DNA of 64,000 bases, from NCBI GenBank assembly GCA_963705255.1, contig OY970061.1, forward strand, positions 896,001 through 960,000, written 5' to 3'. Both the position numbers and the translations under genes were made by a program. The stretch comes from an uncultured Methanoregulaceae archaeon (GTDB lineage: Archaea; Halobacteriota; Methanomicrobia; Methanomicrobiales; Methanospirillaceae). The notes below the pieces were generated by a model. That model was given only the letters and a program-made list of their open reading frames with translations, had not been told where the DNA came from and did not search any database. Below, one piece after another: positions 1-64,000 of the stretch. Numbering within the stretch: the stretch's first letter is position 1; every line of letters starts with the position of its first letter.

Positions 1-250
1 TTGTCAAACTGACGGTCCTGGCTTCGTTTCTGATGATCATCACCGCTTTCGCCACTTCATTGTCTGGAAGTACTATCATCAGGATCTCTTTTGGGATCTC
101 TGAATAATGGACAGGCTGATCGGTGATTCCCGGTTCTTTCCCATACCCGGTCACGGGAAGCCGAGTCATCGCACTCATGCCGGCCTTTTCCATCGCACCG
201 ATCACCCGCTGGGAAGATTCCGGCCTGATGACTGCCCAGATCATCTTCAT
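1..250 (-). CDS. P-II family nitrogen regulatory protein (divergent; C-terminus runs off the window edge)
   Basis: Not in the ORF track. Manual translation from ATG at 250: MKMIWAVIRPESSQRVIGAMEKAGMSAMTRLPVTGYGKEPGITDQPVHYSEIPKEILMIVLPDNEVAKAVMIIRNEART. P-II pattern (IRP, TGxG, PK); downstream of glnK. Confidence 0.85.
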   Translation of the reverse strand, partial: MKMIWAVIRPESSQRVIGAMEKAGMSAMTRLPVTGYGKEPGITDQPVHYSEIPKEILMIVLPDNEVAKAVMIIRNEARTVSLT

Positions 251-483
251 GGACTCACCCGCTGAGTTCCTCTATTGGTCGTACCACCGTTGCCACATTT
301 AGTTGCACGGGATCGCATAGCTATGCTCAAAAAATTGCCGGGCCTATTGAAAGGGAGCCGGTCGTTTGTTTCTGGTTGGACATTTTTGTGGATATCCCCC
401 TGCCATATCTGACCGGCTGGGGTGTTATGAAACCCCGGCCGGAAAGGGAGAGATTTTATTCGGTTTTTCTTTTCAGATCGGGG

Positions 484-2036
<1,553 letters not shown>

Positions 2037-2242
2037 GTATTTCACCTGTAATGAATAAAATTTCTAAAATTATTAGGAGGCCGGGACTGGTGTGCCCCGG
2101 GAAACTGTGATCGATCTGGGAGGTTTTTGGAACAGGATGGCACTTGGTGGCGCATCCGTGCAATACAGCCATACGGCCAATGCCCGCCTGCCTGTCTTGT
2201 GCCATTCTATCCATCTCCTTCCAACCGTTCAGGAAAATTATA

Positions 2243-2273
2243 GGAAAGAATCTTCGTTCCTACTATATTTAAA
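2243..2273 (-). promoter_or_regulatory. Putative amtB-glnK promoter: TATA box plus NrpR-like operator
   Basis: Minus-strand TTTAAATA at 2266-2273, followed by two overlapping one-mismatch GGAA-N6-TTCC sites (2243-2256 and 2247-2260). Confidence 0.45.
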
Positions 2274-2841
2274 TTTAACTATTTTATAGTAAGAGTATTT
2301 TTTTATCATTTTCCAAAGGAGATCTGATTCATTATGCAAAATTTCGTTATGATTCAACCTGTTCCGTGAAATTAAAAAATGCGATGATACCTGTACTACT
2401 CCATTGGAAGTCACGATCATCTCGTGCTGATGGGGGAGCGCGGGAATCTTTTGCCCAGGAGAATACAAAACCCAGTCGAGATGGATCCATGAAAGAAAAC
2501 AATCTGGTTCAAAGAACCAGGATCCAAGGAAAAACCGATCGAGAAATTTTTCATGTTTTTCTGCAAGGAATTTTTTGTATTCATTAAGCAGCGCATCGGT
2601 CTAGGCATTCGTCTTTTTGTTGGTATGTAGCTGAGCACATTCGTCCTTTTGAGCAGTTCTTCTCTGATTGCGAAATCATTTACCAGTCCGAAATTTTTTG
2701 TCGCGGACAGAATCCAGTCCATTTGGTCGGTACAGGTCTCCTTACCATCCCACAAGGATCCGTTTCGCAGTCATCTTGTCAGGGGAGATGCTACCTCAGA
2801 TCGAGCAATAGTACCCCTCTCTGTAATCACATCCCATGTCC

Positions 2842-3208
2842 TTACTCCTTGATCATTACGAGGCTCATCTTGAACCGTTGTCGCGCCTGCACCGCGTGCG
2901 GCTTGTTTGCCGGGCAGGATGATCATCTCACCGGTCCTGACTGTGAATGGTGAACCGGCAATGATGACATCGGCCTCGCCGTCCGTAACAGTGAGGATGG
3001 CATCATAAGGTGCAGAATGCTCGGAAAGTCCTTCCCCGGCATCGAATGCGAAAAGGGTGATGGTACCGGTCGTCTTGAAGACGATCATCCTGCTCGCCAC
3101 CGTCCCCTCCTGGTACTGGATGAGGTTATTGACTTCGAGGACTCTTGCTCTAAGGTCCTCGCGCTTTTTATCAGCGTCAGTTTTTTGTTCATGCTCAGAT
3201 TCCGCCAT
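2842..3208 (-). CDS. Cupin domain protein (frameshift near 2912)
   Basis: LFAFDAGEGLSEHSAPYDA...GEMIILP; removing one base gives ANKPHAVQARQRFKMSLVMIKE*, the second cupin motif. Confidence 0.85.
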
Positions 3209-3305
3209 GACATCTCCTTTCTGTTTGGTACGTGTGCATGGAGTAATATGATATCCCTTCACCGATCCTGCTACGATATAGTCCCGGTTATTTTCAAAGA
3301 TTCAA

Positions 3306-4545
3306 TCAAAACACCAGCGTCAGGAAGATCCAGTAAATCCCAACCTGAATTATTGTGAGGGGGATGCCCACCCGGGCAAACTCGGCAAAACTCAGGGTCT
3401 GCCCGTCTTTTTCCGCGTTCTGGATGATAATCACGTTGCTTGCCGCTCCCAGGATCGTCAGGTTGCCGGCTATCGTGCTGCCAACTCCAAGGGCCATGAA
3501 CTGGGCCGTTGTTCCTCCAGCCTGCAGGATCATTGGTAGGAAAAGGGCGACAAACGGAACATTGGAGATGAACTGGCTCGCGACCACACTTGTGCAGAGG
3601 ATCGTGGGTATTGAGGAGAACGCCGGCCCCCCGATGAATGCTTGGAATAACCCGGTCTGCCAGACGCTCTCCATGAGCACGAACATGGCGGCAAAGAAGA
3701 CGAGAGTCGGCCAGTCGATCCGCTTGATAAGTACAATCCGGGACTTCGCGAGAAGGAGGATCGGTGCCGCGGCGCAGACCGCGATCACAGGAAGCGATAT
3801 GAGTATTTTTGCGCCAGCAACAGATGCAAGGGCATTTGCCCCTGCAAGAATGAGGAGGATGGCAACAGAACATTTCGCAAGGGGTATCAGGTCATTCTTA
3901 CCGGTTTTTGGGATCCGGACTGCTGCCGGGACCTTCCTGAATTCATTGCCGTAAAAAATCCTCAGGACAATGAACGCCGCCGCGAGGCTGATCAGTGTCG
4001 GGATGAAGAGGTAAATACCGAATGTAACGAACGGGGCCGGCATTCCGGAGTTCACCGCAACGAGCAGGTTCTGGGGGTTCCCGATCGGGCTCATGACACT
4101 GCCGGTCGTGATGGCGACAGCCAGTGCAAGCAGCAGCAGTTTTGGCAGAATGCGCGTCCCCGCCGCAAGTGCCAGGACGAGAGGGGTGCCGATGATGGCG
4201 AGCGTATCGTTCATCAGGAAGGCAGAGAGGAGACCAGTCCCGAAGAGGACAGCGAGAACGATGTGATCGGTTGTTTTTGCCCGGGAGAACAGACGGCCTG
4301 TGATCTCCGACAGGTACCCGCTCTCCACGAGAGCCTGCCCTACGACAAACATGCCGAACAGGAAGACCATGACGTCAGGGTTGATGGCCCGGACCGCGTC
4401 CGGCAGGGATATCTGTCCCGTTGCAAGAACCACCAGTGCTCCCCCGAGCATGATCTGCCAGATCCTGAGCCTGATCCTGCCGATCTGACGGACCGCGGTC
4501 AGCAGGAAGACGGCTGCAAGTACGATGACTGCAATGTACGTAGAC
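3306..4545 (-). CDS. ArsB/NhaD/SLC13-type anion permease (start uncertain)
   Basis: Polytopic membrane protein with NDT, SPIGNPQN, SNVP and GAASN motifs. The frame is open upstream of 4451 with an extra TM helix (YIAVIVLAAVFLLTAVRQIG). Confidence 0.85.
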
Positions 4546-4629
4546 TCACGTTACCGGCCCGGGCAGATGAGTTTTTGTATTTGACCCGCCATCGCGGTGC
4601 AGGTAAAATGAGCCGTGCGTGTCTTCTTT

Positions 4630-5316
4630 TTATTTACCCGATTTATAAACAGCCCAGTGCAGGAGGATCCCGTTCCCGATTCTGCGTTCCTCTAAAAGCC
4701 TGAGCCGGCAGAATTCCGATTCGCGGAGGAAACCTTCGCCATCTGCAAGGGTCGGTGCATCCCTCCCCCCGATGAGGATGTTGCCGATGAATGTGTAGAT
4801 CTCGTCCACGAGCCCTGCTGTAACAAGGCCGCCGATCAGCGCCCCGCCGCCTTCCACCATGACGCGCCGGATACCGAGAGTTCCCAGCTCATCCATAAGG
4901 GCCGTAAGGTCCACGGTATCCTCACCGGTGATAATCACGGTCGCATACTTCCGGATTTCCGCGACTTTCTGTTCGTCTGCGGCCTTTGAGACAGCAACAA
5001 TTCGTTTCCCTTCCCCTTTGTGCAGGACTGAAGCAGCGGGTGGGATGCGGGCGGTACTGTCGACTACAATGCGCACGGGGTGTTCATCCAAGCCCCGCTG
5101 CCGCCGGATGTCCCGGCACTCATCCGCTTTCACGGTCAGCGACGGGTCATCGGAGAGCACGGTCCCAATTCCGACCATGACCGCGTCACTGTCCGCCTTG
5201 AGCCGGTCCACGCGGTTGAAGTCCTGAACCCCGGATATCTTCACCTGTCTCCGCTCACGGGTGGAGAGTTTCCCGTCGGCGCTCATGGCAACGTTAACGA
5301 TGATATGGGGGCGCAT
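4630..5316 (-). CDS. arfC: 2,5-diamino-6-(ribosylamino)-4(3H)-pyrimidinone 5'-phosphate reductase (archaeal RibD reductase)
   Basis: AMSADGK, MVGIGTVLSDDPSLT, RIVVDS, MVEGG, LVDEI motifs; reductase domain only. Confidence 0.92.
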   Translation of the reverse strand: MRPHIIVNVAMSADGKLSTRERRQVKISGVQDFNRVDRLKADSDAVMVGIGTVLSDDPSLTVKADECRDIRRQRGLDEHPVRIVVDSTARIPPAASVLHKGEGKRIVAVSKAADEQKVAEIRKYATVIITGEDTVDLTALMDELGTLGIRRVMVEGGGALIGGLVTAGLVDEIYTFIGNILIGGRDAPTLADGEGFLRESEFCRLRLLEERRIGNGILLHWAVYKSGK

Positions 5317-5508
5317 ATTCCAAGCAAGGTTGCATTGCCAGTTATATCAAACCACTGCTCAGTACCGGGAAAGGGGGAGATTCTCCCTGACGCGGGAAAG
5401 ATCTGGCTGCAGACCCGGTTACCGGATTTTTGTCCGGAGGATCTGTCCGGAACCGGGATCCGACAAGGCACCTTCAAATAACAAGAAAATCAAATTGCGA
5501 AGATAGGT

Positions 5509-7299
5509 ATGGGCGAAACGGAGATTCAGATTTACCGGCATTCCGTCCCGGTCTCGGATATCATACGGTTCTGCATTATTGCAGCGCTTGCAATCTTCTG
5601 CACGCTTATTACAGCAATCTCATTCTCCCGGTCCATTGCGTTCCTCAATTACCAGCTCTTTTTTATCCCTATCCTCTATGCGGCCTACTTCTACCCGAGA
5701 AAAGGGCTCTACGTTGCCTGCCTTTGCGGCGTCGTGTTCCAGGCAGTGGGTTACTATTACAGTTACCCGGACTCTGTTGCCATGGTGAGCGTGACTGCCG
5801 AAGCGATCCTTTTTGTCCTCATTGCGGTCATCATCGCGTATTTTATCGAGAGGATCCGGGCCGGGGAAGTGCGCTATCGCACGGTGTTCGAGCACTCCCA
5901 GCTGGGGATTATCCTCTTTGATCAGGTGGATTTTACCATTAAACAGTCAAATGACAAATTCAACGACATGCTCCATTACACCTCTCAAGACATTCTGGCA
6001 AGGTCATTCTTCAGCATCTTTTTCACGCCTCAGGATCAGACACGTTTTCTGGAACGCATCAAAAAAGGGGAGACCGTCGAGAATTTCGAGACCCGTCTCA
6101 TGACAAAGGAAGGGGACGGCTGCTGGGTGAACCTCTCGTGGAGCAGGATCGATCAGAAGACGGTCAGCTGCACGGTCATCAACATCAATGCACGCAAACT
6201 CGCAGAGAAGATGAATAATGACAATATGATGAAGTACCGGCAGCTGACCGAACATTCCCCGACCAGTATCCTGATCATCCAGGACGAGCTGATCCGATAT
6301 GTCAACCCGTCGTTTGCCGTTTTTTCCGGTTACGATAAGGCTGAAATTTCCGGGAAGGACCTCTCCGGTTTGATCGACTCCCGCGACAGGGACAGTTTTA
6401 CCCGGTTCTCCCACTCATGGAGCAGGAGTATCCCGAAGTCAGACCACGGAGAGTTCCGTTTTATTACAAAGACCGGCGAAACGCGCGTGGGGGCACTCTC
6501 AACGACCCCGATTATGCATGTTGGTAAACCCGCAATGCTGATCAATATCGTGGACATGTCCGAACAGCAGCGGCTGGAAGACAAGATCCTTCTGGATAAC
6601 GAGCGCCGCCGGGGAATCATCATGACGGTTGCCCACGAGCTGAGGACACCACTCCAGCCGATCCTGGGGTACATCAACCTGCTGGTCTCCGATACTGAAG
6701 GGTATGGCATCCAGAATGATACCAAAAAGATCCTCGAACGCTGCCTGGTTAGTGTCGACCGTGAGCGTCAGATTATCAACCAGATGCTGGAACTCTCTGT
6801 CCTGGAAAGTGGCAGGGTCCAGCTGAGATATTCAATGTTCTCTCTTGCAAGTCTCGTGAAAAAAGTCATCGATACCGGGGGCTACCTCACCAAGGCCGAA
6901 GTGACTCTTGACATCGGCGATCCTGTTATTGTGTCCGCCGACAAAGACCGCGTATTCGGCATCCTTGACTCGCTCCTTTCCAATGCCGTCAACTATTCCA
7001 AACCGCCGCGAAAGATCGCGATCTATTACCGTTCTGGAGTCGGCGACAACCAACACCATATCTCGGTTCGCGATAACGGGATCGGTATACAGGAAAGCGC
7101 GTTCACGTCCATATTTGAACCGTTCCAGCTCGCCGATGCCGCGATGCTGTCCCGCAAGTATGACCGGCTCGGGCTATCCCTCTCTATCGCCAAGAAAATA
7201 GTCCAGATGCACGGCGGGGATATTACTGTCGAAAGTGTGGTAAATGCCGGAAGTACGTTTACCATTCATCTGCCAAAAGAGGTGCCGAATGAAACATAA
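5509..7299 (+). CDS. Membrane-bound PAS-PAS sensor histidine kinase
   Basis: N-terminal TM helices, two PAS domains, H-box AHELRTPL, N-box LLSNA, DNGIG, IFEPF, MHGG. Confidence 0.93.
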   Translation: MGETEIQIYRHSVPVSDIIRFCIIAALAIFCTLITAISFSRSIAFLNYQLFFIPILYAAYFYPRKGLYVACLCGVVFQAVGYYYSYPDSVAMVSVTAEAILFVLIAVIIAYFIERIRAGEVRYRTVFEHSQLGIILFDQVDFTIKQSNDKFNDMLHYTSQDILARSFFSIFFTPQDQTRFLERIKKGETVENFETRLMTKEGDGCWVNLSWSRIDQKTVSCTVININARKLAEKMNNDNMMKYRQLTEHSPTSILIIQDELIRYVNPSFAVFSGYDKAEISGKDLSGLIDSRDRDSFTRFSHSWSRSIPKSDHGEFRFITKTGETRVGALSTTPIMHVGKPAMLINIVDMSEQQRLEDKILLDNERRRGIIMTVAHELRTPLQPILGYINLLVSDTEGYGIQNDTKKILERCLVSVDRERQIINQMLELSVLESGRVQLRYSMFSLASLVKKVIDTGGYLTKAEVTLDIGDPVIVSADKDRVFGILDSLLSNAVNYSKPPRKIAIYYRSGVGDNQHHISVRDNGIGIQESAFTSIFEPFQLADAAMLSRKYDRLGLSLSIAKKIVQMHGGDITVESVVNAGSTFTIHLPKEVPNET

Positions 7300-7658
7300 G
7301 ATTATGCTCGTTGAGGATGACCAGCCTATCCTTGAGATGATGGATATCCTGCTCCGCAGGATCGGCTATGAACCGGTCCTGGTACCGGATGTCCTCGAGG
7401 CGCTCGAGCGGGTGCGGAAGGACCCCCCTGCGCTCGGTACTGCTTGATATCATGATGACGCCGATAAACGGTTGGGAGTTCCTCGAGAAACTGCGGGGGG
7501 AGTACGATATGAAAGATCTGCCGGTTATCCTCTTTACCGCCTTGCCCTCCGCAGAAGAGAGGCTTGCACAGATGAAAGACCAGAATCTCGGCATCCTGCA
7601 GAAACCTGTCACGATCACCGAACTCAAGGCTGGGATCGAGCGTTTCCTTCCGAAATAA
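7289..7658 (+). CDS. Single-domain response regulator (frameshift near 7425-7435)
   Basis: MKHKIMLVEDD...; LLDIMMTPINGWE, ILFTA, QKP in the second frame; overlaps the kinase stop. Confidence 0.9.
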
Positions 7659-8088
7659 ATTTTTCCGGTTTTGGAGCCTGTCAGGTGCCCGTCACATGCG
7701 TATGACAGCATGGGGCGCGGGTTCCGGTGGCCCCCGCGTTTCCCCATGTGCACTGCCGGGCGGATGGGCAGACTACCCCCTTCTATACAGTATTTTCAGC
7801 GACAGATCATGGCCAGTCCGTTGATTTCCTGCCCTATGTCCCGGACCTGTTGATCCATATCGGCTTTATGAATTGTATCTTCCACTTTTTTCATTGAACT
7901 GCTGAGATCTCCCATGAGTCCCATAGCACGAAATCCTCCACGCAGTCTGATCCGGTGGAAGAAATCGATCACGCCCGGCCTGACAACCTCCGTCCATTTT
8001 ATTGTTGAAACCCGTTACGGTGGGTATGTCATCCTTGCAGAAAAGGAAAACCACGAGGTGAAGAAAGGGCATGAAAACAGATAAGAAG

Positions 8089-8162
8089 TGCCCCAGGCCT
8101 GATTTGAACAGGCGACAACTAGATCTTCAGTCTAGCGCTCTCCCAAGCTGAGCTACTAGGGC
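8089..8162 (-). tRNA. trnF: tRNA-Phe(GAA)
   Basis: Reverse complement GCCCTAG TA GCTC AGCTTGGGA GAGC G CTAGA CTGAAGA TCTAG TTGTC GCCTG TTCAAAT CAGGC CTGGGGC A folds as a cloverleaf; no intron, CCA not encoded. Confidence 0.97.
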
Positions 8163-8271
8163 AGGAATACAAATGTTGGCACTTGTGACTAATAAATGAT
8201 CTGTTCCGCCAGCTCCGGGACGGTCCTTCCGACCGTTCTTTTTTATAGGGAAGGATGACAGTATTAACAAA

Positions 8272-9237
8272 ATGAACTCCCCGAATGCCAATAACGATGA
8301 CTCAGGGCTTGCGAGCGCGATACAAAGCCGCAGGGCGCACGTGGTCCACCTGACCCACAACGATCTCGATGCCGTGGGAGCGGATGCAATCCACCGGATG
8401 GTGTTTGGCACTGACGGGGTTTTCACCATCTGGTCTTCTGTGGGGAAGTTCCCCGCACTGTTCTCCATCGTCGCCTCCTGCGAGGGAAAAGGGGACCTTC
8501 TCTCGATCTCTGATCTCGGCTATCACCGGGACACTGAAATTATCGCAGCAAAGGCACGGAAGAACGGGTGGAAGATCTCGTGGCGGGACCACCACCGCTG
8601 GCGTGAGGAGGAGACAAAAAAGATCGAGAAGGTGGTGGAAGCCCTCCGCATCGATACTTCCCTCTGCGGTACCGGAATCGTTGCCCTCGACCTCGCCCCG
8701 GACAACCTGGTGGCGGCCGAGGTAGCCCGGGTTGTCTGTGATTACGACCTCTGGAGACATGCCGACCCGCGATCTGCCGTGCTCGGGCAGGTGCTCCAGA
8801 GAAAGAAGAACCGCGAGCACGTCCGCGACTGCCTCCTCTCCGGTATCTTTACCGATGACCTGATCGAGCGCGAATCTGCGGAGATCAGAGCCGAGATGGA
8901 TACCCTGATGCACCGCAACCTGGCCCACGCAACCATTCTCGGCAAAAAATACCGGGTCGCTTTTGCCCCCCTGTACGGCTACCCGAGCGAGACCGCCCAT
9001 TTCATCCGGGACGAGAAGAAGACTGATATCGAAGTGATTATCGGAAAAGACGGCAAGTTTTCCGTGCGCTCGCTACCTCCAATCAGCCACCTGCTTGCCC
9101 GGGAATTCGGCGGGGGGGGCCACCCGAATGCAGCGGGAGGGTCGTTCAACTTCACCGTCATCGAACGGTTCACCTGGTGGCTCTTCAAAAAGAGCAGGCA
9201 TTTCGACGAGTTCGTAAAAGTTGCTGAAAGGCATTAG
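8272..9237 (+). CDS. DHH/DHHA1 family phosphoesterase
   Basis: THNDLDA, ISDL, DHH, CDYDLW and GGGGHPNAAG motifs. Confidence 0.92.
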   Translation: MNSPNANNDDSGLASAIQSRRAHVVHLTHNDLDAVGADAIHRMVFGTDGVFTIWSSVGKFPALFSIVASCEGKGDLLSISDLGYHRDTEIIAAKARKNGWKISWRDHHRWREEETKKIEKVVEALRIDTSLCGTGIVALDLAPDNLVAAEVARVVCDYDLWRHADPRSAVLGQVLQRKKNREHVRDCLLSGIFTDDLIERESAEIRAEMDTLMHRNLAHATILGKKYRVAFAPLYGYPSETAHFIRDEKKTDIEVIIGKDGKFSVRSLPPISHLLAREFGGGGHPNAAGGSFNFTVIERFTWWLFKKSRHFDEFVKVAERH

Positions 9238-9398
9238 GAAGCCGGTAACCGTAATCCGCGCCGGCAGCGGTTCGATGGAAGTGAACATCCCCTCCTTTGC
9301 CCGGGTCACGGGATCCGGCATTGAAGTTACCGGATACCCCCCGGACGTTCCAGCCCGGAATGATGGGCAAATCCACCTTTATTTTTTTATTTCTCCCA

Positions 9399-10190
9399 TT
9401 ACTGCTGGTATACTGAAGAGCCCGCGAGATCGTTCCAGTACTCATCGCAGGATTCCCGGCAATATCCCCCCGCGGCGACCTGGTCAGGATCGAGATGGGA
9501 GAGTGCCAGTTCAATAGCTTGGCGGTCCGGGTCCATGATGAAGATCTTCCCCAAATCGTACTCGCCGGTCAGGTCGAACAGGATATTGAGCTGGTCTTTT
9601 CCCACGGCGACCTGCCGCTGGTGTTCGAGGAGACCTGCAAGGCTTTCCCGATCCGGATCCGGTAAAAAAAAGAAGACTTTCTGGCCTGCCAGCGCCGCGA
9701 GTTCCTCGTCCTTCACCGTATCTCCGATCAGGACGTGCCCGGAAATGCCGATATCCCGCATTGCACGCATCAGGGCACGGTACATGCTGTTGATCGCATC
9801 GCTCCATTCATATTCATCATCATAATAGCTGTCGGCTATGGCCAGCATGTGCGGGGCGGGAAGTGCGCACCAGGAACCTTTTTTCTGCACCACGATGCCG
9901 GCCGCATCTTCAATGATATCCCGGGATTCGAAGTGGATCTCTCCCGTGGCCTTCCCATCCACGATCCCCCTGATACTCTCCAGGACCCTCTTCCGGTAAA
10001 ATAATCCCCCGGCACAGGGAGTGAGGATGCCGGCAGGGATCTGCGGGGCAAGCGACCGGTCCAGCTGGAAGGTCATAATATCCGCAAGATGCCCCCGGTG
10101 CTCTGCGATCCATCCCGCGAGCCCGGCAACATCCGGCAGGCCAGGCTCCGCACCGAATGCCCGCGTTGCCAGCTCCAGCCGCTTCGTCAT
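9399..10190 (-). CDS. Hypothetical protein (possible degenerate UroD/MetE-like barrel)
   Basis: 263-aa ORF with coding-like composition, divergent from metG; only weak resemblance to MetE-type barrels. Confidence 0.7.
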   Translation of the reverse strand: MTKRLELATRAFGAEPGLPDVAGLAGWIAEHRGHLADIMTFQLDRSLAPQIPAGILTPCAGGLFYRKRVLESIRGIVDGKATGEIHFESRDIIEDAAGIVVQKKGSWCALPAPHMLAIADSYYDDEYEWSDAINSMYRALMRAMRDIGISGHVLIGDTVKDEELAALAGQKVFFFLPDPDRESLAGLLEHQRQVAVGKDQLNILFDLTGEYDLGKIFIMDPDRQAIELALSHLDPDQVAAGGYCRESCDEYWNDLAGSSVYQQ

Positions 10191-10229
10191 ATACAGATCT
10201 TATTACTCATAAGCATCTAAAAAGTACTG

Positions 10230-12217
10230 ATGAATCCGCAACCGCTGCTCGTCACCTGCGGGCTGCCGTACACGAACGGCCCCTGCCATTTAGGTCATCT
10301 GCGAACGTACGTCCCTGCCGACGCGTACGTCCGCTACATGCGGCGGGCGGGCGAAGAAGTGCTCTTCGTCTGCGGTTCGGACAACCACGGCACACCCATC
10401 GTCGTCTCTGCCGAAGATGCCGGCATCTCGCCCCGGGCGCTCTCTGAACGTTATCATACGCATTTCGCCGAGACGTTCAGGAGGATGGGAGTCATCTTCG
10501 ACCGCTTCGGGATGACTGACGACCCGGCCACCCACCACCGCACGCAGGCCATCGTCTCCGCACTCGAGAAGAACGGCTATATCTACAAGCAGATCGTACA
10601 CCAGGCTTACTGCACGAAATGCAGGCGCTTCCTTCCCGACCGGTACGTAGAGGGGATCTGCCCCCATTGCGGAACCGCTGCACGGGGCGATGAGTGCGAC
10701 CAAGGGTGTGGCAGGCACCTCGAACCCGGCGAGATAAAAGACCCGGTCTGCAAGGTCTGCGGCACGAAGGCCGAGTTCCGGGACCAGGAGCATTATTTTT
10801 TTAAGCTCTCGGAGTTCAGGGACTTCCTCCTGTCTTTCCTTGAGAACGTAAGGGGCACAAGCAATGCGAAGAACTATGCCATTGGCTGGGTTAAGGACGA
10901 ACTTCACGACTGGTGTATCACCCGGACTCTGGAGTGGGGCGTGAAGTTCCCCGGCCGGGACGACCTCGTTGTCTATGTCTGGGTCGATGCCCCGATCGGG
11001 TACATTGCGTTTACCGAGGAGTGGGCAGAGAAGAGCGGCAGGGACTGGAAACGCTACTGGTGCGGGGAGAACCGGGTCACTCATTTCATAGGCGGGGACA
11101 TCATCTACCACCATTCCATCTTCTGGCCAGCACTCCTGAAGGGGGCAGGCTATGGCGTCCCCCACGCAATCGTGGCAAGCGGGATGGTGAAAGTCGATGA
11201 CCACAAGTTCTCCAAGTCACGCGGCTACGTGGTCTGGACCAATGACGACTACCTTGACAAAGGGCTTCCGGCCGATTACCTCCGGTATTACCTGCTTGCG
11301 TACACGAGCCATACCAAGGAACTCAACTTCTCCTGGAAGATCTTTGGCGAGCGGATCAACAATGAAGTGGTCAATATCCTCGGGAATTTTGTGTACCGCA
11401 CGCTCTTCCTTGCCCAGAAGGAGTTTAATGGGATCCCCCCGGCCCGGTCGATCCTGAGATTGTTGCGGAGATTGAGAAGAGCCTTGCCACGGTCGATGCA
11501 CTCATGCAGGACTATGAGTTCAAAGGAGCAGTCGACGCGATCATGGGGCTTGCGGCTTTCGGTAATACGTACATCCAGAACAATGCTCCTTGGAAACTGG
11601 TCAAAATAGACCGGACAGCTGCGGCCCGGGTCATCAGGAACTGCGTGCAGATCGTCAAAGCTCTTGCGCTCCTGATCGAGCCGGTGATGCCGGACTCGGC
11701 GCAGCGGTGCTGGGAGATGCTCGGTTACTATGATAACGTGGCAACCCACCCGATAAATGATTCGATCTGCCCGGTTCCGGAGACCTGTATCAATGTCCCG
11801 GTCCCATTGTTTGTCAAGATGGAAGATAACCAGGTTGCAGAGCTCGATGCCCTGCTCCGGAAACGTGTCGCGGAGGCGAACGGGAAAATGGAAAAGACAC
11901 CAACCGTATCATTCGAAGAATTCCAGAAACTGGAGATCAGGACCGGCAGGGTCCTCTCTGCCGAACCTGTACCGAAGTCGGACAAGCTCTTGAAACTCAT
12001 GGTGGATATCGGCACCGAAAAACGCCAGATCGTGGCCGGTATGCAGCAGTTCTATACCCCCGGGGAACTCGTGGGGAAAGACGTGGTTGTGGTCGTTAAC
12101 CTTGCGCCCGCCAGAATCTTCGGTGTGGAGAGCAATGGCATGGTACTTGCTGCCGGGGATGCGACCTCGCTCCTGGTGCCCCTGAATCCGGTGGAGCCGG
12201 GAAGTAAAATACGGTAA
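10230..12217 (+). CDS. metG: Methionine--tRNA ligase (frameshift at C-run near 11435-11441)
   Basis: [12 protein letters not shown] (HIGH), zinc knuckles, YVWVDA, KFSKS (KMSKS); the second ORF carries the anticodon-binding and C-terminal tRNA-binding (ESNGM) domains. Confidence 0.97.
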
Positions 12218-13069
12218 ATGTATTGCGTTCCGTTCTTTCTGAATTTTATACCAGCGACGAACGGGATGCGATGATGCGGGTTGCTGTGATCTGCCGGAGG
12301 AGAATCGCCCGGGGAAAGCGGTCCGGGGATCCATCCTGCAACATTTGTATGAGTGATTTCAGATAACGAGTGGTTCTTCCTCCTGCAAAGCAGGAGGACA
12401 ACCACTCTGATCAAGAGTCCGCTGCATCCACACTTAAATTGCTAAAATGGTGCAGGTGGAATTATGTTACCCGCCGGTTCAATGGTTGAACCGGAAAAAG
12501 CAGTGCTGCTGATCTGTGAGAAAAATCCCATGGCCCTTCCATTTTTGACTGGGGGGAAAAGAGGAATGTTTAACCATTACTCATCGATCTGCCGGCTCGT
12601 GATGCCCCCCGCACTTTTCATAGAACTGTGAGATCATCAATGGATCGCTATTGGCGGTCCGATATTTTTTGGGTGTGGCGGTCCTGTTGCTACGGTTTCT
12701 TCGTATCTCACGGTCCTCATACGATGAATGGTACTATTCCGGGCCTGTTTCAGCCCCCGTTTGCCAATCCGGGGATCCCGTTTTTTCCTGCAGTGGAAAT
12801 TATGTCCACGCCCTTGGAAAAGTCACTGTAAATCAAATATTTTCTGAAAAGACTGAATATTATTTGCGTTTCAACCTGCAATTTAGCGGGGTTTAAACAG
12901 CCCCGGTTTTTTGATCGTAGAACAGACCCTGCAAACGGAAAGAACCCCTGTTTTGGGGATCGCCACTCACTTCAGCCCGGCCATCTGCTTTTCCATGCCG
13001 TAGGATGAAAATATCCACAAGAAGACTGAACCGTGGGAATGAATAAGGATTGGGATAAAAGGGGGCGGA

Positions 13070-14539
13070 TTATTCGAAGAGCCGGTAGTTCGGCGCTTCG
13101 TCCGTGATCATGATGTTGTGCGGGTGGCTCTCGGTCATGCCGGCGTTGGTGATCCGGACAAACCTTGCCTTGGTGTGCATCTCCTGGATGGTTTTTGAAC
13201 CCGTGTATCCCATGGCTGACTTGAGCCCGCCGACAAACTGGTAGATAACTTCGCCCACGTGGCCGACATAGGGAGTGACACCCTCCACACCTTCGGGTAC
13301 AAACTTCGTGCTCCCGATGTCCTTCTTCTGGAAGTACCGGTCGCTCGACTGTCCCGTACTCATGACACCCAGGGACCCCATGCCGCGGTACTGCTTATAC
13401 CGCCTGCCTTTCATGGTGATCACTTTCCCGGGGGACTCGTCAGTACCGGCAAACATGCTGCCCATCATGACGCTATCTGCGCCTGCTGCGATCGCTTTTG
13501 CAACATCCCCGCTGAACCGGACGCCCCCGTCAGAAATGACCGGCACGTCCGCACCGTGGGCAACGTCTGCGACCTGCGCAACAGCGGTGATCTGGGGAAC
13601 TCCTGTACCGGCAACGATACGGGTCGTGCAGATTGAACCGGGCCCGATGCCGACTTTGATCCCGTCCACGCCGGCACTGAGAAGGGCTTCTGCAGCCTCT
13701 TTTGTCGCGATGTTACCTGCGATCACTTCCGCTTTGACGCTTCCCTTGATCTCCTGGACCGCAGCGACAACTTTCATGTTGTGGCCGTGAGCGCAGTCTA
13801 CGACGAGCGCATCGACGCCGTTCTGGTCAAGAAGTTCCACGCGGGCAAAATCGAACGGCCCGACCGCAGCAGCAACCCGGAGGTTGCCGGTCCTGTCCCT
13901 GCTTGCGAACGGGTACTGGCGCTTTTCGAGCAGGTCCTGCATGGTGATGATACCGATCAGCTTGCCGTTCCCGTTGATGACCGGCAACCGCTCGACTTTA
14001 TTCGTATACATGATCTCAAGCGCTTTTTCTGCAGTGATGTCTTCATCGGCCACGATCGGTTTTTTGGTCATGATCGTAGTGATCTTCTCATCTCCCCGCT
14101 TTGAGACGATCGCCCGGACATCACGGCGGCTCACGATCCCGATGATCTTGCCCCTGTCCACGACCGGGAGTCCCCCGATACTGTACTGGTTCATCAGGTT
14201 CTCGGCATCGGAGACCGTCGCACTGTCCTCTACGAACAGGACTTCGCGTTCAATCAGCTCTTCAGCCTGCTTGACCACAATAATTTCCTGCAGCGACCGC
14301 TCCGGCGTCATGTTCCGGTGAATCACGCCGATACCGCCCTCGCGGGCGAGTGCAATAGCCATCGTTGCTTCGGTCACGGTGTCCATTGCCGCCGATACCA
14401 GCGGAATATTGAGATGGATCTTTTTCGAAAACTTCGATCTGGTATCTGCTTCGGAAGGCTCAAGCCACGAGGCCTGCGGTTCGAGCAGCACATCGTCAAA
14501 AGTTAATGAGAGTGGCACATCCAGTTTCTCGACAAACAT
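13070..14539 (-). CDS. guaB: IMP dehydrogenase with CBS pair
   Basis: [40 protein letters not shown]. Confidence 0.98.
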
Positions 14540-14542
14540 GAT

Positions 14543-15229
14543 TCACCTGATCATGGCAAGTGCGGTCTGGATCAAGTCCTCGCGGACCGTGGCATTCCTG
14601 TCCCCGCCGCAGACCATTCCCCGCACGCCGATAATATCCGGGTTGATGCGCTTGAGCGCGTCAATATCTTCAAATTTCAGTGCACCGGCAAGGGCCGTCC
14701 CGAGGCCCAGTTTCCGGTTCTTCTCGGTAAAGTCGCGGAGCTTCTCCTCGGTCATGAACGCAAACGTGCTCTGCCGGTCCTTAATGCCGGTGTCGACCAT
14801 GGCAAAATCCGCCCCGCACTTCGCGGCAATCGGTGCCATCTCGAACGGGGAGATCGTGCTCATCCGCTCGTAATCCGAATAGGCAGCTATGACGACAAAC
14901 TTTTTCGGGAACTCGTCTTTCACGGCCCTGACAACCGCGTGGATGACCTCCTTTGCCTGTTCCTGCCCATCGAATGCCAGCCCGATCTTCACGTAGTCAG
15001 CCCCGGCACAGGCCGCCCCGTAGGCAGCGAGAGATGCCCCGCCTGGCTTGTAATCGAAGTCCCCGATCGCCGCACTCACCGGCTTTTTTGAAAACGACTT
15101 GATCTCGCGGATGACCCAGGGAAAGTTTGCCCCGAGCGATCCTTCGGAAGGTTTTTTGACGTCGATGATGTCAGCGGCGGCGGAGTGCCTTGCTTCGGCG
15201 ATAGAGCTTGGGCTGACCAACAATTGCAT
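14543..15229 (-). CDS. mfnB: (5-formylfuran-3-yl)methyl phosphate synthase (methanofuran biosynthesis)
   Basis: LLVSP, DIIDVKKPSEGSLGA, VSAAIGD, DYVKIG, MVDTGIKD, ALAG, IIGVRG. Confidence 0.93.
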   Translation of the reverse strand: MQLLVSPSSIAEARHSAAADIIDVKKPSEGSLGANFPWVIREIKSFSKKPVSAAIGDFDYKPGGASLAAYGAACAGADYVKIGLAFDGQEQAKEVIHAVVRAVKDEFPKKFVVIAAYSDYERMSTISPFEMAPIAAKCGADFAMVDTGIKDRQSTFAFMTEEKLRDFTEKNRKLGLGTALAGALKFEDIDALKRINPDIIGVRGMVCGGDRNATVREDLIQTALAMIR

Positions 15230-15272
15230 AAAGTTTAATGATCTTTTATCCTAATAGTGATTGCGTTCGCCT

Positions 15273-15944
15273 ATGGAACTGGTTCTTGCGATGGATTTGA
15301 AGAAGAATCTGGTTGTGCATGGTAAATCCGGGAAACGTGCGAGCTACAAACCGCTGGACTGGGGATGTTCCCCGACGGCCGAACCGCATGGTTTTGTCAG
15401 GGCTGTCGCCCCGAAGTTCCTCTACATCGCGGATCTCGACCGGATCGAACGGATCGGCTCGCATGACCGGATTGTTGCGGAATGCGCACGGCAGGTCTCT
15501 GCATGCTACGTGGACCGTGGCTGCCGGTCTCCGGACGATCTCCTCAACGGTTACCGTATCCGGAACATTGTCGGCACCGAGACGGGCGGTGACGACCTCT
15601 CGCGATACACGGGCGGTTTCCTGAGCATCGACGTCGTGGACGGGCGCGTCATCCCATCAGGCAGCGATCCGGTCGATTTTCTCAGGAGAGCGAACGGCTG
15701 GAAATTTGACGGTTGCATTATTCTCAACATCGGTGCCGTGGGAACGGAGACCGGGATCAACAAGGACACGCTCGGAAAAATGCGGGCCGCATATCACAGG
15801 AAACTGTTCTATGGCGGGGGCGTTGCAACCGTTGCAGACCTGCAGGTGCTCAGCGATGCCGGGTTTGACGGTGCGATCATTGCCACTGCCCTGCACCGTG
15901 GTACGGTACCGCTGGCGTGGATCCGGAGGGGACGCTGTTGTTAA
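15273..15944 (+). CDS. HisA/HisF-related TIM-barrel protein
   Basis: AMDLK..VVHG..G.R..YKP, LYIADLD, IVGTET, VG...G, GGGV, ATALH.G. Confidence 0.85.
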   Translation: MELVLAMDLKKNLVVHGKSGKRASYKPLDWGCSPTAEPHGFVRAVAPKFLYIADLDRIERIGSHDRIVAECARQVSACYVDRGCRSPDDLLNGYRIRNIVGTETGGDDLSRYTGGFLSIDVVDGRVIPSGSDPVDFLRRANGWKFDGCIILNIGAVGTETGINKDTLGKMRAAYHRKLFYGGGVATVADLQVLSDAGFDGAIIATALHRGTVPLAWIRRGRCC

Positions 15945-16555
15945 TCACGCTGGAAGGAATTGACGGGAGCGGGAAGAGCACACTGCACGCCGCACTCAGG
16001 GAACCGCTCGCTGACCTCGCCCCGGTCTTCACCTGCGAGCCGGGGGCTACATGGATCGGAGCAGCGGTGAGACGGGCAATTGCAGAACAGATCGACCCTG
16101 TCACGGAAGCGACCCTCTTTGTCGCTGATCATGCCGCGCACCTGGCAAAAGTAGTCCGGCCCGCCCTTGCCGAAGGAAAACTCGTCATCTCTGACCGGTA
16201 CAGCGACAGCCGGTATGCTTATCAGTCAGTCACCCTGCAGGGGATCATCCCGGAACCCGAGCAGTGGCTCCGGGCCATGCACAACAGCTGGACGATCATC
16301 CCCGACAGAACATTTCTCTGCGTCCTGCCGGTGGATGAGGCCCTGACCCGGCTCAAGCCGCAGGACAAGCGGGAGCATTTCGAGCGGCGCGAGGTGCTGG
16401 AAAAAGTCCAGAACAATTACCTCTCCTTTGCCCGCGCCGAGCCGTCGCGGTTCGTCATCGTTGATGCGATGCTGGAAAAAGAAGCGATCGCGAAGTTTGT
16501 GGCGGGTGCGATCCGGCAGGACCTGAAATCCAACAAGAAGAAACGGAAAAAATAA
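15938..16555 (+). CDS. tmk: Thymidylate kinase
   Basis: ITLEGIDGSGKST P-loop, EP, SDRYSDSRYAYQ; TTG start assumed. Confidence 0.95.
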   Translation: MLITLEGIDGSGKSTLHAALREPLADLAPVFTCEPGATWIGAAVRRAIAEQIDPVTEATLFVADHAAHLAKVVRPALAEGKLVISDRYSDSRYAYQSVTLQGIIPEPEQWLRAMHNSWTIIPDRTFLCVLPVDEALTRLKPQDKREHFERREVLEKVQNNYLSFARAEPSRFVIVDAMLEKEAIAKFVAGAIRQDLKSNKKKRKK

Positions 16556-16853
16556 TTTGTCCAAATATTTTCATGAGCCTCCGGCAAAATAATTCCGGAG
16601 CCTTCATTAAATCCCGGTGAGTGGGAATTTTTTTTATTTTTTCACGGAAAATTTTCTGGAAAAAATTTTTGGTTTTTCCTTTTCAAAATTTTTTCAATAA
16701 AAATTCAGAAACAATTTTCAAAAAAAAATTCCGGCCCGGAGAAAAAAATCCGGTCTCAGGCCCTTTCCCTCAACGTCGGAACCCCCCCGAAAACAACCCT
16801 CCCGGGATCCTCATTTTTTGAGCTTGGCAACCTTCCCAATCCGGGCCTTATAC

Positions 16854-16888
16854 GAGCCCCGTTTCACGGAAAAGTGGAAACGGGGCTC
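16854..16888. repeat. Near-perfect inverted repeat with ORB-like arms
   Basis: GAGCCCCGTTTCAC-ggaaaa-GTGGAAACGGGGCTC. Confidence 0.75.
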
Positions 16889-17557
16889 AAATCGGGCTCC
16901 GTTTTGGATCCGCCGACCCCTTGTTTGGCACGAAACTCCTAGTGGATTTGCATGAACAGGGGGTCCGGCAAATCATCACGATTCTACATCGACCGGGGGA
17001 ATGCGATCCCAAGGGACCTGCACTGTCGAAAACCCCGCAAAATCCCCGGTTTGCCGAACGGAGCGTTTTTGAAAAATCGCGTAATACTGGCTCGGAATGC
17101 CAGAAAGAGGTTGTTTTGAGGTTTTTGGGAACAGGGTGAGTTTTCGCATAAAACTCTTTGTTCGACTAAAGAACGGGCAGAGAAAAAGATGCCCGAAAAA
17201 GTGCCTCTATGGGGCTCCGGAGGGCATTATATGCGCTCCATTTTGAGCCCCTTTTGGGGAACGGGGTATGATTCTGGGCTATTCTCACGTCGGAGAATGG
17301 GGTTTACGATGGAGAGAGGGAGTGTCAGGTAATTGAGTTGCCGCGGGGAGTCAATGATCTCATCAGCGATAATTGACCTGAGAAGAATTTTTCAGAATTC
17401 TTTGATTGTGCCCCGGTGGGGACAGCCGAAGGCTGCGGAGAAGACATCAGTCTTCGACTGCAGCGGCAGCAATCCTCATATCAGAATAGAGGCAGGCTAT
17501 CCTGCATATTCCGAAAAATAAAATTTTAAAAATGATCTTGAAAACTATTCAAAAAAA

Positions 17558-20149
17558 TTATTTCTTCGCAATCGTCACGATCACATCCCCGACCGCGATC
17601 ACGTCCACCTTCGCACCCTCTTCCATATAGGAGAACTTCGGGCTGAACGCGTTCCCGGGAATTGCGGTCTCGACACCATCCAGCATGATTATTTTGGGTG
17701 GTGTTTCCAGCTGGGCGGGCGTGAGCGCCCGGACCGCAGTCATGAATGCCTGTGCCTGCTTGCGGAACGTGGGACCGACTACAGAACGGTTAAACTCGAT
17801 ATCGGTGATTACCCGGTCAAGTTTTGCCACGTCCGTGCGCCAGTGGACATCCGCGTTGAGTGTGCGGGCGGTATCACCCTCATCATTGACCGTGTGTGGT
17901 GCATAAATGGAAACTTTGCCGAGCGGAGCGTTGAGCGCGAGACCCGCGTCATGTTTGTACTTCCGTACTTCGGCAACCACCTGGACGAGCAGGTTGCCTT
18001 CGCTGCGGGCATCGTCATCGTCATAGGTGAATGTGACCCACGGTTGTTTGTGGACGCTCTCGCCCTTGAGGTACGAGTAGCATTCTTCGGCAAAGTAGGG
18101 AGTGAACGGGGCAAGCATCCGGCAGAGGGCATCGAACGCGGTGTGGAGCACAAGGCAGGCACTCTTCCGGGCCGCATCCTGCTGATAGAGCCGGCCCTTG
18201 ACGAGCTCGATATAGTTGTCGGCAAGGACATCCCATGCAAACTCGCGGATAGCCTTGAGCGCGACATCGAACTGGTAGGCTTCCATGGCACCGCTGACCT
18301 GTTCCACGGTATCCGAGAGACGGACGAGGAGCCAGCGGTCGGCAAGCGCGGTGACCGGCACACTCTCGTCAAGCCCCTCCTTGCCGAGCTGCATCAGGGC
18401 AAACTTGGTGATGTTCCACATCTTCGTCTGGAAGCGCGATGCGGCGACCACGTCGTTCCAGTTGAACATGATATCGGAGCCGGTCGCGGCCCCCATCGCT
18501 CCCCACTGACGGAGGGCGTCGGCGCCGTACTTGCTCAGGATCTCCTCGGGCACGATGATGTTGCCGCGGCTCTTGCTCATCTTGAAGCCGTCCTCGCCAA
18601 GTACCATGCCGTTGACGAGGATCTCGTCCCATGGCTTCTGGCCGGTCAGGGCGACCGAGCGGAGGATGGTGTAAAAGGCCCACGTCCGGATGATATCGTG
18701 TCCTTGCGGGCGGATCTGGGCGGGGAAGTACGGCGGGGTGCCGCTGCCATCCCAGCCGGTCACGTTGAGAACCGATATAGAGGAGTCCATCCACGTGTCG
18801 AGTACGTCCACTTCTCCGGCAAACGATGTGCTGCCGCACTTCGGGCACGGGTATCCGGGCTTTACGAGTGTCGGATCGACCGGGAGGGTTTTCTCATCGG
18901 GGGTCACCATCTCGCCGCATCTCGTACAGAACCAGACCGGGATCGGCGTCGCGAAGATCCGCTGCCGGGAGATGCACCAGTCCCACTCCATCTGTTCGAC
19001 CCAGTTCTCCATCCGCCGGAGCATGTGCTCGGGATACCATGTTATCTGGTGAGCTGCCCTCTGGATCTCATCCGGCTTTATTTTCACAAACCACTGGCGC
19101 TCTGAGAGGATCTCGATGGGGGTCTTGCAGCGCCAGCAGGTGCCCACGCGCTGCGCAAGTTTCTCCTGACGGCGGAGGATCTTCTTCTCCTCCATGTCGG
19201 CAAGGATTGCGGCACGGCACTCGGTTGCGTTCATTCCCTTGTATTTACCGGCAATGCCGGTCATCTTCCCCTGCCGGTCAATGGCTTTCCTCAGCGCGAG
19301 GTTGTGCTGTTTCCACCAGTGGACATCCTGCTTGTCGCCAAAAGTACAGATCATCACGGCGCCCGAGCCGAATGCGGGATCGACGGCCTCATCCTGGACG
19401 ACCGGGACTTCGTGGCCGAAGAGGGGTACTTTCATGGATCTGCCTTTCAGCTTATGGTAGCGCTCATCGCCGGGGTGCACAGCAACAGCCACGCAGGCTG
19501 CAAGGAGCTCGGGGCGGGTGGTTGCGATCTCGAGACTATCGAAATCGAAGTAATTGAGCGTAGTCTCGCGGTCGTCATAAGCAACTTCCGCAAACGCGAT
19601 TGCCGTCTCGCAGCGGGTGCAGTAGTTGACCGGGTGTTCGCTCCGGTAGATATACCCGCTTTCGAGCATGCGTAAAAACGAGAGCTGCGTCTTGACGTAA
19701 TACTGCGGCATCATGGTGATGTACTCGTTGGACCAGTCCGTGGAGAATGCCATCTTGCGCAGGGTCTGGCGCATCGCCGCGATGTTCTTTATCGTAAGGT
19801 CCCGGCACATCTTCCGGAAATCCTCGCGGGAGACATCGTTCTTTGTGATCTTATTGATCTCTTCCACCTTCACTTCGGTCGGCAGACCGTGGCAGTCCCA
19901 CCCCTGGGGGAACATCACGTTGAACCCCTTCATCCGCTTGTAACGGGCGAAGAAGTCGATGTAGCACCAGTTCAGCGCGTTCCCGATATGGAAGTTGCCT
20001 GTGGGGTAAGGGGGAGGGGTATCAATTACAAACTGGGGCTTTTTCGAATTTTTGTCAAAAAAGTGGTCCTCATCGCGCCAGGTCTTCCTCCAGCGTTCCT
20101 CCACTTCGGCAAAATCATAGTTTTTCGGCAGTTGATCTGATGGCACCAT
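17558..20149 (-). CDS. valS: Valine--tRNA ligase
   Basis: [49 protein letters not shown]. Start taken at MVPSDQ (20149). Confidence 0.97.
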
Positions 20150-20289
20150 TCGGGTCAAGGTTGGTTGTGAAATAAAATATAGTGATCGTATACTATTCCG
20201 CATGCCTGGCAGGTACATGCCGGTAATCGTGTCTTCCGGGCAAAGGCAGCACAATAAAACTCTTTTTGCTTGAAAACAAATGATGACCA

Positions 20290-21492
20290 ATGCAGAGACA
20301 GCGGGGCCTCGGGTACGCGGCGGCAATCGTGGGGGGCGCCACCCTTGTCGGCCCCTACCTCAGGCCGGCCTGGCTGATGGGACTCGTCGTTATCCTCTAT
20401 GCCCTTATCCTCTGGCGTTTTTTCGATACGAAATATTTAACCTTCACCTTCTGTATCCTTTCCACTCTCTATGGTATCGGGCTGTTGCCGTTCTTCGTAT
20501 TCGCAACGAGCCTCGCCATGCTTGTGCTCGGTGAACTGGTCTTCCAGACGGGCGCCGACGACCTGAATACCTACCTGTACTATATCATTTCCACGGCATG
20601 GGCCGGCGTCCTCGTTATGGCGTACCTCCATGAGACCGCGATCCTGACCATCATCTTCGGCATTATCGCGGCGGTGCTCCTGAAGGTGATCCTGCTCAAA
20701 TACGAAGATTCACTGATGATTGAGGGCGTGGGTATCGCCATGACCATGTGGCTCATCCAGGAACTCAATTACCAGGCCAACCTCCAGATGGTCGTCGCTG
20801 CAGTCATTGTCGGGTTCACGTTCGGGTATTTTGCCTTCCGGTCAAAAACCGCCGACCTTTCCGGGCTCTTCTCCTCGGCACTTGTAGGCATCATTCTCCT
20901 GGTATTTGCTGATGCCAGGTGGTTCATGATTATGCTCACGTTCTTCATCCTGGGTTCCGCAGCGACCAGGTACAAATTCGAATACAAGAAGAGGATCGGC
21001 GTGGAGCAGGGCCAGAGCGGGGCCCGGGGTTACCGGAATGTTTTTGCGAACGGGATTGTGGCTACTGCTGCTGCAGTCCTGTTCGGAGTTTTTCAGCAGC
21101 CGGTCTTTATCGTCATGTATGTTGGCTGCGTAGCGACCGCTGCTGCAGATACGGTGGCGAGCGAGATCGGAGTGACCGGTGGGATCCCCTACATGATCAC
21201 AACATTGAAAAAAGTCCCCATTGGTACAAATGGCGGGGTGACGCTTGTGGGAGAGACGGTGGCACTCCTGGGCGGCTTTGCGGTCTCACTCATCGCACTC
21301 CTTATAGGCGTAATCACACCGTCGATGCTGGTTATCTGCACTCTCGCGGGTTTTGCCGGAACCAATATTGACAGTTTCGTGGGAGCAACCCTCGAAAACA
21401 AGGGCTTCCTCGGGAATGCCGGCACCAACCTGCTGGCAACAATCGGCGGCGGGCTCTTTGCAGTGGCGATATTCATTTTCCTGAAATTTTAA
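20290..21492 (+). CDS. DUF92 (TMEM19-like) membrane protein
   Basis: [43 protein letters not shown]. Confidence 0.9.
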
Positions 21493-21556
21493 ACAGTAAA
21501 AATAGAATTTTCCTCGTTCCGGTTTAATTTCCTTGGTACGGTATTATCCGATAATC

Positions 21557-21813
21557 GGCTTTGTTGAAATCCTCAAGAGAAACATGCAGTCGCTCTTGGG
21601 GGCTCCAGCATTTTATGCTTCCGCCCCCGCCGCTGGGGCATCCCCCATATAGGGATAGTTCCTCAGAAGGTTGATGAAAAAACCCGAAATAACGGGGGTC
21701 AAGGGGACGCTCCCCTTGGGATGCCTCCCCCGCTGGGGGAGAGAGGGGGTCACCCTCCTAACCGCAGGAGAGTATAAGCAAATAAATCAGAAAAATAGGG
21801 TTTCAACAGAGCC
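21557..21813. mobile_element. MITE with IS5-family (IS903-group-like) terminal inverted repeats
   Basis: Left end GGCTTTGTTGAAATCCT and right end AGGGTTTCAACAGAGCC match at 15/17 positions as inverted repeats. Flanked by the direct repeat CGATAATC (21549-21556 and 21814-21821). 257 bp, no transposase. Confidence 0.88.
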
Positions 21814-21819
21814 CGATAA

Positions 21820-22662
21820 TCAATATTTATACCAGCGTCCCTTGCTGTCATATTCACCGCTCATCTGCTGCTGTATCACGACCGGGCCCCCGGCTATTTT
21901 TTTGAAAAAACAGGCCTTGTAACTGTAAAGGATGGGGATGAGGAGGAAGCCGGCAAGGAATACGATGACTGCAGTGATCCACATGCCGTCAGGACCGATG
22001 ATAGCAACAAGTTGCTCCGGGGTAAATGCCTGGAGTTGTGCCTCGGTATACCGGGTGATCGGTTCGAGTTTGTCATAGAGAAACGCTTCCCAGACCACCA
22101 TCAGACAGAAAACGATGCCCAATGTCACGGCAATGCTGACCACGATAAACGCGATCACCTCGGAAAAGTGGGTTGTTACAAGTCCGATACTCCGGTGAAT
22201 GGAATCAAATACCTTCCGCCCTTCAAACACCGCTGCGGTATCGAAAAAGAGCGTGAGGACGAGACATGGGATCATGATACAGAATGTGACGATGACCATG
22301 AAGGCCGGGTCGGGTGTTGACCCGGTGAGCGTAAAGGTGATGATGATCAGGACAAACACCACCAGGATGGCAAATATGATGACCAGCTGTGGGAGGAGCA
22401 CGGGGAAATGGTACCGGATTCCCCCGCCGACCAGTGCCCTGAGGTCCCCGCCATTGTTCCTGATGATGAGAAGCAGTCCGGTAGTAAACAGGAGGAGCAA
22501 AAGCCCTGATACGATAAGGAGCCGGCCTGCGAAAAACGTCCCCGACAGGTTGAGGATGATCCAGAGCACTGCCGCTGATAACCCCCCGATCAGGCCGGGG
22601 ACCCAGAGCAACGGCATCCGCCGGAGAAGATGGAGAGCCTCCTTGAATTCAGCGATCGCCAT
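21820..22662 (-). CDS. Hypothetical membrane protein
   Basis: 280-aa ORF with about 6 TM segments and C-terminal GEYDSKGRWYKY; coupled to the upstream gene. Confidence 0.8.
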   Translation of the reverse strand: MAIAEFKEALHLLRRMPLLWVPGLIGGLSAAVLWIILNLSGTFFAGRLLIVSGLLLLLFTTGLLLIIRNNGGDLRALVGGGIRYHFPVLLPQLVIIFAILVVFVLIIITFTLTGSTPDPAFMVIVTFCIMIPCLVLTLFFDTAAVFEGRKVFDSIHRSIGLVTTHFSEVIAFIVVSIAVTLGIVFCLMVVWEAFLYDKLEPITRYTEAQLQAFTPEQLVAIIGPDGMWITAVIVFLAGFLLIPILYSYKACFFKKIAGGPVVIQQQMSGEYDSKGRWYKY

Positions 22663-22664
22663 CG

Positions 22665-23255
22665 TTACCGGGTCCTCGGCATGGCAACGATCTCGCGTAC
22701 CTGGAGGTCAAAGAAACTGCTGGTGTGCGCAGGGCGGATAACGCAGACCGTGTCAGCACCGCTTGCAGTCCCGCCGGCAGCAACAACCTCACCGGTTGCG
22801 CTGATTGCGCCCTGGTCAGCGGCAATCAGAACGCATTCGACGGCCACTTTGAGACCCACTGCAACAACCCGCCGGAGGGCTTCAGCGATGGCTTCCGTGC
22901 GGGACCCGCCGCCGACTTTTGTCGAGCGGGAGAGTGCCCGCTCCAGCCCGGAGAGGGCATGGGTACCCGTCACAATCCTGACCCCCTGCTTCTGCAGGCT
23001 CTGGGCAGTCTCGTGTGAAAATTCCCACTCGCCAGGTTTTGCAAACCCGACCACATGGGTGACGACTACGAGCTGGAGACCGGACCCTTTCATTGCATCG
23101 AAGAAGATCTGCGCAGTCTTACCGGACGTGCTTGCAACAACCACAATCTTGAGGTTGAGTTCTAGGGCACGCTGTACGGAAAACCGTGCAGCGTCCGCAG
23201 TGTTCTCCTCGCCCGGCCGTTCAAAATAATAGGTTTTCCTCTCAACAAATGTCAT
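22665..23255 (-). CDS. Pyruvate kinase alpha/beta domain-containing protein
   Basis: YFERPGEENT, VVASTSGKTA, VVTH, HALSGLER, GLKVAVEC.LIAADQG, GGT..GADT. Confidence 0.88.
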   Translation of the reverse strand: MTFVERKTYYFERPGEENTADAARFSVQRALELNLKIVVVASTSGKTAQIFFDAMKGSGLQLVVVTHVVGFAKPGEWEFSHETAQSLQKQGVRIVTGTHALSGLERALSRSTKVGGGSRTEAIAEALRRVVAVGLKVAVECVLIAADQGAISATGEVVAAGGTASGADTVCVIRPAHTSSFFDLQVREIVAMPRTR

Positions 23256-23352
23256 GAGTACCTTTTATTAAGCCGGGATGGAAAAACTTTGTCAGACTCT
23301 GTTCATACTGATAATTGCGAATTTCATTATAATCAAGTCTGAGGAACCTTCC

Positions 23353-24521
23353 ATGATCACCCTGGCTCTTGCAGGAAAACCCAACTGCGGAAAATCGACC
23401 TTTTTCAAGGCAGCCACGATGGCAAATGCTGAGATCGCCAATTACCCCTTCACCACCATCAACCCGAATTTCGGTGTTGGCTATGTGCGGACGAAGTGCG
23501 CGTGTTCTGACCTGAAAGTAAAATGCAGCCACTGTATTGACGGTTCCCGCTTCGTGCCGGTGAACCTTATCGATGTCGCAGGGCTCGTACCCGATGCGCA
23601 CAAAGGCAAAGGTCTTGGCAACCAGTTCCTCGACCACCTCCGGCAGGTCGATGCGATCCTCCACATCATCGATGCGAGCGGCGGGACTGACAGCGAAGGA
23701 AACCCGGTCAGCGTGGGAAACCATGATCCTGAAGAGGACATCAAGTTCCTCATCTTTGAGATGACGATGTGGGCTCATGGTATCCTTGGCAAACATTGGA
23801 CGAGAATAAGCCGGCAATCACAGGGGAAGGGCGCTGCCATTCAGCAGGGGATCGCTGAGACGTTCACCGGCCTCGGGATCACCACTGAAGATGTGCGCGA
23901 TGTGGAGCTGAAACTGAAGATCGATCTCGTCCATGCATCGATTGAGGATCTCATCCCTCTCTGCGCGGAGATGATAAAAATATCAAAACCGATGCTGGTC
24001 GTCGGCAACAAGGTCGACGAGACCCCCGGGGCACTGCGCACCCGGCTCGCTGCAGCCCGCGTCGTGTTTGCAAGCGCGGCATCCGAACTGGCGTTGCGGA
24101 ACGCCGCAGCAGCGCACGTGATCCAGTACCTTCCCGGAGACCCGGAGTTCAGGATCGCAAACGAAGGTTCTCTCTTCCGGCCCAGAAAGCCGGCCTTGCA
24201 AAGATCGCGGAAGTGATGAAACAGGGCAACGGAACCGGTGTACAACAGGCCATCAACCAGGCAGTATTCGATCTGCTTGACATGATTGTCGTCTACCCGG
24301 TAGAAGACGAGAACCACTACTGCAACAAACAGGGAGACGTGCTGCCGGATGCTTTCCTGATGAAGAACGGTTCAACGCCCCATGATCTGGCTTTCCAGGT
24401 GCATACGGACATAGGAAAGGGATTTCTCTATGCGGTTGACGCCAGGACTAAGATGCGGATCAAGGAGAACCACGTGCTTCGGAACGGGGATATCATCAAA
24501 ATTGTCAGTGTGGCAAAGTAA
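23353..24521 (+). CDS. ychF: YchF/OBG-family ATPase with TGS domain (frameshift near 24175)
   Basis: GKPNCGKST, ANYPFTTI, DVAGLV, GLGNQFL, NKVD; the second ORF has LPDAFL, HTDIG and GDIIKIV. Confidence 0.93.
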
Positions 24522-24709
24522 ATGCGGCACGGTTAATAGTCTGGTATGACGATTGTCATCTTATTGTCTGACAATGCGGCCGCACTTTTTGAAAATCTCT
24601 GATTTTATGGGATTTTTTACCGGGAAAACCCTCCTTTTTCCACAAAGTTTATCATGGGATAATGTGAACAGAGGATTTACCGAGAACCAAGACGGCAGGA
24701 GGTGGATTC

Positions 24710-25030
24710 ATGGGTGGGGATATTTATCAGGCACAGGTTATCAGGAATTTCTTTGACTGCATCACCGGGACGGACAGGAACCTGACCCGGATCTATATGT
24801 GTGTCATGAGCCTTGCCAAACTCCGCATGGAGCCTCCCGAAAAGATGGCTGCCCTGGTCGACCAGTTGCGCAAGAGCAAGATCCAGAAGGAACTCTCTGT
24901 TGACATCCTCGATTACATGTGCGATGCTGCAAACCAGCTGGAACTCAGCACGGTCCAGACCGCGTTTGGTGTCAAGGACATCCGGGAAGTGGCACAGGAC
25001 TTTACCGGCATCAGCATGGACAGCCTCTGA
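24710..25030 (+). CDS. Hypothetical protein
   Basis: 106-aa ORF preceded by a GGAGGTG ribosome-binding site; coding-like composition. Confidence 0.8.
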   Translation: MGGDIYQAQVIRNFFDCITGTDRNLTRIYMCVMSLAKLRMEPPEKMAALVDQLRKSKIQKELSVDILDYMCDAANQLELSTVQTAFGVKDIREVAQDFTGISMDSL

Positions 25031-25123
25031 GCGGGCTGTCCTCAATCTCCTTTTTCTCACTCCATGGGGATTTTCAAAAATAGAGTGTTGATCATCGGGC
25101 CCGACTAAGACGCGGGATAACGA

Positions 25124-25597
25124 TCAATCGAAACCCATTGCTTTCTTGTAATCCGTGAGGAGTCTTACAATCAGTTTCCGGTGCTCTCCCATGGTTTCTT
25201 CATCGTCCGGAGAGGTGAGGAGTGCCACTACGTAAACGAGGATGAGAGCATTGTCCAGTTCGAATGTCCCAGGGTCTTCAACCTTCTCGGCCGGCAGGTC
25301 GATAGCTATGTATCTGCGCTCTTCCGGGGAAAATGCGATTGAGAGATCGGGTGTTACCCGGGACCTGGTGCGGTCATCTGCATTCGCCCTGACTATGGCG
25401 AGTGCCTTTTTCAGTGCCGCATTGGGTCCGCTTTCAGGAATCACTGCAATGGCGTGAGTGCATTCCCGGACCGCATTTTCATAAAGACCGAATTTGAAAG
25501 CAAGGAATGCGGATGCGATCTCGTGGGCGGTTGAGGACGGAAAACCCGGGAACTGGAGTCGCAGGCGTTCTAGATAGGCATCAAGAAATTTTTCCAT
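25124..25597 (-). CDS. Hypothetical helical protein
   Basis: About 157-aa ORF with GGAGG upstream of the ATG. Confidence 0.75.
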   Translation of the reverse strand: MEKFLDAYLERLRLQFPGFPSSTAHEIASAFLAFKFGLYENAVRECTHAIAVIPESGPNAALKKALAIVRANADDRTRSRVTPDLSIAFSPEERRYIAIDLPAEKVEDPGTFELDNALILVYVVALLTSPDDEETMGEHRKLIVRLLTDYKKAMGFD

Positions 25598-25826
25598 CAG
25601 GACATATCCTCCTGTGAGTGAGCTCACCAGAACTGCTGGACTTCTCTGGTAGTTCCACAGATTCTGAAATCTGGAAATAACCCGAATGCGCCCTGGTTCT
25701 GACGTTCAGATAGTACCTTGGAAGCAGTGCCACATGAACGTATCCTTATGCCTGCAGTCGGATATATTGAACTCAGGGTATCAATGGTTTATAAGAGAAA
25801 GAAGCACCAATATTCCCGCTATCGGT

Positions 25827-26588
25827 ATGGGTGCAGTAATTTTTTCTGATGTGCACTCCGATGCAGACGCTATCGGGGCACTTGCTTCGTGCATCGGGTC
25901 TCCGTTCTTCCGGCAGGAGTTTGGCCCGGTCGACGTTCTTATAAACCTGGGAGACCTCCTTCACCGGGGAAGCCAGCCTCAGGAAACCCTGGAAAAGATC
26001 CACACTCTTTCCCACGAGTACCGGCTCATTTCAATCCTTGGTAACCATGATCACGCATTTATCCACGGCATCCTGGTGAGCGGCAGTGATGCGGCGAGCA
26101 CCTACCGCCACGAGCAGCTGCGCGACTCCCCCCTTCTCTCTCTATTCGACGCGATGCCCATGGAATGGGCAGACCGCGGCATGCTCTTTGTCCATGGAGG
26201 TCCGCTTGAACTCGGCAACCAAACCCTCAGACTCAAGTGCTGGCAGCGGCTCTCCCACGAGAGCGGTGACTTTTTTACCGGGTACCATTATACGGCGCCG
26301 ATGGCATTCGAAGCTCTTGAGAAAAGGGGCCTTACCCATATGTGCTGCGGGCACCAGCACGAGCATATCTGTTGCAGAAAAACTGCGAATGGTATTGTAC
26401 AGCACGAGCTTAAATTCAGACTGTTGAGCGGGGAGATCGAACCGGGCAATATCAGGCTTGAAGCAGCGCGTGTACCCCTCGACTACCCGACGCTCTTCCG
26501 TGTCGGAGGCTGTCACGGCTATGCACCAGAATTTGCATACACCGATTTCTCTGCATTCTCCTTCATCCGGATTCTGCTCCCTGCATAA
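25827..26588 (+). CDS. Calcineurin-like metallophosphoesterase
   Basis: SDVH, NLGD, GNHD, VHG and GHQH motifs. Confidence 0.9.
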   Translation: MGAVIFSDVHSDADAIGALASCIGSPFFRQEFGPVDVLINLGDLLHRGSQPQETLEKIHTLSHEYRLISILGNHDHAFIHGILVSGSDAASTYRHEQLRDSPLLSLFDAMPMEWADRGMLFVHGGPLELGNQTLRLKCWQRLSHESGDFFTGYHYTAPMAFEALEKRGLTHMCCGHQHEHICCRKTANGIVQHELKFRLLSGEIEPGNIRLEAARVPLDYPTLFRVGGCHGYAPEFAYTDFSAFSFIRILLPA

Positions 26589-26747
26589 ATTCCGGGCCTG
26601 ATACTGTTGCCCTAGACCGTCTTTTATCTTGGATAAAGATCTGGTTCTCCGCAATTTTTGCCCGGTTTGTGCTCTGCATATAAAACCAAAGGCATTTTTT
26701 CCCTTTTTCGCGATATATTTATATTATGTAACCACAAAGTGGTTATT

Positions 26748-27105
26748 ATGCCTCGTGCAGGCGAGGGACGTTCGATACGAATCGATCCTGAGGTGTATGA
26801 GGCGCTTCTCACGCTGAAACGTGGGAATATGACGTTTTCCGACGTCATCGCGCAGATGCTCCGTGAATGCTACGGGTGGTCGGACGAATTTTCGGCCAGC
26901 CAGCGTGAGCTTGAGGATTTTATCGAAATCCATCCACGATAATCCCTTTGGCTTCATCACGGATCCTGCAAAAGACCAAACGGTGTCTGATCCGATGAAA
27001 TTGGTGCTTACCGAAGATATCAACCAAGACCGGCTCAACTGGCTTGTCGAACGAGTGGACGAGATGTTTTCGGAAGATGATGATGATGAGAACGATACCT
27101 TATAA
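26748..27105 (+). CDS. DUF217/VapB-like DNA-binding protein with acidic tail (probable frameshift near 26928)
   Basis: SIRIDPEVYEALLTLKRGNMTFSDVI is a ribbon-helix-helix antitoxin-like N-terminus; the overlapping frame continues to ...EDDDDENDTL*. Confidence 0.65.
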
Positions 27106-27129
27106 CCACAAAATGCCGACCCGTTCCCC

Positions 27130-28420
27130 TCACGCTGGCCCTTGGCAATTAACCTGAAGTTGCACGTTCTCCCCAGCAATCTCTCCAATTTTTATGCGCA
27201 GTTCCTCTACAAGTACCGGGATCTTCTCTCCGCTCTTCAGTCTCCAGTCTACCAGTTCCTTAAGCGACTGTTTCTCTTTTGACAGTCTCGATTCCAGCTG
27301 GTGCCGTTCGCGTTCGAGCGAATTCACCCGGATGAGAACAGGGTGTACGATCAGGGATTCCTGGGCAGCGGCACACGCGTCCTCACGGGCCCTGAGTTCC
27401 CTGCACATCATAATCATCTCCTGGCAAAACCGAGAGGTATCGGAAAAAATTGAGTACTCTTCCTTGTTTTTCAGCACAATTTCCCCGCTGCCGATCATCC
27501 GTTCAGCTATCGGGCATGCAGCAGTGAGCAGGGCGGTCAGTTCCTGCGGATCCGGCATGGCATGATCCGAGAGGAGTTCCATGGCATGCCGGAGAGGCTG
27601 AAACTTCGGGCGAGTGCTTCTGTCTGACCGCAATTTTTTCGGCTTTGCGGAATACATGGGACGCGGTCATGGAGAGAGCAGCATAGGAACGTACCCTATC
27701 ATCGCGTTCCCGTTCCTTGGCTGCAAGCGCGGACCTCAGCCCCGAAATCTCTTTCATCTGTTCATCGGAACAAAGGAGACTTGTCTCGTTCCCGATTTTC
27801 GTCATGCGATCCGTTATCTCTGTAATGCGTCCGATAATGCGCTGCTCTTTTTCAGCTGATTTTGCATAATCCGCTTTGAGATCTCTGACTGCATCGTACA
27901 ATTCCCTCACAATTTTTTCCCTGTCGAGCTCTTTCCGGTACCGCCCGAGGGAATCGGTGAGGCCGTTAATCTCCCGCCCCATCGCATCAATACCGGTTCT
28001 GACCGATTTCATTTCATCGGGAAAGACGACCTGGAGATACCTTCCCTGTCCCCGCGTACTGTTCAGGCACCCTTTCACGCATTCGACTGCTGCAGAGTAA
28101 AATTCGTTTATCTCGTCCGGTAATTCTTTTGCCAGGGACGCGTTCATTGCCCTGACAAAGAGGGGAAGGGAGTTCTTTGCGATACTCTTGAGTTTCGGGT
28201 GAATTTTTGGATCGTGCTCGGAACCGGCGATGCTGTTCACGATGTGCTGCAGCTGTGCCGCTGCGTTCCGGATGTTCCGGACAGGCATTGTTGTTTCGGA
28301 TTCAAGTGTGGACAGTGCCGACTCCCTGCGGGCGTCAAGCCATTCCGGAATAGAGTCAAAGGAGATGAGGGTCGGTTCCTGTTCTTTTCTGCTCAGGATC
28401 TTTTTCAGAAAATCATGCAT
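27130..28420 (-). CDS. Hypothetical coiled-coil protein (frameshift near 27600)
   Basis: Two overlapping helical, charged ORFs (27503..28429 and 27130..27657) join. Confidence 0.75.
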
Positions 28421-28471
28421 ACGATGCACCAGATAGACGTTTTATGGTCTTGGCGGCTGCCACAGGGACGG

Positions 28472-28978
28472 TTAGTCATTTCGGGCAATCTGGAGGAGCC
28501 GTTCTTTTCCTTTGATCTCTCTGAGCACCCGGACGACCGGTTGCGGGATAAGCTCCTCCCATGGTTCACCGGCAAGCATCCGGCGCCGGATCTCGGTTCC
28601 GCTCAGGGTCTGGCGCTCATACAATGCAGGTGACTGGACTTTGATGCCCGACTCCCTGAAGAGCTGGATGACGAGGGGGTTTGAAGAGTAACAGGTCTCA
28701 AACGGCGGGGCCATCGAACGGACATGGGCCACCCAGAGGGCGTTGCGCTGGATGTCCTCAATCGGGATGACATAGAACGGGCATTCCAGGGAAGCGAGCG
28801 CCCGGGTTATCATCAGGACGCGCTCACCGGCGGTAAATGGGTTGTCAACCTGGTGGGAGAGCTGTGCGCTGCCGATCCCGATGATGATCTCGTCAACTTT
28901 TCCTGCGATATGTTCGAGCACGGACTGGTGCCCGTTATGGTAGGGCTGGAACCTCCCGATATAAAATCCCCGTTTCAT
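28472..28978 (-). CDS. nadM: Nicotinamide-nucleotide adenylyltransferase
   Basis: [28 protein letters not shown]. Confidence 0.95.
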
Positions 28979-29752
28979 GGATGCACTCCCATATTTGCGA
29001 TCCGGGCAGCAAAGGCACCGGCGGTGAACCCGGCGTCAATGTTCACAACGGCTATGACCGAGCACGACTGGAGCATGCTGGCAAGAGTCTGCTTTCCCCT
29101 CCCCCATGTAACCATAGCCGACACTCACAGGGAGACCGATTACCGGCTTGTCGACCAGCCCGGCAACAACAGCCGGCAGGGTCCCCTCCCTCCCCGCGCA
29201 GACTACGAAGACGTTGGCTGCAAGTACGGACTTGAGCGCAGGGAACAGGCGGTGGATGCCGGCTGCCCCTACATCATAGGCAGTCCGTACCTCACACCCC
29301 ATCTCTTCAGCAATAATCCTGGCCTCCTCAGCGACCCGGATATCAGAGGTGCCGGCGGTGATGATCGCTACAACTCCTCCTGTCTTCGCGGGTGCCGGCC
29401 CATTTCCCATGATGAGGACCCCCCCGGTATTGCGGTATTCTGCTGCTATGCCCTTCTTCGTCGCGGATTCCCGTACTCGTTCAGCCTGATCGGGACTGAT
29501 GCGCGTGATGATACAGCGCCCCGCTGCCTCCGCATGGCGAATGGCAATCTCTGCGAGATGGGCCGGGTCTTTTCCGTCAGCAAGAACCACTTCGGGCATA
29601 CCGCAGCGTATGCTCCGCCCGAGGTCAATACAGGCAAAATCCCCGATGCGGTCGAGGCGCAGCCCTTCAATGGCCTCGGCCGCCGAATCGAGGGAGATCG
29701 CGCCCTCCTTATATTTCCTAAGGAGATCCTGTAACGCCGAGTTTGCCTGCAT
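28975..29752 (-). CDS. larB: Nickel pincer cofactor biosynthesis protein LarB (frameshift near 29090)
   Basis: [40 protein letters not shown]; the other frame continues [20 protein letters not shown] overlap with nadM. Confidence 0.92.
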
Positions 29753-29803
29753 GGTTGTAATAATACAGATATGGAACAGCGTATAATAAGTTAGTTCATT
29801 GCC

Positions 29804-30124
29804 ATGTCGTACCTTCTCTATGTTGCCCTGTTCGGGACTGCAGCCACGATCTTTCTCTGGCTGAGGGACGCGCGGATATTTTTCAGGACGGGGCTTCCGG
29901 GATACCGCTCGGCTGCTTACTGGGGTGTTGCCTATGGCGCGCTCGCGACCCTTGGTTTTCAAGTGGCATTCTTCGCTCCCGATTTTGAACTTCTCGGCCT
30001 TGGCTTGATTCTTGCGGCGATGTATCTCCTTGTCAACCGGAAAAAGGAGAAGATATGGAAAGATGAAGGCACCCTGCAACGGCTTCTTGGCAGTGTGCCG
30101 CCCGGAAGGGTGAATAAGAAATAA
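29804..30124 (+). CDS. Small membrane protein
   Basis: 106 aa, three hydrophobic segments; first gene of the hisS-top6 operon. Confidence 0.75.
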   Translation: MSYLLYVALFGTAATIFLWLRDARIFFRTGLPGYRSAAYWGVAYGALATLGFQVAFFAPDFELLGLGLILAAMYLLVNRKKEKIWKDEGTLQRLLGSVPPGRVNKK

Positions 30125-30161
30125 TGTGATGCGAACGGTCCTGAATAAGGACTTTACAACC

Positions 30162-31394
30162 ATGCTCCAGAAACCACGAGGCACGAGAGATTTTTTACCG
30201 GATGAGATGGAAGCGCGGCGCGCCACGGAATGGCGCATGCGGGAAGTTGCTCGCCGCTGGGGCTACCGGGAAGTCTGTACTCCGGAGTTCGAGGACCTTG
30301 AGCTCTTCACCATGCGGTCTGGCGAGGGAATCGTTGAAGAGATGTATGTTTTTGAAGACAAAGGCGGCCGTAAGCTTGCCCTGCGCCCGGAGATCACTGC
30401 AGCGGTCGTACGCATGTACATCAATGAGGCAAAGGTTGCGCCAAAACCCCTGCGCTGGTGTTATTTCGCCGATTGCTTCAGGTACGAGCGGCCGCAGAAA
30501 GGGCGGTACCGCCAGTTCTGGCAGTTTGGTGTGGAACTCATCGGCGCTGATACCGCGGCCGCTGATGCGGAAGTGATCATGCTTGCTGCTGACATGCTGA
30601 ATGCAACCGGCGTGCGGTACGAGCTGAAAGTCGGCCATCTCTCGTTCATGAAAAATCTTCTTTTGGATCTTGAGCCTCCGGCACAGCGCAGGGTCATGGC
30701 GCATCTCGACAAGAAAGATTTCGACGGGCTCATAGCCACACTCCATACCATGGAAAAGCCGGATCTCGCGGATTCACTCGTAGCCCTTATCGGGAGCGGG
30801 GACCTTGCCGATGCCTTCGAGATTGCAGGGCAGGTTCCAGGGAAAGATCGGATCGAACAGACCATTTCTACTCTCGATGCAGCGGGTGTGAGGTACTCGC
30901 TCAACTTCGGGATCGCGAGAGGCCTGGACTATTATACCGGTACTGTTTTTGAAGGGTTTGCCGATAACCTCGGGGCTGAAAACCAGATCCTTGGCGGAGG
31001 GACATATCGCCTTGCCCATCTCTTCGGCGGGGACGATACTGCCTCCTGCGGGTTTGCCATAGGTTTTGACCGCGTAATGGTCTCCCTTGGGGAGGTCCGG
31101 CAGAAAAAAGATACGGTTATCAGTATCGTCTGCACAGAAGACGGGCGAAAACGTGCCCTCGAAGTCGCCCGCGCATTCCGCGACTCCGGTATCCGAACCG
31201 AGATGGATCTCATGGAACGCGGTCTCGGAGCCCAGCTTGCCCATGCCTCGAAATCCGCGGACTTCGCGATTGTCATCGGGAAGCGTGAAGTGGAATCCGG
31301 GGAGGTGACGCTCAAGGATCTGAAGTCCGGTGAGCAGAAGACGATCGGGTTAAAAGCTGCGATTGCCGGGGTGGTTGCGCTTGGCTCTCGCTGA
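30162..31394 (+). CDS. hisS: Histidine--tRNA ligase
   Basis: PRGTRD, LRPE.T, FRYERPQKGRYRQF.Q, RGLDYYTG, GGG.Y, GFAIG.DR. Confidence 0.98.
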   Translation: MLQKPRGTRDFLPDEMEARRATEWRMREVARRWGYREVCTPEFEDLELFTMRSGEGIVEEMYVFEDKGGRKLALRPEITAAVVRMYINEAKVAPKPLRWCYFADCFRYERPQKGRYRQFWQFGVELIGADTAAADAEVIMLAADMLNATGVRYELKVGHLSFMKNLLLDLEPPAQRRVMAHLDKKDFDGLIATLHTMEKPDLADSLVALIGSGDLADAFEIAGQVPGKDRIEQTISTLDAAGVRYSLNFGIARGLDYYTGTVFEGFADNLGAENQILGGGTYRLAHLFGGDDTASCGFAIGFDRVMVSLGEVRQKKDTVISIVCTEDGRKRALEVARAFRDSGIRTEMDLMERGLGAQLAHASKSADFAIVIGKREVESGEVTLKDLKSGEQKTIGLKAAIAGVVALGSR

Positions 31395-33183
31395 CGAGCT
31401 CGCCAAACAGCAGCGCAGCATCAGTGTTGCAGAATTTTTTGAAAAGAACAAGCATCTCCTTGGTTTTGACTCTCCCACGCGGGGGGTTATCACCACCATC
31501 AAGGAGGCCGTGGACAATGCACTGGATGCCTGTGAAGAGGCGCAGGTGCTCCCGGATATTTTCATCAGCATAAAAAAGACCGGTCCCGATATTTTCCGTA
31601 TTATTGTTGAGGACAACGGGCCTGGTATCATAGCAGCGCAGGTCCCGTATGTGTTTGGCAAACTCCTCTACGGGTCGCGGTTCCACCAGATCCGGCAGAC
31701 CCGGGGACAGCAGGGTATAGGTATCTCTGCCGCAGTGCTGTATGCGCAGCTGACCAGCGGCCTTCCGACTGTGGTCATATCCCGCACCGGTGCCAAAGAA
31801 CCGGCCCACCGGTTTGAGATCCAGATCAGGATCGAGACGAACGAGCCGGATATCATCTCCGAGCAGCCCTTTGATTGGGACCGCACTCATGGCACGCGGG
31901 TGCAGATCGAGTTCAAGAGTACCATGTCGGCAAAGAAGAAGCTGCTCGAATATCTCCGGTACACATCCGTAGTCAACCCCCATGCCCGGTTCCGGGTCGA
32001 ACTGGATGACGAATCGTTCACGTTCGAGCGTGTGAGCCAGGAAGTGATTGCCTGCCCGTTGGCAATACAACCGCACCCCCACGGGATCGAGTTTGGCCAG
32101 CTCAAGCGGATGGTGGCGGCAAGCGACCAGAAACTGGCTGATTTTCTCGTTGAAAATTTCAGCCGGGTCGGGAAAAAGACGGCGCAGGAGATGGGTGAAC
32201 GGGCCGGACTCAAAAGTACGGTAAAAGCAAACGGTCTTTCCATGGACGAACTCAAGTCCCTTCTGTCCGCCATGCAGGCAGTCGCCGTCCCCGCCCCTCC
32301 AACCTCCCAGTGCCTCTCCCCTATCGGAGAAGAGTTGATCCGACGAGGACTGGACAAGGAGTTCCAGATGGATTTTGTCGCTGCCCGGACCCGCCCGAGT
32401 TCGGTCTTTTCCGGTCACCCGTTCATGGTCGAGGCGGCGATCGGGTACGGGGAAAACTCCCGGTTGAAGGCAATGCCATCCTCCTCCGGTTTGCCAACCG
32501 GGTCCCGCTCATGTACCAGCAGGGGGCCTGTGCCATCACTGAGTGCGTCACGAATGTCAACTGGAAATTATATAACATCACGCAGCAGGGACTTCCGGTT
32601 CGGACCGGTCCTGATCCTGGTCCATGTGGCATCAACAAATGTCCCGTTTACCAGCGAAAGCAAGGACGCCATTGCCAGTATCCCGGAAATTGAGAAGGAG
32701 ATCGTCCTCGTCCTCCAGGACCTTGGCCGCGAACTCAAGAACTTTGTCTCGCGCAGGGACAAAAACAAACAGGCCGAAGACCGAGCCCGGGCTGTCTGTG
32801 CTATCATTCCCGAGATCGCCTCGAAAGTCAGCGAGATTGTTGAAAAACCGGTTGTCGACACAACACCTATCGAGGGAAAACTCATGCGCAAGATGATTGC
32901 CAAGAAATCGTCCCGCGACGGAAAGGTTACGATCGAACTCGCCAACTATAGCGGGTATGATGGTGAGATCTCATTGTATGATATATCCGCTGATCCTGCT
33001 GTCGATGCCGTTCCCAAAGCGGATTTTGTGAGCGAGATTGACGGCCAGTTCACCAAAGTCTGGAAAGTAACTGTTCCGTCAAAAGAGGTATGGCGGGCAA
33101 TCTATACCGGGAAAGGCGGAGGCCTGCTGGATATACGCGGGATAGATGATTCCCGGAAGATGGTGGTGGACCTCGATGTCTAG
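31381..33183 (+). CDS. top6B: DNA topoisomerase VI subunit B (two compensating frameshifts near 32450 and 32600)
   Basis: SVAEFFEKNKHLLGF, EAVDNALDA, DNGPG, RGQQGIG, VPFTSESKD. The conserved LLRFANRVPL segment lies in the alternative frame. Confidence 0.96.
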   Translation: MALADELAKQQRSISVAEFFEKNKHLLGFDSPTRGVITTIKEAVDNALDACEEAQVLPDIFISIKKTGPDIFRIIVEDNGPGIIAAQVPYVFGKLLYGSRFHQIRQTRGQQGIGISAAVLYAQLTSGLPTVVISRTGAKEPAHRFEIQIRIETNEPDIISEQPFDWDRTHGTRVQIEFKSTMSAKKKLLEYLRYTSVVNPHARFRVELDDESFTFERVSQEVIACPLAIQPHPHGIEFGQLKRMVAASDQKLADFLVENFSRVGKKTAQEMGERAGLKSTVKANGLSMDELKSLLSAMQAVAVPAPPTSQCLSPIGEELIRRGLDKEFQMDFVAARTRPSSVFSGHPFMVEAAIGYGENSRLKAMPSSSGLPTGSRSCTSRGPVPSLSASRMSTGNYITSRSRDFRFGPVLILVHVASTNVPFTSESKDAIASIPEIEKEIVLVLQDLGRELKNFVSRRDKNKQAEDRARAVCAIIPEIASKVSEIVEKPVVDTTPIEGKLMRKMIAKKSSRDGKVTIELANYSGYDGEISLYDISADPAVDAVPKADFVSEIDGQFTKVWKVTVPSKEVWRAIYTGKGGGLLDIRGIDDSRKMVVDLDV

Positions 33184-34264
33184 GGAAGAACTTGAGAAGA
33201 AGTCAATGGCAGCCCTGCTCGGGATTGCCAGTGCTTGGTATGATCAAATGAAGACCGGGGAGATCCCCTCAATCTCGCTCCCGACCCGGACGAAATACAA
33301 TATTGAGTTCGATGATGCAAGCGAGGTATGGAAATATGGTGACCGGGAGAGCATGCGCACGGCCGCTTCAGCCAAGAGCGCCACGCACCTCCTGAAGATG
33401 GCGTATGTGATCGGGTTTATCAAGCAGCAGCTGACCGAGAACCGGTCTTCGACCCTGAGAGAGATGTATTATATCTCGGAAGGGTGGAAGCGCGCAAAAT
33501 TCAGCGCCCAGGACGAGAGCAACTTCCTGATCGAAGACCTCGAGATCCTCTCGGAAGTCCCCCGCGAGGGGTTCCACCTCCACCCCGAAGAGAACGGCGC
33601 GTCCATCTATGGCCCGATGCGGATCCGGGAAGAGACGCGTCGCGGGATGAAGACGATCCATTGCCAGGACGATGTCGGGCAGGCGGGGTATACAATTCCC
33701 AACAATGTGGAGAATATCGAATTTGTTGATCACGATGCAAAGTTCGTTATCGCTATTGAGACGGGTGGTATGTACGACCGTCTCATCGAGAACGGATTTG
33801 ATGAAGAGTTCAACGCGATTCTCGTGCACCTGAAAGGACAACCGGCGCGTTCGACCCGCCGCATGCTCAACAGGATAAGTTCGACTTGGGATCTTCCCGT
33901 GCTCGTTTTCACCGATGGCGATCCATGGTCGTACCGCATTTTTGCGTCCGTTGCTTATGGTGCTATCAAGAGCGCACACATGTCGGAACTTCTGGCCACT
34001 CCTAGATCGCAGTTCCTTGGCCTGCAGCCGAGCGATATCCGGGACTACAACCTTCCTTCCGACAAGCTGACCGAAAAAGATGTGGAGGCACTCAATGCCG
34101 AGCTGACAGACCCCCGTTTTGCCACGGACTACTGGAAAAAACAGATCAGCCTTCAGATCGACATGGGGCTGAAGTCAGAACAGCAGGCATTTGCAGCACG
34201 CGGGCTTGACTTTGTGACGAAGAAGTATCTGCCGGAAAGGCTTAGTGAGATGGGGATAATCTAG
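33176..34264 (+). CDS. top6A: DNA topoisomerase VI subunit A
   Basis: [39 protein letters not shown]. Confidence 0.97.
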
Positions 34265-34270
34265 GTTATT

Positions 34271-35679
34271 ATGAGTATCGGGGTGTGCTATCCGGACAAA
34301 TATGCTGTTGAAGAGGCATTCCAGCTCCTCAAGGTGCCGTGGGACTGGTATGTGCCCGGACAGCAGTACGATGTCGTGATTGCCCGCAAAGCTGAAGTAC
34401 CGGGCTGCACGGAAAACCTCATCGATCTAACGGGCAATGACATTTTTAAAAAAATCAGCGATCTGCTCACGACCGGTCAGCCCCATCTCCACGAACCGGT
34501 GTGCGATCTCCTGATTGACGCTCTCCGGCAGGAACTGAAAAAATACACGATCCTTGTGGAGATCCCTCCCGCGCCATGGGGGCACCCCTACATGGTGGCC
34601 CTTACTCATGACGTTGATATCACTTCCGTCAGGGAATGCCGTATTCTCACGGTGGGCTATGCGGCATACCAGTGTTTTAAACAAGGGAATTTCCGTGCCG
34701 GCTTTAACCTGTTTTGTGCCAAGTGCGGGATTGGACCGGATCCCTGGTCACTCTTTGAACACTGGAAGACCCTTGAGAATCGGCTTGATGTTCGTTCAAC
34801 TTTCTTTTTCGTACCCCAAAAGGATGACCCGGGCGTGCGGGCGCACCCGTACCGGGCGGTCGTGTATGACATTAAAGAGAAAACGGATTTACGGCGCGAT
34901 CTGGATCATGGCGGATGGGAAGCCGGTGTTCACGGCATTGATAATTGGGCTGACGCACAACGCGGAAGACAGGAGATGGCAGCACTTGGGCTTGAGGGAA
35001 AGACGCCCGGCAACCGGACGCACTGGCTCCTTTTTGACCAGAACAGCTGGAAGGTACTGGATGAAGCGGGGTACTCGTACGACACAACATTCGGGTACAA
35101 TGACGATGCCGGTTTCCGTGCGGGTACCCTGCAGGTATACCGGCCGCGCACTGCACAGACCCTCCTGGAACTCCCGCTCCACATCCAGGACCTCGGGCTC
35201 GTTGGGAAATTCTGCTGGGCGCCCACTGACAATGGCTGGGTGAAAACACCGTGCATGCATCTCGATGAGCACGCGGCACGCATGTACTGTGACCGTATTT
35301 TTGATTATGCAAAAAAATTGGGGGGGCTGTGACGATACTCTGGCACTACGAGAACCTGACACCGCCACGGGACTGGTCCGGGCTCTACGCGGAACTGGTG
35401 AAAAGTGCCCAAGCTGACGATGCATGGGTGACGACTGCAGGAGCGGTGGTGGAGTGGTTTAAAGACCGGAGACGAGTCAAGATAAGCTGTAAAAATGAGA
35501 GAGACAGGCTCACCATCTCTGCGGAGGGTGGTCCCCCTCCCGGTTCTGTACCTCCATTAATGGTGAGAATACACAATCCTAATAATCGACAAATAAGCGT
35601 AAATACTGAATCAGACCCAAGGAGAGAGTATATCGACATCAAACTGAACATGAAGACAATTACGGTATTATTCTCATGA
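34271..35679 (+). CDS. Polysaccharide deacetylase-like protein (frameshift at G-run near 35320)
   Basis: LTHDVD, STFFF, EAGVHG, RTHWL, YDTT.G, LELPLHIQD, then TILWH in the next frame. Confidence 0.85.
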
Positions 35680-36377
35680 TCCTGCAAACAATTTTCCTGA
35701 AAATAAAAAGTCCTGCTGTGGCGGATTCCTGGTTCATGCATACTTCAGTTATGCAATACATTATGAAAATCTGCTTAAAATTTTTTAATTACCTTGCCCC
35801 GAAAACCCGTCTCTGCCAAAGGGTAAAGGCTGGATCTCTTGGAAAGGGAAATGAAATTCACCCGACTGCAATAATTGACTATGACCGGGTAATTATCGGA
35901 GATTTCTGTACTATTGAAAAAAATGTGGTAATTGAAAAAAATACAATTATCGGAAATCACGTAACCATCGGACAGGGAGTGGTGATCGGGTCTGAAGGGT
36001 TTGAATTACGGAGGATTGCGGGTGAAATCATACCGGTAGTCCATCTTGGCGGAGTCATCATTCACGACAACGTACATATCTGCCCTCATGCATGTATCGA
36101 TAAAAGCTCTCTTGGAGAATATACCGAAATAGGAGAATCATCGGTCATAATGGCTGGCGTCGAAGTCGGTCATGGAATAAAAATTGGACAACATGTAACC
36201 GTATCTGAAGGAACCATGATCGGGGGATATGCAAGGATTGGAAATCACGTAAAGATTGGCAAGCGCTGTTCGATAACAGATGGAATATCTCTGGGCGAAG
36301 ACGTGGTTATACCGGATTATTCTGTCGTGACCCGCGAGGTAAAGGGACCTTCGGGAGATGTTTCTCAATGTTCTTGA
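35676..36377 (+). CDS. LpxD-like hexapeptide-repeat N-acyltransferase 1
   Basis: Left-handed beta-helix repeats; GSEGF...HLGGVII.DNV.I....IDK...T.IG...EVGHG parallels the LpxD core. Start uncertain. Confidence 0.85.
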   Translation: MILQTIFLKIKSPAVADSWFMHTSVMQYIMKICLKFFNYLAPKTRLCQRVKAGSLGKGNEIHPTAIIDYDRVIIGDFCTIEKNVVIEKNTIIGNHVTIGQGVVIGSEGFELRRIAGEIIPVVHLGGVIIHDNVHICPHACIDKSSLGEYTEIGESSVIMAGVEVGHGIKIGQHVTVSEGTMIGGYARIGNHVKIGKRCSITDGISLGEDVVIPDYSVVTREVKGPSGDVSQCS

Positions 36378-36422
36378 AATGGGATTACATTTCAGGATTG
36401 AAATGAGTTTCAGAGGATATTT

Positions 36423-37302
36423 ATGAAATTATCAGATTTCCTGTCGGAAAAAACGGAAATAATCCGGGATGGCATTTTTTCGTCACTGGGGACATTGTTT
36501 TCACACTATCCGCAACAGATAGTATATGCAGTTCGGGAAAATGAGGTAAAAAAAATTATTGACAATCCCTCCATTTCCTGTGTAATCACAACACCTTCTC
36601 TAATTTCCAGGTTCCCTGACGGGTGGGGCATTGCATCAGCTCGGGATCCTCAATATTCATTTTATTCCCTTCAGGTCCGTGCTGAGCCAATACCCGGAAT
36701 TTGTACTTCAGCCTTTTGCCAACCGGATTTCATCATCAGCGAAAATTCATCCGAGCACAGTCATTTCTGCGCGCAGCGTATCTATCGGAAGAGACGTTGT
36801 TATCGAAAAAAACGTTATCATCCATGAACAGACAATCATCGACGAAGGATCTGTCATCAGATCCAACAGTGTCATCGGAAACTCCCCGTTACCTGCAGGT
36901 GGTGCGACAAATGGGCAAGTGGTCCAACCTTCTGGCGGGGTGCATCTCCACCGTGATGTGGATATTCATGCAAATACACAACTCCATCGTGCAATCTTCA
37001 AAGGGTATACAGAGGTTGGTGAACAGACAAAAATCGACAACCTCGATACTATCGGACAGGGAACAACAATTGGAAAACGATGTCTGATCTGTGCCGGAGT
37101 AACGGTAGGTGAATCAGTAATAATTGGGGATGATGCATGGATCGGCCCGAATGTTATTCTTGAAAATCAGATCAGGATAGGAAACAACGTTTACATCACA
37201 CTTGGTTCCAGGGTGCCCAATGACATCGATGACGATAAAGTCGTGAAAGATAATTACGCAATTGATCGGAAACGATTCAAGAAAGTCATACGAGGCATGT
37301 GA
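36423..37302 (+). CDS. LpxD-like hexapeptide-repeat N-acyltransferase 2 (frameshift near 36680)
   Basis: N-terminal LpxD-type domain (CVITT...DPQYSF) then IHPSTVIS, GGVHL..DV.I.AN, TKIDNL repeats. Confidence 0.85.
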
Positions 37303-37378
37303 CACGCATGATACAGATTTTAAAAAAACGCACGGTGTCCCTGTAACCCAAATACAGGAATGCGAGGTTAACCGATTT

Positions 37379-37747
37379 ATGCAGGACATCGGCATAGGTA
37401 CAGACATAGAAGAGATCAAGCGGTTTGAAAATCTCCGCGATCCTGCATTTGCCGCATTTCTCAGAAAGAATTTCACGGAGAACGAACTTGATTATTGTCT
37501 CTCAAAGGATGCTCCTGCCCCTCACCTTGCCGCACGGTATGCCGGCAAAGAAGCTGTGATAAAAGCGCTTTCCAGTCTGAACATCACCCATATATTTTAT
37601 CCTGCAATTGAGATCATAAACAACGAAACGGGTGTTCCGTACGTCAGGATTAATAAAGAGTACAACGAAAAAATGCATATAAAAATCAGTTTATCGCACA
37701 GTTCAGGAATGGCACTTGCATTTTGCATAATTTTACTCGAGGTATGA
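37379..37747 (+). CDS. acpS: Holo-[acyl-carrier-protein] synthase (phosphopantetheinyl transferase)
   Basis: GIGTDIEEI.RF, FT..E, AARYAGKEAVIKAL, G.P, ISLSHS. Confidence 0.93.
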   Translation: MQDIGIGTDIEEIKRFENLRDPAFAAFLRKNFTENELDYCLSKDAPAPHLAARYAGKEAVIKALSSLNITHIFYPAIEIINNETGVPYVRINKEYNEKMHIKISLSHSSGMALAFCIILLEV

Positions 37748-37748
37748 T

Positions 37749-37988
37749 ATGGCATCATTCGATGAGAATACGATAAAAAATATTTTTTGCGAAGTTCTCG
37801 GAATACCGGCACCGGAAGTTACCGACACGCTTGCCTATAACTCCTGCGCGCAGTGGGACTCCTTGAAACATCTCCAGATTGTGGCCATGATTGAAGAAAA
37901 ATTTGATATTGAGATTGATATGGATGATATCATCGCGATGGAAAATTACGGAAAAGTGAAGGAAATTCTCCATAAATATCTCACGTAA
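37749..37988 (+). CDS. Acyl carrier protein
   Basis: 79-aa acidic protein with WDSL phosphopantetheine-site motif and IEEKFDIEI; GAGGT upstream, 1 nt after the acpS stop. Confidence 0.92.
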   Translation: MASFDENTIKNIFCEVLGIPAPEVTDTLAYNSCAQWDSLKHLQIVAMIEEKFDIEIDMDDIIAMENYGKVKEILHKYLT

Positions 37989-37994
37989 CCGGTT

Positions 37995-39488
37995 ATGAAT
38001 TTCGTCGATTATCTCTTTGAACTGTGTCAAGATCCCCCAAAAGAGTGTATCCTATCCCGTGATGGCATCCTCACATACCGGGATCTGATATCCAAAGTTG
38101 ACGATCTCGCAGCATACCTGAATACAATCCTGGGAGGAGGAAACGAGTGCCTCCTGCTCTCGGAAAATACCCCGTTTTTTGTTATAGCCTATCTTGCGAT
38201 TATAAAGAGCGGGAACATGGCCCTGCTTGCAGAAACACGGATATCGGATGAACAGCTGGGAGTCATCTTCCGCGAATGTCATATCCAGGCATCATTTGTC
38301 CAGAAAAAATACCGGTCAAAGATCACAAACAACGGGAACGTATTTACCGAGGATCTCCTTCTGGTACTTCCGCACACAGAACGGTATATGAGCCCTCGCA
38401 TGGAGGACGATGATGTCGCAATCGTGATCTTCACCTCCGGGAGCACCGGCGCAAAGAAAGGCGTCATGCTCACGCATAAAAACCTGTGCGCCAACACGGG
38501 ATCGATAGTAAAGTACCTCGATCTGACATCGCACGACCGGATCTGCGCCACGCTCCCGTTCTTTTACTGCTATGGAGCATCGCTGCTGCATACCCACGTC
38601 AGGGCCGGCGGCAGCATCGTGCTCTCCAATAATATTTTCCTTGGCGGTGTCATACGGGATATCGATACCTTTTCCTGCACCGGATTTGCCGGTGTCCCGA
38701 GCACGTACCAGATCCTGATCAACAAGACCCCGTTTCTCAAAGAAAAACTCCCGACCCTCCGGTATATGATGCAGGCCGGTGGTCATCTGCCCGACAAGTA
38801 CATCCGATTGATCGCCGAAGCGTTCCCGGAAAAAAAGTTTTTTGTGATGTACGGCGCGACAGAAGCCACGGCCCGGCTTGCATATCTCCCCCCGGCACAG
38901 GTACTTACCCATATCGGTTCTATTGGAAAAGGCATCCCGGGCGTCACGCTCGAAGTACTCGACGAGAACGGGAAACCGGTACAACCCGGGGAGACCGGTG
39001 AGATCACCGCACGCGGTGACAATATCATGAAGGGCTATTATGGGGATCCAGAAGGTACGCAAAGCGTCATAAAAAACGGGCGGCTTTATACCGGGGATAT
39101 TGCCACCGTTGATGATGACGGGTATATCTATATCACAGGGCGGGCAAAAAATTTTATTAAATCCGGGGGGTACCGTATCTCCCCGAATGAAATCGAGGAT
39201 TTTATCTGTTCCCTGGACGGTGTCACCGGTTGTGTGGTGCTCGGGCTGCCAGATGAGATCATGGGCGAGGCTGTGGTTGCAGTTGTCCAGCCGGATAACG
39301 CCCCGGAAACGGCACTCAAAGAAAAGATCCTCACGCGGTGCACGCAGCACCTGCCATCCTACAAGATCCCAACCGCCATATATTTTGTCCGGGAGTTCCC
39401 GCTCAACGCATCCAACAAAGTGGACAGGCAGGCGATTGCGGCCTCAATTGTTGCCAAGCGGGAAAAAAAAGAAGGAGGATTACAATAA
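37995..39488 (+). CDS. AMP-dependent adenylation enzyme (acyl-CoA/acyl-ACP ligase)
   Basis: IFTSGSTGAKKGV, YGATE, YTGD, GR....IKSGG.RISP.EIE, NKVDR. Confidence 0.93.
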   Translation: MNFVDYLFELCQDPPKECILSRDGILTYRDLISKVDDLAAYLNTILGGGNECLLLSENTPFFVIAYLAIIKSGNMALLAETRISDEQLGVIFRECHIQASFVQKKYRSKITNNGNVFTEDLLLVLPHTERYMSPRMEDDDVAIVIFTSGSTGAKKGVMLTHKNLCANTGSIVKYLDLTSHDRICATLPFFYCYGASLLHTHVRAGGSIVLSNNIFLGGVIRDIDTFSCTGFAGVPSTYQILINKTPFLKEKLPTLRYMMQAGGHLPDKYIRLIAEAFPEKKFFVMYGATEATARLAYLPPAQVLTHIGSIGKGIPGVTLEVLDENGKPVQPGETGEITARGDNIMKGYYGDPEGTQSVIKNGRLYTGDIATVDDDGYIYITGRAKNFIKSGGYRISPNEIEDFICSLDGVTGCVVLGLPDEIMGEAVVAVVQPDNAPETALKEKILTRCTQHLPSYKIPTAIYFVREFPLNASNKVDRQAIAASIVAKREKKEGGLQ

Positions 39489-40615
39489 TGCCGAAAACCG
39501 AACCTGTCGCGACAAAGGACCCGACCCGGGGTGAACTCCTCAATCAGGCCCCGTACTTCTCGGAAGACCAGCAGAAAAACGAGTACCTCCTGCCGATCAT
39601 CAGGCAACAGCTAAAAACTGCCAGACACAACAACCGGCAGATTGATAATTTTTTCTCCAAACAGGGTATTAACATTAATGCCATTCAAAAACTGGAAGAT
39701 ATACCATATATCCCGGTACAGATGTTCAAGCTCTTCGATCTCAGGACCTGCCCGGAGCAGGAGATCGTAAAAGTCCTCCAGTCCAGCGGGACAACAGGCG
39801 GCACACCAAGCAGGATCCCGCTTGACAAAGCCACCACGTTAAACCAGATAAAAGCTCTCAAATGCATCCTATCTGAATACCTGGGGAAAAACCGGAAAAT
39901 ATTTCTTGTCATCGACCATGAAGGCATCAACAGCCCAAAAGTGGCGTTTTCCGCACGGACTGCCGGTGTCCGGGGCTTAAGCATCTATGCAAAAAAAACC
40001 TTTTACCTGCTCAGGGAGGAAGAGGGAAAACTTGTCCTGAATATGCCGGTTATCCGGGATATTGTCGAAAACTATTCGCACGAAGAGGTGTACGCATTCG
40101 GATTCACGTATATTATCTGGACCGTCTTTTACAAGCAGCTCAAAAAGGAGGGATTCCGGTTCTCCTTTGAGAACTTCATGCTGTTCCACGGTGGCGGCTG
40201 GAAGAAGATGCGGGATCTCGCGGTCTCAAAAGAGACGTTTTCAGAGACGATCGCCGCAATATTCGATACGCACCCGAACCGGATCCTGGATTTCTACGGG
40301 ATGGCCGAGCAGACTGGTATCATCTTTGTTGACTGCGAGTACGGCAACAAGCACGTGCCCTGCTTTTCCCAGGTCATCATCCGCGATCCATTCACACTTG
40401 AGCCCTGCGATATCGGCAAAACCGGGTTGATTGAGGTGATGAGCGTTCTTGCCGACAGTTATTACGACCAAGCGATCCTGACCGAGGATCTTGGCCTGCA
40501 GGTCGGTGTGGATGACTGTCCGTGCGGGCGCAAGGGCCGGTATTTCCGGTTTGTCTCGCGGGTGGAGAAAGCCGAGTTGCGCGGGTGCGGCGATACGTTC
40601 CGGGAGTCTCGCTGA
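39488..40615 (+). CDS. luxE: LuxE-family acyl-protein synthetase
   Basis: IPYIPVQMFK, SSGTTG, HGGGWKK, DFYGMAE, ILTEDLG, C-terminal ELRGC; TAATG coupling to the upstream gene. Confidence 0.88.
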   Translation: MPKTEPVATKDPTRGELLNQAPYFSEDQQKNEYLLPIIRQQLKTARHNNRQIDNFFSKQGININAIQKLEDIPYIPVQMFKLFDLRTCPEQEIVKVLQSSGTTGGTPSRIPLDKATTLNQIKALKCILSEYLGKNRKIFLVIDHEGINSPKVAFSARTAGVRGLSIYAKKTFYLLREEEGKLVLNMPVIRDIVENYSHEEVYAFGFTYIIWTVFYKQLKKEGFRFSFENFMLFHGGGWKKMRDLAVSKETFSETIAAIFDTHPNRILDFYGMAEQTGIIFVDCEYGNKHVPCFSQVIIRDPFTLEPCDIGKTGLIEVMSVLADSYYDQAILTEDLGLQVGVDDCPCGRKGRYFRFVSRVEKAELRGCGDTFRESR

Positions 40616-41919
40616 TGATTACCTGTTACCTTAGGGATGGAAAGTTTGAAAGGCAATCGTATCAGGATTTTGAGGAGATTGCCCGAAGTGTCGATACCTG
40701 CAGGGAAACCCTTGCTGCGATGCCGCTTGACGCCGTCATAAAAATCCTCGATGTGCTGGGAAAAAACGTACTCAAAAACCCGGAGATCAACACGCTCCCG
40801 GGAGTCAGTTATATCTCACTGTGGCTGCGCCGCGAGAACCTTGACCGGATCTGTCAGGTCAATTACTCCGATAAACGGTACCTCGATGGCTTTTGTAAAA
40901 ATGAGACAAATATCCTGATGATGGCACAGCCCCGGGGGATTGTATGCCACTGGATCGCGGCGAACATGCCGACCCTGGGATTCTTTTCGATTGTTCAGGC
41001 CCTCCTCTCAAAGAACGGCAGCATGGTTAAGATGCCTGAGGAGTACGTCCCGCTGATCCTGTCCATTCTCCGTGAATTCCCGGCAATTTCTGTAGATTAT
41101 GAGGGCACAACCTACTCAGGGAAAAAAGTGCTTGCCGCGATAGCTGTTGTAACCTTTGAAGGAAAATCCACGGAGGCCAGTGAGAAATTTTCCCTTGCCG
41201 CCGATTGCCGAATCATCTTTGGGGGAAGCGAAGCGATCCGCTCGATCTCGCGTCTTCCCTGCCGGGATCACTGCGAGACGATTATCTTTGGCCCGAAATA
41301 TTCGTTTGCCGTGTTCGATCGGGAATATATCGAATCGGATGGTTTTAAAAAATCCCTGGACCAGTTCGTAAAAGACATAGCAGTTTTTAACCAGATGGCA
41401 TGTTCTTCGCCGCATGTCCTGTTTCTGGTGAAAAGCCGGTACCCGCTGGATATGATAGTAGCGTGGCTGCGCGACTCCTTTGAGCGGCTGCCGGAGGCAC
41501 TCCGCAACCAGAAGATCTCGTCAGGCCTGTCGGTACATATTATTAATGCCCGGGCCCGGTACCTGTTGTCGGATGGGAAAAACTGCGTGGCATCCCATGA
41601 TCTGGGGTGGACTATCTTTATCGATCAGGATATCTGCCTGGAAGAGCCAATCCAGGGAAAATGCATTTTTACAAAAGAGATCACTACGGTGGATGAAGTA
41701 ATCCCCTTAGTAAACCGTAAGATCCAGGCAGTCTCGATCGGGATCCTCGACCCCGCAAAACGGGAATCATTTGCCAGGCAGGTCACGTGGGGGGGCGCGG
41801 ATCGGGTCGTCATTCCCGGGACTATGCACGACTTTATTCTGCCCTGGGACGGGATCATGACCCTCAATCGTCTGGTGCGATGGGTTATTCTGAGAGAGAA
41901 CCAGGGTTCGCAGGTTTGA
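40615..41919 (+). CDS. luxC: LuxC-family acyl-CoA/acyl-protein reductase
   Basis: PRGIVCHW.A.N, FGG.EAI, FGPKYS, NQMACSSPH (catalytic Cys), DRV, PWDG...L.RLVRW; TGATG coupling. Confidence 0.88.
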   Translation: MITCYLRDGKFERQSYQDFEEIARSVDTCRETLAAMPLDAVIKILDVLGKNVLKNPEINTLPGVSYISLWLRRENLDRICQVNYSDKRYLDGFCKNETNILMMAQPRGIVCHWIAANMPTLGFFSIVQALLSKNGSMVKMPEEYVPLILSILREFPAISVDYEGTTYSGKKVLAAIAVVTFEGKSTEASEKFSLAADCRIIFGGSEAIRSISRLPCRDHCETIIFGPKYSFAVFDREYIESDGFKKSLDQFVKDIAVFNQMACSSPHVLFLVKSRYPLDMIVAWLRDSFERLPEALRNQKISSGLSVHIINARARYLLSDGKNCVASHDLGWTIFIDQDICLEEPIQGKCIFTKEITTVDEVIPLVNRKIQAVSIGILDPAKRESFARQVTWGGADRVVIPGTMHDFILPWDGIMTLNRLVRWVILRENQGSQV

Positions 41920-42018
41920 TTAATATCAAACGCGGATTTTATTTCGCTGCAATTGCAAATGAGGTACCGGAATCCTTTTAATGATCTATAGGATGAGTAA
42001 GTTTGGGAGTGGTGGGAG

Positions 42019-42762
42019 ATGTTATTAAAAGGGAAAAATGCGGTAATAACCGGCTGTTTAAAAGGTATCGGCCGTTCGACATTGGATCTTTTTGCCCAGA
42101 ACGGGGCAAATGTCTGGGCATGTTGTCAGTATGAAAATGCCGATTTTGAGAAACACGTGGGAGAACTGGCAGCAAATAATAATGTGTCGATTACACCGGT
42201 TTATTTTGATTTCCTTGATCCGGAACAGATAAAAATAGCAGCTCATGCAATCAGAGAGTCAAAGCAACCTGTGGACATCCTTGTTAATGTTGCCGGTATG
42301 ACCTGTGATGCTTTGTTTCATATGACAACCATGGAGCAGATGAAAAAAGTTTTTGAAGTGAATTTTTTCTCCCAGATGCTTTTTACCCAGTACATCACCA
42401 AGAATATGATACGGCATAATTCCGGTAGTGTTATCAATATATCCTCCATATCTGCAATAGATGGTAATCCCGGGCAATTATCATATACTGCAAGTAAAGC
42501 TGCAGTTATCGGTGCAACAAAAACATTATCCGCCGAGTTGGCGGCATCCGGGATACGAGTTAATGCCATTGCCCCGGGCGTTATTAAAACAGATATGACA
42601 GAAAAACTGCCGGAAGAGGTCATGGCGAAATTTATGGCAAAAAGTGACCTTAAGCGCATGGGGCAACCGGCCGAAGTTGCAGAGGTCATTTTATTTTTAG
42701 CATCAGACCTGTCATCATATATTACCGGTCAGATAATCCGTGTCGATGGTGGAATAGGATAA
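42019..42762 (+). CDS. FabG-like short-chain dehydrogenase/reductase 1
   Basis: TGCLKGIG, NVAG, NISS, YTASK, VNAIAPG, VDGG. Confidence 0.92.
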   Translation: MLLKGKNAVITGCLKGIGRSTLDLFAQNGANVWACCQYENADFEKHVGELAANNNVSITPVYFDFLDPEQIKIAAHAIRESKQPVDILVNVAGMTCDALFHMTTMEQMKKVFEVNFFSQMLFTQYITKNMIRHNSGSVINISSISAIDGNPGQLSYTASKAAVIGATKTLSAELAASGIRVNAIAPGVIKTDMTEKLPEEVMAKFMAKSDLKRMGQPAEVAEVILFLASDLSSYITGQIIRVDGGIG

Positions 42763-42773
42763 AGGGTGAAAAA

Positions 42774-43514
42774 ATGCTGCTCAAGGATAAAAATATAATA
42801 ATCACGGGTTCTGCACGCGGAATCGGGAACGTCATACTTGAAACATTTGCCGCAAACGGGGCAAATGTTTGGGCTTGTGCACGTACGAAGACCGAAGAAT
42901 TTGAAGACAATGCACATGCGCTTTCTGAGAAATATCATGTGGAGATCTGGCCGGTCTATTTTGACCTGGTGGATCATGATCAGTTGAAGACCGCGGTAAA
43001 ATCAATTACTTCCGCAAAACGAACAGTTGATGCCCTTGTGAATAATGCCGGAGTGACATATAATGCATTGTTTCTCATGTCGCCCATAACAAAGATGCAT
43101 GAAGTATTTGAGGTAAATTTTTTTTCACCATTCGTATTCACACAATATATTGCTAAAACGATGATTCGGCAAAAAAAAGGGAGTATAATTAATATTTCCT
43201 CATCCGCAGGTATTGATGGTAATGCAGGTCGTTCTGTTTATGGTGCCAGCAAAGCAGCCGTTATTTGTGCAACAAAGGCAATGGCGGCAGAACTTGGCGA
43301 ATTCGGAGTGCGAGTAAATTCCATTGCACCCGGCATAACCCAGACGTCCATGATCTCCAGTATGACGGATAAAGTGATACAGGATACCATCCTTCAGACC
43401 GATATGAAACGTATTGGCAATCCTCATGATATTGCAAATACTGCTCTTTTTCTGGCATCAGATAAGTCATCATATTTGACCGGGCAAGTAATACGGGTGG
43501 ATGGCGGACTATAA
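42774..43514 (+). CDS. FabG-like short-chain dehydrogenase/reductase 2
   Basis: TGSARGIG, NNAG, YGASK, VNSIAPG, VDGG; paralog of the preceding gene. Confidence 0.92.
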   Translation: MLLKDKNIIITGSARGIGNVILETFAANGANVWACARTKTEEFEDNAHALSEKYHVEIWPVYFDLVDHDQLKTAVKSITSAKRTVDALVNNAGVTYNALFLMSPITKMHEVFEVNFFSPFVFTQYIAKTMIRQKKGSIINISSSAGIDGNAGRSVYGASKAAVICATKAMAAELGEFGVRVNSIAPGITQTSMISSMTDKVIQDTILQTDMKRIGNPHDIANTALFLASDKSSYLTGQVIRVDGGL

Positions 43515-43532
43515 TTTTTCTTTGTGTTAAAT

Positions 43533-44360
43533 ATGACTTCGAAAAACCAGATTATACAAAATATTGAGAAAATGGCAAACCGGATGCGCAAAAATGCGCT
43601 GGACCTAGCATTATCTGCAGGTAACAATGGTGCGCATCTTGGTTCAGGTTTGTCGATAATAGAAATAATGGCGGTTCTTTATGGGGGGATCATGAAAATC
43701 GATCCGAAAAATCCCCGCTGGGGGGAGAGGGACCGGTTTATTCTCAGTAAAGGGCACGGCACCTTGGGGTATTATACTGCCTTGGCTGAGGCGGGACTCA
43801 TCTCCTTTGAGGAACTTTCAACGTTCGAAAAAAACGGGGGATTTCTGCCAGGCCAGCCTGTCATGAATATGGATAAGGGCATTGAATTTTCAAGCGGCAG
43901 CCTAGGCCATGGCCTTTCACTGGGTGTAGGTGTGGCATTAGCTGGAAAGAAACGCGGCCAGAGTTATAAGGTTTATGTCTTAATGGGAGACGGGGAGTGT
44001 AATGAGGGATCAGTATGGGAAGCAGCGATGGCCGCAAAACATTATAAACTCTCAAACCTTGTCGCGATAATCGATGGAAATGACATGCAGTCAGATGGTG
44101 CAAGGTGTGATATTATGGCGGCAGACTATGAGACAATCTGGAAAGGGTTTGGCTGGGACGTCGCCACGGTAGATGGGCATAATGTGAGCAGTATATATGA
44201 AACTTTCCGTGCTGGTACAAGGACTGATATCCCCCGGGTAATTATTGCCAGGACCGTGAAAGGGAAGGGGGTTTCATTTATGGAATGCAATAACGAATGG
44301 CATCACAACCGGCTGACACAAGCTCAGTACGACGCGGCGATTAAGGAACTTGGTCCCTGA
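43533..44360 (+). CDS. Transketolase, N-terminal (TPP-binding) subunit
   Basis: HLG..LS, DRFILSKGH, GSLGHG, GDGE.NEG.VWEA, TVKGKGV, WH. Confidence 0.94.
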   Translation: MTSKNQIIQNIEKMANRMRKNALDLALSAGNNGAHLGSGLSIIEIMAVLYGGIMKIDPKNPRWGERDRFILSKGHGTLGYYTALAEAGLISFEELSTFEKNGGFLPGQPVMNMDKGIEFSSGSLGHGLSLGVGVALAGKKRGQSYKVYVLMGDGECNEGSVWEAAMAAKHYKLSNLVAIIDGNDMQSDGARCDIMAADYETIWKGFGWDVATVDGHNVSSIYETFRAGTRTDIPRVIIARTVKGKGVSFMECNNEWHHNRLTQAQYDAAIKELGP

Positions 44361-44372
44361 AACGAGCTTACT

Positions 44373-45356
44373 ATGATTCAAATTAATTCATTGAATGCAA
44401 GATTATGGTCGAAATTGGGACAGCAGGGAACATTCGGCATTACGATGCTTGAATTAGGGAGGGATCTAGAGAACCTGATTGTACTTTCGGCAGATTTATG
44501 TTTAACCTCCGGATTAGATCGTTTCCGTTTACAATTTCCTGAAAAATTTTTGAATGTGGGAATCGCTGAACAAAATCTGGTAGGTATCTCTGCGGGACTT
44601 GCAAAAGAGGGCTATATCGTTTTTGCCACAACCTTTGCGAATTTTGCCGCTATGCGCAGTTACGAACAGGTGCGGCTGAACATGGGATATATGGGTTTAA
44701 ATATTAAACTGGTGGGTCTTGGAAGCGGCTTTGCCATGGGAATGTTTGGCAACACGCACTATGGTATTGAAGACGTTGCGTTAATGCGTGCAATACCGGG
44801 GCTTTGTATACTCTCTCCTTCCGATTGTACGGAAGTTGTGAAAGCTACTCAAGCTGTTGCCAAGTATCCCCGTCCGATATATCTGAGACTCACCGGCATT
44901 CTGAACAACCCAATCGTTAATAAAGAAGATTACCCGTTTGAAATCGGGAAGGCGATTCCGCTGAAAAGTGGTTCGGATATTGCAATTATCGCTACAGGGT
45001 CGATGGTATATCATTCTCTCGTTGCAGCTAAACTGCTTGAATCCAAAGGAATCTCTGCTGCTGTCATCAACATGCATACGATAAAACCGCTCGATACTGA
45101 AATAATAAATGCTGCATGCAGGGACGTGAAACTTATCGTAACCGTGGAAGAACATACTGTCATCGGAGGTCTGGGGGGAGCGGTCGCGGAATATTTGAGT
45201 GGTAAGCCCCCGGGTCCTCGTCAACTTACCATCGGTGTTCCTGATGCATTTCAAAAAGCCGGGAATTATCAGTACCTGCTTGAACAAAATGGTCTCACCG
45301 GCCCGCAAATCGCTGAGAGAATGAGCTCCACTTTCAATATCCTTGTCAAATCCTGA
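44373..45356 (+). CDS. Transketolase, C-terminal subunit
   Basis: SADL, NVGIAEQN, THY.IED, YLRL, TIKPLD, TVEEH..IGGLG. Confidence 0.94.
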   Translation: MIQINSLNARLWSKLGQQGTFGITMLELGRDLENLIVLSADLCLTSGLDRFRLQFPEKFLNVGIAEQNLVGISAGLAKEGYIVFATTFANFAAMRSYEQVRLNMGYMGLNIKLVGLGSGFAMGMFGNTHYGIEDVALMRAIPGLCILSPSDCTEVVKATQAVAKYPRPIYLRLTGILNNPIVNKEDYPFEIGKAIPLKSGSDIAIIATGSMVYHSLVAAKLLESKGISAAVINMHTIKPLDTEIINAACRDVKLIVTVEEHTVIGGLGGAVAEYLSGKPPGPRQLTIGVPDAFQKAGNYQYLLEQNGLTGPQIAERMSSTFNILVKS

Positions 45357-45529
45357 AAAATCTCAAATCAGTGTACACAGCTGTTGTCCGGTTTTGGTTT
45401 CATCGGAGAGATTTAAATATAACGTTCCTGATACAATCGTGAAATCCCAGACTTGATGCAACTAAATATATGTCTGTTGAAACTCCATTTAATAACCTGT
45501 AAAATTTTTAATTGAAATGGATGAATCAT

Positions 45530-46592
45530 ATGCATAGATATACCCTTGGCCTTTTTTCCAACATGTTTCCACCTGAGCCTCCAAGGAGGCAAAGCGGGGT
45601 GATCCTAACCGATACCACCCGGGGAATATTTGTTAAAAGAATGGTGGATGATCTCGTTCAGCACGATGTTATCGTAAAAATGGCCGTAAAAAAAAGCGGG
45701 TCTCTTACAGGTTATGTTCCATTCATCTATCAGTCCTTAATGCTGGTGCACGATAGCGATGTCGATATTATGCAGGCCGAATATATTCCCCACAGTGGTG
45801 TGGTACCAGCATTATTTAAAAGAAAAAACTGCCCACTCGGTACTGAAATTCCATGGGGACGATGCACGGATCTTCCCGTTCAAAAATTCATTTTTCATGT
45901 CAGTGACCCGTGCGATGATCCGTCGATCGGATTATATCCTGACATCCAGCGAAGAGTTACGATCAATCCTTATTTCAATCGGGGCGCACCCTGAAAAAAC
46001 TTCTGCCGTTCATACGGGTGTGGATACGAATTTTTTCCGGCCCGCCCCAAAGGAACCTCTTCGAAAGGATCTCGGTCTGCCTCCGGAGGACCCGGTCTTT
46101 CTCTTTATTGGGAGGCTGCATCCTTGGAAAGGGATCAATGAACTGATCAGCGTTGCGGGTATGTGCAGAGAATTCCGGTTCGTGTTCATTGGACCGGGGG
46201 CCATCCCCCCCCATCCGGAAAACTGCATATTTCTCGGTTCGAAATCCCCAGAAGAGGTCAGGATGTGGTATAATATATCTGACTGTCTTCTCCTTCCCTC
46301 ATATACGGAGGGATTCCCCACGGTCATCATGGAGGCATTCGCTTGTGGTATACCCGCTATTGCGACTTACGTTGGAGGTTGCCCGGAACTTGTGGAGCCA
46401 GAAAAGACGGGGTTGCTTGTTCCTGCTCGTGATGTTCCGGCGCTTCACGGAGCGGTGCAGTGGGTTGGAACGCATGCCGATGAGCGGATTCGGATGGGGA
46501 TTGCGGCAAGGGCCGTAGCAGAGGAGCGGTTCGATCACACCATAATGGTGCAAAAACTTATTGGCATCCACGAGAGTCTCATCCGGAAATGA
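45530..46592 (+). CDS. GT4 family glycosyltransferase (frameshift near 45840)
   Basis: HGDD, GVD, FIGRL..KG, LPSYTEGFP...MEA.ACG.P, VGG.PE. Confidence 0.9.
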
Positions 46593-47160
46593 CAATGTTT
46601 TACGGATGCCGCATGATGTCCTGACCTGAGATCTGATACTGCAGAAAAAAGTGTCGATGTATTGGCGTTCCCCGGACCAGACCACCTGTTCGAATGGCCG
46701 GAGTCGTACCGGAAACGCCGCCCCGGGTAATGGCTCCCGGGTAATTGAGGGGTTCAGGTAATCCACAGGGATCGTCCCCGTGAGAGTACCCCTGAGCATG
46801 TTCCGACAAGAATCGCGCAATCTCTGTGCAATTTCTACAGGGAGACCGGTGGTGATCTCTTCAACAAAATAGGGTCTTCTTATTGAGACTGACAATCCTT
46901 TGGATCTATCCAACTCAATGCAATGTACCTTTGAAAAAACATGGGATCAGGAGGCAATTGTTGCATATTCAGAACAATTTACCTAGAAACGGCTCTGCGA
47001 GAAGATCAATGCAATATACCAGTCTGCAGGACGAACCTCTCGTTTGGTTTACACGAATGCGAGAGGTAATGTGCTGAACAAAACCAAGGAATGCAATAAT
47101 GTGGACAGCAGGGGAGATCCTGGAGAATTCACTACGATAAGAATAAGAAAGTACAAGTAA

Positions 47161-48091
47161 TCAGCGATGGCTATACCAGTCAAGTGTTTTTGCCAGTCCC
47201 TGTTTTATTGAATATTCCGGGGCAAATTTTAATTTCGAACGTGCCCTGCTGACATCGGCAACGGAATGAAGGATGTCCCCTTTCCTCGGAGGAAGATAGT
47301 GCGGATCCAATGTGGAGCCGGTCAAATCGCGGAGCAAACCGACGAGTACGTTGAGAGAAATCTGTTCCCCTCCCGCGATGTTAAAAATTCCTTCAATACT
47401 GCTCTCCATACCCAGAATGTTTGCCCGGACCACGTCATCGATAAAAACAAAGTCCCGGGTTTGTTGTCCATCACCGAAAATGACCGTGGACTCGTTGTTC
47501 AGCATGCGGATGATAAACTTGGGAATTACTGCAGCATATTCGGAATGGGGATCCTGACGGTCACCAAACACATTGAAATAACGCAGGCAGAGGGTGGGCA
47601 GACCATACAGGGACGAAAAAACGCTGCAATAGTATTCACCGGTAATTTTTGTTATTGCATAGGGGGAGAGTGGGGCCGGGGGCATATCCTCTCTTTTGGG
47701 TAACGCAGGGCTGTCCCCGTATACAGCAGCGGATGAGGCAAACACCACTTTTTTTATTCCACTATCCCGAGCGGCAAGAAGGATGTTTAACGTACCAGGT
47801 ACTGTTCACCTCATGCGTGTGTACAGGATCTCTGAGGGATTGTTGTACTGATGTAATTGCAGCCTCATGAAAAACCCCGTCCGCACCGCTGAACGTGTTT
47901 TTCAAAAGAACCGGGTCGGTCACACTCCCGCTCACAAAAGTGACGGCGCCTGAATTGTGGAGCATGAGGATATTCTCTAGTGTGCCACTGGACAGATCGT
48001 CAATAATTACTACTTCATCGCCCCGTTGTGCTAAAAAATCCACGATATGGGAACCGATAAATCCGCAGCCACCGGTTATAACATACTTCAT
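47161..48091 (-). CDS. NAD-dependent NDP-sugar epimerase/dehydratase (frameshift near 47797)
   Basis: TGGCGFIGSH, HEAA, ASSAAVYG, YAITK, RYFNVFG, GDGQQTRDF. Confidence 0.93.
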
Positions 48092-48225
48092 GGAAAATCC
48101 TTCTGTGGATGAAATGAATATAGGATGTATCAGGATAAAAAAACCGGTTGTACCGTGTCCTGATATTTCCATAAAAATAGAGAGATGTCATGAATATAAC
48201 AGAGTAATGCAGTGCAAACACTATT

Positions 48226-49221
48226 TTATAGGATAGCATTGAGGGATTCAAGCGATCCCTTCTCAATATCGGACAACAATGGTCTGATCGCAATGAAGGC
48301 TTGTATAGTTTCCCGGAAATAACTCAGGTTTCTTCTGTATCGGATCGAAAGGATGAAAGAAGCTGCCATAAACTCTGCGACAAAGATGTGATAATACCAT
48401 GATCTGAGATTCGATTTACCGGAAAACAAGGTTTGCGCATAGCGCCGGTACCCGAACCGCATCATGAGGGCGCTATGGGACGGGAGGCGCCCGACAGGGG
48501 AAGTACGGTGCATCAGCCTTGCGTTATACACAAGGGCTAGTTTTTTCCCGCGTTCATACAGCATATGGGAAAAGATCAGATCTTCACCCAGCGCATAGCG
48601 GGTCAGTTGTTCATCAAAGCGCCATCCTTCAGAAAAGATAGTAGTGCGGTATGCCATATTGCACCCGCTTAACCATTGGGCTGGAACACGTGATGCCCCG
48701 CTTTTTAAAAAGAGCGGACCCATCGCTTCAGCAGTACGGGTGACCCGGGGTATAAAAAATGTCGCCGGTACCAGTACCGGATTAACCAATCCGACGAAAG
48801 CCAGAAAAAGTTTTTTTGGATGGAACCGATCACTATATTCATTGGTAATAAGCCCCGAAATACCTGATAGATCTGGATTGTCATTTAAGACTTCGCAGAT
48901 ATTGTGGATATAACCGTTATCAAGGGTCACGTCATCATCAAGAAAGATAACTATTTCCGTCCCATCCCGGAGATTTCTGATGCCGGTGTTCCGGGCGGCG
49001 GGAAGCCCGGAATGAGGTTGCTCCGTGTGGATGTACCGGGTTGTAACGACAGCCGCAATGGGGTGGGTTTCCAGGAGTTCCCGTGTTTCATCATCAGGGC
49101 TGTCGTCCACTACGATCAGAGAGCCGGGGAGACGGGACTGCGCCAAAAGGGAGACAAGTGTAGTCTCCAGATCCCGGGGACGGTTTTTGGTACAGATAAT
49201 TACAGCGCAGGTAGAACACAT
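48226..49221 (-). CDS. GT2 family glycosyltransferase
   Basis: IICTKNR, VVDDS, ARN.G, FLDDD, GCNM, GED. Confidence 0.92.
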   Translation of the reverse strand: MCSTCAVIICTKNRPRDLETTLVSLLAQSRLPGSLIVVDDSPDDETRELLETHPIAAVVTTRYIHTEQPHSGLPAARNTGIRNLRDGTEIVIFLDDDVTLDNGYIHNICEVLNDNPDLSGISGLITNEYSDRFHPKKLFLAFVGLVNPVLVPATFFIPRVTRTAEAMGPLFLKSGASRVPAQWLSGCNMAYRTTIFSEGWRFDEQLTRYALGEDLIFSHMLYERGKKLALVYNARLMHRTSPVGRLPSHSALMMRFGYRRYAQTLFSGKSNLRSWYYHIFVAEFMAASFILSIRYRRNLSYFRETIQAFIAIRPLLSDIEKGSLESLNAIL

Positions 49222-50253
49222 GGGGCATCAGCGTAAGACCGCATAGTGAGGTACTCACCACATATGACGGGTCATGGATGAATATACATTATTCAGATAT
49301 TTATCTAATATTTTGCTGGAAGCACGTACCGGGATTTCAAAAATGACCCGGTTTTTTGTGGATCTGAATAGATTATAAGAGCGGGAATCACAAGGCTTTC
49401 AATTTCCTTTTAAACGCCATCCGGAAGAACCCGTGAGAATACGATGGGATCAATTTCTGAGGATGTTAAGTAATTCCTTGGGTTATAGATCAGATACGCA
49501 GCCATGATTCCGGGATGAAATCGATCGTATTGATAGTAGGATCGTTGAACCAGTGTGCCAGTGCAATGACTATTCTTTGGGGGTTCGTGCACAGCCGCGC
49601 ATCCCACACCAGCGGAATGAGCTGTTTGCAATAATATGGTGCCGGCAAAAGCTCATGAGCCGCATATCCTCGTGATCTTTATCCGATCCGTTGAAATAGG
49701 CAAAGATTGTGGGATGACCGGTCTCTATGTTTTCGCGAACCTAGGGGGATCATCTGAAAAATGGAAAAAATGAGGTTATTATATGCCGGATCGCGTTTTG
49801 GTAATAATCGATAACTGTTCAAGTTTCATGAAATGTGTGCATCTTTTGATTTGATGTGCAATCTCTCCCTCAGTACAACGGAGATTTACGGCTTTAATAG
49901 TTTTTCAGGAGTGTCGATCATATCTATATTCTTTTCATCAAAAAAAGATTTGATCTAAAAATTCTACCAGATGATCGGTTCGATTCTTTTGAAATATTAT
50001 TTGCTCTGCCAGACTCCTTGAAAGTAAGTCATGTTTTTCCGATTTTGAGGTGGTTTAGATCATAACGGAACTGCCTCTTTTACTATGCCTCTTCTGTAAT
50101 AGGGTTTGAGATAACTTGGAAAGGACATCATCCTACCGGATATTCTCTGAATTTCGCCAGGCAAGGATTCGGCAATCACTTCACCTTTTGTGATTTCTAC
50201 CCAAGTCAAATATGCATACTATTATTGCCCTAATGGATAAAAATGTGTAAATC

Positions 50254-51345
50254 ATGATTTCAATTATTCTCGGGACCCGCCCTGAAATTATAAAAATGTC
50301 CCCGATAATCCGTGCCTGCCAGCAGGAAAAAGCCCCTTTTTTCATCCTTCATAGTGGTCAGCACTATAGTTACGAAATGGACCGTGCATTTTTTAAGGAT
50401 CTGCACTTGCCCGAGCCAACCTATAACCTTGATGTCGGATCTGGAAGCCATGCGGTTCAGACGGCCCGGATCATGACAGGAATCGAAGATGTGCTGCACA
50501 AAGAAAATCCTGACATTGTGCTGGTTCAGGGAGATACAAATACGGTCCTGGGGGGATCCCTTGCAGCATCAAAAATTCACACCCCAGTTGGGCATGTAGA
50601 AGCAGGCTTGCGGAGTTTTGACCGAAGAATGCCGGAAGAAATTAACCGCATTGTATCTGATCATATTGCCGATATACTGTTTGCACCGACAAGACAGGCT
50701 TATAATAACCTGATTCATGAGGGAATTCATGAGAATTCCATTTTTATTACCGGTAATACGATTGTTGATGCAGTCCGGCAGAATCTAGTGATTGCAGAAA
50801 GCGCCACGGATATTTTAAGACAGTTTGATCTCAGGAAAAACCAATATCTGCTCGTCACACTTCACCGGACCGAAAATGTGGACAATCGCACGAACCTTGA
50901 AGAGATCATCCACGGACTTATCCTGCTCGAGAAACATTTATGTATGCCTGTAGTCTTTCCCGTCCATCCGCGAACCCGCAAGATGCTTGAGTCCTTCGGT
51001 ATTAGTACCGGAAATATCCATTTGATCAATCCGTTGGGATTTATGGAGTTTCTCCAGCTGGAAGCGCATGCCCGGATTGTGCTCACAGATTCCGGGGGAG
51101 TTCAGGAAGAGACCTGCATACTCGGGGTGCCGTGCGTCACCATTCGTAAAAATACCGAACGGCCGGAAACAATCGATGTTGGATCTAATATGCTCTCTGG
51201 GATCTCATCGGAAAAAATTGTTGAATCTGCTAAAAAAATGGAGTCCGTTCATCGGGACTGGAAAAATCCATTCGGAGATGGAATGACGGGAAAACGTATT
51301 ATAGATCTTATTCTAGAACGGTATGAAAACGTCACAACTGCATGA
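50254..51345 (+). CDS. wecB: UDP-N-acetylglucosamine 2-epimerase (non-hydrolysing)
   Basis: GTRPEIIK, GQHY, QGDT, HVEAGLRS, PEEINR, TDSGGVQEE, TERPE. Confidence 0.96.
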   Translation: MISIILGTRPEIIKMSPIIRACQQEKAPFFILHSGQHYSYEMDRAFFKDLHLPEPTYNLDVGSGSHAVQTARIMTGIEDVLHKENPDIVLVQGDTNTVLGGSLAASKIHTPVGHVEAGLRSFDRRMPEEINRIVSDHIADILFAPTRQAYNNLIHEGIHENSIFITGNTIVDAVRQNLVIAESATDILRQFDLRKNQYLLVTLHRTENVDNRTNLEEIIHGLILLEKHLCMPVVFPVHPRTRKMLESFGISTGNIHLINPLGFMEFLQLEAHARIVLTDSGGVQEETCILGVPCVTIRKNTERPETIDVGSNMLSGISSEKIVESAKKMESVHRDWKNPFGDGMTGKRIIDLILERYENVTTA

Positions 51346-51399
51346 TAGGCGCAAAATTTTTTCCTGTATACTATTTCAGGTTCTTATCACAATAAGTTG

Positions 51400-53086
51400 T
51401 CACGATTCCCGGTGATATCCCTCGATCAGCTGCTGAATATAATGTAATTCCTGTTCATACCAGGAAGCAGATAGTGTGGGAGAGAACCACGATTCTTTGA
51501 ACAGTTTGCTAGCCGCAATAAGATCATGCACGAGCTGATCATCGAACTGCTCATGCATTCGGTTGACCCAATAATTATAATCGTATCCTGCATCCGAGAC
51601 TTCCCGTCGTTCAGTTGACAATGCCCGCGTGCTCAGGGCAAAATGAAAGATCAGCCCGGATATGTTCTGGCCAAACGTGCCATCATTCGGAGTGACCCCG
51701 ATATCAGCTCGTCAGAGGAATGTTAAACTTTGGACCGAACGCATTGATATCAATGAAGTGATTAGCAGCTACTCCATTATCTTCACATCCCGGAAAATAC
51801 GGATATCTCTTGTTAAGAAATGATAATCTAAGAAAATCTTTCCCTTTACGATAAATTTTATTTAAAATGCTACTTCGATTAGGACAATCCCGGGTAAATC
51901 CGATTGATTCAGATACCACTTTAGCGAGTGTACTGTTCATGACACGGTAAAGATTGTTGGTACAACTGAACCATTGATTATCATATAATCCACCATATGT
52001 GACATACCCTTCATAAGGTTGCCACCAGTTCTGACTACGTATCCTGTGGATATAACAACTTGACAATCCTGTATCCAGACCGACAGAACTGCAATTATAT
52101 TTTTCCTGTAGCCATATGGGAAAGGAAAACCAGTCCGGGGAAATTGGTATAATATCCGCATCGATCATGGCGACGTATTGTTCCTGGATAATACCGACCC
52201 CATGGTCCAGCAGATATCCAACGTCAGCATCATCCTTTTTTGATTTCCTGTATACTTGGTGGAACTGGATTGAAGAATCATTTCTGAAATAATCCTGTGC
52301 TTTCTCGTAACTCCCGTCATCACTGGAATCATCGATGACATAGGTAGTCTCGGTTAAGGTGGGGTTTTTGTTTTTTTGGATATTCTCAATACATATTTTT
52401 AAGAAAGGCCAACTGTTCCAGTGAGGGATAATGATCCCGACTGACTTGGGGGAATCCCGGGAGTCGATAGTAAAACCGAGGACACGAATATGATCATATT
52501 CGGGTCGTTTTTTTTGATGATATTGTTTCAGTACTTTATGGGAGGAATGCAACGCGTCTGTGGGGAGGAGGGGAGTTTTAATATTTAAAAACTTTTCAAG
52601 TTTCCGTAATTTTACAAGAGGTAAACCAAGTTTGTCGCTAATATCTAGCGTAACCAGTACCCGGTATTTTGCTATCCGTATCATCTCTTTGAGCACTTCG
52701 AACGTGTGAGGCATTTCCTCTATCGCCGAGATGCTGAATACATAATCAAAAGTATTGTTTTCAACAGGTATATTTGCGGCATCTGCAATAATCAGCCGAT
52801 CTTCTGGCCATTTTCCCAGATGGAGGGGGTGATTGAGATTATTTAAATCACGATTGTCAACCGAGTGGGAATTCGGAAAATTTTTGAAGAGAATGTCCGG
52901 ATAGGTTCCGCCAATATCCAAACTTCGCTCTCTTGAAGGAATTTTACTGCATAAATAAGGGTATTCCCAAATACGCTGCCAGAAACCTTGAGGCAATGGA
53001 TTTTCTTTATTCCATTTTTTCCAGAATGGCAAATCTAAATCACGCAAATTTGCCCAGCGAATGTCTGTTACGACCCAGTCTTTCAT
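51400..53086 (-). CDS. SAM-methyltransferase-like / GT2 glycosyltransferase fusion (frameshift near 51705)
   Basis: N-terminus WEYP, LDIGG, FD.VFSISAIEE; then IIIPHWN, IDDSSDDGS, IDAD. Removing one base extends the frame through ORF 51400..51621. Confidence 0.8.
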
Positions 53087-53587
53087 TTACTTTTCCTAAT
53101 CAAATATTCACAGAAGGGAATAATAAGGTTCGCTTTTTAATAGGTGGGGGTCTGGATCATTGCTAATGCGCACCAAATATGCAATGTTTCTCGATCTGAG
53201 TTCTCTTATAATAAAATTGAAAAACTCGTTCCCAAATGAGAAATAGTGAATGATCTGTGTTTGTTTGTCGCTTGTTAATTTCATACAAATTCTGTAGGGA
53301 ATGAAATCTTACTTGCATTCAGAACTGCATTCTTTCACAACATATTTTGAATAACTTTTTTAAATTGCATTGACAATATGCAATTTTTACCACATTTGGC
53401 TCTATAAACCACTCCTGGATCCACCGGCTATAACGATAACATGACTAAAGAATATATCCAAATCGTTGCTCGATTTTTGGTATTGGTGATTACCGCAATT
53501 TTAAAGGCGCCAATGCATTTTCTTGATTTACACAAATATCATTCGATTTCTCGCTTGTTACTTAAAAATCGCTATATCCCCTTAAAT

Positions 53588-54465
53588 TTATAATTGAAGC
53601 CATGATTCCGGGATTAGATCCTGTGTATTGATATCCATTCGGTTGAACCATTTTTTTGGGGCGATAACAATTTTCTGGGGATTTGTGGAAAGCCATGCAC
53701 CCCACCAGCTGAACGAACTGTTTCCAATGATATGGTGCTGACACAGGCTCATCAGTCGCATATCTTCATAATCTTGATCGGGCCCGTTTAAATCAACAAT
53801 TGTCGTGGGATGGCCGGTATCCGCATTTTCTCGAACCCAATCCGGATCATCGGAGAATATAAAAAAATGAGGATTTTTTACATTTTCTTCGATAATACGT
53901 ATAGCCCTGTGGTAATACTCAAGTGAGCAGGTCCCATGATAGGCATTGGTCGTGGAATTCGACACATAATCCCCCCGGCGGAAATGGAGGTTCACGGATA
54001 CACAGGATCTGATCTGATCTGCCATTTTCTCAGTGGGGTTGTCGGGTTCTGTCAAAGGAGTAAATTCAGACCGAATGAGATGTTCAATATTCTTGAAATA
54101 TTTTTCGCTCTGCCAGTAGCCTTCAAGATAAACATCGTTTTTGCATTTCAGGATATTGGGATCATAGAAGAAATGAGGTTCCCGGTAAATGTTTCTCCGA
54201 TAATAGGGCACGGAGTACACGGCCAGATTCTCTAGGGTACGGATACCCCGGTTCGGCCATGAAATCTGACACACTCAATTTCAGGAACAGATGCAATATC
54301 TGCATGGATGGCGTAGTGACCAAGACTGTAATGCCGCAGGGAATCGTCATTAAATCCAGTGAGATCCAGTTTCAACGGGACATTATGCATGCAGGACAGG
54401 CGCCGGCCGAGGGCATACTGGAACATCTGATTGCCAAGGCCACCGACAAGACGTGTAATGATCAT
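53588..54465 (-). CDS. GT11 alpha-1,2-fucosyltransferase (frameshift near 54260)
   Basis: GGLGNQMFQYA, GYWQSEKYF, HFRRGDY, FSDD, NSSFSWWGAWL. Confidence 0.93.
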
Positions 54466-55643
54466 GGGGCACCTGCTCCCAAAATATCTAAGTATACTAT
54501 CTCATATGATTGCGCAATCTGTTCCCAGCTGAATTTCTCTGTCCATGCCCGATGCCCTACTTCCCTCATACGGGCACGCTGTTCGTTATTCGTATAAATT
54601 GCTTCCAGAACCTCGACGGATCCTGCGATATCAGCTCGTGAGTGGCCATGGGACTCTTTTATAGTCGGAAGCAATTCCCCGGCATGGGACCATCCAATTA
54701 TCTCGCGGGCATTTCCTACATCTGTTGTGAGAAACGGGGTCTTTGATGCCATACATTCAAACAGCACAATCGGGGAGCATTCAATCTGCGACGGGAACAA
54801 AAACAGGTCTGCGGTCTTGTACAGTGAGACGGTCTGCTTCCGGGGGAGAGATCGAACCAAGAGCTGCCGCCCCCTGATCCGGTTCAACGGGTTGAGCTGG
54901 AAGAGCAGTTCCTTGAGTTTACAGGACCAGTAGCATGAGCGGGAGAAGACATTCCCCACGATAATAAAAGTCACATGGTTCAGTTTTGCCCTGCTGAATA
55001 TCCTGATCGCTTCGGCATGCCCTTTGAGACCCGTATGCGATCCCACATGCAAGATAAGGAACTGATCCTCCTGGATGTCAAGCACTTTGCGGATATCTGT
55101 TTCATCCGGCAAGAGAAATTCCTCTGCTGATGCGCCGTTGGGGATAATCGTAAAATTTTTGATCCCGGCCATACGTGCAAATTCACAATCCTGGTAGTAT
55201 TGCGAAAGAAAAATGTTCATGTCATACTGTTTCATCCATTCTTTCATCTTTTCAAAATAATCAGAATATTTTGGGAGATGTAATGCTGAAAAACCGGTCG
55301 GGACAAATACTTTTTTTGCCTTTATCTCTTTGAGTAAAGGCAGCATCAGATCCGTCGCCCATTGCTGTGCTGCAAAATTAGTAATGATGTCAAAATCTGA
55401 ATTCAGTAAGAAATTCTGGTAGGATTTAATATCTCCATATATGCCATCTACATAATTGCCGGAAATATCGAATTCTTTTATATTCACTCCATTCAGGATA
55501 TCGTTTTTTCGAGCAGGATGTTTTGACGTTGCAACAGTAACTGAATATCCTCTCTTCGCCAGATGCTCAGAAATCTGCTTCACTACTTCCTGCATTCCAC
55601 CCGCAGATGGTTCATAAGATTCAACGGTATGAAGGATTTTCAT
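54462..55643 (-). CDS. GT4 family glycosyltransferase
   Basis: MKILH..Y.P..GG, IPNG, KG, FPSQIECSP.VLFE; ATGA overlap with the GT11 gene. Confidence 0.9.
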   Translation of the reverse strand: MKILHTVESYEPSAGGMQEVVKQISEHLAKRGYSVTVATSKHPARKNDILNGVNIKEFDISGNYVDGIYGDIKSYQNFLLNSDFDIITNFAAQQWATDLMLPLLKEIKAKKVFVPTGFSALHLPKYSDYFEKMKEWMKQYDMNIFLSQYYQDCEFARMAGIKNFTIIPNGASAEEFLLPDETDIRKVLDIQEDQFLILHVGSHTGLKGHAEAIRIFSRAKLNHVTFIIVGNVFSRSCYWSCKLKELLFQLNPLNRIRGRQLLVRSLPRKQTVSLYKTADLFLFPSQIECSPIVLFECMASKTPFLTTDVGNAREIIGWSHAGELLPTIKESHGHSRADIAGSVEVLEAIYTNNEQRARMREVGHRAWTEKFSWEQIAQSYEIVYLDILGAGAP

Positions 55644-55694
55644 GTTCTATTCAAGTAAATTATTCTCATTACTTATTGTATGTTTTTTTATCCA

Positions 55695-56691
55695 TCAATA
55701 TTCTCCCCGAAAATATCGCAGGTTATTAAACCAGAATCTACAAGTATTCAAAAATGATGGATATAATCTTTTTGACCATGTTGCATGACAAAACGCAGAA
55801 TGATAATTTTTCTGGTGCAAAAGAACTTTACTCTGCTCATTTGCGCCTATTGCAAATGTTCTCATAAAGCGCCGGTGATATAATTTCTGAAGATTTACCG
55901 GCAGATATTTCTTATAGTTATTAATTATGTAACTAATATCCTGGTATTTTTTATCGATTCAGCTCGTTAGAATTGTTCTGGATATTTGATCCGGAACCGG
56001 AATGGACGCGATACGCCAAAAGAGGCCGACGGACATAACCAAGGGCACATTCCAAAGATATTCGGAGCCAGATATCCCAGTCGACGGTATGTATCAAATT
56101 TGGATCGAAACCACCAATTTTTTCATAGGTCTGCCGGGAAACTACTGCTGATGTCGAGTAAATAAAATTATCCAACAGCAACAATTTGAAGGCATCCGGA
56201 AGAACATCCTCCGGAAAACATGGTATAGCGGGTGAATATGATCGCAGTTTTTTATCATTTTCATCGATTATGATTGCTTGGGAAAAGATAAGTTTTACTT
56301 CCGGATGCATTGAAATAAATTTTTGATATTCCTGATAAAAACCTGGCAGGACCATATCATCATCATGAAGGATGTGCACCCAAGTTCCCTGCGCTTTTCT
56401 GATACATGTCGACCAGTTTTCCTGAAAATCAACGTGAACAGGTTGCCTATAATATGAAACACGACCCCCGCCAATTTCTTTGACCAGTTCTGCAACATTT
56501 AATTCCGGAGATGAAAAATTGTCAATTACTTCAATTTGCATGAATTCCGGACCGGGATCCTGCTTGAGAACACTTTTAATTGTTTTACGGAGGTATGTTA
56601 CGCGATTGTACGTGGGAATCATTACACTCCAAAAGGGCCTGTGGTTTTTTTCAGATAATGGATCAATTTTTGGATAGTCAATTATATTCAT
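55695..56691 (-). CDS. GT2 family glycosyltransferase (probable frameshift near 55955)
   Basis: SVMIPTYNR, LHDDD, GGFD, DWD.WLR, YRVH; the alternative frame stays open to 55695. Confidence 0.88.
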
Positions 56692-57031
56692 TAAGTCACC
56701 AGACCTTCAAAATCATACCCAGGTCATCTTGAATTACTGTTTTAATGTACACGATTCTTTGGTTATTAATGCCCGTATATCCCCAATCCAGAAAAGGGTT
56801 TTTAACGAGATTGGTATTAGTCAAGAGTCGTATTTTTTTCCGCAAGCGCGGGCTGTTTTATGAGAACAAAAAAAATAGCTGCCCCAACCTCCGGCAAGGA
56901 TTACAACTTGCGTAGCATATCACCGTTACGGTTTGAGAATTTTTGACAAGAATGATATAAGTTAGATATATTGTTCCGGCGAGGCATTTAATTTAAAGAG
57001 TGCCCGTAATATGTAGCTTATTCGGCCTCTT

Positions 57032-58495
57032 TTAAAAAGTCATTATTTTTTTTAACATATTCTTAACTTCCCAATTAATATCTGAATCCAGTATCAATAA
57101 AACTGCAAAATAAACAAGGGCCCCGATAAGAATAATGGCGAATAAACTTATGAAACTTAAGATACGGAAAGAGTAAACATACGCCATTACAACAATTGCC
57201 ATGATTGCAGAAGATGCTATGATATGATACACTGCTTTTAATTCCAGTTTGAACTTGACAACTGGACGGAGAACGATCTGTGCCAGAACTGCATTAATTG
57301 ACATTGATAACAGTGTTGCCGCAGCAGCCCCGGCAATCCCGAATACCGGAATCAATGCAATATTGAAAATAATATTCAGGAGCGCTGAAACCGCTGTCAC
57401 CATAAACGATTCCCGTGGTTTATTTATCGCGTTGAGGCACATTGTGTAAAGGAACATAAAAATATTGGCAACCTGAACAAAGAGTAGGATAATCAGGACA
57501 GTTGCGCCAGATTCAAATGATGCACCATAAAGGTAATACATCAGTTTATCGGAGAGGATTATGCCACCTACCGTTATAGGGATAATAAGGACGAGGCAAT
57601 AGGTAACAGATTTTGATAATGATAATTCAATGAGGGATATGTTGTTCTCTGCATGCCATTTACTGATCCTCGGATAGAGTACCGTATGAAATGTGGTGAC
57701 AACAAGCGCTGACACCGAAGCAAGCTGGAATGCAACCCGATAAATCCCAACATCACTATCCGTCATAAAATAACCGATAATAATAGTATCGGCATAGGAG
57801 AAAATGAGGGAACCACCTGATGAAAGGAACGTCCATATGGAGAACGAGAATAACCTTTGAAGATGAGATCTATTAAAACGAGAGAACGATAGACGAAGAA
57901 ATTTGAAATTTATCACCGTCGCTACAACCATCCCCGCTATAAAACCCGCCGCAAGTCCGCCAACCCCCCAGCCAACAAAGACTGCCAGTATCTGGACAAT
58001 AATTTTTAACGTGGTATTTATGAAACTGCTTACCTGTAATACCCCAACTTGAGCGGTGGCATAAACTTCGGTTGCAACAACACTGTATATTGTCCCAAGG
58101 ACCAGTGCCGCAATTAACCAGTAAAACAATTCATTATTTTGAACACCGGTTAAAAATGGATATATTATTATAAATGTCACGATAGAAATGCACAGTAAGA
58201 TAACTCTTAATACAACATATGCGGTGAAAAACTGACTTTGCTCCTTACCCTCGCTGATTCGTTTTACAGCAGCTCCTCCAAAACCCCCGTCACCGATCAA
58301 ATCAAAAATTCCATAGTATGCAAGAAATAAAAAAAAAGCCCCAAGGGGTGCAGGGCCTAAGTAATGTGCAAAATAAATTGTGGCTATATACCCAATTAAC
58401 GTTACACCCCCTAATGATCCAAGGGTAAGAACAGATTGCCTTTGTACTGGATTAATATTCATAATACAGGAGACAATTTTAGAAAATAAAGACAC
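57032..58495 (-). CDS. Oligosaccharide flippase (Wzx/MOP family)
   Basis: About 14 TM segments; D..IIG......VGIY..A, LIP.FG..GAA.AT. Start could be 58462. Confidence 0.9.
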   Translation of the reverse strand: MSLFSKIVSCIMNINPVQRQSVLTLGSLGGVTLIGYIATIYFAHYLGPAPLGAFFLFLAYYGIFDLIGDGGFGGAAVKRISEGKEQSQFFTAYVVLRVILLCISIVTFIIIYPFLTGVQNNELFYWLIAALVLGTIYSVVATEVYATAQVGVLQVSSFINTTLKIIVQILAVFVGWGVGGLAAGFIAGMVVATVINFKFLRLSFSRFNRSHLQRLFSFSIWTFLSSGGSLIFSYADTIIIGYFMTDSDVGIYRVAFQLASVSALVVTTFHTVLYPRISKWHAENNISLIELSLSKSVTYCLVLIIPITVGGIILSDKLMYYLYGASFESGATVLIILLFVQVANIFMFLYTMCLNAINKPRESFMVTAVSALLNIIFNIALIPVFGIAGAAAATLLSMSINAVLAQIVLRPVVKFKLELKAVYHIIASSAIMAIVVMAYVYSFRILSFISLFAIILIGALVYFAVLLILDSDINWEVKNMLKKIMTF

Positions 58496-59368
58496 AAGAT
58501 ATATTTTAAAAATATTCTAGTTAATGATTTCGTCAATAAACTACAGGTATCACAGCTGATAGTACCTCTCATAAAAAGTCATGGGTTTCGCTTTCTCACG
58601 TATCCGAAAAGACTGCATTTTGGCATTTTTAATACAATCATACTGTTTCTGGGATATAACGGCACCGTAGTACACTTAAGGCAAGGGGTGCCTGCTCACG
58701 TAGCTGACACGGAGGGAGATATGGTCAGAAATCATTGGAATGAGTAATCCTGTGTGATTAAGGAGGTGCGCGATTGCCGGATTAAAGTTTTACTCGTGAT
58801 CTCTGAAAAATGATGGCACGGGTAACAGGAAGCAAAGATCTCCGTAACCGGATATTCCGGACTTCCCTCAGCCTCTATATATTCACTGCCATCGTTCACG
58901 GCGAAACAGAATCCGTACAGGGCTCCGTTTCCCTCCGGAAAACCCGTGGACAGTGAGACAACAGTCCCTTGTCCGCTACAGGAAAAAATTTATGATTTGT
59001 AAAATTACGCGGATTTAAGGGAACTATATTTTCCCATTACTTGTGTTCTGGAAAAGCACCATTTCTCATATACCTGATACACAGAATCGGCCCGCAGGAT
59101 GTGATGAAGAGTCTTTTGAAGGAAGGTTCGGATATCCCCCGAAGATAAAGGTAGGTGCAAGCACCTGCCCTTCAGCAGATAGCCGCAAAACGCATGCATA
59201 TAGAAAAGACCTTACCCCACCTGAATTCCAAAGAGAGGATGATTGAAGAAAATTTTCAGAGATACACCGGTATAAACAGAAACCCTGTCGGTAGATCAGA
59301 ATGGTCAATACGATATATCCATAAGACCGGGAAATTGCCCGAAGAGTTTCCCACCAGCCAACAATTTC

Positions 59369-60344
59369 TCAGCAATGATCCCCAGTCCCATGCGGCTTGC
59401 CGGCTTCTGCACGATGCGCTTCGTACCATGCGATCGTCCGCTTCAGGCCTTCCTTAAAGGGGATCTGCGCTTCAAACCCGAACTCCTGCCGCGCACGGTC
59501 TCACATCCAGGCACCGTTTGGGCTGGCCGTCGGGTTTTGAAGTGTCCCAGTAAACCGTCCCAGTATAGCTGGTTAACTCCTGGATGAGGGAAACCAGATC
59601 CCGGATCGTAATCTCCCCGCCCGATCCAAGATTTACCGGCTCTGATTTGGTATACCGCTCCGCTGCAAGAACAAGTCCGCGGGCGGCGTCATCGACATAT
59701 AAAAATTCCCGCGAAGCAGCGCCCGTCCCCCATACCTCGACCGAGGACTTGTTGTTGTGTTTTGCATCGATGAATTTTTTTATAAGTGCGGGGATGACAT
59801 GCGAGCTGGCCGGATCAAAATTGTCGCCGGGGCCGTACAGGTTGACCGGCAGAAGATAGATGGAATCGAACCCGTACTGCTGCCGGTATGCCTGCGACTG
59901 GACCAGCAGCATCTTTTTTGCAAGTCCGTAGGGGGCATTGGTCTCTTCCGGATAGCCATTCCAGAGGTTTTCTTCCTTAAAAGGGACCGGGGTATACTTG
60001 GGGTACGCACAGATGGTCCCGACAATAACGCACTTCTCCACATTCTCCTGCCGTGCCGCCTCTATCATCTGGATGCCCATGATCGCGTTATCGTAGAAGA
60101 GCTGGGCCGGGAAGGCCTGGTTGTACCCGATCCCGCCGACCCGTGCAGCAAGGTGGATGACAATATCGGAATCCCGGACCACCTTCACGCAGTTCTCCCA
60201 GATCCGCAGGTCAATCTCATGGCTGCGGGGGATGGCAATATCACCTTTTTGAACTCCTTTCTGCAGCAACTCTTTGACAACCCGGGAGCCAAAGAATCCT
60301 GCCCCACCGGTAATGAGAATTTTTTTATCGGACAAGGATGTCAT
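59369..60344 (-). CDS. fcl: GDP-L-fucose synthase (frameshift near 59492)
   Basis: [26 protein letters not shown]...SHVIPAL, WGTG...REF, KPDG; corrected C-terminus ...[10 protein letters not shown]. Confidence 0.94.
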
Positions 60345-60470
60345 GGAATCACCTGCAGGAGTTTACATTTTGTGAGAAGTTCCTGCAAACCCACACGTTA
60401 CGTGTAATTGTTAAAAATATGCTTTTCGGTCCTTTTAATGACCGCGGCTTTTTTTGGAAAAGATTCACTA

Positions 60471-61517
60471 TCAGTCGCACTTCCACCACCGGTGCGGGAA
60501 CTTTGTCCTGACAATCCCGTCGCCTTTGCCAATCGGTTCCAGTCCCGCTGCTTTCATATCCGCATCCACCATGATCTTCACGAGATCTACAAATTTAATT
60601 GTCGGCTTCCAGCCAAGAATCTGCGCAGACTTTTTCGCATCAGCAATGAGCACCTCCACTTCGGTCGGCCGGAAATATCGCGGATCGATCCGCACGTGTT
60701 CTTCAACGTCAAGCCCCGCATAATTAAACGATTCGTGCAGGAACTCGCGAACGGAATGTGTCTCACCGGTACCGATCACAAAATCATCCGCTTTTTCCTG
60801 CTGGACGATCCGCCACATGCACTCGACGTACTCCGGGGCAAATCCCCAGTCCCGCTTTGCGTCAAGATTTCCCAAGTAGAGATATTTCTCCTTTCCTGCA
60901 AGAACCCGGGCAATTGCCCGGGTGATCTTGCGGGTGACAAAAGTCTCTCCTCTGCGCGGAGACTCGTGGTTGAAAAGGATTCCATTGGCGGCAAAGAGAT
61001 TATACCCCTCCCGGTAATTCCGGGTCATCCAGTAGGAATAGACCTTTGCGCAGGCATAGGGGCTGCGTGGGTGGAATGTTGTCGACTCGTGCTGGGGCGG
61101 AACGGCAGCGCCGAACATCTCACTTGATGATGCCTGGTAAAACTTTACGTGGTTGTTGCTCCGACGGATTGCCTCCAGCAACCGGGTCGTGCCAAGGGCA
61201 GTGACATTACCGGTATACTCCGGAGTATCGAAACTGACCCGGACATGGCTCTGCGCACCCAGATGGTAGACTTCATCCGGGCGGATATTGTACATTATGT
61301 TTGCGATCTGTTCGGAATCTGAGAGATCGCCGTAATGAAGAAAGAGACGGGCATCAGGATCATGCGGATCGACATAAATGGAATCGATCCGGCTTGTATT
61401 AAAGGTGGATGACCGCCGCACCAGCCCGTGGACTTCGTATCCTTTCGATAGCAGCAGTTCGGCAAGATACGACCCGTCCTGACCAGTGATACCGGTGATG
61501 AAGGCTTTTTTTGTCAT
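60471..61517 (-). CDS. gmd: GDP-mannose 4,6-dehydratase
   Basis: [44 protein letters not shown]. Confidence 0.97.
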
Positions 61518-61736
61518 AATGCATCAAGTATAACTACATATAAAATCCGCAAAAATTTCAAAGTATTGGATACTTGTGCAGGAAAACCGGAAAATCAAAG
61601 CGGGATCGTTCATGGCGGAAAGATCTCAAAGAAAAAGCCTCATCCGGTGGTTGACCTTTTTGTTCAAACCCCTTCGACGATAAAATCCCAATTATTTTAT
61701 GATTATTGCTTATACCTGAAAGAATAATGGAAAAAA

Positions 61737-62349
61737 TTAATAGAGGACATTTACTCCAATTATAGCGCCAGGAGCGGTTCGTGAAATACTGAATGCTGCG
61801 CCAGCTGACGGCTTGATTTCAATGGTAAACACATCGTTTGCGATAATTGGATTGGTCGGTTTGCAACTGATGGAGAACTGCTCGTTTGGTCTGGAGCAGC
61901 GGTGAGGCGGTACTAGCATCACCGTTCGGCGCGTTCTGAATCCCTGTGATTGCCCACCCACCAGTAGCGGGTTGTTGTATCGTTGCAGAACTCATATCTG
62001 GTTGCGACAACGTTTCCAAAGTGGTTGCATTACTATAGGATATAGCCACCTTTGAGAAGTCGATCGCTGTTCCCCCGGGAGCTAATCCCATGCTGAAGTT
62101 AACATACGTAATAGTGTTACCGACAGCACCGGTGCCAGAGCCTGTACCATATACGTTTCCAACGATTTCCAAGGTCGAACTTGTCTGTTCAACACTGGTG
62201 TGCACGGTCTGCTGTGCCTTCTGGGTAGTGAAGAACCCGGCACCCAACACTACATAGGCGAACACCGCCGCAACGACGACGAATGCGACCAGCACAATCG
62301 CTGCCTCAAGGCCGGTGAATCCCCGGTCATCTGATCTGAACAAATTCAT
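61737..62349 (-). CDS. flaB: Archaellin (archaeal flagellin; frameshift near 61890)
   Basis: Class III signal MNLFRSDDRG|FTGLEAAIVLVAFVVVAAVF; C-terminal FTIEIKP..GA...I.RT.P in the second frame. Confidence 0.93.
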
Positions 62350-62439
62350 CAATTCACCTTTTAAATTCATGTCATGCCATATAACAGATTGTTCGGACTT
62401 TTTCTCTATTTCTCTATGTATGTCAGTCTTTGTCAAAAA

Positions 62440-62482
62440 AACGTTTAAAACTTTCCTTATATTTTGAATACTTTCCTTATAT
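62440..62482 (-). promoter_or_regulatory. Putative archaellin promoter with 13-bp direct repeat
   Basis: ACTTTCCTTATAT at 62450-62462 and 62470-62482; minus strand reads AAGGAAAG-TTTTAAA (BRE/TATA-like). Confidence 0.5.
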
Positions 62483-62801
62483 AATTATTATTTGTGATTC
62501 TTTAAATTAATATATAATAATGGTATTTAAATTAGGAGGCGTCAGGGTCTTTGGTGCTGACAAGATGCGGTTCAAGTCTGCCGTATTTTAAAACAGAGTG
62601 GTATTTAGGCATATTTTCCACAGGAATAGAAAAAGGAAGATTTGCAGGGTTTTCCGGCAATGACTACAATATCAGGGGGTGAGAAGGAGTCCCGCTATGC
62701 CCCTCGGTTGGTCGATCTTCTACCAATCGAACAATTTTATTCCCTAATCGAAAAAAAACAGATTTTTGCCGCAAGTCTCTTTCAAATCCCGTGCAACAGT
62801 A

Positions 62802-62874
62802 AGCCTCAGCCGTGATTTGAACACGGGACCTGCTGATTACAAGTCAGCCGCTCTGCCAACTAAGCCACTGAGGC
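62802..62874 (-). tRNA. trnT: tRNA-Thr(TGT)
   Basis: Reverse complement GCCTCAG TG GCTT AGTTGGCA GAGC G GCTGA CTTGTAA TCAGC AGGTC CCGTG TTCAAAT CACGG CTGAGGC T folds as a cloverleaf. Confidence 0.97.
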
Positions 62875-63058
62875 GCCATATACCATAGATTTTTTATGAT
62901 AAAAAAGATGGTGCTCGCCAAAAGGATAACGGGATACGACACATTGCAGAGAGATTGGACTCCCTGAACCATTATGTGATGTTTAGGTTGATGCACCAGT
63001 AAAAATGAAGAATTTGGGGAAACACATTATACCGACCAGCACGTAAAATCCTCTAGAG

Positions 63059-64000
63059 ATGGCACAGCTCACCGTGGATATCGGAGGAAGCCCGGGGATC
63101 AACTGCCGCGGTTTCTGCGAATACTGTTATTTCAAAAAAGTCCGGGGAGTCCAGCCCCTCGGGTGCCGGTATTGCCTTCCGTTCAAGAAAGGCTGTGACT
63201 ACTGCACCCGGGGTGTCAAGGAAGAATACGCCGGGTTCAAGGACCTCAGGACCATCGCGGACGAGACGCTCGCAAATCTTCAGTCAAAGCAGGGAGAGAT
63301 CGAGCGGATCACGATCAGCGGCGGGGGCGATCCCAGCTGTTACCCGCAGTTCAATGATCTCATCGAGCTGCTCGGCAGCACTGAAGCCCCGCTCCATATC
63401 GGGTACACGAGCGGGAAGGGCTGGGACGATCCCGCGATTGCCGACCTCCTGATCGAGAACGGGCTCACGGAGATCTCCTTCACGGTCTTTGCAACCGATC
63501 TGAAACTCCGGAAGAAGTACATGCACGATCCGACCCCCGAAGCCTCGCTTGCGATCCTCGAACGGCTCTGCGGTGCAGCGGATGTCTATGCAGCAGCGGT
63601 CGTCCTCCCCGGGGTCAATGATGGCAAAGTACTGGAGGAGACCTGCAGGTGGCTCCAGGACCAGGGGGCAAAGGGCCTGATCCTGATGCGGTTTGCGAAC
63701 AACGCCGACCAGGGGCTCATCCTCGGGAACGGCCCGGTCATGAGTAAACAGAAAGTCCAGAGCGTCGAGTCGTTCCGTGACATGATCACGGACCTCAGCA
63801 AAAAGTTCACCATGAAAATATCCGGCACGCCGCTCTGGGACCCGGAGATCGGCTCGCCGTTTGCGATCCTCGATAAGCCGGACCTGCTCGTAAAACTCCC
63901 CAGGGTCACAAAAAGGGCAAGCGTAATCAGCGGAAGTATTGCAACACCCTCTATCGAAAAAATTTTACGTTCCTGTGGTTCGGAAGTTCCGGTCACAGCA
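63059..64000 (+). CDS. mmp10: Methyl-coenzyme M reductase arginine methyltransferase Mmp10 (radical SAM; runs off the window edge)
   Basis: Not in the ORF track. Manual translation MAQLTVDIGGSPGINCRGFCEYCYFKKV...GCRYCLPFKKGCDYCTRGVKE...ISGGGDPSCY...IGYTSGKG...LMRFAN..DQGLILGN. Confidence 0.93.
   Translation, partial: MAQLTVDIGGSPGINCRGFCEYCYFKKVRGVQPLGCRYCLPFKKGCDYCTRGVKEEYAGFKDLRTIADETLANLQSKQGEIERITISGGGDPSCYPQFNDLIELLGSTEAPLHIGYTSGKGWDDPAIADLLIENGLTEISFTVFATDLKLRKKYMHDPTPEASLAILERLCGAADVYAAAVVLPGVNDGKVLEETCRWLQDQGAKGLILMRFANNADQGLILGNGPVMSKQKVQSVESFRDMITDLSKKFTMKISGTPLWDPEIGSPFAILDKPDLLVKLPRVTKRASVISGSIATPSIEKILRSCGSEVPVTA

What the first reader, a model, noticed from the sequence alone, without database searches (positions are those of the whole stretch)
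34271..45356. ACP-dependent acyl-building operon (AcpS-ACP-ligase-LuxE-LuxC-2xSDR-transketolase, plus LpxD-like enzymes and a deacetylase) in an archaeal glycosylation island
Seen: twelve co-oriented genes, several translationally coupled (ATGA, TAATG, TGATG), with intact motifs: ACP WDSL, AcpS KEA, ligase TSGSTG, LuxE RGC, LuxC ACSS. No ketosynthase, LuxD or LuxAB is in the window. Established: archaea generally lack the ACP/AcpS machinery. LuxE/LuxC activate acids and reduce them to aldehydes. LpxD N-acylates a UDP-amino sugar from acyl-ACP. The Vibrio cholerae O1 rfbK/L/N genes (ACP, ligase, LuxC/E-like) are proposed to make the tetronate N-acyl group of its O-antigen. Inference: this is a pathway that builds an unusual hydroxylated or chain-extended acyl unit on a dedicated ACP and transfers it to a de-N-acetylated sugar of the archaellin, S-layer or EPS glycan. 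I know of no characterised archaeal example.
Basis: partly seen in the sequence, partly recalled or inferred. Interest (0 to 1): 0.9.

Follow-up and report, generated by a model that had tools for sequence, protein, structure and literature searches.

The report
Carrier-protein sugar-acylation operon in a methanogen
A methanogenic archaeon carries a twelve-gene operon, complete with its own acyl carrier protein and the enzyme that activates it, that most likely builds an unusual hydroxylated acyl group and puts it on a surface sugar in place of the usual acetyl group; it is the archaeal branch of a gene set long seen but never tested in bacteria.

Summary
Window 34271-45356 (+) encodes twelve co-oriented genes: a CE4-fold deacetylase, two LpxD-like transferases, AcpS, ACP, an AMP-ligase, LuxE-like, LuxC-like, two SDRs and a split transketolase.

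Two genes look broken in the window. Independent metagenome contigs show these are single-base assembly errors.

The locus is not chimeric. Six independent Methanoregula-type contigs show the same top6A-to-TK arrangement.

The core AcpS-ACP-ligase-LuxE-LuxC(-SDR) is colinear in about 30 archaeal loci from at least seven lineages. It forms one LuxE clade, apart from the bacterial cassettes of flagellin glycosylation islands, which carry no AcpS.

In this genome the only ACP, AcpS, LuxE and transketolase genes are the ones in this operon.

Elsewhere in archaea the core sits beside three unrelated deacetylase families, amino-sugar aminotransferases, NeuB, and LpxD- or PglD-type transferases.

Best reading (about 0.6): the operon makes a hydroxy-acyl-ACP, probably from a small dicarboxylate. 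The transketolase-like enzyme, which lacks the sugar-phosphate pocket, may extend it. The acyl group then replaces the N-acetyl of a glycan sugar.

No step has been tested biochemically, in archaea or in bacteria. This is a new archaeal variant of a known but uncharacterised kind. Interest is moderate, about 0.55.

The parts
34271..35679 (+). CE4-fold (VimE-like) sugar de-N-acetylase, about 469 aa. In the window it is split by a 1-base assembly error near 35319 into 34271-35332 and 35329-35679.
   Evidence: NCBIfam VimE, E 2.4e-11, for the intact L003 orthologue. AF2 model pLDDT 95.7. Foldseek top hits are CE4 deacetylases 3rxz, HP0310 and ArnD. It is a single ORF in L003 and L022. Contigs of X1 and X3 carry +G behind 35319.
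35676..36377 (+). LpxD-like left-handed beta-helix acyltransferase Hex1 (233 aa). It keeps the His that aligns with E. coli LpxD His239.
   Evidence: Pfam Hexapep 2.9e-26. NCBIfam LpxD 1.4e-32, below the cut-off. His column. ATGA overlap with the deacetylase.
36384..37302 (+). LpxD-like paralogue Hex2 (about 300 aa) with Gln in place of the catalytic His. Split in the window by a 1-base error near 36676. The start codon is uncertain; the first in-frame ATG in the window is 36423.
   Evidence: tblastn with the L003 307-aa orthologue. -1 at 36676 in contigs of X1, X3 and X5. NCBIfam LpxD. Best solved-structure (PDB) match is LpxD 2iu8. Gln column.
37379..37747 (+). AcpS-type 4'-phosphopantetheinyl transferase (122 aa). 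It is the only one in the genome.
   Evidence: Pfam ACPS 1e-15. NCBIfam pantethn_trn 7e-22. One genome-wide hit.
37749..37988 (+). Acyl carrier protein (79 aa, DSL serine). It is the only PP-binding protein in the genome.
   Evidence: Pfam PP-binding 2.8e-9. One genome-wide hit.
37995..39488 (+). AMP-forming ligase (497 aa), the presumed acid:ACP loader.
   Evidence: Pfam AMP-binding 5e-66. The nearest solved homologues (PDB) are an NRPS A domain and feruloyl-, oxalate- and malonyl-CoA ligases. Ligase-LuxE fusions exist.
39488..40615 (+). LuxE-like acyl-protein synthetase (375 aa) with the C-terminal acylation Cys.
   Evidence: Pfam LuxE 1e-53. 7xc6_E E 1.9e-25, with the Cys aligned. NCBIfam LuxE equivalog 87 bits against a cut-off of 550.
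40615..41919 (+). LuxC-like acyl-thioester reductase (434 aa) with the catalytic Cys.
   Evidence: Pfam LuxC 1e-61. 7xc6_A E 4e-9, with the Cys aligned. TGATG overlap with LuxE.
42019..42762 (+). FabG-like SDR 1 (247 aa).
   Evidence: Pfam adh_short_C2 1e-60. NCBIfam 3-oxoacyl-ACP reductase, below the equivalog cut-off.
42774..43514 (+). FabG-like SDR 2 (246 aa).
   Evidence: Pfam adh_short_C2 2.5e-57. NCBIfam.
43524..44360 (+). Transketolase-like N-terminal subunit (ThDP/Mg site kept, His100 changed to Gln). It is the only Transketolase_N in the genome.
   Evidence: Pfam 1e-43. One genome-wide hit. Residue table.
44373..45356 (+). Transketolase-like C-terminal subunit. The canonical sugar-phosphate binders are replaced: R358Q, S385A, H461G, R520G, and also D469F.
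   Evidence: Pfam Transket_pyr and Transketolase_C. Alignment to E. coli TktA.
45530..61517 (.). Context: the rest of the glycosylation island. It holds GT4, GT2 x3, GT11, GT4, wecB, a Wzx-like flippase, GDP-Man 4,6-dehydratase and GDP-fucose synthase. An archaellin gene follows at 61819-62436 (-).
   Evidence: Pfam. NCBIfam wecB and Fcl.

Best explanation
This is an operon that remodels the N-acyl group of a surface-glycan sugar, using its own carrier protein.

Proposed steps:
1. AcpS converts the operon's own apo-ACP to holo-ACP. The host has no other AcpS or ACP.
2. The AMP-ligase loads a small carboxylic acid onto the ACP. This is most likely a C4-C5 dicarboxylate from central metabolism.
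3. LuxE adenylates the free distal carboxylate and passes it, through its C-terminal Cys, to LuxC. LuxC reduces it to an aldehyde.
4. An SDR reduces the aldehyde to an omega-hydroxyl. This is the same logic as was proposed for the 2,4-dihydroxybutyryl ('tetronate') group of Vibrio cholerae O1.
5. In this Methanoregula-type version, a transketolase-like ThDP enzyme without a phosphate-binding pocket, plus a second SDR, probably add and reduce a C2 unit on that aldehyde. The result would be a longer polyhydroxy-acyl-ACP.
6. The CE4-fold deacetylase removes the N-acetyl group from a sugar that is nucleotide- or lipid-linked. The His-bearing LpxD-like transferase Hex1 then moves the acyl group from the ACP to the freed amine. 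The His-less paralogue Hex2 may act as its partner.
7. The modified sugar goes into the archaellin, S-layer or EPS glycan made by the adjacent island.

Shown here: gene content, conserved catalytic residues, dedicated ACP and AcpS, conserved synteny, the linked families, and the fusions.
Inferred: every chemical step, the starting acid, the product, the acceptor sugar and the target glycan.
For: Domains and catalytic residues are intact.

The genome has exactly one hit each for ACPS, PP-binding, LuxE and Transketolase_N, all inside the operon. It has no ketosynthase or LuxD.

Synteny across archaeal loci:
- AcpS was found in 27 of 32 archaeal loci and ACP in 28 of 32, in the same order.
- Four of the five AcpS misses are contigs cut off upstream.
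- The fifth, L027, has AcpS elsewhere in the locus.

Sample of 151 genomes of the order:
- 13 have a full-length LuxE with E <= 1e-49.
- All 13 also have AcpS.
- In 12 of them AcpS lies within 3 kb of LuxE.

Sugar-modifying genes found next to the archaeal core:
- CE4 Polysacc_deac_1 directly upstream of AcpS in L013 and L014.
- PIG-L deacetylase directly after the SDR in 4 Methanomassiliicoccus loci.
- The VimE-like deacetylase in 7 sources.
- LpxD-like Hex in 12 of 33 archaeal sources and 0 of 48 bacterial loci.
- DegT aminotransferase, NeuB plus a cytidylyltransferase, and a PglD-like transferase.

Fusions found: ligase-LuxE, LuxE-LuxC and LuxE-Fe-ADH.

Transketolase:
- It occurs only inside the cassette in G086 and G094, and is absent from G017, G032 and G052.
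- It keeps the cofactor and catalytic residues but loses S385, H461, R520 and D469 in all 12 pairs examined. The roles of these residues are recalled from the TktA literature.
- Core enzymes of TK-plus and TK-minus loci are 81-84% identical (window against L004). The TK step therefore looks like an add-on after a shared start.

Precedent for 'deacetylate, then re-acylate': VimE/VimA (PMC7468200, passages).

A. piscicola AH-3 carries the bacterial cassette and has a 376.14 Da pseudaminic acid derivative plus an unknown 102 Da moiety (PMC7874193, passages). 102.03 Da equals C4H6O3, a dihydroxybutanoyl residue (my arithmetic).
Against: - No biochemical or genetic test exists for any homologue, archaeal or bacterial. 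The V. cholerae pathway itself rests on homology only.
- The ligase's substrate cannot be read from its sequence. Its best solved homologues span NRPS A domains and aromatic, fatty and small-dicarboxylate ligases.
- No aminotransferase lies in this island, so the acceptor must be an ordinary N-acetyl sugar or one made elsewhere. DegT and NeuB genes lie about 440 kb away.
- Hex1 and Hex2 score below the LpxD cut-offs and could use acyl-CoA.
- Hex2 lacks the catalytic His.
- The loss of the phosphate pocket in the transketolase rests on a low-identity alignment and on recalled residue roles. The enzyme could work on another part of the glycan.
- The 102 Da mass also fits O-methylglyceroyl.
- Only 12 of 33 archaeal sources have an LpxD-like gene within 10 kb, so the transfer step is not uniform.
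Confidence: 0.6

Rival explanations
1. A fatty-acid reductase and lipid module. The ligase and ACP capture a long-chain fatty acid. LuxE/LuxC make a fatty aldehyde or alcohol, or the LpxD-like enzymes N-acylate a glucosamine with a long chain. The product would be a lipid-anchored 'liposugar', as was guessed for the bacterial flagellin islands.
For: LuxC and LuxE are homologues of the luminescence fatty-acid reductase (7xc6). LpxD normally transfers long hydroxyacyl chains. Authors of the Aeromonas and Enterobacteriaceae papers suggested a lipid component (passages). The top NCBIfam hit of the ligase is a long-chain fatty-acid CoA ligase subfamily, below its cut-off.
Against: - The genome has no ketosynthase or LuxD, and so no evident source of fatty acids.
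- LuxE and LuxC score far below the lux equivalog cut-offs: 87 against 550 and 73 against 750.
- Two adenylating enzymes for one carrier fit a dicarboxylate better.
- Fusion to an alcohol dehydrogenase and linkage to transketolase-like genes fit small polar chemistry.
- The only related product known is the C4 tetronate of V. cholerae O1 (PMC3441752, passages).
Confidence: 0.12
2. The genes are neighbours but belong to two separate functions. The AcpS-to-transketolase genes make a free small molecule, such as an aldehyde, polyol or other metabolite. The deacetylase and LbH transferases are ordinary acetyl-CoA-dependent sugar enzymes of the glycan island.
For: - There is a 76-nt gap between Hex2 and AcpS and a 99-nt gap between LuxC and SDR1.
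- GC content is mosaic, from 0.41 to 0.53 between modules.
- Many archaeal cores have no LpxD-like gene nearby (21 of 33 sources).
- LbH N-acetyltransferases are common in archaeal glycan pathways (general knowledge).
Against: - The core always sits inside or beside sugar-modifying genes, in archaea and in bacteria.
- Deacetylases of three unrelated families abut it in different lineages.
- The deacetylase-Hex-Hex-AcpS order is kept in 7 sources, and Hex directly precedes AcpS in Methanomassiliicoccus loci (L024, L029).
- A carrier-bound product needs a transferase to leave the ACP, and no thioesterase is present.
Confidence: 0.12
3. A Dlt-like or aminoacyl decoration. The ligase and ACP carry an amino acid or a similar unit, which is transferred as an ester or amide to a polymer. 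LuxE and LuxC would serve another substrate.
For: The ligase also matches DltA and amino-acid adenylation domains (182-192 bits). Its best match among solved structures (PDB) is an NRPS A domain. The VimA precedent adds an amino acid.
Against: LuxE, LuxC and the SDR are inseparable from ACP and ligase in all loci and are even fused to the ligase. No DltB- or DltD-like genes were seen among the 12 genes.
Confidence: 0.06
4. An assembly artefact (a bacterial insert joined at top6A) or a decaying pseudogene cluster.
For: - GC drops after top6A.
- There are frameshifts in the window in three genes of the island.
- Some related strains in the same metagenomes diverge right after top6A (loose ends at 34235 and 34257).
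Against: - The same top6A-deacetylase junction and gene order appear in six independent contigs (L003, L006, L007, L009, L010, L022).
- The genome is one 2.6 Mb contig.
- Independent contigs show all frameshifts to be 1-base consensus errors, and the essential top6B has them too.
- The LuxE tree puts the window inside an archaeal clade.
Confidence: 0.02

Closest known systems
Vibrio cholerae O1 tetronate genes wbeK-O / rfbK-O (VC0248-VC0252). These are proposed to make the 3-deoxy-L-glycero-tetronyl N-acyl group of perosamine.
   Same: The same parts list: ACP, AMP-ligase, LuxE-like, LuxC-like, an alcohol-forming reductase and a hexapeptide acyltransferase, all in a glycan locus. The domain assignments of the Vibrio proteins are recalled from Stroeher/Morona 1995, which I did not see. 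That VC0248-0252 are the tetronate genes, and that the pathway rests on homology, comes from PMC3441752 (passages).
   Different: - Here an SDR stands in place of the Fe-alcohol dehydrogenase, although LuxE-Fe-ADH fusions exist in other archaea.
- LuxE and LuxC are separate genes.
- The operon has its own AcpS, a deacetylase instead of a dedicated amino-sugar pathway, two LpxD-like proteins, and a transketolase-like pair.
The 'fatty-acid-synthesis-like' genes of Aeromonas group II and Enterobacteriaceae flagellin glycosylation islands (ACP, FabG, AMP-ligase, LuxE, LuxC).
   Same: They are homologous: LuxE is 38-43% identical. They share the same five families, sit in a glycan locus next to the filament protein gene, and their function is untested (PMC7874193, PMC4875605; passages).
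   Different: - The bacterial order is ACP-SDR-ligase-LuxE-LuxC with no AcpS (0 of 47 classified bacterial loci). The archaeal order is AcpS-ACP-ligase-LuxE-LuxC-SDR.
- The bacterial sets sit with pse genes, Maf and a GNAT. This one sits with a CE4-fold deacetylase and LpxD-like transferases.
- The two groups fall on opposite sides of a branch with 100% support in the LuxE tree.
The Wbp/Vim pathway of Porphyromonas gingivalis and Tannerella. VimE (CE4) removes the 2-N-acetyl group of a diacetamido uronic acid, and VimA re-acylates it with Ser or Gly.
   Same: The same logic of deacetylating a finished N-acetyl sugar and then re-acylating it. The deacetylase here is a distant VimE relative (E 2.4e-11) with a CE4 fold.
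   Different: The acyl donor here is presumably an acyl-ACP and the transferase is LbH-type, not FemAB/GNAT-type. The VimE equivalog cut-off is not met (42.9 against 440 bits). The substrate sugar is unknown.
The LpxC/LpxD steps of lipid A synthesis.
   Same: De-N-acetylation of a UDP-sugar followed by N-acylation from acyl-ACP by a left-handed beta-helix enzyme. Hex1 and Hex2 match LpxD best.
   Different: They score below the LpxD cut-offs (113 and 120 against 242.5 and 207 bits). Hex1 lacks the N-terminal domain (233 aa against 341 aa). The deacetylase has a CE4 fold and is not LpxC. There is no lipid A in archaea.
The LuxCDE fatty-acid reductase of luminous bacteria (7xc6).
   Same: Homologous LuxE and LuxC with both acyl-accepting cysteines conserved. 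They probably form a complex that reduces a carboxylate to an aldehyde.
   Different: There is no LuxD. They score far below the lux equivalog thresholds. They are coupled to a ligase, an ACP and glycan genes.

Membership tests
ACP/ligase/LuxE/LuxC glycan N-acyl cassette (V. cholerae wbeK-O type; Aeromonas FGI type) | ACP, AMP-ligase, LuxE-like and LuxC-like genes adjacent and co-oriented | tested here: met
   Pfam. The order is conserved in 80 loci.
ACP/ligase/LuxE/LuxC glycan N-acyl cassette (V. cholerae wbeK-O type; Aeromonas FGI type) | Location within a surface-glycan biosynthesis locus | tested here: met
   Glycosyltransferases, a flippase, wecB, GDP-fucose genes and an archaellin gene lie downstream.
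ACP/ligase/LuxE/LuxC glycan N-acyl cassette (V. cholerae wbeK-O type; Aeromonas FGI type) | An aldehyde or ketone reductase (Fe-ADH or FabG-like SDR) in the set | tested here: met
   Two FabG-like SDRs. There is no Fe-ADH here, but LuxE-Fe-ADH fusions occur in relatives.
ACP/ligase/LuxE/LuxC glycan N-acyl cassette (V. cholerae wbeK-O type; Aeromonas FGI type) | Sequence orthology to the V. cholerae proteins and a tetronate product | not testable with these tools
The product needs chemistry.
Lux fatty-acid reductase (LuxCDE) | LuxC and LuxE reaching the NCBIfam equivalog scores | tested here: not met
   87.1 against 550 bits and 72.6 against 750 bits.
Lux fatty-acid reductase (LuxCDE) | A LuxD acyl-transferase is present | tested here: not met
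   PF02273 has 0 hits in the genome, which is 89.5% complete.
Lux fatty-acid reductase (LuxCDE) | Acyl-accepting cysteines of LuxE (C-terminal) and LuxC | tested here: met
   Alignments to 7xc6_E and 7xc6_A.
Type II fatty-acid or polyketide synthase | A ketosynthase is present | tested here: not met
   PF00109 gave only a 51-residue, 23.5-bit hit at 2.11 Mb, outside the window.
LpxD (UDP-3-O-acyl-GlcN N-acyltransferase) | Score over the TIGR01853 / PRK00892 cut-offs | tested here: not met
   Hex1 scores 113 and 110 bits; Hex2 (L003) scores 107 and 120 bits. The cut-offs are 242.5 and 207.
LpxD (UDP-3-O-acyl-GlcN N-acyltransferase) | The catalytic His (E. coli His239; its role is recalled) | tested here: inconclusive
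   Hex1 has His. Hex2 has Gln. Across 20 homologues the column holds 11 His, 8 Gln and 1 Pro.
CE4 / VimE-type sugar deacetylase | CE4 (NodB-like) fold | tested here: met
   AF2 model pLDDT 95.7. Foldseek 3rxz E 1.7e-10, TM-target 0.64; also HP0310, ArnD and chitin deacetylases.
CE4 / VimE-type sugar deacetylase | VimE equivalog score | tested here: not met
   42.9 bits against a cut-off of 440. There is no Pfam Polysacc_deac_1 hit.
CE4 / VimE-type sugar deacetylase | Metal-binding and catalytic Asp/His residues | tested here: inconclusive
   H113, D114, H221 and H251 are invariant in 40 homologues. I did not superpose them on a solved CE4 active site.
Transketolase (EC 2.2.1.1) | ThDP/Mg-binding and catalytic residues (H26, H66, D155, N185, H261, E411, H473 of E. 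coli TktA) | tested here: met
   All are kept in the window pair.
Transketolase (EC 2.2.1.1) | Sugar-phosphate binding residues (R358, S385, H461, R520) and D469 | tested here: not met
   The window has Q, A, G, G and F at these positions. S385, H461, R520 and D469 are replaced in 12 of 12 cassette-linked pairs. The roles of these residues are recalled.

The most novel reading that the evidence does not exclude
The transketolase-like ThDP enzyme extends a carrier-protein-tethered omega-aldehyde, made by LuxE and LuxC, by a two-carbon ketol unit, and the SDRs then reduce it. Chain extension on an ACP would then be done by ThDP chemistry instead of a ketosynthase. This would give methanogens, which have no fatty-acid synthase, a sugar-like polyhydroxy-acyl group that replaces N-acetyl on an archaellin or S-layer glycan sugar. 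Strains with and without the transketolase module would differ by C2H4O2 (60.02 Da) on that sugar.
Probability: 0.2. Interest if true: 0.8.

Novelty: new variant of a known kind. Interest (0 to 1): 0.55.

Why it matters

In my samples:
- AcpS occurs in 27 of 151 sampled Methanomicrobiales genomes.
- In 13 of those it accompanies a full-length cassette-type LuxE, and in 12 of the 13 it lies within 3 kb of that gene.

So the main use of carrier-protein chemistry in these methanogens appears to be glycan decoration, not lipid synthesis.

The cassette family has lacked a proven product since it was first proposed for the cholera O1 antigen. The archaeal branch adds three things:
- Clean genetic backgrounds, with one ACP, one AcpS and no FAS.
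- Natural strain pairs with and without the transketolase module.
- Several cultured carriers.

If confirmed, it would add a new class of N-acyl substituents to archaeal surface glycans, and possibly a new ThDP-based chain extension on a carrier protein.

Tried and rejected
- Expression data: the look-up of sequencing runs listed no RNA holder, so nothing can be said about transcription.
- Bridging the top6A junction with reads: the pieces of X1 that read laying listed do not include one spanning 34264-34271, and 121 pieces were not shown. I relied on the six independent loci instead.
- Sequence search of the Protein Data Bank (solved structures) with the deacetylase gave nothing. Pfam gave nothing for it or for five homologues. 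The fold search resolved the question.
- Lombard et al. 2012 (PubMed 22718911) is not held. I used the same authors' review instead.
- A comparison with V. cholerae WbeK-O sequences was not possible.
- Literature searches for an archaeal characterisation:
  - 'archaea + acyl carrier protein + LuxE + LuxC' found 2 papers, both bacterial.
  - 'acyl-protein synthetase + acyl-CoA reductase + acyl carrier protein + glycan' found the same 2 papers.
  - 'Methanoregula + acyl carrier protein' found 5 papers, none on this cassette judging by title and abstract.
- Phylum-wide LuxE tally: 29 of 401 genomes hit, but only 10 hits are full-length with E <= 2e-43. G091 (6e-35) is ambiguous. The rest are C-terminal partial matches to multi-copy proteins of about 460 aa, probably other adenylate-forming enzymes, so I did not count them as cassettes.
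- Complex prediction was not used. Carrier-enzyme pairs and LuxC-LuxE would pass by likeness to solved structures.
- The pseudogene reading of the split genes was rejected.

Full report
WHAT IS THERE

The window is positions 896001-960000 of a single 2.60 Mb contig. On the + strand, directly after hisS, top6B and top6A, lie twelve co-oriented genes. The evidence for each is below (Pfam; NCBIfam).

| Gene | Coordinates | Main evidence |
|---|---|---|
| Deacetylase | 34271-35679 | No Pfam family. NCBIfam VimE, E 2.4e-11 for the intact orthologue. |
| Hex1, LpxD-like | 35676-36377 | Hexapep; LpxD is the best family. |
| Hex2, LpxD-like | about 36384-37302 | Hexapep; LpxD is the best family. |
| AcpS | 37379-37747 | Pfam ACPS |
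| ACP | 37749-37988 | Pfam PP-binding |
| AMP-ligase | 37995-39488 | Pfam AMP-binding |
| LuxE-like | 39488-40615 | Pfam LuxE |
| LuxC-like | 40615-41919 | Pfam LuxC |
| SDR1, SDR2 (FabG-like) | 42019-42762, 42774-43514 | adh_short_C2 |
| Split transketolase | 43524-44360, 44373-45356 | Transketolase_N; Transket_pyr and Transketolase_C |

The acyl-accepting cysteines of LuxE and LuxC align with those of the solved LuxC-LuxE complex 7xc6. The overlaps ATGA, TAATG and TGATG are real.

Downstream, up to 61.5 kb, lie six glycosyltransferases, wecB, a Wzx-like flippase and the GDP-fucose genes. An archaellin gene follows.

THE BROKEN GENES ARE ASSEMBLY ERRORS

- In the window the deacetylase and Hex2 are each split into two frames. 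A downstream GT4 is split as well, and the middle of top6B is garbled.
- Relatives have single ORFs.
- The break in the deacetylase lies in an A7/G7 run.
- Contigs of four public metagenome runs, laid on the window, carry exactly the compensating indels: +G behind 32448 and -1 at 32600 in top6B, +G behind 35319, -1 at 36676, and -1 at 45839.
- The twelve genes are therefore intact in nature.

THE LOCUS IS NOT A CHIMERA, AND NOT A ONE-OFF

A scan of one genome per species returned 126 relatives of the LuxE protein, of which the best 80 were kept. I compared all window proteins with those loci by tblastn and clustered all their ORFs.

- Six independent contigs of Methanoregula-type genomes (L003, L006, L007, L009, L010, L022) carry top6A-deacetylase-Hex1-Hex2-AcpS-ACP-ligase-LuxE. 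The order continues through LuxC, the SDR(s) and the transketolase pair in L003, L009, L010 and L022. L007's contig ends just after LuxE, and L006 has an unclustered 387-aa ORF where LuxC should be.
- The core AcpS-ACP-ligase-LuxE-LuxC-SDR is colinear in the archaeal loci. AcpS was found in 27 of 32 and ACP in 28 of 32. Four of the five AcpS misses are truncated contigs, and L027 has AcpS elsewhere in the locus.
- The lineages carrying it are Methanoregula, Methanocalculus, Methanogenium, Methanoculleus, Methanosphaerula, Methanospirillum, Methanohalophilus, Methanomassiliicoccus, Thermoplasmata, Altiarchaeia, Woesearchaeota, Aenigmatarchaeota and Nanohaloarchaea.
- Bacterial loci (Aeromonas, Marinomonas and others; LuxE 37-44% identical) have the order ACP-SDR-ligase-LuxE-LuxC and no AcpS.
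- The only 'bacterial' locus with AcpS is an unclassified bin, L021, which sits inside the archaeal clade.

I built a LuxE tree of 77 rows, dropping 1 of 78 as shorter than 300 aa (quick IQ-TREE). All archaeal rows fall in one clade (SH-aLRT 97) with a Bdellovibrionales sequence as sister, opposite 46 bacterial rows (100). Inside the clade the branching does not follow taxonomy, which suggests exchange among archaea. The tree is unrooted, so I do not claim a direction of transfer.

HOW COMMON IT IS

- Order sample: 15 of 151 genomes of the order hit LuxE, in 10 of 33 genera, and 13 of these hits are full-length. AcpS is in 27 of the 151.
- All 13 full-length LuxE genomes have AcpS, and in 12 it lies within 3 kb of LuxE. 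Thirteen AcpS-positive genomes lack LuxE.
- Own genus: 3 of 13 genomes, including this one, have the cassette.
- Phylum sample: 29 of 401 genomes hit LuxE, but only 10 hits are full-length cassette-type.
- This genome: the operon holds the only ACPS, PP-binding, LuxE and Transketolase_N genes. There is no ketosynthase or LuxD.

WHAT THE NEIGHBOURS SAY

Across archaea the core sits beside sugar-modifying genes:

- a DegT aminotransferase directly upstream of AcpS (L004, L011, L012) or within two genes upstream (L023), and further upstream in the Methanomassiliicoccus loci L024 and L028;
- NeuB (L011) and a cytidylyltransferase (L004, L011);
- a PglD-like transferase (L023);
- a CE4 Polysacc_deac_1 deacetylase directly upstream of AcpS (L013, L014);
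- a PIG-L deacetylase directly after the SDR (four Methanomassiliicoccus loci);
- the VimE-like deacetylase (seven sources);
- LpxD-like transferases (12 of 33 archaeal sources, 0 of 48 bacterial loci).

Three unrelated deacetylase families at the same cassette are the strongest comparative argument for a 'remove acetyl, add something else' function. The P. gingivalis Wbp/Vim pathway is a published precedent for that logic (PMC7468200, passages).

The deacetylase here belongs to a large family with no Pfam model: 3262 representatives at E <= 1e-3 and no Pfam hit. Its model (pLDDT 95.7) matches CE4 deacetylases, including ArnD, which acts on a lipid-linked amino sugar.

THE ACYL-BUILDING STEPS

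- Fusions of ligase-LuxE, LuxE-LuxC and LuxE-Fe-alcohol dehydrogenase exist. These enzymes therefore work on one substrate, and an aldehyde is reduced to an alcohol.
- Two adenylating enzymes for one carrier fit a dicarboxylate. One carboxyl goes to the ACP, and the other is reduced.
- That is the route proposed, from homology only, for the 2,4-dihydroxybutyryl group of V. cholerae O1. PMC3441752 (passages) supports the gene set and its homology-only status. The domain details are recalled.
- The ligase's solved relatives (PDB) include oxalate- and malonyl-CoA ligases, but also NRPS and aromatic-acid ligases. This is only a weak hint.
- A. piscicola AH-3, which has the bacterial cassette, carries a 376.14 Da pseudaminic acid derivative and an unidentified 102 Da moiety (PMC7874193, passages). 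By my arithmetic 102.03 Da is C4H6O3, and 376.15 Da is Pse5Ac7Ac with one acetyl exchanged for it. O-methylglyceroyl fits equally well.

THE TRANSKETOLASE MODULE

- The SDR-SDR-TKN-TKC block is a separate module. It also joins the cassette in Methanospirillum, Methanogenium, Izemoplasma, Bacteroidales and Clostridium loci.
- Of five related genomes, two have a transketolase, and in both it lies inside the cassette. Three have none at all. It is therefore not a housekeeping enzyme here.
- I aligned it to E. coli TktA. All 12 cassette-linked pairs keep the cofactor and catalytic residues.
- They replace S385 (by A or G), H461 (by G, A or S), R520 (by G) and D469 (by F or S). The window also has R358Q and H100Q.
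- In the TktA literature (recalled) these residues bind the substrate phosphate and the 2-hydroxyl of the acceptor. The pattern therefore points to a non-phosphorylated, non-sugar aldehyde acceptor.
- Core enzymes of loci with and without the module are 81-84% identical (window against L004). The starting acid is probably the same, and the module is a later elaboration.

THE TRANSFERASES

Hex1 keeps the His that aligns with the catalytic His239 of E. coli LpxD. Hex2 has Gln there. This split holds in every locus that has the pair: of 20 homologues, 11 have His, 8 have Gln and 1 has Pro. Hex2 may be a non-catalytic partner. This is unexplained.

COMPARISON AND NOVELTY

The closest known systems are:
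- the V. cholerae O1 tetronate genes;
- the untested 'fatty-acid-like' genes of flagellin glycosylation islands;
- the Wbp/Vim pathway;
- the LpxC/LpxD steps;
- LuxCDE.

The archaeal version differs in five ways:
- it carries its own AcpS;
- its gene order is different;
- it has a CE4-fold deacetylase with no Pfam family;
- it has a pair of LpxD-like proteins, one with and one without the catalytic His;
- it has a transketolase-like enzyme without a phosphate pocket.

I found no paper on the archaeal cassette (searches; supplements were closed). Earlier notes of this scan describe the same cassette family in many bacteria, including versions with their own PPTase and with transketolase-like genes. 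They agree with this reading but are not independent evidence.

VERDICT

This is a new archaeal variant of a known but uncharacterised kind, of moderate interest.

Noticed in passing
window 32448, 32600, 35319, 36676, 45839, 46788: The assembly carries single-base indel errors, several at homopolymers. They garble top6B and split the deacetylase, Hex2 and a GT4. Independent contigs carry the compensating bases. The 89.5% completeness estimate probably reflects such errors genome-wide.
   Followed up: yes
window 36384-37302; L003 6898-7821 and 8 further loci: The second LpxD-like protein of each pair has Gln (Pro in L007) where LpxD has its catalytic His. The first of each pair keeps His. The pairing is conserved in Methanoregula-type and Methanospirillum loci. 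It may be a catalytic and non-catalytic heteromer.
   Followed up: partly
G003, G014, G020, G023, G053, G068, G076, G106, G109, G113, G117, G141, G147 (order sample): Thirteen Methanomicrobiales genomes have an AcpS-type gene but no LuxE. In three genomes of the window's own genus the AcpS lies in 236-264 aa open frames. Other carrier-protein systems therefore exist in methanogens.
   Followed up: no
G000:C1 about 452-478 kb: A second glycan locus in the same genome holds two NeuB genes and DegT aminotransferases, one of them apparently frame-split. It would give nonulosonic-acid capacity, about 440 kb from the cassette.
   Followed up: no
window 34235-34257 (end of top6A): Contigs of related strains in runs X2 and X3 diverge from the window right at the 3' end of top6A. 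The variable island therefore begins exactly there, and some co-occurring strains have something else at this site. One X3 contig also skips 85 bases (41928-42014) in the LuxC-SDR1 spacer.
   Followed up: no
L021 (MAG labelled 'bacterium'): Its LuxE sits inside the archaeal clade and its cassette includes AcpS. It is either a misbinned archaeal contig or a transfer back to a bacterium.
   Followed up: no
P0129, P0133, P0134 (for example a Hermodarchaeota MAG): LuxE fused to an iron-containing alcohol dehydrogenase (734 aa) in archaea. P0122 of Methanohalophilus profundi is a ligase-LuxE fusion (858 aa).
   Followed up: partly
window 34271-45356: GC content is mosaic by module: deacetylase 0.53, Hex1-2 0.43, AcpS-ACP 0.41, ligase/LuxE/LuxC 0.51-0.52, SDRs 0.42, transketolase 0.46. 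The flank is 0.55. This suggests the operon was assembled from parts with different histories.
   Followed up: partly
phylum sample, families f10 and f12 (for example G209, G186): Multi-copy proteins of about 455-480 aa match only the C-terminal half of the LuxE model (E 1e-17 to 1e-28). They are probably another adenylate-forming family and not this cassette.
   Followed up: no
PMC7874193 (A. piscicola AH-3 flagellin glycan): The unidentified terminal 102 Da moiety and the 376.14 Da pseudaminic acid derivative both fit a C4H6O3 acyl group (dihydroxybutanoyl or O-methylglyceroyl). This would link the bacterial cassette to a tetronate-like product.
   Followed up: partly
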